Below are positions 1 through 49,954 of a stretch of 49,954 bases of DNA, in pieces. The position numbers were made by a program, and so were the translations under genes. The notes below the pieces were generated by a model that saw only the letters and a list, made by a program, of their open reading frames with translations, ran no database searches and was not told the DNA's origin. The stretch spans positions 2,475-52,428 of the forward strand of contig JBBDRK010000018.1 in assembly GCA_040905465.1 (NCBI GenBank). Reading direction: 5' to 3'. Position 1 is the stretch's first letter; every line of letters begins with the position of its first letter. This DNA is from Trueperaceae bacterium. GTDB lineage: Bacteria; Deinococcota; Deinococci; Deinococcales; Trueperaceae.

Positions 1-69
1 CGCCTCGATTACCTCGACGACGAAAGGGTTCTGAAGGACTTGGTCGACCAAGTCTTGATGCATCTATGA
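1..69 (+). CDS. 3' end of a truncated CDS (…RLDYLDDERVLKDLVDQVLMHL*), product unknown
   Basis: Open frame from base 1 to TGA at 67-69 with plausible codon usage; too short to identify. Confidence 0.35.
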   Translation, partial: RLDYLDDERVLKDLVDQVLMHL

Positions 70-197
70 GCGATTGTAATTCAAGCCCGTGCTCGCCAGG
101 GGGCTACTCAACCTGTTGGGCGCGACAACGAAGGAATTTCCGGGAAGGCACGACCAGCTCTTGGCGACCTGTGACGCCGTCTGCGAGCTTGGCTTAA

Positions 198-1370
198 TTA
201 CCCTCCATTGCTGAGGATGCGCAGGTATTCCTCGTATACCCAGACGCGGTTTCGTTCTTTTCCTGTTACTTCGCGCACCATCCCAAGTTCCTCTAGGGCG
301 CTTATTGATTTCAGAATGGTGGGAACGGATAGCGGCAACTGCTTCTCTGCTTCGGAAACACTAAGGAACACCTGTCGCTGCAGATATGTATGGACTTGTA
401 GTGTGCTGCCTGCGGCTCGGCCCAGGTCCTGTATTCTTCCGCGATTATGGGTGAACATTGCCACCAGCACTTGGGCGGTCGTGAACGCCTGTTGCGCTGT
501 TTCACGTACGCCTTGTAGGAAGAATTCGAGCCACTCCTCCCAGGCGCTCTCCTCCCGCACCTTCTGTAAGAGCTGGTAATACTGATCGCGGTGCTCCTTG
601 AAATAGAGACTCAGGTACAGGGTTGGTTCCTCCAATACGCCTTCGGTGTAGAGCAAGAGCGTAATTAGTAGTCGGCCAAGTCGTCCGTTGCCGTCGAGAA
701 ATGGATGGATAGTTTCGAACTGAACGTGCGCAAGTGCAGCTTTTATGAGGGAAGGTGTTCGCCCATAGGTGTCGTGCAGGAAGTGCTCGAGGTTGCTCAC
801 GAGATCGGGGACGTAGGTGTGCGGAGGGGGAACAAATCGGGCATTACCGGGCCGGCCACCTCCAAGCCAGTTTTGAGAAGTTCTGAACTCCCCCGGTTGT
901 TTCTCGCTTCCACGTCCAGATCTCATCAGGACGGAGTGAAGTTCCTTTATCAGCCGACTGGAGAGAGGAAAGCCGTCGCGCCTAATTCGCTGTAGTCCGT
1001 GGTTCAGGGCCGCCACGTAATTGCTGACCTCAACAACGTCATCAATGGGTACACCCGGTACCTCATCCAACTCAAAGAGGAGCAGATCGGAAAGGCTGGA
1101 CTGCGTTCCCTCAATTTGGCTCGACAGCACAGCTTCCTTACGTAAGTACATGTAGATGAAGAGCCCAGTATCAGGGAGTAGTAGGGAGATCCCATCTAGC
1201 CTACCGAGCGCCCGATTCGCCTTCTCGTACACGTCATAAAGGTCGTCTGAAAGCTCGACACGCGGTTCCGGCGGTAGGTCCCGCGGTACGAACGCACGAA
1301 ACGTCTCGCCGGCGGTGGTCGAGGGAAGATAGATTCCAGAAAGTTCACGAACACGCATAGTCGCCACCAC
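198..1370 (-). CDS. Fic family protein (Fic_N + Fic domain + C-terminal HTH)
   Basis: Canonical HPFLDGNGRLGR motif; N-terminal EAVLSSQIEGTQ motif; 390 aa. Confidence 0.95.
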   Translation of the reverse strand: MVATMRVRELSGIYLPSTTAGETFRAFVPRDLPPEPRVELSDDLYDVYEKANRALGRLDGISLLLPDTGLFIYMYLRKEAVLSSQIEGTQSSLSDLLLFELDEVPGVPIDDVVEVSNYVAALNHGLQRIRRDGFPLSSRLIKELHSVLMRSGRGSEKQPGEFRTSQNWLGGGRPGNARFVPPPHTYVPDLVSNLEHFLHDTYGRTPSLIKAALAHVQFETIHPFLDGNGRLGRLLITLLLYTEGVLEEPTLYLSLYFKEHRDQYYQLLQKVREESAWEEWLEFFLQGVRETAQQAFTTAQVLVAMFTHNRGRIQDLGRAAGSTLQVHTYLQRQVFLSVSEAEKQLPLSVPTILKSISALEELGMVREVTGKERNRVWVYEEYLRILSNGG

Positions 1371-1610
1371 GTTAAGACAAGATTCTTTAGTAAGCCCAGA
1401 GGTTAGTAAAGCATATGGCCCGAACCTTTACTAGGCTTCATGGAGAACCGGTTGCGTTCCGCCGGACCGGCCACGGGCGAACCAATTTAATTCGGCTTGC
1501 GACTAATTGTGACGCGACAGCAACCCGCACGTGCCTCCACCCCTTCCCTTTTGCGGTGAAACCTGATAAATTCTATCCACTATGGCCGCTGGCCATTTAA
1601 GGAGTCCTTT

Positions 1611-2666
1611 ATGAACTGCTGCGACACCAGCCCGACCACTGCCGACCGATTCCGGAATCCGGTGGACCGCCGGACCGTGCTCAAGGGAATGGCGGGGACG
1701 GTAGCGGGACTGATACTCGGCGGTAGTGGTTTCAGTCTGGCCCAGAACCGCAAGATCCGGCTTGCCTTCTGCAGCCAGCTGCTATGCGTGGTCCCCTACG
1801 AGTTCACGCGCTCCCAGCGGTTCTTCGAGGACGAAGGTCTAGACGTCGAGTTGGTCTACACGCGGGGCGGAGGTGCGGCGTTGCAGGCGCTCGTGGGAGG
1901 AGCAGTGGAGTACGCCGCTACCTCATTCGATGCCGCGTTGCAGGCGTACAGCAACGGCGCCAAGATCCGGCGCTTCGCCACTACCGGGCGGCTGCCGCTA
2001 TTCGCATTGGCCACGGCTCCGCGCCGCGCGCAGGAGATCAACGAGTTCGCCGATCTCGCTGGCCGGACGGTGGGCGTCTCGGCGTTGGGAAACGGCGACC
2101 ACGTGCTGATGCTGTTCCTGCTCGAACGTGCCGGCGTCGACCCCGATAGCGTCGAGTTCGCCACCCTGGGCGTGAACCTCTACGACGCACTGCGCCTCGG
2201 TCAGGTGGACGCGGGCTGGGTGCAGGAGCCCTCCTTGACCCTGATCCGGGAGGCCGGCGGCGGCTTGCTGTTCAACGGCATGGACCTCGATCATGCCCGG
2301 CAGTACCTGGGCGGAGCCTACGAGTTCATGGGCGTGTCCGTGCGCGCGGACGAGCTCGAGCAGCGCACGGAAGAGATGCAGGCGCTTGGCCGCGCGCTGA
2401 GTCAGGGCCTGGTTGCCCTCAAGCAGGTGCCGGCGTCCGAGGTCGTGGCGGCGCTGCCCTCGGAGCTGGTAGCGGGCGGAAACCTCGCACAGCTCGAACA
2501 GATTCTCGAGGAACACCGTGACTCGCTCTATCCCGACACCGTGACGATCGATGTCAGCGCCGTCGAGCGGGTAGTCGAGTCCCAGCGGACCGCCGGTCTG
2601 CTCGAGCAGCCGGTGGACCTGAACGAACTGCTGGCCACCGGCGTGGTCGGAGGTAGCGGTGGCTGA
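1611..2666 (+). CDS. ABC transporter substrate-binding protein, NMT1/THI5/SsuA-like, Tat-exported
   Basis: RBS AAGGAG; twin-arginine signal DRRTVLK; FFEDEGLDVELV and LAGRTVGVS motifs; first gene of an ABC operon. Confidence 0.9.
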   Translation: MNCCDTSPTTADRFRNPVDRRTVLKGMAGTVAGLILGGSGFSLAQNRKIRLAFCSQLLCVVPYEFTRSQRFFEDEGLDVELVYTRGGGAALQALVGGAVEYAATSFDAALQAYSNGAKIRRFATTGRLPLFALATAPRRAQEINEFADLAGRTVGVSALGNGDHVLMLFLLERAGVDPDSVEFATLGVNLYDALRLGQVDAGWVQEPSLTLIREAGGGLLFNGMDLDHARQYLGGAYEFMGVSVRADELEQRTEEMQALGRALSQGLVALKQVPASEVVAALPSELVAGGNLAQLEQILEEHRDSLYPDTVTIDVSAVERVVESQRTAGLLEQPVDLNELLATGVVGGSGG

Positions 2667-3423
2667 TCCGATGCTGAGGGTCAGCGGCCTGACCCTCGGA
2701 TACGGTGGCGAGCCGGTATTGGCGGGTGTCGATCTGAGCGTCGCCACCGGCGAGTTCGCCAGCCTGGTGGGACCGTCGGGCTCGGGCAAGAGCTCGGTAT
2801 TGCGGGCCATTACCAACCTGCAGAAGCCGGAGGCCGGCGACATCGACCTGGGGATCGACAGCGAGCACTTGGGCATCCTCTTCCAGGACGACGCGCTGCT
2901 CCCCTGGCGCACGGTCCTCCAGAATGTGGCGCTGGGCCTGCTCATTCGCGGCACCGGTAAGGCGGCGGCAAACGAGCGGGCCGATACCTGGCTGCAGCGC
3001 CTGGGGCTGGAGGGCCTGAGCGACCGCTTCCCTCGCCAACTGTCCGGGGGTCAGCGAAAGCGGGTGGCTCTGGCTCAGGTGCTCGCGCTGCAGCCGCGTC
3101 TCCTGCTGATGGACGAGCCCTTCGCCTCGCTCGACGCCATCGTGCGCAGGCGCATTACCGAGGACCTGCTGCGCTGGGTGGAACGCGAAAGGCTGACGGT
3201 GCTGATGGTCACGCACGACCTCGAGGAGGCCCTGAGCCTGTCTGACACCGTGCACCTGCTGTCACGCGGCCCTCGCGCTCATGTCAGGGAGAGTTACCAG
3301 GTTCCGATTCCGCGGCCGCGCGATCTCGTCGAGGTACGCGCCCACCCTGCCTTCACGCCGCTCTTGCGAAAGCTGTGGGACGGCCTGGCGGACGAGGTCG
3401 AGCCGAGGCTGGTGACGGCGTGA
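2659..3423 (+). CDS. ABC transporter ATP-binding protein (TauB/SsuB-like)
   Basis: Walker A GPSGSGKS, signature LSGGQ, Walker B LLLMDEP, VTHD. Confidence 0.95.
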   Translation: MADPMLRVSGLTLGYGGEPVLAGVDLSVATGEFASLVGPSGSGKSSVLRAITNLQKPEAGDIDLGIDSEHLGILFQDDALLPWRTVLQNVALGLLIRGTGKAAANERADTWLQRLGLEGLSDRFPRQLSGGQRKRVALAQVLALQPRLLLMDEPFASLDAIVRRRITEDLLRWVERERLTVLMVTHDLEEALSLSDTVHLLSRGPRAHVRESYQVPIPRPRDLVEVRAHPAFTPLLRKLWDGLADEVEPRLVTA

Positions 3424-4178
3424 TCGCCGGCGCCCCCGTCTTTCTCCGGCGGCTGGTCGCCAGCATGGTGCTGCTCGGCACCTGGGAAGCGCTCTCCCGG
3501 TTCGGCGTGTTCGACCCGTTCTTCATGCCGGCGCCCTCGCGCGTAGCTAGCGTGATGGCCGGGCTGTTCGCCGATGGCAGCATCTGGCGCCATCTCGAGG
3601 CCACCTTCGTTGCAGCGCTCGGCGGCCTGCTGCTGGGCCTGCTGATCGGGGCCCTGATCGGCTTCCTGGCCGCACTGGTTCCGGTGCTCTCCGAGTTGCT
3701 GGAGCCGGTAATGATCCTGCTCAACGCCATCCCGCGTGTGGTTCTGGCCCCGCTGTTCGTCATCTGGCTGGGAATCGGCCTGGCTTCCAAGGTCGCTCTT
3801 GCGTTCGTTCTGGTCGCGGTGCTCACGTTCTTCGCGGTCTACAACGGTATCCGCGAGGTGGACATGCGGCTGGTCGAGCGGGTTCGCACGCTTGGCGGCG
3901 GCACCTGGACGCTGGTGCGGCAGGTCTACCTGCCGTCGGTGACGTCTTGGGTGCTCAGCAACCTGCGCGTAGCCGTGGGCTTCGCCTTCACCGGCGCGGT
4001 AGTGGGCGAGTTCGTGGCGGCAAGCCGCGGACTGGGTTACCTGCTGTCGTTCGCCCAGAGCCAGTTCAACGCGGCCCTCACCATCGCCCTGATCCTGCTG
4101 ATCATGGTCTTCGTCCTGATGCTCTTTGCCCTTGCGGGGGCAGTGGAGCGTCGCCTGCTCGCGTGGAGGTATCGATGA
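3420..4178 (+). CDS. ABC transporter permease (TauC/SsuC-like)
   Basis: Hydrophobic helices; GAVVGEF..SRGLGY motif; GTG start overlaps the upstream TGA. Confidence 0.9.
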   Translation: MIAGAPVFLRRLVASMVLLGTWEALSRFGVFDPFFMPAPSRVASVMAGLFADGSIWRHLEATFVAALGGLLLGLLIGALIGFLAALVPVLSELLEPVMILLNAIPRVVLAPLFVIWLGIGLASKVALAFVLVAVLTFFAVYNGIREVDMRLVERVRTLGGGTWTLVRQVYLPSVTSWVLSNLRVAVGFAFTGAVVGEFVAASRGLGYLLSFAQSQFNAALTIALILLIMVFVLMLFALAGAVERRLLAWRYR

Positions 4179-4543
4179 AAGTAGCCTACGTCTTCTCAAC
4201 TTCGGGTCACACCGCCAGTTACAAGCTCGGCAAGATGATCCTTCCTCAGCTCGAGGAGAACCGCCACGGTGCCGACGTCGTCGGCATGTTCTTCTTCGAC
4301 GACAACACCTTCGCGTTGCGGCAGGGTGACCCGCTCGGTGAACGACTCAGCAAGGTAGCTAGGGAGAAGGGAATCCTGCTGATGTTGTGTGACCAGTGCG
4401 CTCAGGAGCGCCACCTGGCGACTGCGGACGGTAAGGGCGGGTTGGTCGCGTCGGGTGCTGTAGAAGGGGTGCAGGTGGGGTGCTTCCCGGACCTCTACGG
4501 CGCCTTGGCAGGCAATCCGCCGGATCAGGTGATCACCCTCTAG
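4175..4543 (+). CDS. DsrE-like sulfur-relay protein (SaoD/DsrE family)
   Basis: Start placed at ATG 4175 (ATGA overlap); MKVAYVFST..MILPQLE..GMFFFDDN..CDQCA..GCFPDLY pattern. Confidence 0.75.
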   Translation: MKVAYVFSTSGHTASYKLGKMILPQLEENRHGADVVGMFFFDDNTFALRQGDPLGERLSKVAREKGILLMLCDQCAQERHLATADGKGGLVASGAVEGVQVGCFPDLYGALAGNPPDQVITL

Positions 4544-4816
4544 CCGGCCGGGCCGTTGCGGCGTGCGCCAGGATTGTCGGGGTGTGAGTCGCCGCGGCGC
4601 AAGGCGGGTTCACCGGGCTTCGATCCGCCGCGACTCAGACTGCTGCTGCGCGAGACAGCGACTCGCCGTAGCCGCCGTGCGATAGCACCCGATGCCGCTC
4701 GCGTCTCCCGGCGCTCCTGGAACAGTTCGTGCAGCGATTTGGGCTTCATGCCACAGGTTAGGCCAGCCGATGCGGATCGACCGTGCCGCTTGCACCGTCC
4801 GGGTTCTCGTCGGCCG

Positions 4817-5323
4817 CTAAGACTCGTTGTCGTCCGGACTCACCGGGTCGGGTTGCTCCTCGCTCACCCGGCCGGGGTGAATCGCCGCCAGGTAAAAGTT
4901 TTCTCCCGGGATCGGCGAGCCGGCCATCCTGCGGAGCATCGCCAGCTGACCGACGTGTGCCATGGCGTCCGAGAGCGGCCCTTGCAGGAGTCGGCGGATT
5001 CGCTCCGAATCGCCTCCGCGGCCTTGCGAGAGGAGGCCGTCGATGTCGGCAAGGGTGGCATGAACCTGCTCGACCTCGCCTGGCCAGTCGAGCCGCGGGT
5101 GATGGTGCCGGTAGTCGACTCGCCCGGTTCGAAGGACCTCGCGGCCATAGCCGAGTACTCCGTTGATGTGATGCACGATTGCGAGCGGCGCACGGATGCC
5201 GTGTCCGGCATCGAGTATTGCGAAGCGCTCGGGGGCGCCCGCCACCGCCTTGTGGAAACGGTAGGCGAGGGCGGCCAGGAAGTGGCGCGCGAGAGCGCTC
5301 TCATCTCTCACCGGACGGCCCAC
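4817..5323 (-). CDS. DinB-like four-helix-bundle protein
   Basis: IVHHI..; C-terminal DAMAHVGQLAMLRRMAGSPI typical of the DinB/YfiT superfamily; start uncertain. Confidence 0.65.
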   Translation of the reverse strand: MGRPVRDESALARHFLAALAYRFHKAVAGAPERFAILDAGHGIRAPLAIVHHINGVLGYGREVLRTGRVDYRHHHPRLDWPGEVEQVHATLADIDGLLSQGRGGDSERIRRLLQGPLSDAMAHVGQLAMLRRMAGSPIPGENFYLAAIHPGRVSEEQPDPVSPDDNES

Positions 5324-5513
5324 CGGAACGGCAGCGGTTTCCCGTCCGTCACCGTGACGCGGCTGTCACCGAGTCGTCTTGCTTGCGTCAACTTCACAAG
5401 GCGAGTCTAGTTGAGATTAAGTGGCCTCGCCCCGAAGTCGCAGGAGGTCTTCAAGTGTTTTCGTGTTGGTGAAGCCGGCGCCCCGCCGTGCGCCGCCAAG
5501 GGTAGAGTAGCGC

Positions 5514-5972
5514 GTGCAACTGGATGAGACGCGAGCGCTGGCTCTCAGGCTGATGCAAGAGCATGGGCTGGCAGACTGGACCTTCGGCTTCGACCGCGCC
5601 AAGCGCCGGCTGGGTGCGTGTTGGCTCCACCGTAAGCGAATCACCTTGTCACGGGACTTCGTTGCGCTCAATGATCTGACGGTGGTCCGGGACGTAGTCC
5701 TGCACGAGATAGCCCATGCACTTACGCCGGGCGACGGGCACGGCCGCGTGTTCAAGCGCAAGGCGCGCGAGCTGGGCTGCAGCGGCTCTTCGTGCATCTC
5801 CGGCTCGTCGGTCGTCTCGTCACCGCCGCGTTTCATCCTGGAGTGTCCGCACTGCGGCCGATCGTGGCCCCGCTATCGCAAGCCGGCACGCAAGCTCGCC
5901 TGTGGCGCTTGTCTTCGAAGTTCGGGGACCGCAGTGTCGCCCTTGAGCATTCGGCGCGCCGTTCCCGATTGA
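5514..5972 (+). CDS. SprT-like zinc metalloprotease domain protein
   Basis: HEIAH (HExxH), downstream HG..FK, C-terminal CPHC…CGAC zinc ribbon. Confidence 0.9.
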   Translation: MQLDETRALALRLMQEHGLADWTFGFDRAKRRLGACWLHRKRITLSRDFVALNDLTVVRDVVLHEIAHALTPGDGHGRVFKRKARELGCSGSSCISGSSVVSSPPRFILECPHCGRSWPRYRKPARKLACGACLRSSGTAVSPLSIRRAVPD

Positions 5973-6068
5973 GTTCGAAAGTGACCGCTACCGCCGCCCG
6001 GCAGCGTGCGAAACGCATCATGGAGGGCACGGCGGCTCCGGGCCTGTGCCCGCCGTCGCGGGGGGACT

Positions 6069-7241
6069 ATGCGAAAGATGCTGGCCGTTGCAGCGCTCGC
6101 GGGTCTGGCAGGGCTGATAGTCCTGCAGGCGCTGGCACTGCGCGACAGAGAGGCCGCTCCTTCGGCGGATAGGTCGGAAGCGGCGCTAGATGACACGGCG
6201 GCGGGTGCCGGATGGCAGGAACGGGTTTTGGAATCGGCCGAACGGCTGGGAATAGAGCCGGCGTTTCCTGATGGCTCGTTCATATCCGACCAGGGCGCCA
6301 CCGGCTATCAACTTGCCTACCTCATCGACAAGATGCTGGCGGCGGCGGATGAGCGTTCGCGCTGCGTCGAAGCCGACTTCGGATATCCTGACCCCACCTT
6401 CAGATTCGAGGATATGCCCGAGGACCACTGGGCAAGGCCGGCGGTCGAGCGGGCGGCCCGGCTGGGGGTACGCGATGCGTTTCCGGAAGGAGAGTTCGAC
6501 GGCAGCGAGTACCTCAGCGGCTTTCAGGCGTTGATGCTGGTAACCCGAGCGATGGAAACGGTCGACACCCGGCTGCTGTGTGGCGCCGTTGCGGGCGGTG
6601 GCGCGGCCGGCGCAGCGGCGGCCGAAGGAGTGCAGCCGGCGAGCAAGAGCCTGGAGATCGGGGGCCAGGCACTGCTAGAGCTGCAGGAGCGGCTCGAGCA
6701 GAGCCTCTTCGCTCGTCTGGATACGCGGCTGGCGGAGATGCGGCCCGAGCTGTCGGCGGAGATACGCCGAGCCCTTAGCGCGCAGGTGGAGGATCTGGTG
6801 GCAAGCTCTGTGCCGGACCGCTCGGGCGTGCCCGGGCCGCCGGGCCCGCCAGGAGAACCCGGCCCGCAAGGGGAACCGGGTCCGCCTGGCCCAGAAGGCG
6901 TGCCGGGTACAGAGGGACCTCCGGGACCGCAAGGCGCGCCCGGTCCCGAAGGTCCAGCCGGCCCAGAAGGGGCTCAGGGCCCGCAAGGCGTCCCGGGCCC
7001 GGAAGGCCCGGCCGGCCCGCCAGGGCCCGCAGGGGACGAGGGACCTTCGGGACCACGAGGAGAACCCGGTCCGGCTGGACCGCCGGGCGAACAGGGACCG
7101 CAGGGTGCCCCCGGCGATGACGGCAAGGACGGACGAGACGGGAAGGACGGAAAAGGCGGGAAGGACGGCGTGCCGACGCCGGACCGCGACAGAGACCGAG
7201 ACCGCGATGATGACAAAGACGACGATGACAAAGACGATTGA
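6069..7241 (+). CDS. Secreted SLH-domain protein with coiled segment, collagen-like triple helix and acidic tail
   Basis: Signal peptide [12 protein letters not shown]…; SLH-like [21 protein letters not shown]…FPEGEFDG plus a second degenerate copy; 39 G-X-Y triplets; DR/DK-rich end. Confidence 0.85.
6825..7175 (+). repeat. Collagen-like (Gly-X-Y)39 coding repeat
   Basis: Uninterrupted G-X-Y from GVP GPP GPP to GKD GVP. Confidence 0.9.
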
Positions 7242-7268
7242 GTCGCGAGCGGGCCCCGGCGGGACCGC

Positions 7269-8531
7269 TCAGGCGCACCAGTCCAGGGCGGCCAGCGCCA
7301 GTACCTTTGTAACCGCCCGTACGCTCTCCAGGTCGACCCACTCGTCAGGAGCGTGCAGGGCGCCGCCGAGCGGGCCGTAACAGGTTGCCGGGATTCCGTG
7401 ATAGAGATTGAAGAAGCGGACATCGGTGGTGGCGGTGCTCACCAGGTACTCGGGCGCACCGCCCGTGACCGCGCGGTGCGCTTGCGCCAGGGAGGCGAAT
7501 ATCGGTTCGTCCCTCTCCAGCACGCAGCCCTCGGCCAGGAAGCCGAAGAACGCGATGTCAGGCGGGTTCTTCGCCAACCAAGGGTCGCGCTGGGAGACGG
7601 CCAGCAGGTAGGACGCGAAGTCCGACTGCGCCGCCGCCAGGTCCGCGCCCGGAAACGCCGACAGCCGCACCTCGAAAATGCACTCCGACGGGACAGACGA
7701 CGGCCATTCGCCGCCTCTGATGGTGCCGACGTTGAAGTTGAGGGGATGCTGCAGTTCCGCGAACTGCGGCGGCCTGCCGGTTCTGCCGTTGACGTCGAGC
7801 TCCAGTTCACGAACCGCGTCGATCAGCCGCCCGGCCTTCACGATTGCGTTGACGGCCTTGTCGGCACCGAGCACGTGAGCGCCCGCACCGCGCACCCGCA
7901 CCCGCGCCCACAGCACCCCCACCTGAGCCTCCAACATCGTATGACCGAACGGTTCGGGAATTATGGCGGCGTCGGCGCCGGGACCGCGCTGGAGAGCGGC
8001 CAGCGTTCCGTTGCCGGTGCACTCCTCCTCCAACACCGTTTGCAGGTGAATATCGCCGCGCACCGTCGCGTTTGCCTCCCGCAACGCCCTGACGGCGTAG
8101 ACCATCGCCGCGATACCAGACTTCATGTCGGCGGCGCCCCGCCCGTACATCCGCCCGCCTGAGACCTCGCCTCCCCAGGGGTCGCGCGTCCAGAACGACT
8201 CGGGTGCGGCCGGAACCACGTCGATGTGGCCGTTGAAGATGAGCGAGCGTCCGCCTTTGCCGCTACCGCGCCAGGCGGCAGACAGATTGGGCCGGCCGAC
8301 GTAAGACCAGTCCGCCGGCGAGTAGCCGGGAGAGTCGCTGATTGCCTCGTGATCGATCTCCCACAACTCGGGCTCGAGCCCGAAGTCGCTCATCTCGGCG
8401 GCCACCCGCTCCTGAGCCGCGGCCTCGTTGCCGCGCAGGCTCGGCGTCCGCACCAGATCGCCGATGAAGTCCAGTTGCGCTCCCCAGTTCCGGTCGACCT
8501 GCTCGAGGATCGCCGCTGTTAGCTTTGTCAT
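7269..8531 (-). CDS. ArgE/DapE family (M20) deacylase, YodQ-like
   Basis: NGHIDVV, GRGAADMKSG, EEECTGNG, H-x-x-DE motifs. Confidence 0.92.
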   Translation of the reverse strand: MTKLTAAILEQVDRNWGAQLDFIGDLVRTPSLRGNEAAAQERVAAEMSDFGLEPELWEIDHEAISDSPGYSPADWSYVGRPNLSAAWRGSGKGGRSLIFNGHIDVVPAAPESFWTRDPWGGEVSGGRMYGRGAADMKSGIAAMVYAVRALREANATVRGDIHLQTVLEEECTGNGTLAALQRGPGADAAIIPEPFGHTMLEAQVGVLWARVRVRGAGAHVLGADKAVNAIVKAGRLIDAVRELELDVNGRTGRPPQFAELQHPLNFNVGTIRGGEWPSSVPSECIFEVRLSAFPGADLAAAQSDFASYLLAVSQRDPWLAKNPPDIAFFGFLAEGCVLERDEPIFASLAQAHRAVTGGAPEYLVSTATTDVRFFNLYHGIPATCYGPLGGALHAPDEWVDLESVRAVTKVLALAALDWCA

Positions 8532-9223
8532 CGATCCTCCCCTCCGGCACCCTCCGACGCCTGCGCCGTGGTGGGCGCCATGCTCCCGAGCGGGTCGGCC
8601 ACCCGCACCCGGCAGGGGGTACGCCTGAGCACCTCGTCGGCCGTCAGTCCCGGCACTACCTCTTGCAGCAGCAGACCGTCGTCGGTGACGGCGAACATGC
8701 CGAGGTCGGTGATCACGATATCTACCGCGCGCGCCGCAGTAAGCGGGATGGTGCAGCTGGGCAGGAGCTTGGGTTGGCCGTCCCGGGTTTCGTGGCGGGT
8801 GAGCACGATGGTTCGACGAGCCTTACCGGCCAACTCCATGCTGCCGCCCATGCCCGGGCTGAACCTGCCGGGTATCTTCCAACTCGCCAGATCCCCCTGC
8901 TCGCTCACCTGCAGCGCCCCCAACACGGCCGTGGTGAGCCGCCCCCCGCGTATCGCGGCGAACGCGGTCGCGCTGTCGAAGTACGAACCGTGCGAGAGAA
9001 GCGTCACTGGCTGTCCGCCTGCGTTGATAACGTCCGCGTCCTCGCGGTCGGCCCTCGGTCGGGGCCCGATCCCGGCAACGCCATTCTCCGCGAAGAACGT
9101 GACCCGCTGATCGTCGGTTACGTACTCGGCTACCTGGGTGGGCAGACCGATGCCGAGGGCGACGACCTCGCCGAACGACAGGAGGCGCGCCGCCCGTCTG
9201 GCCATCTGCTCTTGCACCTGCAC
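8528..9223 (-). CDS. 3-oxoacid CoA-transferase subunit B (YodR/ScoB-like)
   Basis: LGIGLPT, AENG, GMGGSMEL motifs; start placed at GTG 9223 after GAGAGG. Confidence 0.9.
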   Translation of the reverse strand: MQVQEQMARRAARLLSFGEVVALGIGLPTQVAEYVTDDQRVTFFAENGVAGIGPRPRADREDADVINAGGQPVTLLSHGSYFDSATAFAAIRGGRLTTAVLGALQVSEQGDLASWKIPGRFSPGMGGSMELAGKARRTIVLTRHETRDGQPKLLPSCTIPLTAARAVDIVITDLGMFAVTDDGLLLQEVVPGLTADEVLRRTPCRVRVADPLGSMAPTTAQASEGAGGEDR

Positions 9224-9248
9224 TACGACACCTCTCACGTCTTCGGTC

Positions 9249-9962
9249 TCAGGTCTTCGGAACCGGCACTCGCTCCGGTTTCGTACTGCCGCCGACCACA
9301 TAGTCGACGAACACGCCGGGAGTGTGAACCAGGTCGGCGGCGACCTCGCCGCACGCAACCAGGTTGCGGACTTCGGCGATCACGACGTCGGCCGCAGTTG
9401 CGACCAGGGGATTGAAGTTGCGGGCGCTGGCGGGGTAGACGAGATTACCGTACTCATCACCGTACTCGGCCAGCACTATGGCCAGAGGCGCCCGGATCGC
9501 TGGCTCGATGCGGTAGCGCCGGCCGTCGACCTCGGCGTGCGGCCCGTCGGCGTCGATCTCGGTGCCCGCCCCTACGTCTGTCAAGATCCCTCCCAATCCG
9601 GCGCCTCCTGCGCGAATACGCTCGGCCAACGTTCCCTGGGGAACGAACTCGACCTCCAGCGTACCGGCGTTCATCTGCTCGATTGCGGTCGGGTTGGAGC
9701 CGATGTGGGAAGCGACCAGCTTGCTGACTCGCTGCTCGGCGATGAGCCGCCCCACGCCGTACGACGGGTAGCCGCTGTCGTTACCGATCAGCGTGAGATC
9801 TCGGACGCCGCTCTGCAGCAGCGCTTCGACGAGGAGCGGCGGGGTGCCGATGCTGCCGAAGCCGCCGAACATGAGCGACATTCCGTCCCGGAACAGGTCG
9901 CTTACCTGTTCCATCGCCAGCACCTTGCGGAAGCGGCCGCTGCCGACGGGTCCGGAGTTCAT
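9249..9962 (-). CDS. CoA-transferase subunit A (YodS/ScoA-like)
   Basis: DGMSLMFGGFG..GTP, PQGTLAERIRAGGAG, ARNFNP motifs. Confidence 0.93.
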   Translation of the reverse strand: MNSGPVGSGRFRKVLAMEQVSDLFRDGMSLMFGGFGSIGTPPLLVEALLQSGVRDLTLIGNDSGYPSYGVGRLIAEQRVSKLVASHIGSNPTAIEQMNAGTLEVEFVPQGTLAERIRAGGAGLGGILTDVGAGTEIDADGPHAEVDGRRYRIEPAIRAPLAIVLAEYGDEYGNLVYPASARNFNPLVATAADVVIAEVRNLVACGEVAADLVHTPGVFVDYVVGGSTKPERVPVPKT

Positions 9963-11308
9963 GCGTTCCGAGCCGACAGCTCACGCTCCAGCTGCGAGAA
10001 CGACGCTTCCAGGAGGACCATCAGATGGTCCAGCACGTCGTCCGTGACATTCAGTGGTGGCGCGATGAGAACCGCGTCGCCCAGCCCGCCGATAGCCCCG
10101 GCGGCAGGGTAGATCACGAGGCCCGCATCGAAAGCGGCCCGCACCAGTCGGCCAGTGGCGGCCACTTCAGCGGGGAAAGGCGCGCCGCTCGGAGCCACCA
10201 GTTCGAGGCCCCAAAGCAGGCCGCTGCCGCGGACGTCGCCGATTACCGGGTGGCGCACCGCCAGTTCGCGCAATCGGCGGCCGAGCTTCTCTCCCTGCCT
10301 GGCAGCGTTGCCTGGCAGATCGTGTTCCAGAAGGTGGCGAACCACGGCCAGCGCGGTCGCAGCGGTCAACGGATTGCCGCTCATGGTGTGGCCGAAGAGG
10401 AGCTGGCCCGTGCCGCTGCGGATCGTGTCGACGATCCGGTCGCTAACCAGCACCGCGCCCACCGGGGTGTACCCGGCCCCGAGCCCCTTGCCGAGAACCA
10501 GCATGTCGGGAACCGCATCCTCGCGCTCGCTTGCGAACATCAGCCCGGTCCGGCCCATGCCGGTCATTACTTCGTCGGCGATGTAGAGGATGCCGTGCTC
10601 ATCGCACAGGTCCCGCACGCGACCGTCGTAGCCGGGCGGGGGCACTATCGCCCCGCCGCTCGCCCCAACGACTGGCTCGGCGATGAACGCCGCCACGGTT
10701 TCGGGACCGACACGCTCGAGCTCGTCCCGCAGCGTGTCGGCGCAGGCCACCCGGCAATCCGGAAAGGTGAGCTCCAGCGGGCAGCGAAAGCAGTATGGGG
10801 TCGCCACACGAGCGTGGTCGGTCAGGAGCGGGTCGAAGCGCTTGCGCCTGCCGGCGTGGCCCGACATCGCGAGTGCGCCGAGAGTCACCCCGTGATAGCT
10901 GGTAGTGCGCGAGAGCACCCTCAACCGCTGGGGTTCCCCTCGTTCCTGCCAGTACTGGATGGCGATCTTCTGGGCGAGCTCGGTCGCCTCGCTGCCGCTG
11001 TTGACCAGGAACAACCTGTTCAGGTCGCCGGGCGCCAACTCGGCCAACAGGTCGGCCAGCTCCTCGGCCGCCCTGCTGGTGAACTGCGATCGGAACACGA
11101 AGGCGAGCTGTCCGGCCTGGTGAGTCGCGGCGGAAACGACGTCCTCGACTCCATGGCCGAGGTTGGCCACTACCGCACCGGAGCTGCCGTCGAGCCAGGC
11201 GCGACCGTCGCGGTCGTAGAGGTAACATCCCTCGCCGCGGGTGATCTCGGGCAACGTTTCGTCCAACTGCGGGTAGAGCAGGTGGGAAGCCCCGACTCGG
11301 GTAGTCAT
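9959..11308 (-). CDS. Class III PLP-dependent aminotransferase (YodT-like)
   Basis: SGSEA, SYHGVT, ADEVMTGMGRTG, PLP lysine in GKGLGAGY. Confidence 0.93.
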   Translation of the reverse strand: MTTRVGASHLLYPQLDETLPEITRGEGCYLYDRDGRAWLDGSSGAVVANLGHGVEDVVSAATHQAGQLAFVFRSQFTSRAAEELADLLAELAPGDLNRLFLVNSGSEATELAQKIAIQYWQERGEPQRLRVLSRTTSYHGVTLGALAMSGHAGRRKRFDPLLTDHARVATPYCFRCPLELTFPDCRVACADTLRDELERVGPETVAAFIAEPVVGASGGAIVPPPGYDGRVRDLCDEHGILYIADEVMTGMGRTGLMFASEREDAVPDMLVLGKGLGAGYTPVGAVLVSDRIVDTIRSGTGQLLFGHTMSGNPLTAATALAVVRHLLEHDLPGNAARQGEKLGRRLRELAVRHPVIGDVRGSGLLWGLELVAPSGAPFPAEVAATGRLVRAAFDAGLVIYPAAGAIGGLGDAVLIAPPLNVTDDVLDHLMVLLEASFSQLERELSARNA

Positions 11309-11430
11309 CGGCTTTCGCGTCCGGCCGGGCCCGGCGAGGCGGGATAGTTCGATCCGTGGTGCAGGTCGGTACTCATCAGATTCCCGAACCTACCGTATTG
11401 GACTGTTGATTGGAAGTCCGGCACCGGCTG

Positions 11431-11528
11431 AAGCCGCGGCAACCGTGCCGCGGTGACTATGGCGGGACGACTATGCCGTGGCGACTACGCCGAGTCAGTC
11501 AAGCCGAGTCAGTTAAGCCGCGTCGAAT
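11431..11528. repeat. Degenerate tandem repeat, 7 units of 14 bp
   Basis: aagccgcggcaacc/gtgccgcggtgact/atggcgggacgact/atgccgtggcgact/acgccgagtcagtc/aagccgagtcagtt/aagccgcgtcgaat. Confidence 0.7.
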
Positions 11529-11959
11529 GCTGCGCGCAGCCGGCTGCCTTTGCGGGGCGGGAATTTCAGATGGGCCAGGATCGCGACCAGGTCGGTGCGG
11601 TCGAACGACAGCAGTCGCTCCTCATCGAGAAGCCGATTGTGTACGAGGTCCTGCAGGAGGTTCTTGATGCCGCGCAGCAGATCGTAGATGCAGCCGAGCG
11701 TGTGTTCATACTTGTCGGCAAGAGCCTTGCTCAGATAGGTACGAGCCTGGCCGACTACCTGCCGGAAGCGTTCGATGTCGCCACGCGACCTCAGGGTGAC
11801 CGCCTGTGCCATCCTCTCGAGACAGCGCATGGCACTCTCGATGGTGGGCCGCAAGGCGCTGTAGTAGTTGGCGGCATCGGGGCTGAAACCGGGTAGCACC
11901 CGGGCCGCGGCTTCGTAGCTCTCGATTACCTGTAACAGTTCGTTCTTGGGATCGGTCAT
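11513..11959 (-). CDS. Hypothetical alpha-helical protein
   Basis: 148-aa ORF with RBS GAGGA and protein-like composition; no recognised motif. Confidence 0.65.
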   Translation of the reverse strand: MTDPKNELLQVIESYEAAARVLPGFSPDAANYYSALRPTIESAMRCLERMAQAVTLRSRGDIERFRQVVGQARTYLSKALADKYEHTLGCIYDLLRGIKNLLQDLVHNRLLDEERLLSFDRTDLVAILAHLKFPPRKGSRLRAAFDAA

Positions 11960-12087
11960 GGAAAGTCCTCGGCACCCTCACTTCTGGGCCGAAGACCAGT
12001 CTGACCGATTCGATGGCCGGGCGTTGTGGAAGATTTCGTTTTGCGGCCTCGATCGGCAGTTGCCGACGAGGCCGCAAGCTGGCGGTG

Positions 12088-12669
12088 CTAGAAGGGGAGC
12101 AGGTTCCCCGGTCTGACGGTGATGGATATCGTGACGTCGTCGAGCCGGTAGTCTACGCCGCTCGCACTCGGGCCGGCGACGTACTCGAGCCGCACGCCCA
12201 AGCGAAAGTCGCCGCTCTTCAGCGTCGCCAGCGCATCGGGGTTTACCGAATCGCTGACCTCGACGGCGAATGTCAGTTGTTCCGTCTCCCCAGGTTCCAG
12301 GGAAACGGACGTGCTGGCAATGGCAGGGGAGTCGAACGGTGAGGCGTCGGACGAGTCGGAGATATGGAAAGATGCGGCGACCTCTTCGCTGCCAGTGGCC
12401 GCGTTCGACGTAATCGCGGCACTGAAGTCGAGAGTCAGGCCCTCGAGCCCTTCCAGCATCTGAGCCGGAACACCGAGTTGCTCCGCAGTCAGCCCTTCCT
12501 CATCGGGCAGCAGATACTCGTCGGCGGCCAGGCTGAACTCTCCGGCCCGTTCCTCGTCGGAGAGGAAGGAAAGGACGTCCGCCTCGACAGTCAACAAGGT
12601 GTGGCGACTGCAACCGGCAAGGAGAAGGAGCGTCACGGCGGTAAGTACCAGCGATCGCCTGAAAATCAT
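12088..12669 (-). CDS. Acidic lipoprotein of unknown function
   Basis: Signal II with lipobox LLAGC; 12 nt downstream of the OMP gene. Confidence 0.8.
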   Translation of the reverse strand: MIFRRSLVLTAVTLLLLAGCSRHTLLTVEADVLSFLSDEERAGEFSLAADEYLLPDEEGLTAEQLGVPAQMLEGLEGLTLDFSAAITSNAATGSEEVAASFHISDSSDASPFDSPAIASTSVSLEPGETEQLTFAVEVSDSVNPDALATLKSGDFRLGVRLEYVAGPSASGVDYRLDDVTISITVRPGNLLPF

Positions 12670-12681
12670 ATGGTCACCATC

Positions 12682-14070
12682 CTAGAAGCCGAAGCCCAGT
12701 CCGACGGCCGCTCCGACCGCTTGGTGAGCCGTGAAGGGAGAGCGGTAGGTGTGTACTGCCACGTCGAACCCGATACCAACCACGCGTACCCCTGCCCCGA
12801 CGCCGGCAGTCAGGCCATCGTCGAAGCCACCGCCGGCACGAAGCAGTAGTTGAACGATCTCGAAATCGTAGCCCCCTTCGACGCCCAGGTGACCGCTGAT
12901 CGCACCGTCGTCGTAGGCGCCGTCGGCCGCCACCAGAAGCGAGCCGAGGTCGGGCACGCCGAGTACCGCCGTGTCGAACTCGTACGCTACGTTGGCGTTT
13001 ACGCCGAACCGGTCGAAGAGGTAGGTGCGAGATGACGGAGTGGGGCCGGTCTGCGAGCTGGCTCCGAGACTGTCGCCGGCCACGGTCACCTCCATGCCCT
13101 GCCACAGCCCGATCCCGAGGTCGGTTACGCCCAGGCCGGCAGTCAGGCGTCCGTCGGGCGTCGGGAGCGTGACCGCAACCCCCAGGTCTCCGGTTACCCC
13201 ATAGCCTAGTCCGCCCTGGCCCACCAGCGCATAGAATCCGTCTCCCTCGTAGTCGTAGCCGAACTCGGTCTCGCCGTCGTCGTTCTCGGTGGTCGTTACC
13301 GTGAAAGTGCCGGTACCGTCGATTCGGGCGAGGCCGATGAACGGTTCAGCGCGCACTCCCAGGAAGACCTGGCCCGCGAAGGCTTCGCTGGCTGGGATGG
13401 GCAAGGCGGTTGCGTAAGTGACGTTCACGCCCACCCCGGCTTCGCCCTGCAGCCGTCCGGCGATCTCGCCGCTGCTGGTGCCCTCGTTGAACAGTTCGCC
13501 GAAGCCGGCGAGTGGGGTGAGGCGTCCGTCGGCATCTATGTATGGGCGGATGCCCAGCCCGACCGGCCCAACGTCGAACCCAATCGGCAGTTCGAACGCC
13601 TGCCCGTAACCGACCGGAGTTCCGTGGCTTATCTGCAAGGGGGAGCCGCCAACGAAGTCGATGGCCACGGCGGGCACCCCGTTGTCGTTTGCAACCGACA
13701 CGATTACCTCGTCAGGGCTGCGGGCGGGGTTCAGCAGCAAGGTGCCGAGGTGACTCGCCTGATCGAACGCGCTCAGCAGGTCGAACTGGTCGCTTCGCGG
13801 ATCGAGCTCCGGCCGGAGCAGGACGTTTACCGCTCCCAGCGGCAAGGGTAGGAAGAACGGCGTGCCGGCGTCAGGTAGTGCCCCGAATGCCGGATTGCCG
13901 CTTCCGTTGCTCGCCGGCGTGCTCGTGCCGCCCATTCCCAGTGAACGAACGCCTTGAGCATTGGCCATCGGCGTCGCCAACAGCGCGATCAACAGCGCGG
14001 CCAGCAGTGTTGCGACGACGAAACTCGCGGGTCGGTGAACGCGTGTACCGTCAGGGACCGGTTCGATCAT
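12682..14070 (-). CDS. Putative outer-membrane beta-barrel protein
   Basis: Signal peptide ending ANA-Q; GVRSLGMGG…NPA N-terminal motif; amphipathic beta strands; C-terminal Phe (GFGF); start at ATG 14070 after GGAGG. Confidence 0.75.
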   Translation of the reverse strand: MIEPVPDGTRVHRPASFVVATLLAALLIALLATPMANAQGVRSLGMGGTSTPASNGSGNPAFGALPDAGTPFFLPLPLGAVNVLLRPELDPRSDQFDLLSAFDQASHLGTLLLNPARSPDEVIVSVANDNGVPAVAIDFVGGSPLQISHGTPVGYGQAFELPIGFDVGPVGLGIRPYIDADGRLTPLAGFGELFNEGTSSGEIAGRLQGEAGVGVNVTYATALPIPASEAFAGQVFLGVRAEPFIGLARIDGTGTFTVTTTENDDGETEFGYDYEGDGFYALVGQGGLGYGVTGDLGVAVTLPTPDGRLTAGLGVTDLGIGLWQGMEVTVAGDSLGASSQTGPTPSSRTYLFDRFGVNANVAYEFDTAVLGVPDLGSLLVAADGAYDDGAISGHLGVEGGYDFEIVQLLLRAGGGFDDGLTAGVGAGVRVVGIGFDVAVHTYRSPFTAHQAVGAAVGLGFGF

Positions 14071-14224
14071 GCTTCCTCCTGCCGACCCCCCGAAGGTTGT
14101 CACCTTCCTGACGGACGCAAATGTAACACGTCCAACACTGGGAGCAACACCGGTAGATGAAGGGCAACGACCGTGCGATCGAGTCGCCGCCCAAGTGCTT
14201 GCGTTCGCGGGCTTTCGCTGGATA

Positions 14225-14947
14225 TTATTCGCTGTCTGGCGTACCGAACTCGAGCCGGCGTGTCTCGATCACCCGTCCGACGACTTCGGCAACATCCTCG
14301 GCCAGGACATAAGGCGGCGTGCCGTCGGTTGCTCTGGGATTCGCGCTTACCAGCTTCCAACCGAATCTGTCGTCCTTCAGCACCTTGCACACGTAGCCTT
14401 CCGAGGCGAGCCGCGCTACCACCGCAGCCCCGTCGTGGCCCTTGTCGTTGCGATCCACCAGCACAATGTCACCATTGAAGATTGGGCGCGGTCCCATTGC
14501 CATCGAATCGCCCCGGATGCGAAAGGCAATGAGGCTCTTGCTGCGCGCGACATAAGCGTCAACCCAGACATTGTCGTCCAGGATCTCGGCTTCCTGAACC
14601 GGTCCCGCTCCTACCCAACCTGCAACATGGACGGGCAGGCGGAGCACCTTTCGCGGGTTTGCGTTTTCGGCTCCCCGGGCAGCCGGTTCCAACTCGTAGA
14701 CGAGTTCGTGTAGCGGCACTTCCAGTGCTTCCGCCAGTCGTGCCAACGTTTCTATCGAGGGCTTCACGAATTTGCCGTGGCGCGACATCCTGCCCTGGAC
14801 CAAGCCGTAGACCGTCGTCGCTCCGATGCCTGAGAACTCTGCGAACTGCTCGAGCCTGACCATGCCGAGCTGTTCCATCTTTCGCAATATGCGTGAGTTG
14901 AACGGCCCGGTGGACCCTACTGCCGACTTCTTCGCAGGTCTAGGCAT
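14225..14947 (-). CDS. XRE-HTH / S24 peptidase repressor (CI/LexA-like)
   Basis: N-terminal HTH; Ala-Gly site (VGAG); catalytic Ser in RGDSM and Lys in VCKVL. Confidence 0.88.
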   Translation of the reverse strand: MPRPAKKSAVGSTGPFNSRILRKMEQLGMVRLEQFAEFSGIGATTVYGLVQGRMSRHGKFVKPSIETLARLAEALEVPLHELVYELEPAARGAENANPRKVLRLPVHVAGWVGAGPVQEAEILDDNVWVDAYVARSKSLIAFRIRGDSMAMGPRPIFNGDIVLVDRNDKGHDGAAVVARLASEGYVCKVLKDDRFGWKLVSANPRATDGTPPYVLAEDVAEVVGRVIETRRLEFGTPDSE

Positions 14948-15051
14948 AAGTGTAGCCTCCCTGACATTCTCGCACGTTAGAGCTTAGAGTATTTCAACGT
15001 TGGAGTAAAGGAGACTTCAACGGCACGAACTTCATCGGGAGGGATACGGGA

Positions 15052-15324
15052 ATGAGGGATCGTGACTTCGCCAATGCTGTAGATGCCGCTCTCTGGATAA
15101 GCCCATCAGGCGCCAGCCGCGACAACGGGGCGAACCTCGCGGCCGTCAGGTCGTCGATTGAAGAGCGCAGTCGTGCCATCGTCCTGTTGAACGAGCTGTT
15201 AGTCGCTCTCCTGCCTCTCTACCTTTGGCGAAGTCACGTCCACATGGCGCCGCCAATCCTCGAAGCGCTGCTCTTCGTGCAGGAACAGGCTGGCGGACAG
15301 GAACTCGCTGCGCCTCCTGAGTAG
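15052..15324 (+). CDS. Hypothetical protein divergent from the S24 repressor
   Basis: 90-aa ORF with a purine-rich upstream sequence; no recognised motif. Confidence 0.35.
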   Translation: MRDRDFANAVDAALWISPSGASRDNGANLAAVRSSIEERSRAIVLLNELLVALLPLYLWRSHVHMAPPILEALLFVQEQAGGQELAAPPE

Positions 15325-15372
15325 TCGATCGGTGTTAGCGGGGTGTCGGTGCGGCGGCTCGACTGGAGTGGC

Positions 15373-15669
15373 TCAACCTTTGCCACGGCGAACCCGCGAC
15401 CGCCGAGGCTGCGCCCTCAGTTCGTCGAACTCCCGGTCCGTCGGTTCACGCATGATGTGGCCGATGTCCTCGCCTATGGCTAGAGCTAATCTCCGCAGCG
15501 TGGCGGCGTACGGATTGAATGTCTTCTCTCGCGCCTCGCTTTCGTAACGCTGATAGGAGCGCACCGAGATGCCCAACCGTTCCGCGACATCCTCCTGCCG
15601 CAGATTCTTCGCCAGGCGCGCACGCTGTATGCGTCGACGGACCACGGCGAGATAGAGTTCGTCCGACAC
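15373..15669 (-). CDS. XRE family HTH transcriptional regulator (paralog 1)
   Basis: LRQEDVAERLGISVRSYQRYE HTH; NP..TLRRLA. Confidence 0.88.
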   Translation of the reverse strand: MSDELYLAVVRRRIQRARLAKNLRQEDVAERLGISVRSYQRYESEAREKTFNPYAATLRRLALAIGEDIGHIMREPTDREFDELRAQPRRSRVRRGKG

Positions 15670-15703
15670 CTCGCCATCATCGCGGCGTTCAGGAACTGTT
15701 GGA

Positions 15704-15721
15704 ACGATACAATGTTATCGT
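15704..15721. promoter_or_regulatory. Palindromic operator ACGATA-N6-TATCGT upstream of XRE paralog 1
   Basis: acgata caatgt tatcgt; same motif at the same distance upstream of paralog 2. Confidence 0.7.
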
Positions 15722-15903
15722 GTTGGCGGGCCTCCTTGGCGTGTCGACGCTCCTGCCGTCGCCTCTTTCCGAGCGAGTCGTCGCTCGGCATCCCTGCCCC
15801 GAACTCCCCGGTTCCGGCTCTGCCGAGACCCCTCCGGAGGCCACGGGCGATCGGTGGATTCGATCAGGGACGGGCGGCGGCAGGAGTGTTGATGAGTATT
15901 TCC

Positions 15904-16185
15904 TTACGCCCTGCGGTGAACGTCGGGGCTTTCGAGCGCGCGGAGCTCGCCGTTCGTCGGTTCTCGAACGATTTCGGCGACGTCCTCGCCGAGCGTAACG
16001 GCGATGCGACGCAGCGTCAGCGCATATGGGTTGAAGCGCTTATCGAGTCGGCCCATCTCATATCGCTGGTATGACCGAACCGAGATGCCGAGCTTTTCCG
16101 CGACATCCTCCTGCCGCAGGCCCCTCGAGAGACGCGCCATGCGAATTCTCTTTCGGACCACGGCAAGGTAGGCCTCATCCGTCAC
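15904..16185 (-). CDS. XRE family HTH transcriptional regulator (paralog 2)
   Basis: LRQEDVAEKLGISVRSYQRYE; clear duplicate of 15373..15669. Confidence 0.88.
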   Translation of the reverse strand: MTDEAYLAVVRKRIRMARLSRGLRQEDVAEKLGISVRSYQRYEMGRLDKRFNPYALTLRRIAVTLGEDVAEIVREPTNGELRALESPDVHRRA

Positions 16186-16219
16186 CGCCTCATCATCGCG
16201 ACGATTGTGGCCGACTTGA

Positions 16220-16237
16220 ACGATATCATGTTATCGT
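16220..16237. promoter_or_regulatory. Palindromic operator ACGATA-N6-TATCGT upstream of XRE paralog 2
   Basis: acgata tcatgt tatcgt. Confidence 0.7.
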
Positions 16238-16483
16238 GTTATGCGTAATTTCAAGCTGTGAGGTGCTGAATGACCTGAGCCCGTCATGTTGCTTCGTCCG
16301 CTGCCCTTCGTGCCGTCTCTCGCCAATGGAAGCCCAACCCGGGCGCCACGCGGTCTCTTGCTTCGCAAGGCCAGGACCGTCCCCCAATAGGCGAGGCCAA
16401 TCGGGTCGAGCGCCCGCGTTGGGTCAACCTGAGCTTACTTCAAATTGGTTTGTCGGCGCTCCAAACCTCCCTTGGGAGGTTCT

Positions 16484-18931
16484 ATGCATGCTCGAAGTGC
16501 ACTAGTCGTGCTGAGGGTGGTGGGCGCTGTCCTCGTGCTGTCCGTGGCAATCGCCCAGTCCGAGGACCGTCGTCGCTTTACGGTGGATGATCTTCTGTCC
16601 TTGCAGGCTCTCAACAAGGTAGTCCCCTCGCCCGCTGGCGACCTGATCGCCGTGGTGATCCAGCGTCCCGCGCAAGGAAACGGACCCGCAAACGAGAACA
16701 TGTTCTCGAACGACCGTGCGGACATCTGGCTCATCTCGGCAGAGTCGGGGGAGATAGAAAACCTCACCGACGGCACTGGTCGTGACAGTTACTTCAGCCC
16801 GCTATGGTCCCCGGACGGACAGCGACTCGCCATGCTTTCGACGGAAGGGAACGACGGCATCAGGCTCTATGTTTGGGACAGGTCGGGCGACTCGCTCAAG
16901 CGCCTGACGGAGCAGAGCGTGGATGTCGAGGCGAACTTCGGCGGAAGGAGCCTCTTCGACCGAGTGTCAGCAGTATGGCTGAACGACAGGGAACTCCTGA
17001 CCGTCCTCCTGCCTGTTGGTGAGCTGCCGGTCGATTACTTCACGTCCAATCCCCAAGGTGTGATCGTCCCCAAATGGGAGGCGACACAGGCCGGCCTCGA
17101 GCCGTCAGTAAGCGTCCTACACAGTAACGTGGGCAGCCCCGAAGACTGGACGCTAGAACGAACAATGGTGCGCATTGACGTCGAGAGCGGCGACATCACG
17201 GAGTTGACGAAAGGCGAAATTCGCGTGGTGAGCCTTTCACCCGACGGCCGGCGCGCGGCTATCATCACAGTCTCTGGACCCGATGAGCTTCCTGTCGAGG
17301 GAGGCCTGCCCTTCCCGCCAGGTTGGAACGTCTACACCTGGCGACCTTACGTGCACACGAAGCTGGCGGTCCTCGAACTCGAGGGCGCTGGCGAACTCAC
17401 CTGGTTTCCCGAGGTAGTCGATCCCAGCATTTTCACCTACAGGAGCGACCTGCAATGGTCGCCAAGCGCGGATTCACTCGCCGTCCTTGTCGAACGTGAC
17501 GAGAGCGCTGCCGGTCGCGCCCTCTTTCGGATCGACGTCAATGCAGCGGAAGCCGATCCCATCGGGGTCGGCGCGGCTAACATCTCGTCGTTCGCATGGT
17601 ACGGGGACGAACTTCTTTTGAACGTCGACGGGGATTGGCAGGTTGCTGCCCGCTCCGCAGAAGCGGCAGGCGGTGACTACGAGGATTTACCGCAACAACT
17701 TCGCGGCTTTGGAGCCGGCGGGCTCGCGGGGGTCAGCGACGACGACTTCTTTCTGCTCGGAGCGTCGGGTCGACTGACTAATGCAACAGAAGACTTCGCG
17801 CCCGCCATCCAGCGGATCATCTGGCCTTCAGCTACCAGCACCGACTCGAGCGGCGAATGGATACTCGGCACGTCGGACGGCATGTATCATGCGCTTGCAG
17901 AAGGCGATGCACTTCGCCTGAGCCCCGTCAAGTCCCCCGACGCCGCGGCCAGCTTTCTGGCTTACGCGCCGCCCAGCCAGACCGCAGTCTTCAATAAGTC
18001 CGATCCTGATGGGGACTACCTTTGGTCGGGTAATCCGCATACCGGCGATTACATCAATACGCTCTCCCTGAATACTCATCTGGCGCGAGTCGAGGACGCC
18101 GAGCGCATCCTCATCTCATACGAGAACGATGACGGCCAGCCGCTCAAGGGGCTCGTGGTGCTTCCCAAGGACTACCAGGAAGGGCGAGCCTACCCGCTAA
18201 TCGTCACCCTCTACACGGGCAGCGTGGTTCGAGACGAAGCCTACCGGCCGGCAAGCAAAAACCAGTCGCGCCTCTATCACCCGCTGCTCTTTACAGCGCG
18301 CGACTACGCTGTCCTGTACCCGAGCATTCCGCTGCCCAGCACTTCTGGGCCGATAGACCCGCTTTCAGAACTGAGCAAGAACGTATTGCCGGCGGTGGAC
18401 GAAGTTGTTCGCTTGGGCGTCGCTGACTCTGAGCGCATCGGCCTGTTGGGACACAGCTACGGAGGCTATGCCGTGGTCGGACTCCTCGGGCAGACAGAGC
18501 GCTTCAAGGCCGCTATCGCTTCTGCCCCATTCGTGGATCTCGCTGCCTACAACGATATGATTCCCTTCAAGCTGCGCTACTTCGACTTGGCCGCAGAATT
18601 GAGCCTGGTTTACTCGGCCGAGTTCGAGAACCCCAATGCCGTCCTGCGGATGGGAATCAGGCCGCAGCAGGATCCGGAACAGTATTCGCGCAATAGCCCG
18701 CTAGTCTACGCTGACCGCATCGAGAGTCCGCTCATGCTGATTCAGGGCGATCTGGATCCAGTGCCGATGGCGCAATCTGAGGCGCTATTCAAGCGTCTCA
18801 GACGCCAGGGAAACGAAGCGATGCTCGTGCGCTACTGGGGGGAAGGACACGTCATAATGTCGCCCGCCAACATAAGAGATGTGTTGGAGCGCATCTTCGG
18901 GTGGTTCGACACCTATCTCGGCGACGAGTGA
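16484..18931 (+). CDS. Secreted S9 prolyl-oligopeptidase-family enzyme; probable lasso peptide isopeptidase (AtxE2-like)
   Basis: RBS GGAGG; signal peptide; beta-propeller region with SPDG repeats; triad GHSYGG (Ser), QGDLD (Asp), GEGH (His); adjacent to lasso genes. Confidence 0.85.
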   Translation: MHARSALVVLRVVGAVLVLSVAIAQSEDRRRFTVDDLLSLQALNKVVPSPAGDLIAVVIQRPAQGNGPANENMFSNDRADIWLISAESGEIENLTDGTGRDSYFSPLWSPDGQRLAMLSTEGNDGIRLYVWDRSGDSLKRLTEQSVDVEANFGGRSLFDRVSAVWLNDRELLTVLLPVGELPVDYFTSNPQGVIVPKWEATQAGLEPSVSVLHSNVGSPEDWTLERTMVRIDVESGDITELTKGEIRVVSLSPDGRRAAIITVSGPDELPVEGGLPFPPGWNVYTWRPYVHTKLAVLELEGAGELTWFPEVVDPSIFTYRSDLQWSPSADSLAVLVERDESAAGRALFRIDVNAAEADPIGVGAANISSFAWYGDELLLNVDGDWQVAARSAEAAGGDYEDLPQQLRGFGAGGLAGVSDDDFFLLGASGRLTNATEDFAPAIQRIIWPSATSTDSSGEWILGTSDGMYHALAEGDALRLSPVKSPDAAASFLAYAPPSQTAVFNKSDPDGDYLWSGNPHTGDYINTLSLNTHLARVEDAERILISYENDDGQPLKGLVVLPKDYQEGRAYPLIVTLYTGSVVRDEAYRPASKNQSRLYHPLLFTARDYAVLYPSIPLPSTSGPIDPLSELSKNVLPAVDEVVRLGVADSERIGLLGHSYGGYAVVGLLGQTERFKAAIASAPFVDLAAYNDMIPFKLRYFDLAAELSLVYSAEFENPNAVLRMGIRPQQDPEQYSRNSPLVYADRIESPLMLIQGDLDPVPMAQSEALFKRLRRQGNEAMLVRYWGEGHVIMSPANIRDVLERIFGWFDTYLGDE

Positions 18932-18995
18932 AGCCGGGGCCGAACAAAAGGCAGGGTCAAATAGTACTACTAGAGGGCATAATCCAACAACTTGA

Positions 18996-19022
18996 AGAGG
19001 CGGGGAGATTTTCCCCGCCTCT
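18996..19022. terminator. Stem-loop between the convergent isopeptidase and precursor genes
   Basis: agaggcgggga-gattt-tccccgcctct: perfect 11-bp stem, 7 nt after the precursor stop. Confidence 0.75.
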
Positions 19023-19029
19023 ACTCGGC

Positions 19030-19128
19030 TCACAATCGGAAGCTGATGGATTCGGTACTACCTTCAACATCCCCGCGGGTCAAGCGGAGCGCTGAACCGA
19101 AGCAAATGAGTGTCGGTTTTACGTACAT
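19030..19128 (-). CDS. Lasso peptide precursor MYVKPTLICFGSALRLTR-GDVEGSTESISFRL (32 aa; not in the ORF track)
   Basis: Strong RBS AAAGGAGGTG; YxxPxL RRE-binding motif; Gly and Thr(-2) leader hallmarks; core Gly1 with Glu8; directly downstream of the cyclase and followed by a hairpin. Confidence 0.92.
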   Translation of the reverse strand: MYVKPTLICFGSALRLTRGDVEGSTESISFRL

Positions 19129-19160
19129 GTTTCACCTCCTTTCCACCAGCCTTGGTCACG

Positions 19161-20969
19161 TTACCGTCGTACGCCGGTCGCGGACCGGCGGCTGGGCAGA
19201 TTCGTCGGGTCGTCCTTGACGAAACGCGAGAAGAACCAGCGTTCGTCTGCGAGGATGTAAACGATTTCTGCATCGCGAGAGAGCCGGCCGTCCCGGAACG
19301 CCTCGGCCAACTCTCGCATGCGCTGCGCCTCGAGGACATTCAACTCGGCCAGAATCGGCTCGCGGAGCCAAGCACTGACGTTCGGCCAATTGGCTCGGAT
19401 CCCGAATGCGTAGGCTTCCGTAAAACCGGTTTTCAGTTTGCGCTCGAGAATGGCCTGCGGGAGTCGCCCGCTCATGGCCTCTCGCAGCACCCGTTTGCCG
19501 ATCCCACCGCCTGCCTTCAAGGCCGCCGGCGTCGCGAGCGCGTGCTCTACGAGCGGCCTGTAGAGGAAGGGGTAACGAAACTCGACCGCAAGCCGTGGCT
19601 GCTGCCGTAGACCCGGTTCGGTCGAGCGAAGGAAATTGACTGCGTCCAGGTTGCCATCTGCCTGCCTGGCGACGCTGGTTGACAGTGCATGCTCCATGGC
19701 CCGAGCCTTGCGCGCAACCTTTGCGGAGGCCCATGGGAGCCTTGCGACCGGAATGCGACCTGGCAGCAAGGTGCTCTTCGCGACCGACCAAAACGGCTTC
19801 TCGCGCGCGTCACCCCACATTCGCAACTCCCGGTAGGCACTGAGGAACCGGCCCTCCTGCAACAGCTGCCGCGCCGCACCCACGCCGCCAGTCATCGTGC
19901 CGTCACTACCGTGTCCCGACAGAACTATGCGACAACCTGCCGGCAACGACTGATACAGTCCGACGCGGACCCCGAACAGGACGTCCTGAGTCGGCTCATC
20001 GAACATCGTCGGCAGGCAGAGCCCGGAGTCTGCTCCGCCTGGCTCATGGTGCTCGGCGTACACCCGCTTCCATGGGCGAGATCCTACCAGCGGACGGCTG
20101 AATTCACGCTCGTCCACCGTCGGCCATGCGTCCGACACGATCGAGAGGGCGAGGGGCACTGTGCCGAGGCTCAATGCAGTCGCGTAGATGCTCGTAGAGT
20201 CCATACCGCCCGAGACGTCGCATCCGATCTGGCCCCGCCCACGCAAGGCAGCCTGAACCGCTTGATCGAGCAGCGCTCGTGTCCGCTCCGCGGCCTCCGC
20301 GGTTTCCATACGCTGGTACCTGACCGGCAACTCGTAATATCTCCAGAATCGCGCCGGCTTCCCTGGTTCCGCCACTACCGATTCGCCCGGCATCAGCCGC
20401 TTAACGCTCCTATACGGTGTCAAAGTAGTAGGCGGCACGAGTGCTGCGAGCTGAAGCAGAAAGTAGTCGCGGTCCAGGTGCGCGCCAACCCGGGGGTGGG
20501 CCGTAAGAGCGCCGATTTCGGAGGCCATCGCGAACAAACCGTTGGACTCCGCGAAGAAAAGCGGCCTCACTCCAAACCGATCCCGAAACGCCAACACTCG
20601 CTCGCCATCCCATGCGATCACGGCGAAATCGCCTTCCAGCTTGCTTGGCGCGGTATCCCCCCACTTGGCGATAGCTGCAGCCACCAGTTCGGCTTCCGAT
20701 GCTTCATTGTTCATGCCGAGCGATGCTTCCAGATCTGGGCGGTTGTCCAACCGCGCATCGGCCGCCACCGTTACGTTGCGCACGGTTACAGGTTGATGCC
20801 CGTCCTCCGGCAGCGTGTCGAGCCTGGCGCAACCTATCGTCAGGGGACCCAAGGTGAGACTGTCACTACCGTCGGGCGCGCGCGACTCAAGCGCCCGCAG
20901 CATTGGCGCGAGTGCACCGGACCCCGCCTGGCTTGATGTGAGTTCAAGGATTGCGGCAATGCCACTCAT
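19161..20969 (-). CDS. Lasso peptide cyclase (C protein, asparagine synthetase-like)
   Basis: AsnB fold with N-terminal MSGI (no glutaminase Cys); SGGMDS ATP-PPase motif; RYPFL; coupled to B1/B2. Confidence 0.93.
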   Translation of the reverse strand: MSGIAAILELTSSQAGSGALAPMLRALESRAPDGSDSLTLGPLTIGCARLDTLPEDGHQPVTVRNVTVAADARLDNRPDLEASLGMNNEASEAELVAAAIAKWGDTAPSKLEGDFAVIAWDGERVLAFRDRFGVRPLFFAESNGLFAMASEIGALTAHPRVGAHLDRDYFLLQLAALVPPTTLTPYRSVKRLMPGESVVAEPGKPARFWRYYELPVRYQRMETAEAAERTRALLDQAVQAALRGRGQIGCDVSGGMDSTSIYATALSLGTVPLALSIVSDAWPTVDEREFSRPLVGSRPWKRVYAEHHEPGGADSGLCLPTMFDEPTQDVLFGVRVGLYQSLPAGCRIVLSGHGSDGTMTGGVGAARQLLQEGRFLSAYRELRMWGDAREKPFWSVAKSTLLPGRIPVARLPWASAKVARKARAMEHALSTSVARQADGNLDAVNFLRSTEPGLRQQPRLAVEFRYPFLYRPLVEHALATPAALKAGGGIGKRVLREAMSGRLPQAILERKLKTGFTEAYAFGIRANWPNVSAWLREPILAELNVLEAQRMRELAEAFRDGRLSRDAEIVYILADERWFFSRFVKDDPTNLPSRRSATGVRR

Positions 20970-21361
20970 GGCGTGGCCTCGACGTCCCGAACTATCGGTA
21001 GGCTCTCAACCAGCGCTGTGAATTCGCGCCTCACAGCTTGTCGGTCACTCAGAACCTGCCCGTCGCACTCGACCCAAGCGTGTGCCGCGAACGGGAAGCG
21101 CCGAACGGCGATCACCAGGGACACCGGGTATCCGCGCCGCCTAAGCAAGCGGGCGATGGCGATGGCTTGGGGCAGACAACGCGCGCCCGGGCGGTAATAG
21201 AGCGCTGCCGCCTGCACCTGTCGAGCGCACATTCGCATCGATCGCATTTCGGCTGAAGTGACCTCTCTGTTGCAGCAGTCCGGTAGGCTCGCTACCACTC
21301 GCTGGACTCCTCGCGTCAGGACGTCGAGGTCTGCCCGCACGAGGGCAAGATATGAAGTCAC
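20966..21361 (-). CDS. Lasso peptide leader peptidase B2 (transglutaminase-like)
   Basis: RCLPQA catalytic Cys; PFAAHAWVE His motif. Confidence 0.93.
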   Translation of the reverse strand: MTSYLALVRADLDVLTRGVQRVVASLPDCCNREVTSAEMRSMRMCARQVQAAALYYRPGARCLPQAIAIARLLRRRGYPVSLVIAVRRFPFAAHAWVECDGQVLSDRQAVRREFTALVESLPIVRDVEATP

Positions 21362-21636
21362 GACTTGCCGCGTTGCAGGAGCCCAACGCGTTGCAGGTCG
21401 TGCAGAAGGGACCGCATGTCGCTTGAAACGACGTCAACGGAAACTTCATAGTCCTCCGAAATCTTAAGTACCGTCGCCGCTAGGTCGTCGTGCTCCAGGG
21501 CGCGCCAGATGCGAACCCCAATGTCGTCCAACCCGAAGTACTGGCCGTTGGGCGATATCAGTAGGAGGCTTTCGCCGTCGGCCGTCACCCGAACGTCGTG
21601 CGGTATCGTCCAACTGCCGGTTTCATCTGCTGTCAT
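21358..21636 (-). CDS. Lasso RiPP recognition element B1 (PqqD family)
   Basis: YFGLDDIGVRIWRAL…YEVSVDVVSSDMRSLLHDLQRVGLL PqqD/RRE pattern; 92 aa. Confidence 0.92.
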   Translation of the reverse strand: MTADETGSWTIPHDVRVTADGESLLLISPNGQYFGLDDIGVRIWRALEHDDLAATVLKISEDYEVSVDVVSSDMRSLLHDLQRVGLLQRGKS

Positions 21637-21683
21637 GCCATATCTTCCGGGTGCCCGGACTACCGCGCAATCCTCGTTCAGTG

Positions 21684-21701
21684 CTAGCCCATTTGGGCTA
21701 G
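21684..21701. promoter_or_regulatory. 18-bp inverted repeat upstream of the lasso operon (candidate LuxR/NarL-type operator)
   Basis: CTAGCCCA-TT-TGGGCTAG, perfect 8-2-8. Confidence 0.5.
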
Positions 21702-21742
21702 TCGCTTGGCAGTAGTAGAAAGCGGGAGGGGAGCATTGATGG

Positions 21743-22498
21743 CTAGCGCCAATCCGGTTCCCCTGTCTTCAGTTCGCATGCGGGGAACGGAATCAGGCCA
21801 TCGCGGATTGCGCAGAGGACCGCCGTGATCCTATCCGGTGCTCCGAGCTTGTGCCGAACGTTCATGACGTGCTGCTTTACTGTGTTCTCCGAGATGTTCA
21901 ACTGGCCGGCGACGCGCTTTATCCGCTGTCCGTGCGCCAGTGCCTCGAGAACCTCCAGCTCGCGGGGCGTCAGCAGCCTTCGTCGCGTGGCAGGACTACC
22001 TGCTGTTTCCAACTGGTCGGCGGCAAGTACGATACCCGCGCTGAACCGGGCCGGATCCGTCAACCTCGTGCCCCCGGGAGGCGTGATTCGCCAGTGCCCG
22101 ACCCTTACGGCGTCGAGAGAACGCTCCCGCGTCAGGAGCACGGGTACGAGCGGGTTCGCAGCAGCCCAAGCGAGGGCGACTGGTTCTGAACAATTGTCGA
22201 TGATGAGCAGTTCCGCTTCCAGCCACCGGGGTACACCCGAGGTGGCAAAAACCGGGCAGCGCTCACTGAGTACGCTCAGAAAAGCCGGCTCCCCTACGCA
22301 AGCGACGGTCGGAAAGCGGACGTTGATGCTTTCGGCGCGGTTGACGCCAGCTTCGTGCCGATCGGTTTCCCGTCGATCCCAGCCCATAGCAGCCCCCTGC
22401 CATACCAGGACAATTAGGAGAGTCCGGCATCCTGCGGCAGCCGCCGAGCGTTTGACGGATGCCGGCAGATTCTGCCGGCGCTTGTCACGCCTCTTCAA
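21743..22498 (-). CDS. LuxR/NarL C-terminal HTH transcriptional regulator (start uncertain, possibly ATG 22387 or later)
   Basis: LTPRELEVLEALAHG…ISENTVKQHVMNVRHKLG; degenerate receiver-like N-terminus. Confidence 0.85.
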   Translation of the reverse strand: MKRRDKRRQNLPASVKRSAAAAGCRTLLIVLVWQGAAMGWDRRETDRHEAGVNRAESINVRFPTVACVGEPAFLSVLSERCPVFATSGVPRWLEAELLIIDNCSEPVALAWAAANPLVPVLLTRERSLDAVRVGHWRITPPGGTRLTDPARFSAGIVLAADQLETAGSPATRRRLLTPRELEVLEALAHGQRIKRVAGQLNISENTVKQHVMNVRHKLGAPDRITAVLCAIRDGLIPFPACELKTGEPDWR

Positions 22499-22653
22499 TA
22501 AACCAAGGGAACCTCAGCTGGTCCTTACCGCCGCCTTACCCGGGATCATCGTCGACAGATTGATCGCCGGCCGAGTTCCGGCCGCACCATTGGGTTGCTC
22601 AGCAAATTGCCGTTGTATTCCACTGCGATGCCGCCCGCCGGTGGCATGACACG

Positions 22654-22929
22654 TTAGTCACGGTCTTCCAGTTCCCGTAACTCGTTCTCCGAAGGTGGCC
22701 GCAGCAGGTCCGCCAAGTCGATTCCAATGGCCATCGCAATTTTGTAGAGGGACTTCAATCGGGGATCCGAGACGTCGGATTCTCGCGCCTCGTACCGCTG
22801 CAGGATACGGACGTCGGCCGGGATCTTTCCGGCAACGTCTTCCTGGCTTAGCCCTCTGGTACGGCGCGCCTGCCTGATCCGCAGCCTGATGACGTCGAAA
22901 AGTAGGCGAAAAGCTGCATCATCGGCCAC
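22654..22929 (-). CDS. XRE family HTH transcriptional regulator (paralog 3, diverged)
   Basis: RIRQARRTRGLSQEDVA…LQRYE…DPRLKSLYKIA…P..NELREL, aligns with paralogs 1 and 2. Confidence 0.85.
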   Translation of the reverse strand: MADDAAFRLLFDVIRLRIRQARRTRGLSQEDVAGKIPADVRILQRYEARESDVSDPRLKSLYKIAMAIGIDLADLLRPPSENELRELEDRD

Positions 22930-23022
22930 ACGCCCATAATCGGAACGGTAGGAACCAAATGAACACGACAGACCTGTCGGGTTATCGACAGGCCCCGCAT
23001 CGGCGTAAGATCAGCTTTTACA

Positions 23023-25467
23023 GTGTGGCTCGAACGGCGGCTAGACCGGATCTGGCGCCATGACGCCGTGATCTTGAATGCGCCTCCGAAGATGGGGGTG
23101 CATAGGCTGATTTCTGCCGCTGCCGGTGATGGGCCGCTGGCATGGGTGGTGCTGGAAGCAACTGATCGAGGAGACCCGATCGCCCAAGGCATCAAGCTGT
23201 CGGACGGCCTGGCTGTCGCGGTGGGAAGCCGGCTGTTCCCGCGTGCTACCCCGGTCAATGCTGGCCTGGGATTGCTCAGGCGCTATCTTGATGCGCTGCG
23301 CCCGATTACGCTCGCACTTTCCGGCGTGGGAAACGGCGTGGAACTCGCAGCCGGCCTCATCGCCCTTCGGGCTCCGGACTGCCGCGTTTTACTGAGTGAC
23401 GACGCGATCTCCCTATCTGCGCTTACCGAACTCGCCGGATGTTCCGGCGCTCTGGTCCTCGACGAAGAAGCCCTCCGCCTGACCATGGTCGAAGCGAAGG
23501 TCGAGACTGCTGGACACGTTTCGGACGCGGATCTGCGGCGTCACCTGGACGAGACGGGCCATGCTTATGAGAGCTTACTGGTTCGGCTCGGAACGTCATA
23601 CGGCGACGCCATAAGTTCGGATCCGACTGCCGGCGGTCCCGACGTCACACCGGACCTCGAGATCGACATTCTGCTCGAGGCAGGCGAGTGGAGAGAGGCG
23701 GCTGAGTTGGCCGTGCGCAAGGCCTCGGCGAGGGCTCCCATGGTACTGCGGGACGTCGCCCCCATGTTCCATGAGCATGGTCTGCACCGAGCACTGTGGC
23801 GCCTGCTCGAACAGATTTCCAGCGAGGTTATTCGAGACGACGAGATTCTCTATTGGGAACTGACCGCCGCCGTAAGGTTAGGCAAGCAGCACGAGGTTCG
23901 CGATGTCGTGGAGGCGCGTCTCGCAAGTCGCGAGGCACCGGATCTGCGCGCCCTCCACGCGGGCGTGTTCCTGGACGTTGGGGACGCACGCCTGGAGGTT
24001 GAACGCGCATATCGAGCCCGGCAAACGGCCTTCACGGCTTATCAGTATGGACGCGTCCTGGCGAATGCCCGCGAGGGTGCGAGGATCCTCAAGGGGGCAG
24101 TGCGACTGGCAGAGGGCAGTGGGAGAGAGTACGACGTAACGCGCAACGCCAGCGCCTTGACGGCCCGACTGATCGATTCCGGTGAATATTCGCAGGCGGC
24201 GAGCTGGGGAGAGTGGGCGTTGGCTCGCTTCGACCGGCTGGAGTTGAGCAACACCCAGCAACGGCTCTACATCCTCAACAACTGGGCGTACGCGCGCCTA
24301 TTGACAGGCGAATCCGTCGGGTTGGAGGGGCTGCTGCGCGAGGCAGAGCAGGAGCTAGCAGGCGCATTCCCGGGCCTCAGGGCGCAGTTCCGCTCGACAC
24401 TTGGGGACTTTCTACTGGCCATGGACCGAGCCGATGAGTCGCTCGAGTACTACCAGACCAACTACGAAGAGGCACCCCGGAAGATGAAGGGAATTCGCGC
24501 GCTGAACCTGGTGAGAGCACTGTTGGAACAGGCTCCGGAGGAAGTCAAGTACGCGCGCGCGATTGCGAATGAGGCCTACGCCCTGAGCAGCATAGACGGA
24601 TGGGACTACCACCGCTCGGCTGTTCTGGCGTTGGGAATGGTGCTTGCGGTTTGCGATCCATACTCCGCCGAAGAGCATCTGACGCAAGTTCTCCGGAAAG
24701 AGCACGTCGCGTTACCGGTACCCCAGCACGTGCAGGCGACGCTGTACCTCGCATGCTCCAAGTTGGCGCTGGGCGAGTCGGAGCAGGCGCGGTCGCTAGT
24801 TGAGGGTTGCCCCAACGGCCTGAAATTCCTCACCGCGACCGGACTCCGACTGCTCGCCGGGCCGCCGGCGCGATTTCGTGAACTCTGGTCCTGGTGTAGC
24901 GGCAACTCGCCGACTCTCGAGCTTCGCTTTATGGGTCGCCGGGAAGTCCTCGTCAGAGGCGAGACGGTGTCTTTGGGCCTCCAGGCTTGTACCTTGCTGG
25001 CGCTTCTATCGCAATTTCCGCGAGGGCTGACTGCGACGCAACTGCTGTCCCACCTGAAGTACGAGAGCAGGAACTCGGCCGCACTCTACGCGGCCCTCTC
25101 CAAGCTCCGTCAACTGGTGCCGATCTCCGCGCCGCCTTACCGGCTCGAGGTGGACGTCACGGCCGACTTCATAGAAGCGCCGAAGTTGCTCCGTGACGGC
25201 CGGCTTCGCAGCGCGCTGGAACTCTACCGCGGTCCGCTGCTCGAGGAATCCGACGCGCCCGGAATCGTCGACCTGCGATCTTTCATCGACGAATCGTTCC
25301 GCCAGGCGACTCTTGTAGTTCACGATCCCGAGGCGAGCATGGCCCTTGCCCAACGGGTTGGTGATGATCTGGAGCTTTGGGAGCATGCCCTGGATTCGTT
25401 GAATTCGAACGACCCTCGGGCCCTCTTGGCGAGGGCCCGAGTTGCGCAGCTTCGTCGCGAGTACTAG
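23023..25467 (+). CDS. Large TPR-like regulator with C-terminal wHTH/BTAD-like region (MalT/SARP-related)
   Basis: Degenerate P-loop (NAPPKMG), helical repeats, C-terminal LELRFMG…LYAALSKLR…ALELYRGPLLEESDAP. Confidence 0.75.
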   Translation: MWLERRLDRIWRHDAVILNAPPKMGVHRLISAAAGDGPLAWVVLEATDRGDPIAQGIKLSDGLAVAVGSRLFPRATPVNAGLGLLRRYLDALRPITLALSGVGNGVELAAGLIALRAPDCRVLLSDDAISLSALTELAGCSGALVLDEEALRLTMVEAKVETAGHVSDADLRRHLDETGHAYESLLVRLGTSYGDAISSDPTAGGPDVTPDLEIDILLEAGEWREAAELAVRKASARAPMVLRDVAPMFHEHGLHRALWRLLEQISSEVIRDDEILYWELTAAVRLGKQHEVRDVVEARLASREAPDLRALHAGVFLDVGDARLEVERAYRARQTAFTAYQYGRVLANAREGARILKGAVRLAEGSGREYDVTRNASALTARLIDSGEYSQAASWGEWALARFDRLELSNTQQRLYILNNWAYARLLTGESVGLEGLLREAEQELAGAFPGLRAQFRSTLGDFLLAMDRADESLEYYQTNYEEAPRKMKGIRALNLVRALLEQAPEEVKYARAIANEAYALSSIDGWDYHRSAVLALGMVLAVCDPYSAEEHLTQVLRKEHVALPVPQHVQATLYLACSKLALGESEQARSLVEGCPNGLKFLTATGLRLLAGPPARFRELWSWCSGNSPTLELRFMGRREVLVRGETVSLGLQACTLLALLSQFPRGLTATQLLSHLKYESRNSAALYAALSKLRQLVPISAPPYRLEVDVTADFIEAPKLLRDGRLRSALELYRGPLLEESDAPGIVDLRSFIDESFRQATLVVHDPEASMALAQRVGDDLELWEHALDSLNSNDPRALLARARVAQLRREY

Positions 25468-25586
25468 TCCGCGTCGGCTGTCTCCTGCACGTCCGCGGAA
25501 TTGACGACAGGGTCGGTGGGCCGGTCTGGATCGGCCAGACCAAACGAGACAGCAAGCACCAGGATCAGCACGACAAGTCTTTTCAT
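25464..25586 (-). CDS. Small secreted peptide MKRLVVLILVLAVSFGLA-DPDRPTDPVVNSADVQETADAD (40 aa; not in the ORF track)
   Basis: RBS TAAGGAG; classic Sec signal (MKR, hydrophobic core, GLA cleavage); stop overlaps the regulator stop (CTAG). Confidence 0.75.
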   Translation of the reverse strand: MKRLVVLILVLAVSFGLADPDRPTDPVVNSADVQETADAD

Positions 25587-25702
25587 TGCGAGTCTCCTTA
25601 AGTGACGTGCTGCGCAGCTCCTGTCAGCCTATGGACTCGTCTTTACCCGGCACTGACCGCATACGGGCCGTTTCGGGCAAGGTGTAGGTTAGGAGAGCGT
25701 CG

Positions 25703-25817
25703 GCAAGCGCTTGACACCGTGGACGAAAAACGACTATCGTCAAACCAATCGAAATCTAGCAATCGTTTGCAGAGCTAGGCACCAGCAGTATCGACGCCGT
25801 TGCTGCAATCGATTGCA
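25703..25817 (+). promoter_or_regulatory. LacI gene promoter with LacI-type operators
   Basis: TTGACA (25711) -18- TATCGT (25735); operators gcaagcgcttg (25703), gcaatcgtttgc (25759), perfect tgcaatcgattgca (25804). Confidence 0.75.
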
Positions 25818-25835
25818 AAAGGTAGGGATCTTGAT

Positions 25836-26894
25836 ATGACTCTCATCGAGCTGGCCAGGGAACTCGGACTCAGCCCGTCGACGATTTCGCGGGCGATCAG
25901 TCGTCCCGACCTCGTGGCGGCCGAGACGCGTGAGCGCATCCTGGCGGCGGTGGAGGCTCACGGCTACCGCCCCAACGGGATCGCCAGGTCGCTTCGCCGG
26001 GGGGAGAGCAACACCATCGGCGTGATCGTCTCCGATCTGAAGAACCCGTTTTATTCCACGGTAGCCAAAGCGATCGAGAACCAGGTGTCAGACCACGGGT
26101 ACAGCTGCGTTATCTGCGACGCCGACGAGAGCGCCGAGAAGGAGGCGCATGCACTCGAACTGCTGGCCCAGCTCAAGGTGCGGGGCATCATCCATGCGTT
26201 CACCGGCGGCGACGTAGACACCCTCCGCCGGCTGCAGGCCGAGGGAATGCCACTCATCGAGATCGATCGCCGTTCGGACCTCCCGGGCGTCGACGCCGTC
26301 TTGCTCGACAACGCCCTCGGTGCGCGGCTGGCGGCCGAGCATCTGCTCGGGCTCGGCCATAGGCGGATCGCCATCGTCTCCGGTCCGGAGCGGCTCACCA
26401 CCGGCCGGCAACGACTCGAAGGCTTCCGAAAGGCGTTGGCGAACGCAGGTGTGACCCTCGACGATGAGTACACCGAGATCGGGGACTTCCGGGAGGCGTC
26501 TGGCTACCAGGCCACGAGCCGGCTCCTGCAGCTGGACGCTCCGCCGACGGCGCTGTTCGTTGCCAACAACGAGATGATGGCCGGAGCCTTGTCGGCTCTG
26601 CGCGAAGCCGGTGTCAACATCCCCCGCCAGATATCCTTGATCTCCTTCGACGACGTGCGTTGGGCGAAGTACGTCGATCCGCCGTTGACCATAATCGCCC
26701 AGCCGACCGAACAGTTCGGAGCGGTCGCCGCCGAGCTCTTCTGGGAGCGCTTGCATGGACGCACCGAACCGGTGGTCCGGATTCTGTCGCCGTCGCTGGT
26801 GGTGAGAGAGTCGTGCGCGCCCGTAACACCCGCCCCGGCCGGCGAGGTCGCCGCTTCCGCGTGGCGCCGAGGGGGTGACGCTGGAAAAGTTTGA
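25836..26894 (+). CDS. LacI family transcriptional regulator
   Basis: MTLIELARELGLSPSTISRA HTH; YRPNGIARSL hinge; sugar-binding domain. Confidence 0.95.
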   Translation: MTLIELARELGLSPSTISRAISRPDLVAAETRERILAAVEAHGYRPNGIARSLRRGESNTIGVIVSDLKNPFYSTVAKAIENQVSDHGYSCVICDADESAEKEAHALELLAQLKVRGIIHAFTGGDVDTLRRLQAEGMPLIEIDRRSDLPGVDAVLLDNALGARLAAEHLLGLGHRRIAIVSGPERLTTGRQRLEGFRKALANAGVTLDDEYTEIGDFREASGYQATSRLLQLDAPPTALFVANNEMMAGALSALREAGVNIPRQISLISFDDVRWAKYVDPPLTIIAQPTEQFGAVAAELFWERLHGRTEPVVRILSPSLVVRESCAPVTPAPAGEVAASAWRRGGDAGKV

Positions 26895-26907
26895 TCGGCC
26901 GGTGTCC

Positions 26908-26919
26908 TGCAATCGTTTG
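26908..26919. promoter_or_regulatory. LacI-type operator upstream of the sugar-binding protein gene
   Basis: tgcaatcgtttg, matches the sites at 25759 and 25804. Confidence 0.6.
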
Positions 26920-26945
26920 GCAACTCAATCGCTTCGGAGGAAGAG

Positions 26946-28187
26946 ATGAATCGAATCGTAACAATCGCTATAGTGGCCGCCGTAATCGGATGGGCTTCCG
27001 CCCAGCCGCTGCAGTTCTGGAAGTTCGGAACCGCGGAAGAGCCTGCCAACCAGGCTCTGAGTCAATGGGTGGAGCAATGGAACGAGCTGAACCCCGACGC
27101 CCAGTTCGAGGCCCGCTATTTCCCGTTCGGCGAGTACGCCGGCGGACCGGTTCTCACCACAGCGTTCGCGTCGGGCACCGGGCCGGACGTGTTCTGGGCT
27201 TCGCCCGGCACCTTCATGCAGTTTGCCCAGGGCGGAGTTGCAGCCGACCTTTCCGACCTCTTCACGGAGGAGCTGCGCGCCGACTTGCTGCCGGCTGCGG
27301 TTGACGCGGTATCGGTGGGCGGCGTGCCTTACTCGATGCCGTTCGAGCAGGAGCCAGTCGCCCTCTTCTACAACAAGACCTTGCTGGCGGAGGCCGGCGT
27401 GGATGTTCCCCAGACGTGGGACGAGTTGATCGATGCAGCCGAGAAGCTCGAAGCGGCCGACATCATACCGATCGTCATAGAGGTCGCCCCGGGTCCGTAC
27501 CAGAACTTCACCTGGTACCCGTTCCTGTGGCAGACCGGGGCCGACGCGGCTACCGACGATCTCTCCGAGGCCACCTTCGACAGCGAAGGCACGGCGGCGG
27601 CGCTCGACCTGTGGCGCACGTTGATTCAGGAGGGCTACGCGCCACGCACGCAGACCGACTGCACCTGTAACGTTGCGTCCACACCGTTCGCCAGCGGTGA
27701 AGCCGCCATGCAGGTCGTCGGCATGTGGGCGATCGGCGTCCTTCAGAACGAGTTCCCCGACATCGACTTCGGAATCGCCCACCTGCCAACACCGACCGGT
27801 GAGGACCCGGTAACCGTGTACGGCGGCTGGACCCAGATGGTCAACACGCGCAGCGACAACCTCGAGGCGGCCAAGGCCTTCACCGCCTGGATGTGGGCGC
27901 AGGACGTGGAGCGCCCGGTCGAGTGGGCCACCGAGGTCAACTCCAAGTTCAGCCCGCGTCGTTCGGTGGTCGAGGCGGCCAGCGAGTTCTACGGTCGGCC
28001 GCACCTCAGCACGTTCCGTGACGTCATCCTGCCGACGGCCCGCGCGGAACCGCGCTACCCGGGCGAGATGGTCACGATCATCGGCGACGCGCTGCAGTCG
28101 GCCATGTTCCGCAACACGCCAGGCGAACGCGCTGCCGAGCAGGCCCAGCGCGAACTCGACCGCTTCGTTCGCTCCTACAACCCCTGA
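26946..28187 (+). CDS. Carbohydrate ABC transporter substrate-binding protein
   Basis: Signal peptide; GPDVF, LFYNKTLL..AG..PQTWDEL, FASGEAAM motifs. Confidence 0.93.
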   Translation: MNRIVTIAIVAAVIGWASAQPLQFWKFGTAEEPANQALSQWVEQWNELNPDAQFEARYFPFGEYAGGPVLTTAFASGTGPDVFWASPGTFMQFAQGGVAADLSDLFTEELRADLLPAAVDAVSVGGVPYSMPFEQEPVALFYNKTLLAEAGVDVPQTWDELIDAAEKLEAADIIPIVIEVAPGPYQNFTWYPFLWQTGADAATDDLSEATFDSEGTAAALDLWRTLIQEGYAPRTQTDCTCNVASTPFASGEAAMQVVGMWAIGVLQNEFPDIDFGIAHLPTPTGEDPVTVYGGWTQMVNTRSDNLEAAKAFTAWMWAQDVERPVEWATEVNSKFSPRRSVVEAASEFYGRPHLSTFRDVILPTARAEPRYPGEMVTIIGDALQSAMFRNTPGERAAEQAQRELDRFVRSYNP

Positions 28188-28229
28188 ACGGTACCCTCGA
28201 TCGTTCCGTTCAGGAGCCGGCCGATCGCC

Positions 28230-28269
28230 GGGGGGGGGGGGGGGGGGGTGGGGGGCCCCCCCCCCCCCC
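28230..28269. repeat. G19-T-G6-C14 homopolymer tract (hairpin or G4 potential; possible sequencing artefact)
   Basis: Direct reading; lies in the SBP-permease intergenic region, just after a 9-bp inverted repeat (28183-28214). Confidence 0.6.
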
Positions 28270-28409
28270 TTCCCGCCCACTGCCGACGCGGCCGGAACCG
28301 TACCGGCGACCGAGTTGGACGTCCAGCCGCCGCTGCACGACGAGGCGGCATGCTGCTCAGATGGGCGAAGGCGATTCGTACTCCTATAAGGGGAGAGTGA
28401 GGTAAGCAG

Positions 28410-29312
28410 ATGGTCACGAGCCGACAACCGCGGAAGCGGGCACCGGCCTCGCGCAAACGCCGGGAATGGCTGACCGGTTACGGATTCCTCCTTCCCGATC
28501 TGCTCGGGTTGCTGGTGTTCGTGCTCTTCCCGATCGGCTACGCCTTCTACATCAGCCTCAACAGCTGGAACGCCCTGTCTCCCATGCGCTGGGCCGGCAC
28601 GGCGAATTACACCAGGCTGCTGTCGGATTGGCAGTTCTGGGACTCGCTCAAGATCACGCTTCTCTACACCGTCGCCTACGTCCCCATCCTCTTCGCGGTG
28701 TCGCTGGGCCTGGCACTGCTGGTGAATCAGCGGCTGCCGGCGATGAACTTCTTCCGCACGCTCTTCTTCGTGCCGGTGGTACTGAGCCTGGTGGTCTCGT
28801 CGCTGATGTGGAAGTACATATTCGATGAACGCGCCGGACTGCTGAACTATCTTCTGAGCTTCGTCGGGATCGAGCCTCAGCCCTGGTTGGGGTCGGTCGA
28901 GCTGGCCCTGCCGGCGATCATCGTCGTGAGCGTGTGGATCCAGATGGGTTATTTCATGGTGATCTTCATCGCCGGGCTGCAGGACATACCGAGGATCTAC
29001 TACGACGCCGCCAAGATCGACGGAGCCAACGCCTGGCAGTCGTTCTGGAACATCTCCTTGCCGCTGCTCAAGCCGACCAGCCTGTTCGTGCTGGTTATCT
29101 CGCTCATCGGCTCGTTCCAGGTGTTCGACCAGATCTGGGTCATGACCCAGGGAGGTCCGGCCGGAGCCACCAGGGTCACGGTGGTGTACATCTACCAGCA
29201 GGCGTTCCAGTACCTGAACCTCGGTTACGGAAGCGCCATGGCGTTCGCGCTGTTCCTGGTGATCCTGGTGATCAGTCTCGTGCAGTTCCGGCTCCTGAGG
29301 ACGCAAGCGTGA
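28410..29312 (+). CDS. Carbohydrate ABC transporter permease (MalF-like)
   Basis: EAA-type loop YYDAAKIDGA; FQVFDQIWVMTQGGP. Confidence 0.93.
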   Translation: MVTSRQPRKRAPASRKRREWLTGYGFLLPDLLGLLVFVLFPIGYAFYISLNSWNALSPMRWAGTANYTRLLSDWQFWDSLKITLLYTVAYVPILFAVSLGLALLVNQRLPAMNFFRTLFFVPVVLSLVVSSLMWKYIFDERAGLLNYLLSFVGIEPQPWLGSVELALPAIIVVSVWIQMGYFMVIFIAGLQDIPRIYYDAAKIDGANAWQSFWNISLPLLKPTSLFVLVISLIGSFQVFDQIWVMTQGGPAGATRVTVVYIYQQAFQYLNLGYGSAMAFALFLVILVISLVQFRLLRTQA

Positions 29313-29329
29313 GCGGGGGAGCGCAGGGC

Positions 29330-30199
29330 ATGAACAGGAGCGTCCCCTCTTCGACCACCGGCAAGGCGGGCCGCCGGTCGATTCGCCTGGCGCCGGCCAC
29401 AATACTCACCTATCTCCTTTGTCTGCTGGTCACGTTGATAACGCTGGTGCCGTTCGTATGGATGGTTCTGGGTTCGCTCAAGACCGCGGCCGAGGCGGCG
29501 CAGTACCCGCCGGTGCTGCTGCCGAGCGTCTTCGCCTGGCACAACTACGTCGAAGTGTTCACGACCGCGCCGTTCCTCCGCTACATCTTCAACTCGTTCC
29601 TGGTTGCCTCGAGTGTCACCTTGATAGCGCTGCTGTTTCATGCGATGGCGGCCTACTCGCTGGCGCGTCTGAAGTATCCGGGCCGCGACATTCTGTTCGT
29701 CGTCATCATCGCTACACTGATGATCCCGTTCTCGATCACGCTCATCCCCAGCTTCATCATCGTTCGCTCGCTTGGCTGGCTCGACAGCTACTGGGCGCTG
29801 ATCGTGCCGCCGATCTTCAACGCCTTCGGCATCTTCCTGCTGCGCCAGTTCTACCTGGGGATACCGGTCGAGCTGGAGGAGGCGGCACTGCTCGATGGAG
29901 ACACTCCCGCCGGCATCTTCTGGCACATCGCCCTGCCGTTGAGTCAGCCGATCCTGGCCACTCTGGCCGTGTTCTTCTGGCTGTTCAACTGGAACAATTA
30001 CCTGTGGCCGTTGATCGTCACTCAGTCGCCCGAAATGCGGGTGATTCAGGTGGGGATTGCCGCTTTCGCCGGCGAGCACACCACTCAGTGGCAACTGATC
30101 ATGGCCGGCTCCACCTTGGCGGCCATCCCCGGTCTGATCCTCTACGTCTTTCTGCAGCGTTACCTGATCGAGGGCATCAAGCTCTCGGGGTTGAAGTGA
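29330..30199 (+). CDS. Carbohydrate ABC transporter permease (MalG-like)
   Basis: ELEEAALLDG; WNNYLWPL; start at ATG 29330 (alternative GTG 29309). Confidence 0.92.
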   Translation: MNRSVPSSTTGKAGRRSIRLAPATILTYLLCLLVTLITLVPFVWMVLGSLKTAAEAAQYPPVLLPSVFAWHNYVEVFTTAPFLRYIFNSFLVASSVTLIALLFHAMAAYSLARLKYPGRDILFVVIIATLMIPFSITLIPSFIIVRSLGWLDSYWALIVPPIFNAFGIFLLRQFYLGIPVELEEAALLDGDTPAGIFWHIALPLSQPILATLAVFFWLFNWNNYLWPLIVTQSPEMRVIQVGIAAFAGEHTTQWQLIMAGSTLAAIPGLILYVFLQRYLIEGIKLSGLK

Positions 30200-30231
30200 G
30201 GCGCCCGAAGCCGGGCGGTGGGAGGAGGACG

Positions 30232-31344
30232 ATGTTCCGAACACGAGCTAATTTCGCTTCTGTCGGGCCCCCGGCCGCGTTCAAGCGGCTGGCGCTCGCC
30301 GTCTTTTTGATGGCGGCGTCGGCACAGGCGCAGCCGCCCGAAGCGCTCATACGTTCGGTGGAGACCGAAAAGGTAGCGGCACTCACCGGTCCGGAGGCGC
30401 CGGGCGAGATGCGCCGACCGGACATCTGCGGCACCGATATCGGCACTATGGCCGAATTGGGCGGGCGCATCTACTTCGCCTTCGGCGACACCTTCGGCTA
30501 CCGCGGCGAGGAGTGCCCCAAGTTCGGACCCAACTGGCGCTCGAACGTCCTGGCGAGCACCGGCGACCACGACCCGGCGGACGGAATAGTGCTCCAGCAG
30601 TGGCTCACCGGCAGTAGAGGCTCGGCGGTGGCCATGACCGAGGGCGCTCACCAGCCGGCGTTCAGCGGGGAACAGACCCGGATCCCGACGGCCATGATCG
30701 CGGTCGAGGATAGGTTGTACGTTCACTACATGTCGGTGCACGGCTTCGCGGCCCAAGGAGGAGTATGGAGCTGCAACTTCTCCCGCTTCCTCTATTCCGA
30801 CGATCTGGGAGAGTCGTGGCGCGAGGCGGAAGAGGTGTTCGGAGACGCCGAGGCAGGGTTCAACATGCTCGCCCTCGCCGCTGCCGGCGAGGGCCAGGAC
30901 CGTTATGTCTACGCTATCGGCACGCCTTGCGGCCGCTTCGGCGGCGCCCGCGCCGCACGGGTCGCGCCGAATGCCATCCTCGACAGTGGCGCCTGGGAAT
31001 ACTTCACCGGAGATGGGTGGAGTGGCGAGCGGGGGGAGGCCGGCGAGGTGATCCCGGAGCCGGTGGGGGAGGGCAGCCTGGTGTGGAACGAGGGCCTGGG
31101 GCGGTGGCTGTACTCCTACCTCAACGAGCACTCCGCGGCGCTCGAGCTCCGCGAGGCGTTGAACCCCTGGGGACCATGGTCGGAACCGGTGACGCTGGCT
31201 ACGGCCGGTCGCTTCCCCCAACTCTACGGCGCTTACATGACGCCCTCGTTCATCTCGACGGATGGCCGTACCGTCTACTTCGTGATGTCGCAATTCGGTC
31301 CCTATAACACCTTCATCATGAAGGCTACTCTCGGCCTCGAATGA
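30232..31344 (+). CDS. Secreted DUF4185 protein (GH183-like endo-D-arabinanase candidate)
   Basis: RBS GGAGGAGG; signal peptide AQA-Q; GTDIG, FGDTF, WRSN, IPT, LYGAY motifs. Confidence 0.78.
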   Translation: MFRTRANFASVGPPAAFKRLALAVFLMAASAQAQPPEALIRSVETEKVAALTGPEAPGEMRRPDICGTDIGTMAELGGRIYFAFGDTFGYRGEECPKFGPNWRSNVLASTGDHDPADGIVLQQWLTGSRGSAVAMTEGAHQPAFSGEQTRIPTAMIAVEDRLYVHYMSVHGFAAQGGVWSCNFSRFLYSDDLGESWREAEEVFGDAEAGFNMLALAAAGEGQDRYVYAIGTPCGRFGGARAARVAPNAILDSGAWEYFTGDGWSGERGEAGEVIPEPVGEGSLVWNEGLGRWLYSYLNEHSAALELREALNPWGPWSEPVTLATAGRFPQLYGAYMTPSFISTDGRTVYFVMSQFGPYNTFIMKATLGLE

Positions 31345-31435
31345 GCCGTGAGCAGATACCCGGGCGAGCGGGCCCTTCCGGGCAGGGGCCGGGCCGGACG
31401 GCGACAGGCGACGAAACTACCTGGAGGTTACCTAC

Positions 31436-32596
31436 GTGACGCAGAACGCTGGACTCTCACCCCTTCGTGGCCTTGCCAAACTCCGCGAAGCCCGAACTCG
31501 CCGCTTCTCCAGCTTCGACAGGAGTGGGGGCAACGACGACCGGCTCCACATCCGACCGGGGGAGACGGTTACCATCGCCGAGACGAGCGGCGCCGGGATA
31601 GTGACCCACATCTGGGTGACGATCGACTGCAAGAGCCGTCACTTCCTCCGCAAGATAGTCCTGCGGGGCTTCTGGGACGGGGAGGAGGGGCCGAGCATCG
31701 AATGTCCGATCGGCGACTTCTTCGGAATGGGCCACGGCCAGACCCGCAACTTCGCCAGCCTCCCGCTGCAGATGAGCCCTCAGGACGGCAAGGCCTTCAA
31801 CTGCTACTTCCCGATGCCGTTCGTGACGGGAATGCGCTTCACCATAAGCAGCGATTGTGAAGACGAGGTGCTGTTCTACTACTACGTCGACTATGAGGAG
31901 CACGACCGGCTCGAGGAGGGCATGGGGCGGTTCCACGCTCAGTGGCGCAAGTCGATCCCCGAGGGCGACGAGCAGGGCGCGCTCAGCAACGAGGAGTACC
32001 TGTTCAGTGGTGTGAATACCGACGGGAAGCGTAATTACACCATCCTCGAGGCGACAGGGCACGGGCACTATGTCGGTTGCCTGTACTCGCTCTACTCGTT
32101 GAGGCGGTCGCCCGAGTGGGATTGGTACGGCGAGGGTGACGACATGATCTTCGTCGACGGTGCACCGGGAGTGAGCGTTCCCGACGGCGGCCGCCAGCGG
32201 CCGGCGGCGGGCGAGCCGATCGAGCCGCGGCCTGAGAGCTCGCCAGGCGCCAACGACGCCTGGCCGCCCACGCTGCACGGGACCGGCACCGAGGACTACT
32301 TCAACACCGCCTGGTGCCCGACCCAGGAGTACAACGGCCCTTACCACGGCATACTCGCCGGCGGCGGACCCAACTGGACCGATCCGGTGACGGTGTACCG
32401 CTTCCACGTGGAGGACCCGGTAGTCTTTCAACGCGACATTAGGGTCACTATCGAGCATGGACACGCCAACCGGCGCAGCGACGAGGTCAGCACCGTCGCC
32501 TTCTGGTACCAGACGGAACCGCACCTGCCGTTCCCGCCGCTTCCCGAGGCGGCCGAGCGCGTCCCCAGCTTCCGTCTGCCGTTCGAGGAGCGGTAA
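31436..32596 (+). CDS. DUF2961 / GH172 glycoside hydrolase (alpha-D-arabinofuranosidase or alpha-D-fructofuranosidase type)
   Basis: SSFDRSGGNDD, GAGIVTHIW, FNCYFPMPF, WYGEGDDM, GTGTEDYFN, IEHGHAN motifs. Confidence 0.9.
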   Translation: MTQNAGLSPLRGLAKLREARTRRFSSFDRSGGNDDRLHIRPGETVTIAETSGAGIVTHIWVTIDCKSRHFLRKIVLRGFWDGEEGPSIECPIGDFFGMGHGQTRNFASLPLQMSPQDGKAFNCYFPMPFVTGMRFTISSDCEDEVLFYYYVDYEEHDRLEEGMGRFHAQWRKSIPEGDEQGALSNEEYLFSGVNTDGKRNYTILEATGHGHYVGCLYSLYSLRRSPEWDWYGEGDDMIFVDGAPGVSVPDGGRQRPAAGEPIEPRPESSPGANDAWPPTLHGTGTEDYFNTAWCPTQEYNGPYHGILAGGGPNWTDPVTVYRFHVEDPVVFQRDIRVTIEHGHANRRSDEVSTVAFWYQTEPHLPFPPLPEAAERVPSFRLPFEER

Positions 32597-34213
32597 GTGG
32601 CCGGGGAGGGAGCGGTTTACCTGGTAGCCAGCGGCGACCTGCGGCTGGCCGCGAACCGGATGTGCTGGCCGGCCCAGGCCGAGATGGAGCGCCTCCTGAG
32701 CGAAGCGTTCGCGGCCGAAGGGGTCGAAGTAGTTCGGGCGCACGGATTCGACGAGCAAGAGGGGCACGGTTTCATCAGCAGCCAGCGGATGGGCATGGAC
32801 GTGTTTCGGGAGATCCCACGCGACGCCCGGGTCGTTGTGGCCGAAGCGGTCTGGCAGTACAGCCATCATGTCCTCGCCGGGTTGCGGAGCCACCGCGGGC
32901 CGGTACTGACCGTCGCCAACTGGAGCGGCCAGTGGCCCGGACTGGTGGGCATGTTGAACCTCAACGGATCGCTGACCAAGGCCGGCGTGCGCTACAGCAC
33001 CCTGTGGAGCGAGTCGTTCGGCGACGAGTTCTTCCGCTCCGGTCTCCGCGCCTGGATCCGTGGCGGCACGGTGGAACACGACGCCAGTCATGTTCGTGAC
33101 CTCGACGAGTCCGAGCTGCCCGCTCGGGCGCTGGAGCTCGGCCGTCGCCTGGCAGCTGAGCTGGATACTTCGAAGGCGATCCTCGGCGTCTTCGACGAAG
33201 GCTGCATGGGCATGTACAACGCCATCGTCGACGACGAGATGCTCAACCCGCTGGGCATCTACAAGGAGCGCCTGAGCCAGTCCGCGCTGTTGGCGGAGAT
33301 GCGGCGAGTCGCCGATAGCGAGGCACGGGACGTGCGGCGCTGGCTCGATGACCGCGGTCTGACTTTCATTACCGGCAGCGACGAGGCCACCGAGTTGACC
33401 GACGGCCAGATCCTGGAACAGTGTCGGATGTACGTCGCCGTTCTGCGGATCGCCGCCGATTTCGGTTGTGACGCGGTCGGTATTCAGTACCAGCAGGGCC
33501 TCAAGGACATGGCGCCGGCCAGCGACCTGGTCGAGGGCCTGCTGAACAACGTGGAACGGCCCCCGGTCCTGGCTCGGGGTGGCGGCCAAGAGCTGTACCC
33601 GGGCAAGGCGCTGCCTCACTTCAACGAGGTCGACGAGGCAGCGGCGGTGGATGCGCTGGTGACCAATCGGGTGTGGACCGCGCTCGGCTTCGATCCGGCG
33701 ACCACGCTCCACGACCTGCGCTGGGGCGAGCACTTCTCTGGCGACCGCGTCGACGACTTCGTGTGGGTGTTCGAGATCTCGGGAGCCGCACCGGCTTCGC
33801 ACTTCGCTGGCGGCTACGCGGGCGCGGTGAGCGAGAGGCAGCCGCCCATGTTCTTTCCGCTCGGCGGCGGCACCCTCAAGGGGGTGTCGAAACCCGGCGA
33901 GGTGGTGTGGAGCCGGGTGTTCGTGATGGACGGGGCTCTGCACGTCGATCTCGGCCGTGCCACGGCGGTGGAGCTGCCGGCTGCCGAGACGGAGCGGCGC
34001 TGGCAGGCGACGACGCCGCAGTGGCCGATGATGCACGCCGTGCTGCACGGCGTGAGCCGCGACCAGATGATGGGGCGCCACAAGGCGAACCATATTCAGG
34101 TCGCCTACGCGCCGAACGCCGCTGATGCCGAACTGGCCCTTGCCGCCAAGGCCGCGATGTTCCGGCGGATGGGCGTCATCGTGCACCTGTGCGGCGTGGT
34201 GGGGTTCGAGTGA
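32597..34213 (+). CDS. L-fucose/D-arabinose isomerase family protein
   Basis: ASGDLRL.AN..CW, ANWSGQWPGLVG, GCMGMYNA, GIQYQQG, HFNEVDE motifs. Confidence 0.8.
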   Translation: MAGEGAVYLVASGDLRLAANRMCWPAQAEMERLLSEAFAAEGVEVVRAHGFDEQEGHGFISSQRMGMDVFREIPRDARVVVAEAVWQYSHHVLAGLRSHRGPVLTVANWSGQWPGLVGMLNLNGSLTKAGVRYSTLWSESFGDEFFRSGLRAWIRGGTVEHDASHVRDLDESELPARALELGRRLAAELDTSKAILGVFDEGCMGMYNAIVDDEMLNPLGIYKERLSQSALLAEMRRVADSEARDVRRWLDDRGLTFITGSDEATELTDGQILEQCRMYVAVLRIAADFGCDAVGIQYQQGLKDMAPASDLVEGLLNNVERPPVLARGGGQELYPGKALPHFNEVDEAAAVDALVTNRVWTALGFDPATTLHDLRWGEHFSGDRVDDFVWVFEISGAAPASHFAGGYAGAVSERQPPMFFPLGGGTLKGVSKPGEVVWSRVFVMDGALHVDLGRATAVELPAAETERRWQATTPQWPMMHAVLHGVSRDQMMGRHKANHIQVAYAPNAADAELALAAKAAMFRRMGVIVHLCGVVGFE

Positions 34214-35709
34214 TGGGAAGTCTGCTGCTCGGCATCGACGTAGGCACCTACTCGTCCAAGGGCGTGCTGGTGAGCGCCGAGGGTGAGGTGCTGCGCACTC
34301 ATGTGGTGGCCCACACCATGGAAGTGCCGCGGCCGGGCTGGGCGGAACAGGACGCCGATGCAGTCTGGTGGGGCGACCTGGTCGAGTTGTGCCGGATGCT
34401 GCTCGATGGCGATCCTTACAGCGGCGCGGACGTAGCCGGAGTGGCGGTGAGCGCCATCGGTGCCTGCCTGCTGCCGCTCGACGAACGGGGCCGACCGCTG
34501 CGCAAGGGGATCCTCTACGGGGTGGACACCCGTGCGGAGGAGGAGATCGGACTTCTCAACAGCTCACTCGGCGAGGAGGAGGTCTTCCGCTTCTCCAAGA
34601 TGACGTTCACCAGCCAGGCGATCGGGCCGAAGATCGTGTGGCTGCAGCGACACGAGCCCGACGTATGGAGGCGGACGAAGCGCCTGACCACGGCCAGTTC
34701 GTACCTGGTCTACCGGCTTACCGGCGAGCATGCGATCGACCGCCACACGGCCGGCCACTACATGCCGCTGCTCGATCCGGCGACCGGCGAGTGGTCGGAG
34801 CGGTTCGCAGAGCAGGTCGCTCCGCTCTCCATGCTGCCGCGACTGGGCTGGAGCGACGAAAAAGCCGGTGAGGTCAGCTCGGCGGGCGCCAGCGAAACGG
34901 GCCTGATGGCCGGAACGCCGGTGGCGGTGGGAGCGGTCGACGCTCTGTCGGAGGCGATCAGCGTAGGCGCGGTGGAGCCGGGAGACCTGATGATCATGTA
35001 CGGCTCGACGGCGTTCTTCATCCTGGTAGGGGAGCGGCCGGTTCCAGACCGAAGAACTTGGTCGGTGCCAGGGGCGTTCGCGGGCCAGCACAATCTTGCC
35101 GCCGGCATGGCTACTACCGGTTCGCTGACCCGCTGGTTCCGCGACGAGCTGGCGCGCGAGCTTCCCGAGGAGCAGGCGTACGGCGTGCTGTTCGAGGCTG
35201 CCTCGCGGGTTGCGCCCGGTTCCGAGGGCCTGCTGATGCTCCCCTATTTCAGCGGCGAGCGCACCCCGATCAACGACGCCCGGGCGCGCGGCGTGATCGC
35301 CGGGCTGAGCCTGTCCCACACTCGCGAACACCTGTTCCGGGCGGTTCTGGAGAGTGTGGCCTACGGCATCCGCCACAACCTCGAGACGTTCCGGGAGATG
35401 GGCGCCTCCATCAACCGGATCGTGGCAGTGGGCGGCGGGGCTCAGAGCGACGTGTGGTTGCGGATCGTTTCGGACGTGAGCGGAGTGTCCCAGATCCTGC
35501 CTCGGCAGACGATCGGTGCAAGCTACGGAGACGCATTCCTCGCCGGGCGCGCCGCAGGGCTGCTCGAACGGGCCGATCTGGCGAACTGGGTGCAGGTGCG
35601 GGAGGAGATCGAACCCGACGGCCACCGGCAGGCGGCCTACGAGCCGCTTTACCAGGACTTCCTGGCGCTGTACAGGCAGACCAGGGAGATCGTCCACCGC
35701 CTGGGGTGA
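34213..35709 (+). CDS. FGGY family carbohydrate (pentulose) kinase
   Basis: LGIDVGTYSSK, PGWAEQD, PYFSGERTP, GGGAQS. Confidence 0.92.
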   Translation: MGSLLLGIDVGTYSSKGVLVSAEGEVLRTHVVAHTMEVPRPGWAEQDADAVWWGDLVELCRMLLDGDPYSGADVAGVAVSAIGACLLPLDERGRPLRKGILYGVDTRAEEEIGLLNSSLGEEEVFRFSKMTFTSQAIGPKIVWLQRHEPDVWRRTKRLTTASSYLVYRLTGEHAIDRHTAGHYMPLLDPATGEWSERFAEQVAPLSMLPRLGWSDEKAGEVSSAGASETGLMAGTPVAVGAVDALSEAISVGAVEPGDLMIMYGSTAFFILVGERPVPDRRTWSVPGAFAGQHNLAAGMATTGSLTRWFRDELARELPEEQAYGVLFEAASRVAPGSEGLLMLPYFSGERTPINDARARGVIAGLSLSHTREHLFRAVLESVAYGIRHNLETFREMGASINRIVAVGGGAQSDVWLRIVSDVSGVSQILPRQTIGASYGDAFLAGRAAGLLERADLANWVQVREEIEPDGHRQAAYEPLYQDFLALYRQTREIVHRLG

Positions 35710-35721
35710 AGGCCCCGATCC

Positions 35722-36144
35722 CTACTCCCGACCCTGCTCGAGCACAACAACAGAACCTTGGATGATCGATCGCGCTGCTGCGATCGCCGCTTCCGCGTCG
35801 CGTCGGCCATAGGCCTCGCTGGGAGTAAGGTCCGGCAGTGAGTCCGGGTAGCGCGTCGGGATGTAGTGCCGGTCGAGCAGCTTCGCTTCGTCCAGGAGCG
35901 GCGCGAGCAGGTCTCTTGGCTTGCCGGTCGGAAGTGTGGTGATGAGTCGGGTGATCGAATGTCCCAACGATTCCTGGTCAAGCGCCCGCCATACCGCCTT
36001 AACGCCCTTTTCGGCACTCTGTTGTGCGTAAAATGATGCCTGGGCGTGCTTGCCACGCTCCATCAGGATCTCGGCCGCTTGCAGGTCATCATGCGCCTGA
36101 GCGAGCCACCGTTGCGCTTCGAGCAGCAGTCTTTCGGTACTCAC
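35722..36144 (-). CDS. HEPN domain protein
   Basis: WLAQAHDDL..A, FYAQQSAEKGVKA, HSITRL, HYIPTRYPD. Confidence 0.9.
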   Translation of the reverse strand: MSTERLLLEAQRWLAQAHDDLQAAEILMERGKHAQASFYAQQSAEKGVKAVWRALDQESLGHSITRLITTLPTGKPRDLLAPLLDEAKLLDRHYIPTRYPDSLPDLTPSEAYGRRDAEAAIAAARSIIQGSVVVLEQGRE

Positions 36145-36503
36145 GGTGTTTCCTCTCGCTGGTAGAGGACCACTCCCTCGCGCAATATCCGCCGAATGAA
36201 CGGGGAGTCTCGTCGCTCCGCCAGTTCATCGGGCCGGTAAACGATGATGTCGATGCCGTACTCAGGGGCCAGCGGCATGTGGTGCATTACCTCGGCGACG
36301 CGGTCCAGTGGCTTCTCAGCTGTCTCCATCACGATGAACAGGTCCAGGTCACTATGCTTGCTCTGCGTGCCTCGTGCTCTCGAGCCGAAGAGGATGACTT
36401 GCTCCGGTTGCAAATCCCGGACCAGACTGGCGACCGCCTCCAGCAGCTCCGCATCGAGTTCGCCGGCGATCTGTCCGTGAGGAATACCGAGTTCGGGCTG
36501 CAC
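36141..36503 (-). CDS. Minimal nucleotidyltransferase (MNT), probably leaderless
   Basis: LFGSRARG…SDLDL; GTG 36503 preceded by TACAAT 6 nt upstream; coupled to the HEPN gene. Confidence 0.88.
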   Translation of the reverse strand: MQPELGIPHGQIAGELDAELLEAVASLVRDLQPEQVILFGSRARGTQSKHSDLDLFIVMETAEKPLDRVAEVMHHMPLAPEYGIDIIVYRPDELAERRDSPFIRRILREGVVLYQREETP

Positions 36504-36646
36504 GTGTCGATTGTACTCGCGATGAGGAGTGGCATTGGGAGCCGGCCAAAGGTCGCCCGAAGTATGTCGCCCGAGGTCGGTAGCCTGGTCGCCGTGGCAA
36601 AAGCCGGACAAGGCCGCGGCAACCGAGTTCGCGATATCGTAGACGG

Positions 36647-37312
36647 GTGCACCTGTACCTGGACAGCGCCGACGCGCAGGCGCTGACGCCGCTCCTGCGC
36701 CTGCCGATCATCTACGGCGTAACGACCAACCCGACCCTGCAACGCCGGGTCGAGTTGCGGGAGCGAGATCTGGAGCGGTTCGTGCGGTCCTGTTTGGCCG
36801 ACGGTGCCCGAGCGGTACAGGTGCAGGTAAAGGGTCGCGCGGCGGGCGAGATGGTCGAGCAGGCCCGGCGTTTCGTGGCCTGGGGCGACTCAGGGAGGGT
36901 GATTCCGAAGATCCCTGCGACCCGCGAGGGCCTGATCGCCGTGTCGGAGTTGGCGCGTGGGGGCGTGCGAAGCACGGTAACCGCCGCCTTCGAGCCCGAG
37001 CAGGCCCTCTGGGCGCTGCTCGCAGGTGCCCGGTACGTGGCTCCTTACCTGGGGCGCCTGAACGACCAGGGCCGCGACGGGCTCGCGGTAATCGCCGACA
37101 TGCAGCGGATCGTGGCGCGGTACCAAGCGGCCGGCAACGACTGCCGGTTGCTGGTAGCCAGCGTCCGCACGATCGACGATTTTCGGGCGCTGCTCGAGCT
37201 GGGGGTTGGAGCCGTTACGGTTGCGCCGCCGTTGCTCGAGGAACTGCTCGACAATCGGGCGACGACGCGCGCCGAGGACGAGTTCCTGGTGGACGCCGAG
37301 GCCGTGCGGTGA
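36647..37312 (+). CDS. Transaldolase-family enzyme, fructose-6-phosphate aldolase (FSA)-like
   Basis: LYLDSAD, GVTTNPT, Schiff-base KIP, APYLGR, ASVR. Confidence 0.85.
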   Translation: MHLYLDSADAQALTPLLRLPIIYGVTTNPTLQRRVELRERDLERFVRSCLADGARAVQVQVKGRAAGEMVEQARRFVAWGDSGRVIPKIPATREGLIAVSELARGGVRSTVTAAFEPEQALWALLAGARYVAPYLGRLNDQGRDGLAVIADMQRIVARYQAAGNDCRLLVASVRTIDDFRALLELGVGAVTVAPPLLEELLDNRATTRAEDEFLVDAEAVR

Positions 37313-38232
37313 AGGCGGTTTGCATCGGTGAGGCGCTGATCGATTTCAAGGCGGTCGGCGACCTCCTGTTCCAGGGCTACCTGGGGGGATCGCCGTTCAA
37401 CGTCGCGATTGCCGCCGCTCGACTCGGTGCCCGGGTGAGTTTCCTCAGCCAGCTCTCTGAGGACGCCTTCGGCCTGAGACTGCGGCGACACCTCGAGACG
37501 AACGGTATCGATACCGGCCTGCTCTGCTACAGCTCCGCGCCGACCACTCTTGCCTTTGTCGAAGAGCTGGGCGGCGAGGAGTCGTTTCAGTTCCTGGCCA
37601 ACGGGAGCGCCGACACGCTGTTCGATCCGCGTCCCAGGCCACGGTTGCCTGAGGATACCGGCCTGATCCACTTCGGATCGATAAGCCTGCTGGCCGAGCC
37701 GGCTGCCGGAAGCATCGTCGACATCGTTCGGCAGCATCGCCACGCCATCACCGTTTTCGATCCCAACGTGCGTCCGGCGCTCATCTCCGACCGTAAGCGA
37801 TACCTGGAGACACTACCGTTGTGGCTGGAACTGAGCCGGGTGGTGAAGCTGAGCAGTCAGGACCTGCGTTGGCTCGACGACCGTCCGGTGGAAGCGGTGA
37901 CTTCGGAGTGGTTCGAGCTGGGCGTGGAGGCGGTGCTGGTTACCCACGGGTCCGATGGTGCCCGGGCCTACCTGGCCAACGGTGTGCGGGCCAGCGCTCC
38001 CGGGGTAAAGGTCGATGTGGTCGACACGGTAGGAGCCGGGGACACCTTCAGCGGCGCCCTGCTGGCCCGGCTGGCTTCCAGGGACCGAACGAGCCTTCCC
38101 GAAGACGATCAGGAGTGGAGCGAAATGCTGCGTTTCGCTGTCGCCGCGGCCGCCGTCAACTGCTCCCGCGCCGGAACCGATCCGCCCATGCGGGACGAGG
38201 TGGAGTCACTGCTGGGCGACCAGCAGGGTTGA
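37309..38232 (+). CDS. PfkB family carbohydrate kinase (fructokinase-like)
   Basis: GEALID, GGSPFNVA, FDPNVR, DTVGAGDTF. Confidence 0.92.
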   Translation: MKAVCIGEALIDFKAVGDLLFQGYLGGSPFNVAIAAARLGARVSFLSQLSEDAFGLRLRRHLETNGIDTGLLCYSSAPTTLAFVEELGGEESFQFLANGSADTLFDPRPRPRLPEDTGLIHFGSISLLAEPAAGSIVDIVRQHRHAITVFDPNVRPALISDRKRYLETLPLWLELSRVVKLSSQDLRWLDDRPVEAVTSEWFELGVEAVLVTHGSDGARAYLANGVRASAPGVKVDVVDTVGAGDTFSGALLARLASRDRTSLPEDDQEWSEMLRFAVAAAAVNCSRAGTDPPMRDEVESLLGDQQG

Positions 38233-38295
38233 ATCGCTTCTCGTGGTTGGCCGGGCGGGCCGTGCGTCGTGGCTCGCGGTCCAAGGTATTAGTCG

Positions 38296-40494
38296 TCAGC
38301 GCAGGAACGCCTCGACGAGCCCGCCGTCGACGCTCAAGATCTGGCCGGTAGTCTTGCCGAGCCGCCGGCTGCTGAGCAGGTAGGCGGCTTCGGCCTGGTC
38401 GTCGAGCGTTATCGGCGCCTTGGTCAGCGTGCGCTCCGCGTAGAACGCCGCCAGTTTGTCGCGCAACGTCTCCGTAGGCTCGTCCTCGCTGAACCGCACC
38501 TCGTACTTCGCGAGTGAGGCGATCACCCGTTCTCGCGGAAACATGTTGCTGCCCTCGACCACGGTGGCTGGAGCGAGACCGTTTACCCGCACCAGCGGAG
38601 CCAGCTCGATCGCCAGCTCACGGACCAGATGGTTGGCCGCTGCCTTGCTGGTGTCGTAGGCCAGGGAACCCTTCTTGGCCACCGCGGCGTTGACGCTGGT
38701 GGTGAGCACCAGGTTGCCATCGAGCCCCTGCTCCTGCCAAAGCCGGCGAGCCTCGTCCGCCACCAGGTAGGCGCCGGTGACGTTGACGGCGAAGGTCAGC
38801 GCCCACTTGTCATCGGGAATGACCCCATCTCTCCCTGGCGGCACGAAGATGCCGGCGGTCACGACCACATCGTCGATACCGCCGTAGGCGAGCACCGCTT
38901 GCTCCAACAGCCGTACGACACTCGGCCGGTCGGTTATGTCTACTTGCACGGCTATCGCAGGACCACAGTTTGAGATGCCGCTTCCGGCGATCCCTATGCC
39001 AGCGCCCCGGGTCTCTGTGATAGCGTTCGCCGTCGCACCCGCTGACCGCTCGTCCAGATCGGCGCAGACGACGTGCGCTCCTTCGCCCGCGAAACGCTGG
39101 GCGACGGCGCGGCCGATGCCGCTTCCGGCTCCCACTACCACCGCGATCCGGCGAGCGAACTCCTGCTCTGCCGGCATCCTCCTGAGCTTCGCCTCCTCGA
39201 GCGCCCAGTACTCGATGTCGAACGCCTCTTGCTGCGGAAGTGCGACGTACTCGCCGATGGCCTCTGCTCCGCGAATGACTTCGACGGCGGCGTTGTAGAA
39301 CTCGGCGGTGACCCGCGATTCGCTTTTGTTCTTTCCCCAGGCGATCATCCCGATGCCGGGAACGAGGATCACCGTGGGGTTGGGGTCGCGCATGGCGGGC
39401 GAGTCGGGCCGTCGACAAGTCTCATAGTAGGTTCGGTAGTCGTTGCGATAGAGTTCCAGCCCTTGTTCGAGGCGCGCCAGGAGATCGCCCAGCCCTTCCT
39501 TCTGCGGGTCCCAGTCGACATAGAGTGGCTTGATCTTGGTGCGCAGGAAGTGGTCGGGGCAGGAGGTCCCCAGTTCGGCAAGGCGGGGCGCGTCGTTGCT
39601 GTTGACGAAGCGCAACATGTTGTCATCCGACTGCACGGTGGCCACGAAACGGTTCTGCAGCGAGACCATGCCGCGCAGCCGCGGCAGGATGCCCTTCAGC
39701 AGCCCGGAGCGCAGCTCGTCTGTCGGCGACTCGTATCGCGGCCCGCCGAAGGTCGCCTCGCCCCGGTCGCGCTCCTCGATATAGCGTGCCGCTTGCTCGA
39801 TGAGTCTCAGACTCGTCCGGTAGCAGGTCTTGTCGTCGTCGGCCCAGTTGATGAGGCCGTGTTGACCCATCACGATTCCGTCTATATGCGGATTGGCGCG
39901 GCACACCTCGGCCATCTCCAGCCCCAGGTCGAAACCCGGCCGCTGCCACGGCACCCAGCCGACGCTCTCGCCGTAGATTTCCCGGGTCAACTCGCGAGAT
40001 CCGCGCGAGGCGGCAACTGCGATGACGGCATTGGGATGTGTGTGATCGACGTGCCGGTGGGGGATGAAGGCGTGCAGCGGAGTGTCGATCGAGGAGGCGC
40101 GCGGGTTCAAGTCGAATACGGTGTGAGCGTACATTCCCACCATCCGGTCCTCGACCGGCGTCTTCGGGCCCTTTTCGTCCGAGTCTCGGTATCGGTCACG
40201 CAGCGCACGCAGCTTGTCCATGTACAGGGAGGCGAAGTTTTCACGCTTCGAGGTACGGAGATCTCCGCCCGAGCCCTTCACCCACAAGACCTCGGCCTCC
40301 TCGCCGCCGAGCGGATCGGCCATGGGAAGCTTGCTGCTGGTGTTGCCGCCGCCGGTGTTGGTTATCCGCTGGTCGCTTCCCAGCAGGTTGGACCTGTACA
40401 CCAGCCGCTCGACAGGGTCCAGGGCGTCGGTGACACCGTCGTCCCACAGGTACTCGACGTGCCGAAACTCGTCCGTCGCTCGTTCGTCGCTCAC
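38296..40494 (-). CDS. rhaD: Bifunctional rhamnulose-1-phosphate aldolase / short-chain dehydrogenase (RhaEW-type)
   Basis: YRSNLLG.D..TN.GGGNTS, SIDTPLH, CPDHFLRTK, GAGSGIG, YDTSK. Confidence 0.92.
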   Translation of the reverse strand: MSDERATDEFRHVEYLWDDGVTDALDPVERLVYRSNLLGSDQRITNTGGGNTSSKLPMADPLGGEEAEVLWVKGSGGDLRTSKRENFASLYMDKLRALRDRYRDSDEKGPKTPVEDRMVGMYAHTVFDLNPRASSIDTPLHAFIPHRHVDHTHPNAVIAVAASRGSRELTREIYGESVGWVPWQRPGFDLGLEMAEVCRANPHIDGIVMGQHGLINWADDDKTCYRTSLRLIEQAARYIEERDRGEATFGGPRYESPTDELRSGLLKGILPRLRGMVSLQNRFVATVQSDDNMLRFVNSNDAPRLAELGTSCPDHFLRTKIKPLYVDWDPQKEGLGDLLARLEQGLELYRNDYRTYYETCRRPDSPAMRDPNPTVILVPGIGMIAWGKNKSESRVTAEFYNAAVEVIRGAEAIGEYVALPQQEAFDIEYWALEEAKLRRMPAEQEFARRIAVVVGAGSGIGRAVAQRFAGEGAHVVCADLDERSAGATANAITETRGAGIGIAGSGISNCGPAIAVQVDITDRPSVVRLLEQAVLAYGGIDDVVVTAGIFVPPGRDGVIPDDKWALTFAVNVTGAYLVADEARRLWQEQGLDGNLVLTTSVNAAVAKKGSLAYDTSKAAANHLVRELAIELAPLVRVNGLAPATVVEGSNMFPRERVIASLAKYEVRFSEDEPTETLRDKLAAFYAERTLTKAPITLDDQAEAAYLLSSRRLGKTTGQILSVDGGLVEAFLR

Positions 40495-40589
40495 GCTCCA
40501 CCTCTTGATTCAGTCACTTCGGTCCAGTTGCCTTTCAGGCCGGCCGTGCTCGTACGGCCACGCGCATACGGTCACATGTCACCGGCGTG

Positions 40590-41795
40590 CTACCCGCCAG
40601 CCGGGTACCCACCGCCACCCGCGCCCGATCCGCGCTCGCGCGCCACGCGTTCGGCATACCCGCTCTCCCGGTGGGCGCGAATCGGGTCGGACGCTAGCCC
40701 CATCTCCTGCCTAACCTCGACCAGGAGCGGCCGTACGTCTGTCTCGAAGGCGTCCATCAGGATGCGGTGGGCGCCGAGCACATCGCCGGCCTGCTGGGCC
40801 TCCCGCAGCCGCCGGTAGTCGACCAGCAGCGCCTTCGCGTACGCCAACTGGCAGTTGATGACGCTCTGGATCATCGCCTCGAGCTTCGGCTCGATGTTGT
40901 GGCTCTGGTCGATCATGTAGGCAACGTCCGCAGTGCGCTCGCCCGCCTCGACCATCTTCACGAAGATGTCGAACAGCTCCAACGGATTCTCGCTGCCGAC
41001 GATGAGGTCGTCGTCCGCGTATTTGCGGGCGTTGAAGTGGAAGCCCCCGAGCCGCCCCTCGTGCAGCAGGAAGCTCACGATGTGGGGGATGTTGGTTCCC
41101 TGGGCGTGATGGCCGGTGTCGACCAGCACCTGCGCCCGCTCGCCGCACTTCAGGCTCATGGCATAGGCCATTCCCCAGTCCGCCAGGTCGGTATGGTAGA
41201 ACGCCGGCTCGAAGAACTTGTACTCGATGAGCAGCCTGCCGCCGGCGGGCAGCATCTCGTGCGCCGCCTTGAGCCCCTGCTCGAGCCGCTCCTTGCGGCG
41301 GAAGAGATCGTCCTGCCCGGCGTAGTTGGTGCCGTCCGCGAGCCACAGGCTAAGCAGCCTGCTGCCGGTCCGCGCCATGATCTCGCAACACTCGGCGATG
41401 CGCTCCAGCGCCCGCTCGCGCACAGCCTGAACCGGATGGCAGAGCGATCCCAGCTTGTAGCTGTCGTCCTGGAACAGGTTCGGGTTGACCGCGCCGATCC
41501 TCACGCCCTGCTCCGCGGCGTAGTGCGACAGCCCGTTCCAGTCGTCGACGGCGTCCCAGGGAATGTGGAGCGCCACGCTCGGCGCGACGCCGGTGAGTCC
41601 GTGGACGTAGGCCGCGTCGGCGATCTTCTCGTAGACATTGCGCGCCGCCCCCGGCCAGGTGAAGGTCTTGAAGCGGGTGCCGCTGTCGCCGTAACCCCAG
41701 GAGGGAGTCTCGATCGCCTGCTCTTTTAGTCGGGTCTTTGCGTGTTGCAGTATCTGCTCTTCTGTGTCCAGTTGCACCTTGACGGTCACCGCCAT
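40590..41795 (-). CDS. rhaI: L-rhamnose isomerase (RhaI type)
   Basis: [46 protein letters not shown]. Confidence 0.92.
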
Positions 41796-41805
41796 TCCAG
41801 TGAGC

Positions 41806-43215
41806 TCAAAAGTCGGCCTGAAAGCTCTTCGTCGTCATGGCCAAGTCGCTCAGGCGAATGTCACCGGTCTCGGTCAACCAGTTTCGTATGCGAGAGCGGA
41901 GCCCGAGCAGGGTATCGCCGTGTCGTTTGTCCAGCGCAAGGTTTTCCAGCTCGTAAGGGTCTGTCTCGAGATCGTAGAGCTCGTCCATGTCTGCTAAATA
42001 CCAGTTGTATTTCCAGCGTTCGGTTCGAACTGAGAACACCGGGTTGAAGAGGCCGTAGCTTTCGAACATCTCCATGAACACGGCGTCTCGTTTGCTGAAG
42101 CCGTAATCCCAGGATTGCCTCAGCGACCGTCCCTGCATGGAGCTCGGCTGAGGAAGTGCCATCAGCTCGAGGAGTGTGGGGACCACGTCGATCGTGCTGG
42201 CAAGTTCTGATACCTTGACCGACTCTGGGATGACCCCCGGCCAACTCAGGATGAAGGGAACCTTCACCGCTTCCTCGTACATGAAGTTGCCCTTGGACAT
42301 GAGTCGGTGGGCTCCCATCATGTCTCCGTGATCAGACATGAAGACCACGATGGTATTTCGCCTGATCTGGAGTTCGTCGAGTGCCTGGAGCAATCGACCG
42401 ACGTTCAGATCGATGAGGCGGACCATGCCCCAGTAGCGGGCTATCGACTGTCGCAGCCGGTACTCGTCGAACTCTCCGTCCCGCTCGCCCGCGAGTTCCC
42501 GAAACCAGTCGCGTGGTACGCCCTTTTGCTGCAGGACCGGTTTCGACTTGAAGGTCTCGGCAAGTGAAGGCGGGAGGAGAACATCAGCCGGGTCGTAGTA
42601 ATTGTTGAAAGGTCCTGTGTAAGGGTCGTGCGGAGCACGCATCGAACAGACCGCGAAGAATGGGTCGCTGCGATGAGCTCGCATGAAAGTTACGGTGCGG
42701 TCGGTGACCGTCGTGTCGTGGGCCTGCTCGAACGGCACTTGTCCGCGCTGCCTCAGCCGCTCCTCGAGCTTCGAGCCCGCGTCTGCCGAAGCGAAGCTGA
42801 AGGATGCCCGTTCCTCCAACTCTTGCTCGTAGCTGCCACGCAGATGGGTCCACCACGCGTCGGTAAAGCCATGCTGGGGAGTTTTCTCATTGCCGACGTG
42901 CCACTTGCCAATATATCCGCACCTGTATCCGCTTCCCTTTGCCACGTCACCGATGGTGACGAGGCTTGGCGGAAGGGTCACATCCCGACCGTCATCATTG
43001 AACATGATCCCATTGGAGTGTGGGTACATCGAAGTCCAGATGCTTGCGCGGTTCGGCATGCATAGCGGGATGGCCACATACGTGTTTTCGAACTGGACCC
43101 CGCGCTCAGCCAAGGAGTCGATAGCAGGCGTTTCGATCACCCGATTGCCATAGCAACGAAGAGTGTTGATATTTTGCTGATCCGTCATTATCAGCAGGAC
43201 GTTGGGGCGGTTCAC
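41806..43215 (-). CDS. Cys-type (formylglycine-dependent) sulfatase
   Basis: [14 protein letters not shown] (CxPxR), GKWH, SDHG, ELYDL..DP.E..NL; start at GTG 43215 after AGGTG. Confidence 0.9.
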
Positions 43216-43223
43216 GCTTTCAC

Positions 43224-44069
43224 CTACTTCCCCGATCCAGCGGTAAGGCCCTGCACGATGTAACGCTGCGTGAACAGGAGGACTATCAGGACCGGGATCG
43301 AGATGATGACGGACGCAGCCGCCATCTGGTTCCAGTACACGTTCAAGCCGGACACGAGATCGACGAGTGCGGTAGATACGGTCCGGTTCCTGCCTTCGAG
43401 AAGCGCTACCGCAAAGGGATACTCGCTCCAAACGAGGAGGAACGTCATAAGGCCGGTCGTGGTCATTCCGATCCTTGCGAGCGGCAAAAAGACCTTGCGG
43501 AACGACTGGAACTGGCTGCAGCCGTCCAACTTCGCCGCCTCGTCTAGCTCGAACGGAATCGACTTCGCGAAACTCAGACTGAGGAGGGTGGAGAACGGAA
43601 GAAAGAAGAGGACAAGCAATAGGCCGTAGCCGAAGAGACTGTTATACAGGCCTATGCTATTGAGCAGCAAGTACATGGGTATTACGAGTGCAGGACCGTT
43701 GAAGAGCTGCACTATGATAAGCAGTAGCTGAACGGGTTGCAGTAATCTGCCCCGAAGCCGAGAAAGCGAATAGCCCATCAGTGTTCCCCAGAGCATCACG
43801 ACGGCCGATACGATGGACGAAACCAGAGTGGTGTTTACGAAGTACTGCAGCCAGTCGTTGGAAAAACCCTTGCTGAGCCAAACCTCCCGGTAGGCGGACA
43901 GGTCCACCCGTTCGGGCAGCAGGGTCAGAGGGAATCGGTAGACCTCGGCTACACTTCGAAACGAAATCAACAGCAGCCACAGCACCGGAAACAGCACGAT
44001 GAAGAGGAGGATTGCCGCGAGCAGTAGCTCGGCGGTCGTGCCCAAGTACTTCCTACCGGGGTTCCTCAC
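43224..44069 (-). CDS. Carbohydrate ABC transporter permease (MalG-like)
   Basis: ELDEAAKLDG; GTG 44069 overlaps the upstream TGA. Confidence 0.9.
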   Translation of the reverse strand: MRNPGRKYLGTTAELLLAAILLFIVLFPVLWLLLISFRSVAEVYRFPLTLLPERVDLSAYREVWLSKGFSNDWLQYFVNTTLVSSIVSAVVMLWGTLMGYSLSRLRGRLLQPVQLLLIIVQLFNGPALVIPMYLLLNSIGLYNSLFGYGLLLVLFFLPFSTLLSLSFAKSIPFELDEAAKLDGCSQFQSFRKVFLPLARIGMTTTGLMTFLLVWSEYPFAVALLEGRNRTVSTALVDLVSGLNVYWNQMAAASVIISIPVLIVLLFTQRYIVQGLTAGSGK

Positions 44070-45022
44070 AGGAAGCTCACCTGGACCTGGCGCCTCAGGT
44101 TGCGCACGTAGAGGAAGCCGATGATGAGAAGGATCAGTACGTTGATGATGGACACGACGGCGGATTCGCCGAGCGCGTAGTTTTGGAAGGCCAGCCGGTA
44201 GAGGTAGACGGGTAGGATCTCGCTGGCACGAAGTGGTCCGCCTCCCGTCATGACATGGACGAAAACCAGGTTGTTGGCCACCCAGATCGTCGAAAGCAGG
44301 ATCATCGTCAGGGTCTGCGGTCGTATGACAGGGAGCGTGATATGCCAGAACGCTTGCCATGGGCTGGCTCCGTCGAGCCGGCCGGCCTCGTATAGCTGTC
44401 TATCTACGGTGTTGATCGCCGAAGCAACTACCAGCCCGAACAAGGGAAAAAGTCGCCAGGACATGGTGACGATTACGGCAAAGAGAGCCGTAGACAGATT
44501 TCCCAGCCAGGGAAAGCCCCTGTCAAGCAGCTCGGTCTGGATCAGAAAGCTGTTGAGAATGCCGGTCTGGCTGCCGTATACCCACTTCCAAAGTGCCGCC
44601 ACTACGACTCCCGGCAGCACCCATGGCACAAGCATGAAGGCCCGGGTAACGCGAGCTATGACTGTCGACCTGCTGAGGAAGACGCCAACTCCGACCCCGA
44701 GGACGGTGATAGTGACAACGGAGCCGCCGATCCAGACGAGGGAGTTACGAACAGCGTTCCAGGTTTCAGGCCGACCGAGCACCTCTTGATAGGTGGCCAG
44801 GCCTACGAATGCGCCCGACCGTATGTTCAGCGTGCTCACCTGCTGGAACGACAGGAGTGCCAGGTTGAGGAGGGCGTAGCCGATAAGGACGAGGAACAGC
44901 AGTAGCCCAGGCGCAAGTGCGAGGATGAAAAAGAGACTCTCTTCCCGCCGTCCGCGGAAGAAATTCCAGCTCCCGTGGCGCCCGCGACCGTCGACAGTAA
45001 CGGACTTGGTGTCAGCTCGCAT
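44066..45022 (-). CDS. Carbohydrate ABC transporter permease (MalF-like)
   Basis: LYEAGRLDGA, MTGGGP. Confidence 0.9.
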   Translation of the reverse strand: MRADTKSVTVDGRGRHGSWNFFRGRREESLFFILALAPGLLLFLVLIGYALLNLALLSFQQVSTLNIRSGAFVGLATYQEVLGRPETWNAVRNSLVWIGGSVVTITVLGVGVGVFLSRSTVIARVTRAFMLVPWVLPGVVVAALWKWVYGSQTGILNSFLIQTELLDRGFPWLGNLSTALFAVIVTMSWRLFPLFGLVVASAINTVDRQLYEAGRLDGASPWQAFWHITLPVIRPQTLTMILLSTIWVANNLVFVHVMTGGGPLRASEILPVYLYRLAFQNYALGESAVVSIINVLILLIIGFLYVRNLRRQVQVSFL

Positions 45023-45090
45023 ACAGCCTTTCCAGTGCCGACCGGCCCGGAGCTCGACGAGCCCGAGCCGATCCGCTTGAGGCCGCCTTC

Positions 45091-46383
45091 TTACTCGATT
45101 GCCCGATTGGCCTGCGACTCGAGTGTCGCTGCTGCCTGTTCGGGAGTAGTTGCACCTAGCACGAGCCTCTGAATCACCTCGGTAAGCGTTGATCGTAGCT
45201 CGGTGTATTCCGGGAACGCCGGAATCGAGATGACGGTCTCGAACAACTCCCCTTCCCGGTAGGCGGCGGCCAACCCCGGGTACTGTTGGGCAAAGCCGTC
45301 GCTCTCCAGCAGTGCCTTCGCGGTTGGGATTCTGCCCTGAACGACTGACCCATCCCAGCCCTGGTGCTGGCTCGGGTCCGCCCAGAAGTCGAGGTAGGCG
45401 ATGACTCCGTCCTGATTGTCCACCTGGCGAGTCGCAGCAAAGAGGAAGGCTGCTTGGGCTTCAAACGACGCCGGAGCATACCGTCCGGTTGCCTCATCGG
45501 GTGACGGGAAGGGGATCATGACGGATGGAAAGTCGCTGCTCACCCCGTAGTCGGCCTGAATGATCGGGGCAAACGACTTCGTGATGACCATCGCGGCGCG
45601 TTCTTGGAAGAACAGTTGGAGTGCACCTCGAAAATTGAGGTCGGTCAGGCCCTGCGGGGCGTAGGGCAGCAATTCCTGGATCAGTTGGAAAGTATCGACC
45701 AGGCCCTGATCGCCGATGACGACTTCGCCCGTATTTTCGTCGATCCACCGAACCCCGTTTCCTGCTGCTATCGATTCGATTATGTCGGCGTCCAGGCTTG
45801 CCGTGCTCGCGCCGAACGCAATTCCGTAGACACTGTTAGTCGTCAATTTCTCGGCGGTATCGACGAGTTCGCTCCAGCTCCGGGGCGGCGAAACTCCCGC
45901 CTCCTCCAGCAGGCGCGTGTTGTACAGGAGGACGGGGCTGAGATCCACGTATGGCGAGAACCCGTACAGGGAGTCCCTGAAGACGCCCAACTCCCAAAGG
46001 GGTTCCGGGTAGGCCCGGCTCCACTGTTCGGCTGCGTCAGGCGCAATCTCCTGCAGGTCCAGTAGAACCGCCTCTTCCGCAAGGTTCGGGAGCATCGAGT
46101 TCTCGATGATCAGGATGTCCGGTAGATTGTTGCCGCTGTTCGCCGTTGCCACCCTTTGAAACCGCGAGTCCCAGTCGAAAAACTGAACATCCAATGGGTA
46201 CTCGGTGAACTGTTCGTTGACCTCGCTGAAATAGTCCCGCTCTCCTTGCGGACTCCCGAACTTCCACACGTCTACCGATTCCTGCCCCATGGCGGTGCAA
46301 AGAATCGAGGCGACAATTACGGCTAGCACCAATATGCCGGGCGAAAAGCGGCTGCGGACTCGGCGGAACGTTTGAACTCCCAT
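45091..46383 (-). CDS. Carbohydrate ABC transporter substrate-binding protein
   Basis: ATG 46383 after GGAGG; signal peptide; LPDI, LLYNTRLL.EAG..PPRSWSEL. Confidence 0.9.
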   Translation of the reverse strand: MGVQTFRRVRSRFSPGILVLAVIVASILCTAMGQESVDVWKFGSPQGERDYFSEVNEQFTEYPLDVQFFDWDSRFQRVATANSGNNLPDILIIENSMLPNLAEEAVLLDLQEIAPDAAEQWSRAYPEPLWELGVFRDSLYGFSPYVDLSPVLLYNTRLLEEAGVSPPRSWSELVDTAEKLTTNSVYGIAFGASTASLDADIIESIAAGNGVRWIDENTGEVVIGDQGLVDTFQLIQELLPYAPQGLTDLNFRGALQLFFQERAAMVITKSFAPIIQADYGVSSDFPSVMIPFPSPDEATGRYAPASFEAQAAFLFAATRQVDNQDGVIAYLDFWADPSQHQGWDGSVVQGRIPTAKALLESDGFAQQYPGLAAAYREGELFETVISIPAFPEYTELRSTLTEVIQRLVLGATTPEQAAATLESQANRAIE

Positions 46384-46425
46384 GCTAGTCCTCCTTGAAG
46401 TTGTGGCTACGGCTTTGTACCACAA

Positions 46426-46473
46426 TTATGTGCGGAGATGCAAGACTTATGTGCGGCGATGTGTGCACCTGTG
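46426..46473. promoter_or_regulatory. Direct-repeat array, candidate DeoR/RhaR operator
   Basis: ttatgtgcggagatg / ttatgtgcggcgatg at 21-bp spacing; TGTG at about 10-bp period. Confidence 0.55.
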
Positions 46474-46488
46474 AGAACCACAGGGTGC

Positions 46489-47259
46489 CTAATCGCTTTC
46501 GGCGACGACCACCTTGGCGCCCGCAGCTTCCAGCAGCTCGCGGTACTCTTGCGGAGGTTCGCGATCGGTTATCAGCACGTCTACTTCGTCTGGCCGGGCG
46601 ATGGTTCCCAGAGCCGCCTTCCCAAACTTCGTATGATCCAGAAGGGCAATCACCAATCCAGCTGATGCGACGAGTCGCTCCTTGGTTTCGACCTCATCCA
46701 GGTACGCATCGGTAAAGCCAGCTCGCCGGCTGAGGCCCTTCGCCGAAAAGAACACCTTGTCGGGGTGAAGGCGTTCCAGTTGCTTGCTCACCTGCGGCCC
46801 CACGAAGGACCGCGCCGGTGCATGAAAGCTTCCCCCTATCAGGATGAACGGGATGTCTGCGCTTGCCATCGCGTTTGCTGCGTCGAGGCTTACGACGATT
46901 CCGTTCAGTGCCCGCTGTCTCAGACGGCGAATTACTGCGAGAGCCGACGTGCTTGCGTCGAAGGCGACGGTATCCCCTTCGCCAATGAGCGTTACGGCCA
47001 CCTCGGCAATCAGCTCCTTCTCAGGCACGTTCGAGGATGCACGTATGTGATGGGAGGACTCCATTCCGGCCTGGTTCTTGAGGCGTGCCCCGCCGTGCAC
47101 GCGCTCCAGTACGCCTTCTTCGACCAAGGCATCGAGATCCCGTCGAATGGTCATCTCGTGGACGCCGAGTCGCTCTGCCAGACTCTTTACCTTGACAATG
47201 CGTTCTATCGCCGCTCGCCGCACAATCTCCTGCTGTCGTTCCGCGGGAACCAGGTCCAT
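46489..47259 (-). CDS. DeoR/GlpR family transcriptional regulator (RhaR-like)
   Basis: ERQQEI, VHEMTIRRDLDAL..EG.LERVHGGA, DASTS, DHTKFG. Confidence 0.93.
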   Translation of the reverse strand: MDLVPAERQQEIVRRAAIERIVKVKSLAERLGVHEMTIRRDLDALVEEGVLERVHGGARLKNQAGMESSHHIRASSNVPEKELIAEVAVTLIGEGDTVAFDASTSALAVIRRLRQRALNGIVVSLDAANAMASADIPFILIGGSFHAPARSFVGPQVSKQLERLHPDKVFFSAKGLSRRAGFTDAYLDEVETKERLVASAGLVIALLDHTKFGKAALGTIARPDEVDVLITDREPPQEYRELLEAAGAKVVVAESD

Positions 47260-47420
47260 CGTCGCTCAACCCAACCTTGCTCGCGCCTCTCGGCGACGAA
47301 GGAACTCTTGCCCAGTTACCGGTAGGATGGCGCCCTCCACGAGGCGGCGGCTTGACAGACTGGCCATTCGGCGCACGCTATCATAAGCTCACAAGAGCCT
47401 GCAAGACGGATCACAAAATG

Positions 47421-47452
47421 CTGTGAGGATTTGTGAGGCGATGTGCTACAGT
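47421..47452 (+). promoter_or_regulatory. TGTG direct repeats plus -10 box (TACAGT) upstream of the aldolase-rhaB operon
   Basis: ctgtgaggat/ttgtgaggcg/atgtgctaca, 10-bp period; similar to the 46426-46473 array. Confidence 0.5.
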
Positions 47453-47488
47453 GCCGTCGATCTCGGTTGCTGACAGGACGGGCCAGCT

Positions 47489-48267
47489 ATGACCGGAACG
47501 GAACAGCTCCACGAGCAGTGGCGTGACCAGTTGGTCGACCTCTGCCACGAATTGGGTCGCGAGGAGCGCGAGCTCGCCATCCTGGGCGAGGGGAACGCCA
47601 GCTTGAGTTGCGGGGACGGCACCTTCTGGATCAAGGCGTCGGGCGCCAACCTGGGCGCGCTCGGTCCCCAGGACGCGAGCCGGATCAGGCTCGAGCCGAT
47701 CCTGAGGCTGCTGGAGCGCCCCGAGATGGCCGAGGAGGAGATCGAAAGGGAGCTGATCCTGGCCCAGGTCGAGCCCGGTCACCGCAAGCCGTCGGTGGAG
47801 ACGTTCCTGCACGCGGTCTGCCTGAGCGAAGGGGAGGCGAACTGGGTGGCGCACGTCCATTCGGTCGCGGTCAACCGCATCCTCTGCAGCCGCCTGGGCG
47901 CTCAACCGTTCCTCGGCCATGTGTTCCCCGACGCCGTTGTGGTGTGCGGTCCGGCGCCGGCGGTGGTCCCCTACGTCGACCCCGGCTTCGCCTTGGGCGT
48001 CGCCGCTCGCACCGAACTCCGGCGTTACCGGCAGAAGCACGGCGGTCCCCCGAAGCTCCTGCTGCTAACCAACCACGGCCCGGTGGCGCTGGGAAGTAGC
48101 GCCCGGGAGGCCCTCAACATCATGCTCATGGCCGACAAGTGGGCGCGCATCGTCTGGGGAAGCTACGCGCTGGGCGGCCCTGCGTTCCTGCCCCAGTCGG
48201 AGGTGGCCCGGATCGACGGCCGCCTGGACGAGCAGTACCGCCGGGCGCGACTGGGAGAGGATCCGTC

Positions 48268-48271
<4 letters not shown>
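47489..48271 (+). CDS. Class II aldolase/adducin family protein
   Basis: GEGNAS, IKASG, PSVETFLH, HVH, NHG zinc-ligand pattern. Confidence 0.88.
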
Positions 48272-49764
<1,493 letters not shown>

Positions 49765-49844
49765 ACGGCACTGCCGGTCGCGAGCGAGCGCGCTTCCAGG
49801 ACGGCTCCCTGGACCCCGGCCGCATGGGCGAAACGCAGTTGTTT

Positions 49845-49884
49845 TTGACAGTGACCGCGCCAGCCCCTAATATCACCTTGTCAA
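49845..49884 (+). promoter_or_regulatory. Sigma70-type promoter for a gene beyond the window, with overlapping inverted repeat
   Basis: TTGACA-17 nt-TAATAT; TGTCAA at 49879-49884 mirrors the -35 box. Confidence 0.7.
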
Positions 49885-49954
49885 GTAATGCTTGTTTTCT
49901 CGGGCCGCGCCGCGTCGGGCGGAAAGGAGGGGTGTAGGCACGCGGCACCACGGC

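Follow-up and report, generated by a model that had tools for sequence, protein, structure and literature searches.

Architecture of the locus

The locus lies in a stretch of DNA of 49,954 nucleotides (the whole of which is called the window below), whose host the original prediction had taken to be a member of Deinococcota; in agreement, contigs of the same genus carry the NCBI label Trueperaceae. The locus brings together a lasso peptide operon on the reverse strand and a convergent gene for a secreted peptidase, with the following features:

16464..16481, no strand: perfect palindrome of 18 nt that overlaps the peptidase gene's ribosome-binding site (from the sequence; coordinates hand-counted)
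16484..18931, + strand: secreted S9 (prolyl-oligopeptidase-fold) serine peptidase, 815 aa (PF00326, E = 1.1e-30)
18996..19020, no strand: GC-rich hairpin between the convergent genes, 11-bp stem and 5-nt loop (minimum-free-energy and centroid folds)
19030..19128, - strand: precursor gene A, 32 codons, an ORF 32 nt after C with a strong Shine-Dalgarno site
19161..20969, - strand: C, lasso cyclase, Asn-synthase-like, 602 aa, PP-loop intact (PF00733 plus GATase domains)
20966..21361, - strand: B2, transglutaminase-like leader peptidase, 131 aa, Cys62/His94 (PF13471, NF033537)
21358..21636, - strand: B1, PqqD-like RiPP recognition element, 92 aa (PF05402)
21684..21701, no strand: perfect palindrome of 18 nt between the LuxR-type gene and B1 (from the sequence; coordinates hand-counted)
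21743..22498, - strand: LuxR/GerE-type HTH regulator, 251 aa, directly upstream of B1 (PF00196, E = 2.1e-16)
22654..25467, divergent pair: XRE-type HTH gene (22654-22929, - strand) and a gene for an 814-aa protein (23023-25467, + strand)

The original prediction had read this as a complete cluster with a split B protein and the precursor last, comprising a coupled PqqD/RRE protein, a Cys-His peptidase and an AsnB-like cyclase devoid of the glutaminase Cys. The ORFs and the Pfam and NCBIfam matches bear this out, with all three proteins at the positions given above, and the four Pfam models that it had nominated (PF05402, PF13471, PF00733 and PF00326) all matched. The B1/B2 and B2/C junctions each show an overlap of 4 nt with intact reading frames, and B1, B2 and C are translationally coupled. 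B1 matches PF05402 (PqqD) with an E value of 9.8e-12 (45.5 bits; cut-off 23.4), and its top NCBIfam matches are the lasso PqqD models, yet below their cut-off (34 versus 80). B2 is recovered both by PF13471 (E = 3.6e-26, 91.8 bits) and, above the cut-off of 33 bits, by the lasso B2 model NF033537 (87 bits); its Cys62 and His94 are invariant across seven aligned B2 sequences or domains. For C, the lasso cyclase model NF033535 gives the top NCBIfam match, with 235 bits, under the cut-off of 525. Because C begins Met-Ser-Gly, with Ser at residue 2, where the glutaminase Cys would be expected, it lacks this Cys, and its PP-loop, S253-G-G-x-D-S258, is invariant in an alignment of 12 cyclases. The gene caller starts C at Met23 (P0121, 580 aa, versus the 602-aa ORF), which is probably too short, because homologues keep the longer N-terminus.

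The precursor and its predicted product

The precursor consists of a leader of 18 residues, with a YxxPxL...G motif and Thr at position -2, and a core of 14 residues, in which Gly1 and Glu8 predict an 8-residue ring and a 6-residue tail. The lasso motif rule (YxxPxL leader, Thr at -2, small core residue 1, Asp or Glu at positions 7 to 9) reportedly goes back to Tietz et al. 2017, and a core of 14 residues would rank among the shortest known lasso cores. Over nine loci the leader keeps its Tyr, Pro and Gly without exception, and eight of the nine precursors have Thr(-2); the leader is kept in three same-genus loci and five loci of other phyla, and the cores diverge. Hence B1, B2, C and the precursor, as judged from the genes, all show the features of a lasso gene set of the split-B type.

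These features suggest that B1-B2-C-A forms a lasso product. B1 would bind the YxxPxL leader of the precursor, B2 would cleave after the Thr-x site, and C would use ATP to activate Glu8, closing an 8-residue Gly1-Glu8 ring round the 6-residue tail. The predicted product of the operon, which is possibly linked to the LuxR-type regulator, is a small, class-II-type lasso peptide with a predicted monoisotopic mass of 1477.70 Da; with its 14-residue core it is small and easily tested by mass spectrometry.

The convergent S9 peptidase

The original prediction of a PF00326 peptidase with a signal peptide, convergent to the operon, was borne out by Pfam and by inspection of the N-terminus. The same ATG is used in the gene-caller protein P0001, with a GGGAGG site 4 nt upstream, and it opens a hydrophobic signal sequence with a putative cleavage after Ala24 (both by eye); a signal sequence is likewise seen by eye in the AtxE2-family ORFs. 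The protein combines a large beta-propeller with an alpha/beta-hydrolase domain, and its triad, Ser658/Asp758/His789, is invariant across 39 homologues. This AtxE2-type arrangement of propeller and hydrolase fold with a Ser-Asp/Glu-His triad is common to all S9 enzymes and does not discriminate among them. In a Foldseek comparison of the AlphaFold2 model (pLDDT 85.2, pTM 0.86), the nearest solved structures are the S9 carboxypeptidases 8wt1 and 7ep9, with SpI-IsoP only in 8th and AtxE2 in 36th place, so the fold gives no pointer to isopeptidase chemistry. The best match among solved structures by both sequence (83 bits) and Foldseek (E = 2.5e-34) is 8wt1, an S9 carboxypeptidase of Geobacillus stearothermophilus, which has the same propeller-plus-hydrolase architecture and triad; it differs in being about 650 aa long, against 815 aa and a larger propeller in the window's enzyme, and the two share 18-20% identity in the structural alignment. 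8wt1 is not known to occur in a lasso context.

The "isopeptidase" label given in the original prediction did not survive family assignment. On NF033523, the AtxE2-family model with a cut-off of 400 bits, the peptidase reaches 99.3 bits and 16 of its homologues reach 57-109 bits, in contrast to 437-678 bits for genuine AtxE2-family members; the Dpp5 model scores the family about as well as the AtxE2 model does. The phylogenetic tree separates the nine AtxE2-family rows from the 34 rows of the peptidase's family, each set a clade of its own with SH-aLRT 100; it does not settle how the two branch relative to generic S9 enzymes. We therefore reject membership of the AtxE2/SpI-IsoP family, and, with the peptidase outside it, "isopeptidase" becomes a description drawn from gene context, by which ring opening may be regarded as a candidate activity.

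Recurrent linkage of the peptidase family to lasso operons

To place the peptidase in its genomic context, 80 homologue loci were fetched, of which the 60 with at least 2.5 kb of downstream flank were informative. In 11 of these 60, tblastn detected C and B2 immediately downstream in convergent orientation. All 11 belong to Gemmatimonadota and Acidobacteriota and have the precursor last, with one to five precursor genes between the peptidase and C/B2. Every lasso-linked locus with at least 3 kb of upstream sequence (8/8) has a gene for a TonB receptor or an outer-membrane barrel just upstream on the peptidase strand, against only 9 of 54 other homologue loci. Taken as a whole, the family extends beyond lasso biology: the remaining 49 of the 60 loci have no lasso genes by tblastn, and 45 of the 54 have no such receptor.

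A Pfam scan of six lasso-linked loci placed beside the S9 gene a same-strand receptor, of the TonB type in five and, in L102, from a different family of outer-membrane beta-barrels, and revealed FecR in three (L047, L099 and L105). Facing this module are A, C and B, joined in L047, L099 and L105 by an ABC exporter. The layout of a FecR/receptor/S9 module opposite A, C and B follows the same logic as the known isopeptidase clusters described in the available text of PMC9266682. The IQ-TREE phylogeny groups the window's peptidase with six of the nine lasso-linked rows in a clade of 14 rows (SH-aLRT 99), and the closest row beyond its own trio is lasso-linked. Moreover, the closest peptidase (P0003, 70% identity) and the closest cyclase (P0122, 71%) come from one JGI contig of 5,241 bp, a size that suggests that the two genes may be adjacent. 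Soil-metagenome contigs of a second study, with 80-95% likeness, cover parts of the peptidase gene and of C/B2/LuxR; none of them spans the junction between peptidase and operon.

Related loci within the Trueperaceae

Three lasso loci of the same genus likewise have the precursor last; at the convergent position they carry a gene for a secreted SBP_bac_5 binding protein and no peptidase, which makes the peptidase an accessory and no fixed part of the lineage's cluster. At E<=1e-10, neither of the two same-genus genomes yielded the peptidase, and among 38 other relatives six gave weak matches to the catalytic domain only (28-38% identity over 144-280 residues). This distribution indicates an enzyme that moves with the locus and has no housekeeping role. 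The original prediction that no ABC exporter or TonB-dependent receptor is adjacent holds for the entire window, whose 42 ORFs yielded neither an ABC_membrane exporter nor a TonB receptor by Pfam. Among 25 genomes searched in the order, the Plug domain was found in one and not found in the other 24; it was not found in G000, which is 95% complete.

Comparison with known systems

That isopeptidase-bearing lasso clusters are best described in Alphaproteobacteria, as the original prediction stated, agrees with a 2026 review, which places isopeptidase genes "primarily in alpha-proteobacteria" (PMC13352647). Such clusters, in the available text of PMC9266682, have a TonB-dependent transporter and a sigma/anti-sigma pair by the peptidase, a GntR gene before the precursor and no ABC exporter. 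The clusters of astexin (AtxE1/AtxE2), sphingopyxin I (SpI-IsoP) and benenodin (BenE) resemble the window in having a secreted two-domain S9 peptidase tail-to-tail with the lasso genes, and the window shares with the alphaproteobacterial clusters the adjoining peptidase and the lack of an ABC exporter. The receptor and FecR of these clusters recur in the relatives of the window's peptidase (receptor or barrel in 6/6 and FecR in 3/6 Pfam-scanned loci). The window itself, in contrast, has split B1/B2 genes, a precursor that is last and not first, a Deinococcota host, a peptidase outside the AtxE2 family, and LuxR and XRE regulators in place of GntR, FecI/FecR or a TonB receptor; Pfam found no TonB transporter, sigma/anti-sigma pair or GntR among its 42 ORFs.

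The rubrinodin cluster, as far as the available text of PMC9266682 describes it, has an isopeptidase, an ABC transporter, a TonB receptor and FecI/FecR. The Gemmatimonadota loci L047, L099 and L105 share this combination (ABC exporter, S9 peptidase, receptor and FecR), and the window differs in having neither exporter nor receptor and in its peptidase family. Another parallel is offered by Group II of the metagenomic lasso BGCs in Negri et al. 2025, which the accessible part of PMC12670498 describes as having split B1/B2 and prolyl-oligopeptidase genes, the latter mentioned without being characterized. Compared by description only, they are, like the window, nonproteobacterial split-B clusters with an S9/POP gene; there, however, the POP genes lie between core genes, whereas the window's peptidase is convergent and outside the operon. 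No characterized equivalent of the cluster turned up in the literature searched, which upholds one part of the earlier claim that it is probably undescribed; the architecture as such, B-C-A facing an S9 gene, recurs in two other phyla. Likewise, the precursor-last, peptidase-facing order is present as claimed, but with 11 recurrences among 60 homologue loci it is not confined to this genome.

Possible roles of the peptidase

On balance, we lean toward the proposal that B1-B2-C-A makes a lasso peptide and that the convergent S9 enzyme is its dedicated extracytoplasmic hydrolase. The peptidase would be exported by Sec, may act on the lasso peptide after export of the latter and, as AtxE2 does, would most likely open the isopeptide bond; both its action on the product and the bond cut are suggested by the gene context. 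In diderm phyla with TonB systems, members of the same family share an operon with genes for FecR and a TonB-dependent receptor; in the present lineage, for which the search gave no TonB receptors, the peptidase stands by itself, and its place is taken in sister species by a secreted SBP_bac_5 binding protein.

A rather unlikely alternative, which still deserves serious weight, is that the operon is real and the peptidase an unrelated neighbor, a secreted oligopeptidase of general function that would scavenge peptides. Such a reading would account for the 49 informative loci without detectable lasso genes, the three same-genus lasso loci without the peptidase and a family-level similarity that is that of generic S9 enzymes, and it would fit a locus within a possible mosaic island (the low-GC block at 14-26 kb with XRE/LexA-type genes). 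It sits poorly, however, with a convergent layout seen again at 11 loci from two other phyla, with the position of the window's enzyme in a lasso-enriched subclade, with nearest peptidase and cyclase homologues that appear on one short contig, and with the secreted peptide-handling protein that sister species again have at the same position. Unlikelier still is a peptidase tied to the lasso peptide without opening its ring, one that would act as a carboxypeptidase on C-terminal residues of the tail, remove by-products that are unthreaded or linear, or break down related peptides from competitors. Its placement outside the AtxE2 family and the S9 carboxypeptidases 8wt1 and 7ep9 as best solved matches speak for this, as do prolyl-oligopeptidase genes in split-B metagenomic clusters, to which the accessible part of Negri et al. 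2025 (PMC12670498) assigns no role; against it, related loci have a FecR/receptor/peptidase module like the one found with proven isopeptidases, and a 6-residue tail would presumably offer little to trim without unthreading.

We regard as highly improbable an inactive cluster, or one that yields no lasso product, in which C would be a degenerate paralogue of Asn synthase and the short ORF would not serve as a precursor. C and B1 do fall under the curated NCBIfam cut-offs, and the core would count as one of the shortest known; nevertheless, B2 exceeds its own curated cut-off, the frames are all intact and translationally coupled, the catalytic motifs of B2 and C are conserved, and the precursor has a strong ribosome-binding site and a leader that is conserved across loci while the cores diverge.

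Extending the proposal of a dedicated hydrolase, we tentatively raise a broader possibility, of which we are doubtful: a second S9 family, apart from AtxE2, might open lasso peptides across Gemmatimonadota, Acidobacteriota and Deinococcota, with the module reduced in Trueperaceae to interchangeable secreted parts. If so, the "retrieve and open" parts of Trueperaceae would be a hydrolase in one species and, in its sister species, an SBP_bac_5 binding protein feeding an ABC importer; the lasso peptides would be shuttles or signals, taken back or switched off by their producer, and not antibiotics; and the logic of uptake and hydrolysis would have evolved or been rebuilt independently of the alphaproteobacterial system. 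The biological role of isopeptidase-accompanied lasso peptides is called enigmatic in the available text of PMC9266682. With a distinct S9 family tied again and again to lasso operons in three further phyla, "make, export, reopen" would become a general principle and new enzymes that recognize threaded substrates would become available, and the swap of peptidase and binding protein between sister Trueperaceae would be a natural experiment on retrieval by the producer. For genome mining, family-based rules may miss or mislabel precursor-last clusters and non-AtxE2 peptidases.

Intergenic elements and neighboring regulators

The predicted hairpin between precursor and peptidase is present and is a probable bidirectional terminator, albeit with a weak T-tail and missed by a consensus terminator scan. 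Of the two palindromes, the one overlapping the ribosome-binding site of the peptidase is possibly an operator, and the one upstream of B1 possibly an operator or a terminator. The LuxR-type gene is a possible regulator of the cluster; one same-genus locus, L016, has a homologue of it upstream of B1. From 14 to 26 kb the window has a GC content below that of its flanks and contains several XRE/LexA-type genes, and this block may thus be a mosaic island. The 814-aa protein of the divergent pair gave no Pfam hits; in a sister species, L017 keeps the pair by its lasso operon, with 50% identity for the XRE protein and 51% over 576 residues for the 814-aa protein (tblastn).

A lasso operon with the precursor gene last

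The putative lasso-peptide operon, the hairpin behind it and the convergent S9 peptidase gene are arranged in the window as follows.

21358-21636, minus strand: B1, the RRE, a PqqD protein of 92 aa (PF05402, E 9.8e-12)
20966-21361, minus strand: B2, the leader peptidase, a Transglut_core3 protein of 131 aa (Pfam E 3.6e-26)
19161-20969, minus strand: C, the cyclase, an Asn_synthase/GATase protein of 602 aa (Pfam and NCBIfam)
19030-19128, minus strand: A, the precursor, a 32-codon ORF 32 bases past the C stop, with a strong Shine-Dalgarno site
18996-19020: GC-rich hairpin with an 11-bp stem, starting ten bases past the A stop
16484-18931, plus strand: S9 peptidase of 815 aa (PF00326, E 1.1e-30), convergent with A

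The original prediction had named these five genes and the hairpin as a complete lasso cluster with a convergent secreted isopeptidase, and all of them are present and were correctly described. Four-base overlaps occur at both the B1/B2 and the B2/C junctions. B2 scores 87 bits against the NCBIfam lasso B2 model (cut-off 33), and neither its Cys62 nor its His94 varies among seven aligned B2 sequences or domains; likewise, the PP-loop of C, Ser253-Gly-Gly-x-Asp-Ser258, is invariant across 12 aligned cyclases. The N-terminus of C reads Met-Ser-Gly and hence lacks the glutaminase Cys of true AsnB; the AsnB-like genes of family-level relatives start Met-Cys-Gly. The gene caller's 580-aa version of C, starting at Met23, is probably mis-started, and we favor the 602-aa form because the longer N-terminus is conserved in homologues and overlaps B2 by 4 nt. 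No close relative was returned when genome contigs were queried with the cyclase. A second Asn-synthase-like gene in the host genome (G000:C47:2841-3764) was considered as the mark of another lasso cluster and not adopted. This gene (L002:688-2625, minus strand) encodes 645 aa, likewise without the N-terminal Cys, and shares 34% identity with the cyclase across residues 66-361.

The precursor displays a YxxPxL...G leader, Thr at position -2, and Gly1 and Glu8 in the core, for which we predict a 14-residue product with an 8-membered ring, a 6-residue tail and a monoisotopic mass of 1477.70 Da ([M+H]+ 1478.71, [M+2H]2+ 739.86). Three lasso loci in two sister genomes of the same genus (L015, L016 and L017) share the B1-B2-C order with 41-44% cyclase identity, and in each, a 34-codon ORF comes after C, sharing the leader of A but encoding a different 15-residue core with Gly1 and Asp8; a terminal precursor is the rule in this lineage. 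Nine precursors from nine loci all keep the leader Tyr, Pro and Gly, and eight of them have Thr(-2). Since the leader is conserved while the cores diverge, as expected of a RiPP precursor, A is, on this pattern, a real one. The hairpin was not called by a consensus terminator scan, and the 96-nt intergenic stretch is unremarkable as a whole in its folding (z = -1.77); the stem itself is stable.

By what is known of these families, B1 would bind the leader, B2 would cleave after Thr-x, and C would adenylate Glu8 and close the ring around the tail. The peptidase would be exported by the Sec pathway and meet the lasso peptide outside the cytoplasm. That the cluster is instead inactive seems very improbable beside the invariant residues of B2 and C and the conserved leader.

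A peptidase family distinct from AtxE2

The peptidase gene has its own GGGAGG ribosome-binding site, and its product has an N-terminal signal sequence, as read by eye, so that the mature enzyme would begin at about residue 25. The Ser658/Asp758/His789 triad is invariant across 39 homologues. Its relatives comprise two 70%-identical metagenome proteins and many full-length proteins that are about 800 aa long and 30-38% identical. The best NCBIfam match is nominally the model for the family of AtxE2, a known lasso isopeptidase, but the score is 99.3 bits where the cut-off is 400; 16 homologues score 57-109 bits on this model and 73-111 on the Dpp5 model, while genuine AtxE2-family members from Sphingomonadales reach 437-678 bits. 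A sequence search of solved structures places a Geobacillus S9 carboxypeptidase (8wt1) on top at 83 bits, with AtxE2 at 28 bits. Similarly, an AF2 model of the peptidase (pLDDT 85.2, pTM 0.86) matches the carboxypeptidases 8wt1 and 7ep9 first, whereas the lasso isopeptidase SpI-IsoP comes eighth and AtxE2 36th.

In an IQ-TREE tree of 50 rows, from which one locus (L023) was left out for its implausible longest ORF, nine AtxE2-family proteins form one clade and 34 rows of the window's peptidase family form a separate one (SH-aLRT 100 for each); the branching among these two and the generic S9 enzymes is not settled by this tree. The window peptidase and its two 70% relatives form a long branch inside a 14-row clade (SH-aLRT 99) that holds six of the nine lasso-linked rows. 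A FastTree tree of 75 rows, omitting eight loci with fragments shorter than 640 aa, agrees on this position. A Rudaea cellulosilytica scaffold carries several paralogues of the family clustered in roughly 25 kb (G042:C1:2084935-2108539).

Recurrent linkage of the family to lasso operons

An alignment of these relatives, used to scan one genome per species, yielded 80 loci, and in 60 of them 2.5 kb or more of sequence follows the peptidase gene. In 11 of these 60 (L047, L057, L061, L071, L073, L082, L099, L100, L101, L102 and L105), tblastn places a cyclase and B2 directly downstream of the peptidase on the other strand, with one to five precursor genes in between; all 11 are from Gemmatimonadota or Acidobacteriota. 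Six of them were scanned with Pfam. Opposite the peptidase these carry A, C and B, with B fused in L099 and L102 and split in L101. A receptor gene lies directly upstream of the peptidase on the same strand in all six, which is of the TonB type (Plug plus beta-barrel) in five and of another outer-membrane barrel family in L102; the receptors of L099 and L071 also match STN in part, with scores under Pfam's cut-off. L047, L099 and L105 additionally have a FecR gene on the peptidase strand and an ABC exporter on the lasso side. More generally, all eight lasso-linked loci whose upstream sequence reaches 3 kb or more have a receptor gene, versus 9 of the 54 others. A review gives this receptor/peptidase layout as the logic common to every known isopeptidase cluster, the exporter-bearing rubrinodin variant among them (PMC9266682).

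Several side observations concern these loci. Tandem precursors, about 3-5 per locus and with differing cores, lie between the cyclase and peptidase genes of L047 (~9030-9700), L105 (about 12570-13600) and L101 (about 12040-12920). Two precursors (L073:2706-2843 and L099:12589-12723, both minus strand) have Asn at the expected core position 1, which follows the Thr-x site. Asn1 as a ring residue was first reported for metanodin in 2025 (PMC12670498); judging from these sequences, it may be commoner than thought. In the lasso-linked S9 gene of a Pyrinomonadaceae MAG (L061:3392-6061), codon 750 is an in-frame stop, so that the gene is a pseudogene or was misassembled.

A binding protein in place of the peptidase in sister genomes

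Closer to the window, the nearest peptidase (P0003, 70%) and the nearest cyclase (P0122, 71%) are each encoded on a JGI contig 5,241 bp long, which the two genes would nearly fill; the equal size would fit their being neighbors on one contig. The other 70%-identical peptidase, P0002, is encoded on a contig of 13,578 bp. Soil metagenomes of a second study contain short contigs of 80-95% likeness covering parts of the peptidase and cyclase genes, and none of the contigs from other samples bridges the peptidase/precursor junction. A peptidase query against metagenome contigs returned one weak, irrelevant locus. The peptidase was not found in the two same-genus genomes at E<=1e-10, and 6 of the other 38 relatives gave weak matches, confined to the catalytic domain. 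There is no peptidase beside the lasso operons of L015, L016 and L017. The convergent position is instead taken by an SBP_bac_5 protein (an ABC binding protein of the peptide type) that is 596-615 aa long and bears a signal sequence.

L015:2497-4344, minus strand: SBP_bac_5 gene
L016:3166-5013, minus strand: SBP_bac_5 gene
L017:6886-8676, plus strand: SBP_bac_5 gene

These three copies are only 54-77% identical to each other, yet they have been kept with the operon. No permease genes lie beside them, and the host of the window has no close homologue (best match, 29% identity). The swap may mean that the lasso peptide is taken back up, with the SBP_bac_5 protein of the sister species providing, via an ABC importer, an entry route equivalent to a TonB receptor.

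Possible roles of the peptidase

The original prediction called the peptidase an isopeptidase. Membership of the AtxE2 family is contradicted by both the model score and the separate clade, and the recurrent lasso context speaks for the label; we regard it as plausible, and not as a family assignment. Taking the linkage together with the convergent placement, we favor, at somewhat better than even chances, a dedicated role for the peptidase on the lasso peptide, and hold ring opening specifically to be a little less probable than that. The main alternative is that the enzyme is an unrelated scavenger that happens to sit next to the operon. Overall, the family extends beyond lasso biology, since tblastn detected no lasso genes at 49 of the 60 loci with enough downstream sequence; the same search found none at three non-linked loci from the window's own subclade (L055, L067 and L085). 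The recurrence of the convergent layout in two other phyla and the lasso-linked members of that same subclade weigh on the other side, and we judge the scavenger unlikely, if a serious contender. Less likely again is that the peptidase is linked to the operon for other chemistry, such as trimming of the tail or clearing of by-products; the carboxypeptidases heading its structural matches would suit this, and the receptor/peptidase module that related loci share with isopeptidase clusters speaks against it.

Comparison with known systems

Among known systems, the isopeptidase clusters of Alphaproteobacteria come closest. The window resembles these in layout and, like AtxE-type clusters, has no D gene; it differs from them in the family of its peptidase, in lacking a fused B, in not being precursor-first and in having no receptor/sigma module. 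Isopeptidase genes are placed "primarily in alpha-proteobacteria" in a 2026 review (PMC13352647), and Negri et al. 2025 note, without studying them, that three metagenomic clusters of the split-B type contain prolyl-oligopeptidase genes (PMC12670498). Full-text searches of the freely accessible literature, hence without the RODEO survey, turned up no account of Deinococcota lasso clusters or of S9-linked ones in Acidobacteriota or Gemmatimonadota. What is new in the window is the Deinococcota host, the receptor-less form, the exchange of peptidase and binding protein between sister species, and the very short core.

Host and genomic surroundings

The host genome (3.53 Mb in 81 contigs, 95% complete, with the window on contig C18) belongs to Trueperaceae, a family within Deinococcota, which agrees with the phylum first guessed from the sequence. 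The related cyclases of the two same-genus genomes lie on contigs of 55,043 and 225,540 bp. The reported lack of an adjacent exporter or TonB-dependent receptor was borne out, in that Pfam found neither an ABC_membrane exporter nor a TonB receptor among 42 window ORFs. The Plug domain, which the same search detected in E. coli, Caulobacter and Bacteroides as controls, is found in one of 25 genomes searched in the order (G014, three matches on two short contigs) and not in the host or its two sister genomes; hence, a receptor/FecR module is not expected in this lineage.

A LuxR-type gene lies directly upstream of B1 and has a homologue in L016, while a divergent pair of an XRE gene and a gene for an 814-aa protein is conserved in L017.

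23023-25467, plus strand: 814-aa protein with no Pfam or NCBIfam match

The latter, which may be a regulator, is 51% identical over 576 residues to a protein encoded beside the G002 lasso operon (L017:12126-13841). Perfect 18-nt palindromes (coordinates counted by hand) cover the ribosome-binding site of the peptidase (16464-16481) and lie upstream of B1 (21684-21701). It is possible that these genes and palindromes are regulators or regulatory sites.

The lasso block (14001-26000) has a GC content of 0.58-0.63 versus 0.64-0.69 in its flanks. Besides the lasso locus, it contains a gene for a LexA-like S24 repressor (14225-14947) and three XRE paralogues (15373-15669, 15904-16185 and 22654-22929); it may be an acquired island. 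A minus-strand gene (12682-14103) encodes a 473-aa protein with no Pfam or NCBIfam match, whose signal sequence and C-terminal aromatic residue make it look like an outer-membrane beta-barrel.

Follow-up and report, generated by a model that had tools for sequence, protein, structure and literature searches.

Gene content of the locus

The window, by which we mean the whole stretch of 49,954 nucleotides that was analysed (Trueperaceae bacterium, contig JBBDRK010000018.1), carries a group of closely spaced minus-strand genes that form a standard split-B class II lasso peptide cluster. In the direction of transcription, these are the genes for a RiPP recognition element (B1; 21358..21636, 92 aa), a leader peptidase (B2; 20966..21361, 131 aa), and a lasso cyclase (C; 19161..20969, 602 aa), followed by a small open reading frame (ORF) of 32 codons and a TGA stop (19030..19128, minus strand) that is, with high probability, the gene for the precursor (A) of a small lasso peptide. 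This last gene was recognized from its reading frame and translation, a match to a leader motif, homologous ORFs in related genomes, and the variation at third codon positions. B1 and B2 overlap by 4 nt, as do B2 and C. The operon order is B1-B2-C-A, with the precursor gene in the last place; in lasso operons, A usually comes first.

All three biosynthetic enzymes are present and, judging from their predicted proteins, look intact. The B1 protein matched the PqqD model above the Pfam cut-off (9.8e-12), and the solved structure nearest to its profile was the lasso recognition element TbiB1 (5v1u, 1e-12), with TfuB1 (6jx3) at 6e-5; against the NCBIfam lasso_PqqD models, it scored below the cut-offs (34 vs 80 bits). 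Three JGI metagenome proteins (P0014–P0016) share 67–76% identity with B1. The B2 protein matched Transglut_core3 (3.6e-26) and passed the lasso B2 model NF033537, with 87 bits against a cut-off of 33. Its residues Cys62, His94, and Asp106 are invariant in the four orthologues (4/4), and their spacing is presumably that of the McjB triad. The cyclase contains the Asn_synthase (2.8e-30) and GATase_7 (2.5e-19) domains, and its best NCBIfam match was the lasso isopeptide-bond-forming cyclase model NF033535 (1.8e-69), at 235 bits, which is under the 525-bit cut-off of that model. The SGGMDS sequence at residues 253–258 of the cyclase is invariant in the four orthologues.

Upstream of B1 lies a gene for a LuxR/GerE-type regulator (21743..22498, minus strand; GerE, 2.1e-16), the start codon of which is uncertain; a GerE gene also occurs 5' of B1 in one sibling locus (G001:C6). 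This is followed by a gene for an Xre-type helix–turn–helix (HTH) protein with an HTH_3 domain (22654..22929, minus strand), homologues of which are encoded near all three sibling loci. Divergent from the Xre gene, on the plus strand, is a gene for an 814-aa protein (23023..25467) that has no Pfam or NCBIfam match. Over residues 239–814, this protein is 51% identical to the product of a gene beside the cluster of G002 (L025:8135-9844), which occupies the same position there, and it may be a regulator. Downstream of the cluster, on the plus strand and convergent to the precursor gene, is a gene for an 828-aa S9 peptidase (16445..18931) with an N-terminal hydrophobic segment, a propeller domain, and an alpha/beta-hydrolase domain. 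The lasso cluster and the S9 gene together are flanked by two similar Xre-type HTH proteins, the one of 91 aa mentioned above and one of 93 aa at 15904..16185 (minus strand), and homologues of these bracketing proteins are also found near the sibling clusters.

The Pfam scan of the long-ORF set, which extended over most of the window, revealed no kinase, methyltransferase, or other tailoring gene, and the scanned ORFs around the cluster included neither an exporter nor an immunity gene. An ABC_tran protein was seen in one place only, at 2659..3423, approximately 16 kb away, beside an NMT1-type binding protein.

The probable precursor gene and its leader motif

The precursor ORF is on the minus strand, whereas the initial annotation of this DNA had given no strand, and translation of 19128..19030 yields MYVKPTLICFGSALRLTRGDVEGSTESISFRL. 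The leader occupies codons 1–18 (19128..19075, minus strand) and the core occupies codons 19–32 (19074..19033, minus strand), with the TGA stop at 19032..19030 (minus strand). The ATG begins 32 nt past the stop codon of the cyclase gene and is preceded by the Shine–Dalgarno region AAAGGAGGTG (19133..19142, minus strand), in which GGAGG (19139..19135) lies 6 nt 5' of the start codon. This region also includes an in-frame TGA two codons 5' of the ATG, so that the frame from stop to stop has only 33 codons and the leader cannot exceed 18 residues. The GGAGGTG sequence of this site is invariant in the DNA alignment of the four orthologous loci.

Eight nucleotides past the precursor stop begins a GC-rich hairpin of 11 bp with a 5-nt loop (18996..19022, minus strand). 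Its folding energy was –23.5 kcal/mol (z = –4.63), and none of 200 shuffled sequences was as stable. The scan for consensus terminators did not flag this hairpin because fewer than five T residues occur in the eight bases past the stem, that is, because its T-tract is weak. It is probably the terminator between the two convergent genes.

The leader matches the pattern Y(-17)xxP(-14)xL(-12)xxxG(-8)xxxxxT(-2)x exactly: Tyr2, Pro5, Leu7, Gly11, and Thr17 fall at positions -17, -14, -12, -8, and -2, and Gly and Glu follow at +1 and +8 of the core. The YxxPxL motif, which covers positions -17 to -12 of lasso leaders, and the Thr at -2, the usual recognition element, are described in a paper on BsfA (PMC10368454), and a review places the YxxP motif and the conserved Leu in the cleft of the recognition element (PMC6784204). 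The leader studied here consists of Met plus the recognition segment from Tyr-17 to Thr-2 and its following residue, and nothing more. In a six-frame scan, the precursor site was the sole match to Y..P.L...G.....T. in the window. In 300 dinucleotide-preserving shuffles, the mean number of matches per window was 0.017 and at least one match occurred in five of the 300; the mean fell to 0.0033 when a small residue at +1 and Asp or Glu at +7 to +9 were added to the pattern. The initial annotation had proposed a compact lasso precursor with an 18-aa leader and a 14-aa core, and this description was upheld by the ORF and its translation, the signals around it, the register of the motif, and the presence of B1, B2, and C beside it.

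Conservation next to orthologous cyclases

A search for the cyclase covered the genome of the window together with 60 relatives, 61 genomes in total. Of these, 41 gave matches at E ≤ 0.001, but near-full-length matches (42–44% identity, E 2e-134 to 2.7e-128) occurred at three places only, in two other genomes, all within the window's genus; the next best match after these orthologues stood at 1.9e-33. The orthologous loci therefore comprise four cyclase copies, including that of the window, from three genomes of one genus. Two further observations were made among the more distant matches. One contig of G002 carries three tandem cyclase-like (AsnB-like) matches (G002:C39:64911-71914), and another contig of the genome from which the window derives carries a second AsnB-like gene (G000:C47:2841-3764), with 34% identity over residues 66–361.

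Immediately downstream of all four cyclase copies is an ORF of 32–34 codons that has only one possible start codon and carries a GGAGGTG site, the shared leader, Gly at +1, and a divergent core. The small ORFs of the three sibling loci have 34 codons and a leader of the form M-S-Y-x-x-P-x-L-I-R-F-G-x-A-[LI]-R-[IV]-T-L, followed by Gly and a core that differs from that of the window. B1, B2, and C are syntenic in every locus where the contig allows the comparison. The initial annotation had tied its proposal to the conservation of the ORF next to orthologous cyclases, and the ORF is kept next to four of four, with a conserved leader and Gly at +1, a variable core, and Asp or Glu at core position 8.

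The pattern of substitutions among the four loci points to a translated sequence. Of the 18 codons from Y-17 to G+1, 16 vary at the third position, nine at the first, and five at the second, and the differing codon pairs include 43 synonymous and 35 nonsynonymous ones. That the changes in the leader fall mostly at third positions indicates that the precursor frame has been under purifying selection. In each of the four loci, the opposite strand of this stretch likewise carries an open frame; taken together, the codon pattern, the leader motif, and the ribosome-binding site favour the sense frame over it.

A contig scan with the cyclase alignment recovered two G001 contigs only, and scans of metagenome contigs with the cyclase alignment and with a three-sequence precursor alignment found no relative. 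Among the DNA runs, X1, which is the probable source, covers the precursor, and X2–X4 hold fragments of the cyclase/B2/B1 region. No natural variants of the peptide were seen in the four runs, of which X2–X4 have no coverage of 18950..19500, and no RNA run was listed as containing the locus.

The wider precursor family

A profile built from the four peptides and searched against 1.84 billion representative proteins gave 11 matches at E ≤ 0.001. Ten of these share the build of the four peptides at 32–34 aa in length, and one of the ten is identical to the G002 peptide; the remaining match, a protein of 1095 aa at 1.1e-4, was left out of the family. Small proteins from relatives, identical or similar to the ones described here, are present in public predicted-protein sets. 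The four loci and nine of the database proteins (P0003–P0011), the latter without genomic context, were combined in an alignment of 13 sequences. This alignment shows no variation at Tyr, Pro, Leu, Gly(-8), Thr(-2), or Gly(+1) and hardly any at Phe(-9). The claim in the initial annotation that the leader opens with YxxPxL and has Thr at -2 was therefore confirmed in its exact register, with both elements invariant in 13 of 13 members.

The core is variable within a recognizable plan. Position 8 is Asp or Glu in 12 of the 13 sequences. In the exception, P0009, core positions 7–9 lack an acidic residue and only Asp10 is present; this protein is an inactive variant or else the precursor of a peptide with a 10-residue ring, which would be unusual. 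Just ahead of the final one or two residues, all 13 sequences have a bulky pair ([LF] then [QRKEL], or A then [FY]), which in the window is Phe12-Arg13.

A search of 364 genomes from the phylum with the profile of the 13 sequences gave strong matches (E ≤ 1.2e-15) in three genomes of the window's genus only, together with five weak matches at E 7e-4 to 8e-3. In the window's own genome, the family profile found exactly one site. Leaders across the family have 18–19 residues, consisting of Met, or Met and one further residue, and then the motif. In two other lasso loci of the Trueperaceae (L006 and L018), which the leader pattern also recovered, the first Tyr lies 6–13 residues past the start, which makes the bare-motif leader a feature of the genus-level family of the window. 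The putative precursors of these two loci (L006:377-502, minus strand; L018:3112-3261, plus strand) have the form YxxPxL...T-x and are located downstream of a cyclase-like gene, again last in order, and T-x would be followed in them by Glu or His, not Gly.

Predicted product and alternative readings

The acidic residues of the core are Asp2, Glu4, and Glu8, of which Glu8 alone falls within positions 7–9. Structurally characterised lasso rings have 7, 8, or 9 residues according to a 2026 review (PMC13352647), and the Gly1–Glu8 macrolactam is therefore the only ring of characterised size that this core can form. Because no tailoring gene was seen in the cluster, the product would be unmodified. 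Reading the core in this way, we consider the most likely product to be a 14-residue class II lasso peptide that is acidic and unmodified, with a Gly1–Glu8 ring and a mass of 1477.705 Da. The mass of about 1477.70 Da ([M+H]+ about 1478.71) calculated by hand in the initial annotation was reproduced on recomputation (1477.705 Da and 1478.712), and the computed [M+2H]2+ of the cyclised core is 739.860. Overall, we assign a probability of roughly 0.87 to the reading in which the ORF serves as gene A, the precursor gene, in a minimal split-B lasso operon B1-B2-C-A with the product proposed here.

Under this reading, the precursor would be translated from the same transcript as B1, B2, and C, with its own strong ribosome-binding site, and the hairpin would close the transcript. 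By analogy with the known pathway, B1 would bind the 18-residue leader; B2, as a Cys-His-Asp peptidase, would cut after Arg(-1); and the cyclase would adenylate the side chain of Glu8 and join it to the amine of Gly1, producing an 8-residue macrolactam. The six-residue tail, SISFRL, would be threaded through this ring, with Phe12 and Arg13 as the putative plugs.

The first of these steps was also addressed by structure prediction. The predicted complex of B1 with the precursor, for which alignments prepared in this work were used, scored 0.48, against 0.01 for the best control, with at least 79% of the contacts in agreement between runs and a partner pLDDT of at least 54. Of 157 solved complexes, 116 reached the mark set for this score, as did two of 215 mismatched pairs; only 18 of the 157 reached it with a score of 0.60 or below, and both of the passing mismatched pairs were in that range as well. 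The prediction thus weakly supports the binding of the leader by B1, and its pass may only reflect likeness to the solved complexes of recognition elements with leaders (TbiB1, TfuB1).

The precursor may be real and the Gly1–Glu8 macrolactam may form, and yet the product may be branched-cyclic or easily unthreaded and not a stable lasso, should the six-residue tail and Phe12/Arg13 fail to lock the 8-residue ring. The tail of six residues is short, and in several family members the place of Phe12/Arg13 is taken by no more than Leu-Gln, Leu-Glu, or Leu-Leu; on the other hand, a bulky pair before the last one or two residues has been kept in 13 of 13 sequences. Known peptides with rings of the same size provide examples in both directions in the 2026 review: caulosegnin I unthreads on heating, with the flanking residues deciding stability, whereas in benenodin-1 the 8-residue ring is held between Glu14 and Gln15 (PMC13352647), so that both outcomes are possible for a six-residue tail. 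Huascopeptin, cited as the smallest lasso peptide, has a Gly1–Asp7 ring (PMC9784485), which also argues against the unthreaded form. We regard such a form as unlikely.

A different register is a further alternative, with cleavage at another site or with an acidic residue other than Glu8 taking part in ring closure. Asp2 and Glu4 are also present in the core, and one homologue (P0009) has only Asp10. However, closure on residue 2 or 4 would give rings much smaller than those of 7–9 residues that have been characterised (PMC13352647), core position 8 is acidic in 12 of 13 sequences, and all 13 have Gly+1 and Thr-2 at a fixed distance from YxxPxL, which makes another register very improbable. Finally, a chance open frame in GC-rich intergenic DNA, with the true precursor elsewhere or missing, might be suspected in a window that has 64% GC and is full of spurious ORFs, and where the opposite-strand frame is open in all four loci as well, but with an expectation of 0.017 motif matches per window, the ORF, ribosome-binding site, and leader kept in four of four loci with mostly third-position changes, and exactly one site for the family profile in the window's genome, this reading is close to refuted and retains hardly any probability.

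Comparison with known lasso systems

The minimal lasso operon proposed here most resembles the split-B clusters with YxxPxL leaders, such as those of fusilassin/fuscanodin (TfuB1), the Thermobaculum Tbi system (TbiB1), paeninodin, and chaxapeptin, with which it shares a PqqD-type recognition element, a transglutaminase-like B2, and an AsnB-like cyclase. It also agrees with them (PMC10368454, PMC6784204) in the Tyr-17, Pro-14, Leu-12, and Thr-2 of the leader, in a core with Gly1 and an acidic residue at position 8, and in having no tailoring gene. It differs from these systems in the position of the precursor gene at the end of the operon, in having no ABC exporter near the cluster, and in its Trueperaceae host. 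A further difference lies in the leader, which has only 18–19 residues in the window's family, whereas the 2026 review gives lasso leaders as generally 20–40 aa and cores as 13–33 aa (PMC13352647). With 14 residues, the core falls at the short end of that range, as the initial annotation had stated.

A close counterpart in size is huascopeptin from Streptomyces huasconensis, which is likewise a very small class II peptide with a Gly1 start and a short tail; its ring is formed between Gly1 and Asp7, unlike the Gly1–Glu8 ring predicted here. Huascopeptin reportedly has 13 residues, and the window core, at 14, would be near the size record but not below it.

Our literature search found no work linking lasso peptides with Deinococcota or Truepera, although Tietz 2017 (RODEO) and Kretsch 2023, or their supplements, may list the family, and a 2014 genome-mining table has no lasso entries for Deinococcus-Thermus. 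The precursor is new, but it is an ordinary member of a well-known lasso class; what is unusual is the size of the leader (18 residues) and core (14 residues), the order with A last, and the new host. The locus leaves the understanding of lasso biosynthesis unchanged. Its value is practical: it is a concrete and cheap target of four genes that span approximately 2.6 kb and for which a product of 1477.705 Da is predicted. A natural leader of 18 residues used with a split-B system would be useful for the engineering of minimal leaders and for cell-free lasso libraries, and the 13-member family provides natural core variants on one scaffold.

The convergent S9 peptidase gene

The S9 peptidase encoded next to the precursor gene resembles the S9 lasso isopeptidases AtxE2 and SpI-IsoP in its general architecture, a propeller joined to an alpha/beta-hydrolase, and in its location beside a lasso cluster. 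Its best NCBIfam match was in fact the model of the Atxe2-family lasso isopeptidases (NF033523, 2.5e-28), with 99.3 bits against a cut-off of 400. In sequence, it was closer to the S9 carboxypeptidase 8wt1 (1.5e-22) than to AtxE2 (6.5e-6), and the same was true of its fold: in a Foldseek search with the predicted model (mean pLDDT 85.2), 8wt1 occupied ranks 1–6, SpI-IsoP rank 14, and AtxE2 rank 30. It is not co-located with the sibling clusters. A search of the 60 related genomes gave no homologue at E ≤ 1e-20; from JGI metagenomes, two proteins (P0019 and P0020) with 70% identity to it were recovered. An assignment as a lasso isopeptidase was not supported, given the family score under the cut-off, the closer relationship to S9 carboxypeptidases in both sequence and fold, and the lack of conserved co-location. 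A functional link between this neighbour and the peptide has a low probability.

In the three sibling loci, the gene convergent to the precursor gene encodes a family-5 solute-binding protein (SBP_bac_5) of 596–615 aa (L023:3166-5013, minus strand; L024:2497-4344, minus strand; L025:2886-4676, plus strand). The convergent neighbour thus varies among the loci, yet it is a peptide-handling protein each time.

One speculative reading would connect these neighbours with the lasso operon. A naturally minimal lasso system, with a bare-motif leader, a core of 14–15 residues, and no exporter, might have its peptide handled outside the cell by a variable convergent partner, in a circuit of the astexin type in which the peptide is made and then recaptured or degraded; we think this distinctly improbable. 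The partner would be the secreted S9 peptidase in the window, possibly a distant isopeptidase-like lasso hydrolase, and the family-5 peptide-binding protein in the siblings, a division of roles to which we give the same slim chance. If it were true, an astexin-type lasso circuit would exist in Deinococcota; isopeptidase-linked lasso clusters are placed mainly in alpha-proteobacteria in the 2026 review (PMC13352647).

Elsewhere in the window, a 411-aa ORF (6006..7241, plus strand) matched the Pfam model of the collagen triple-helix repeat (4e-16) and adjoins a SprT-like ORF.
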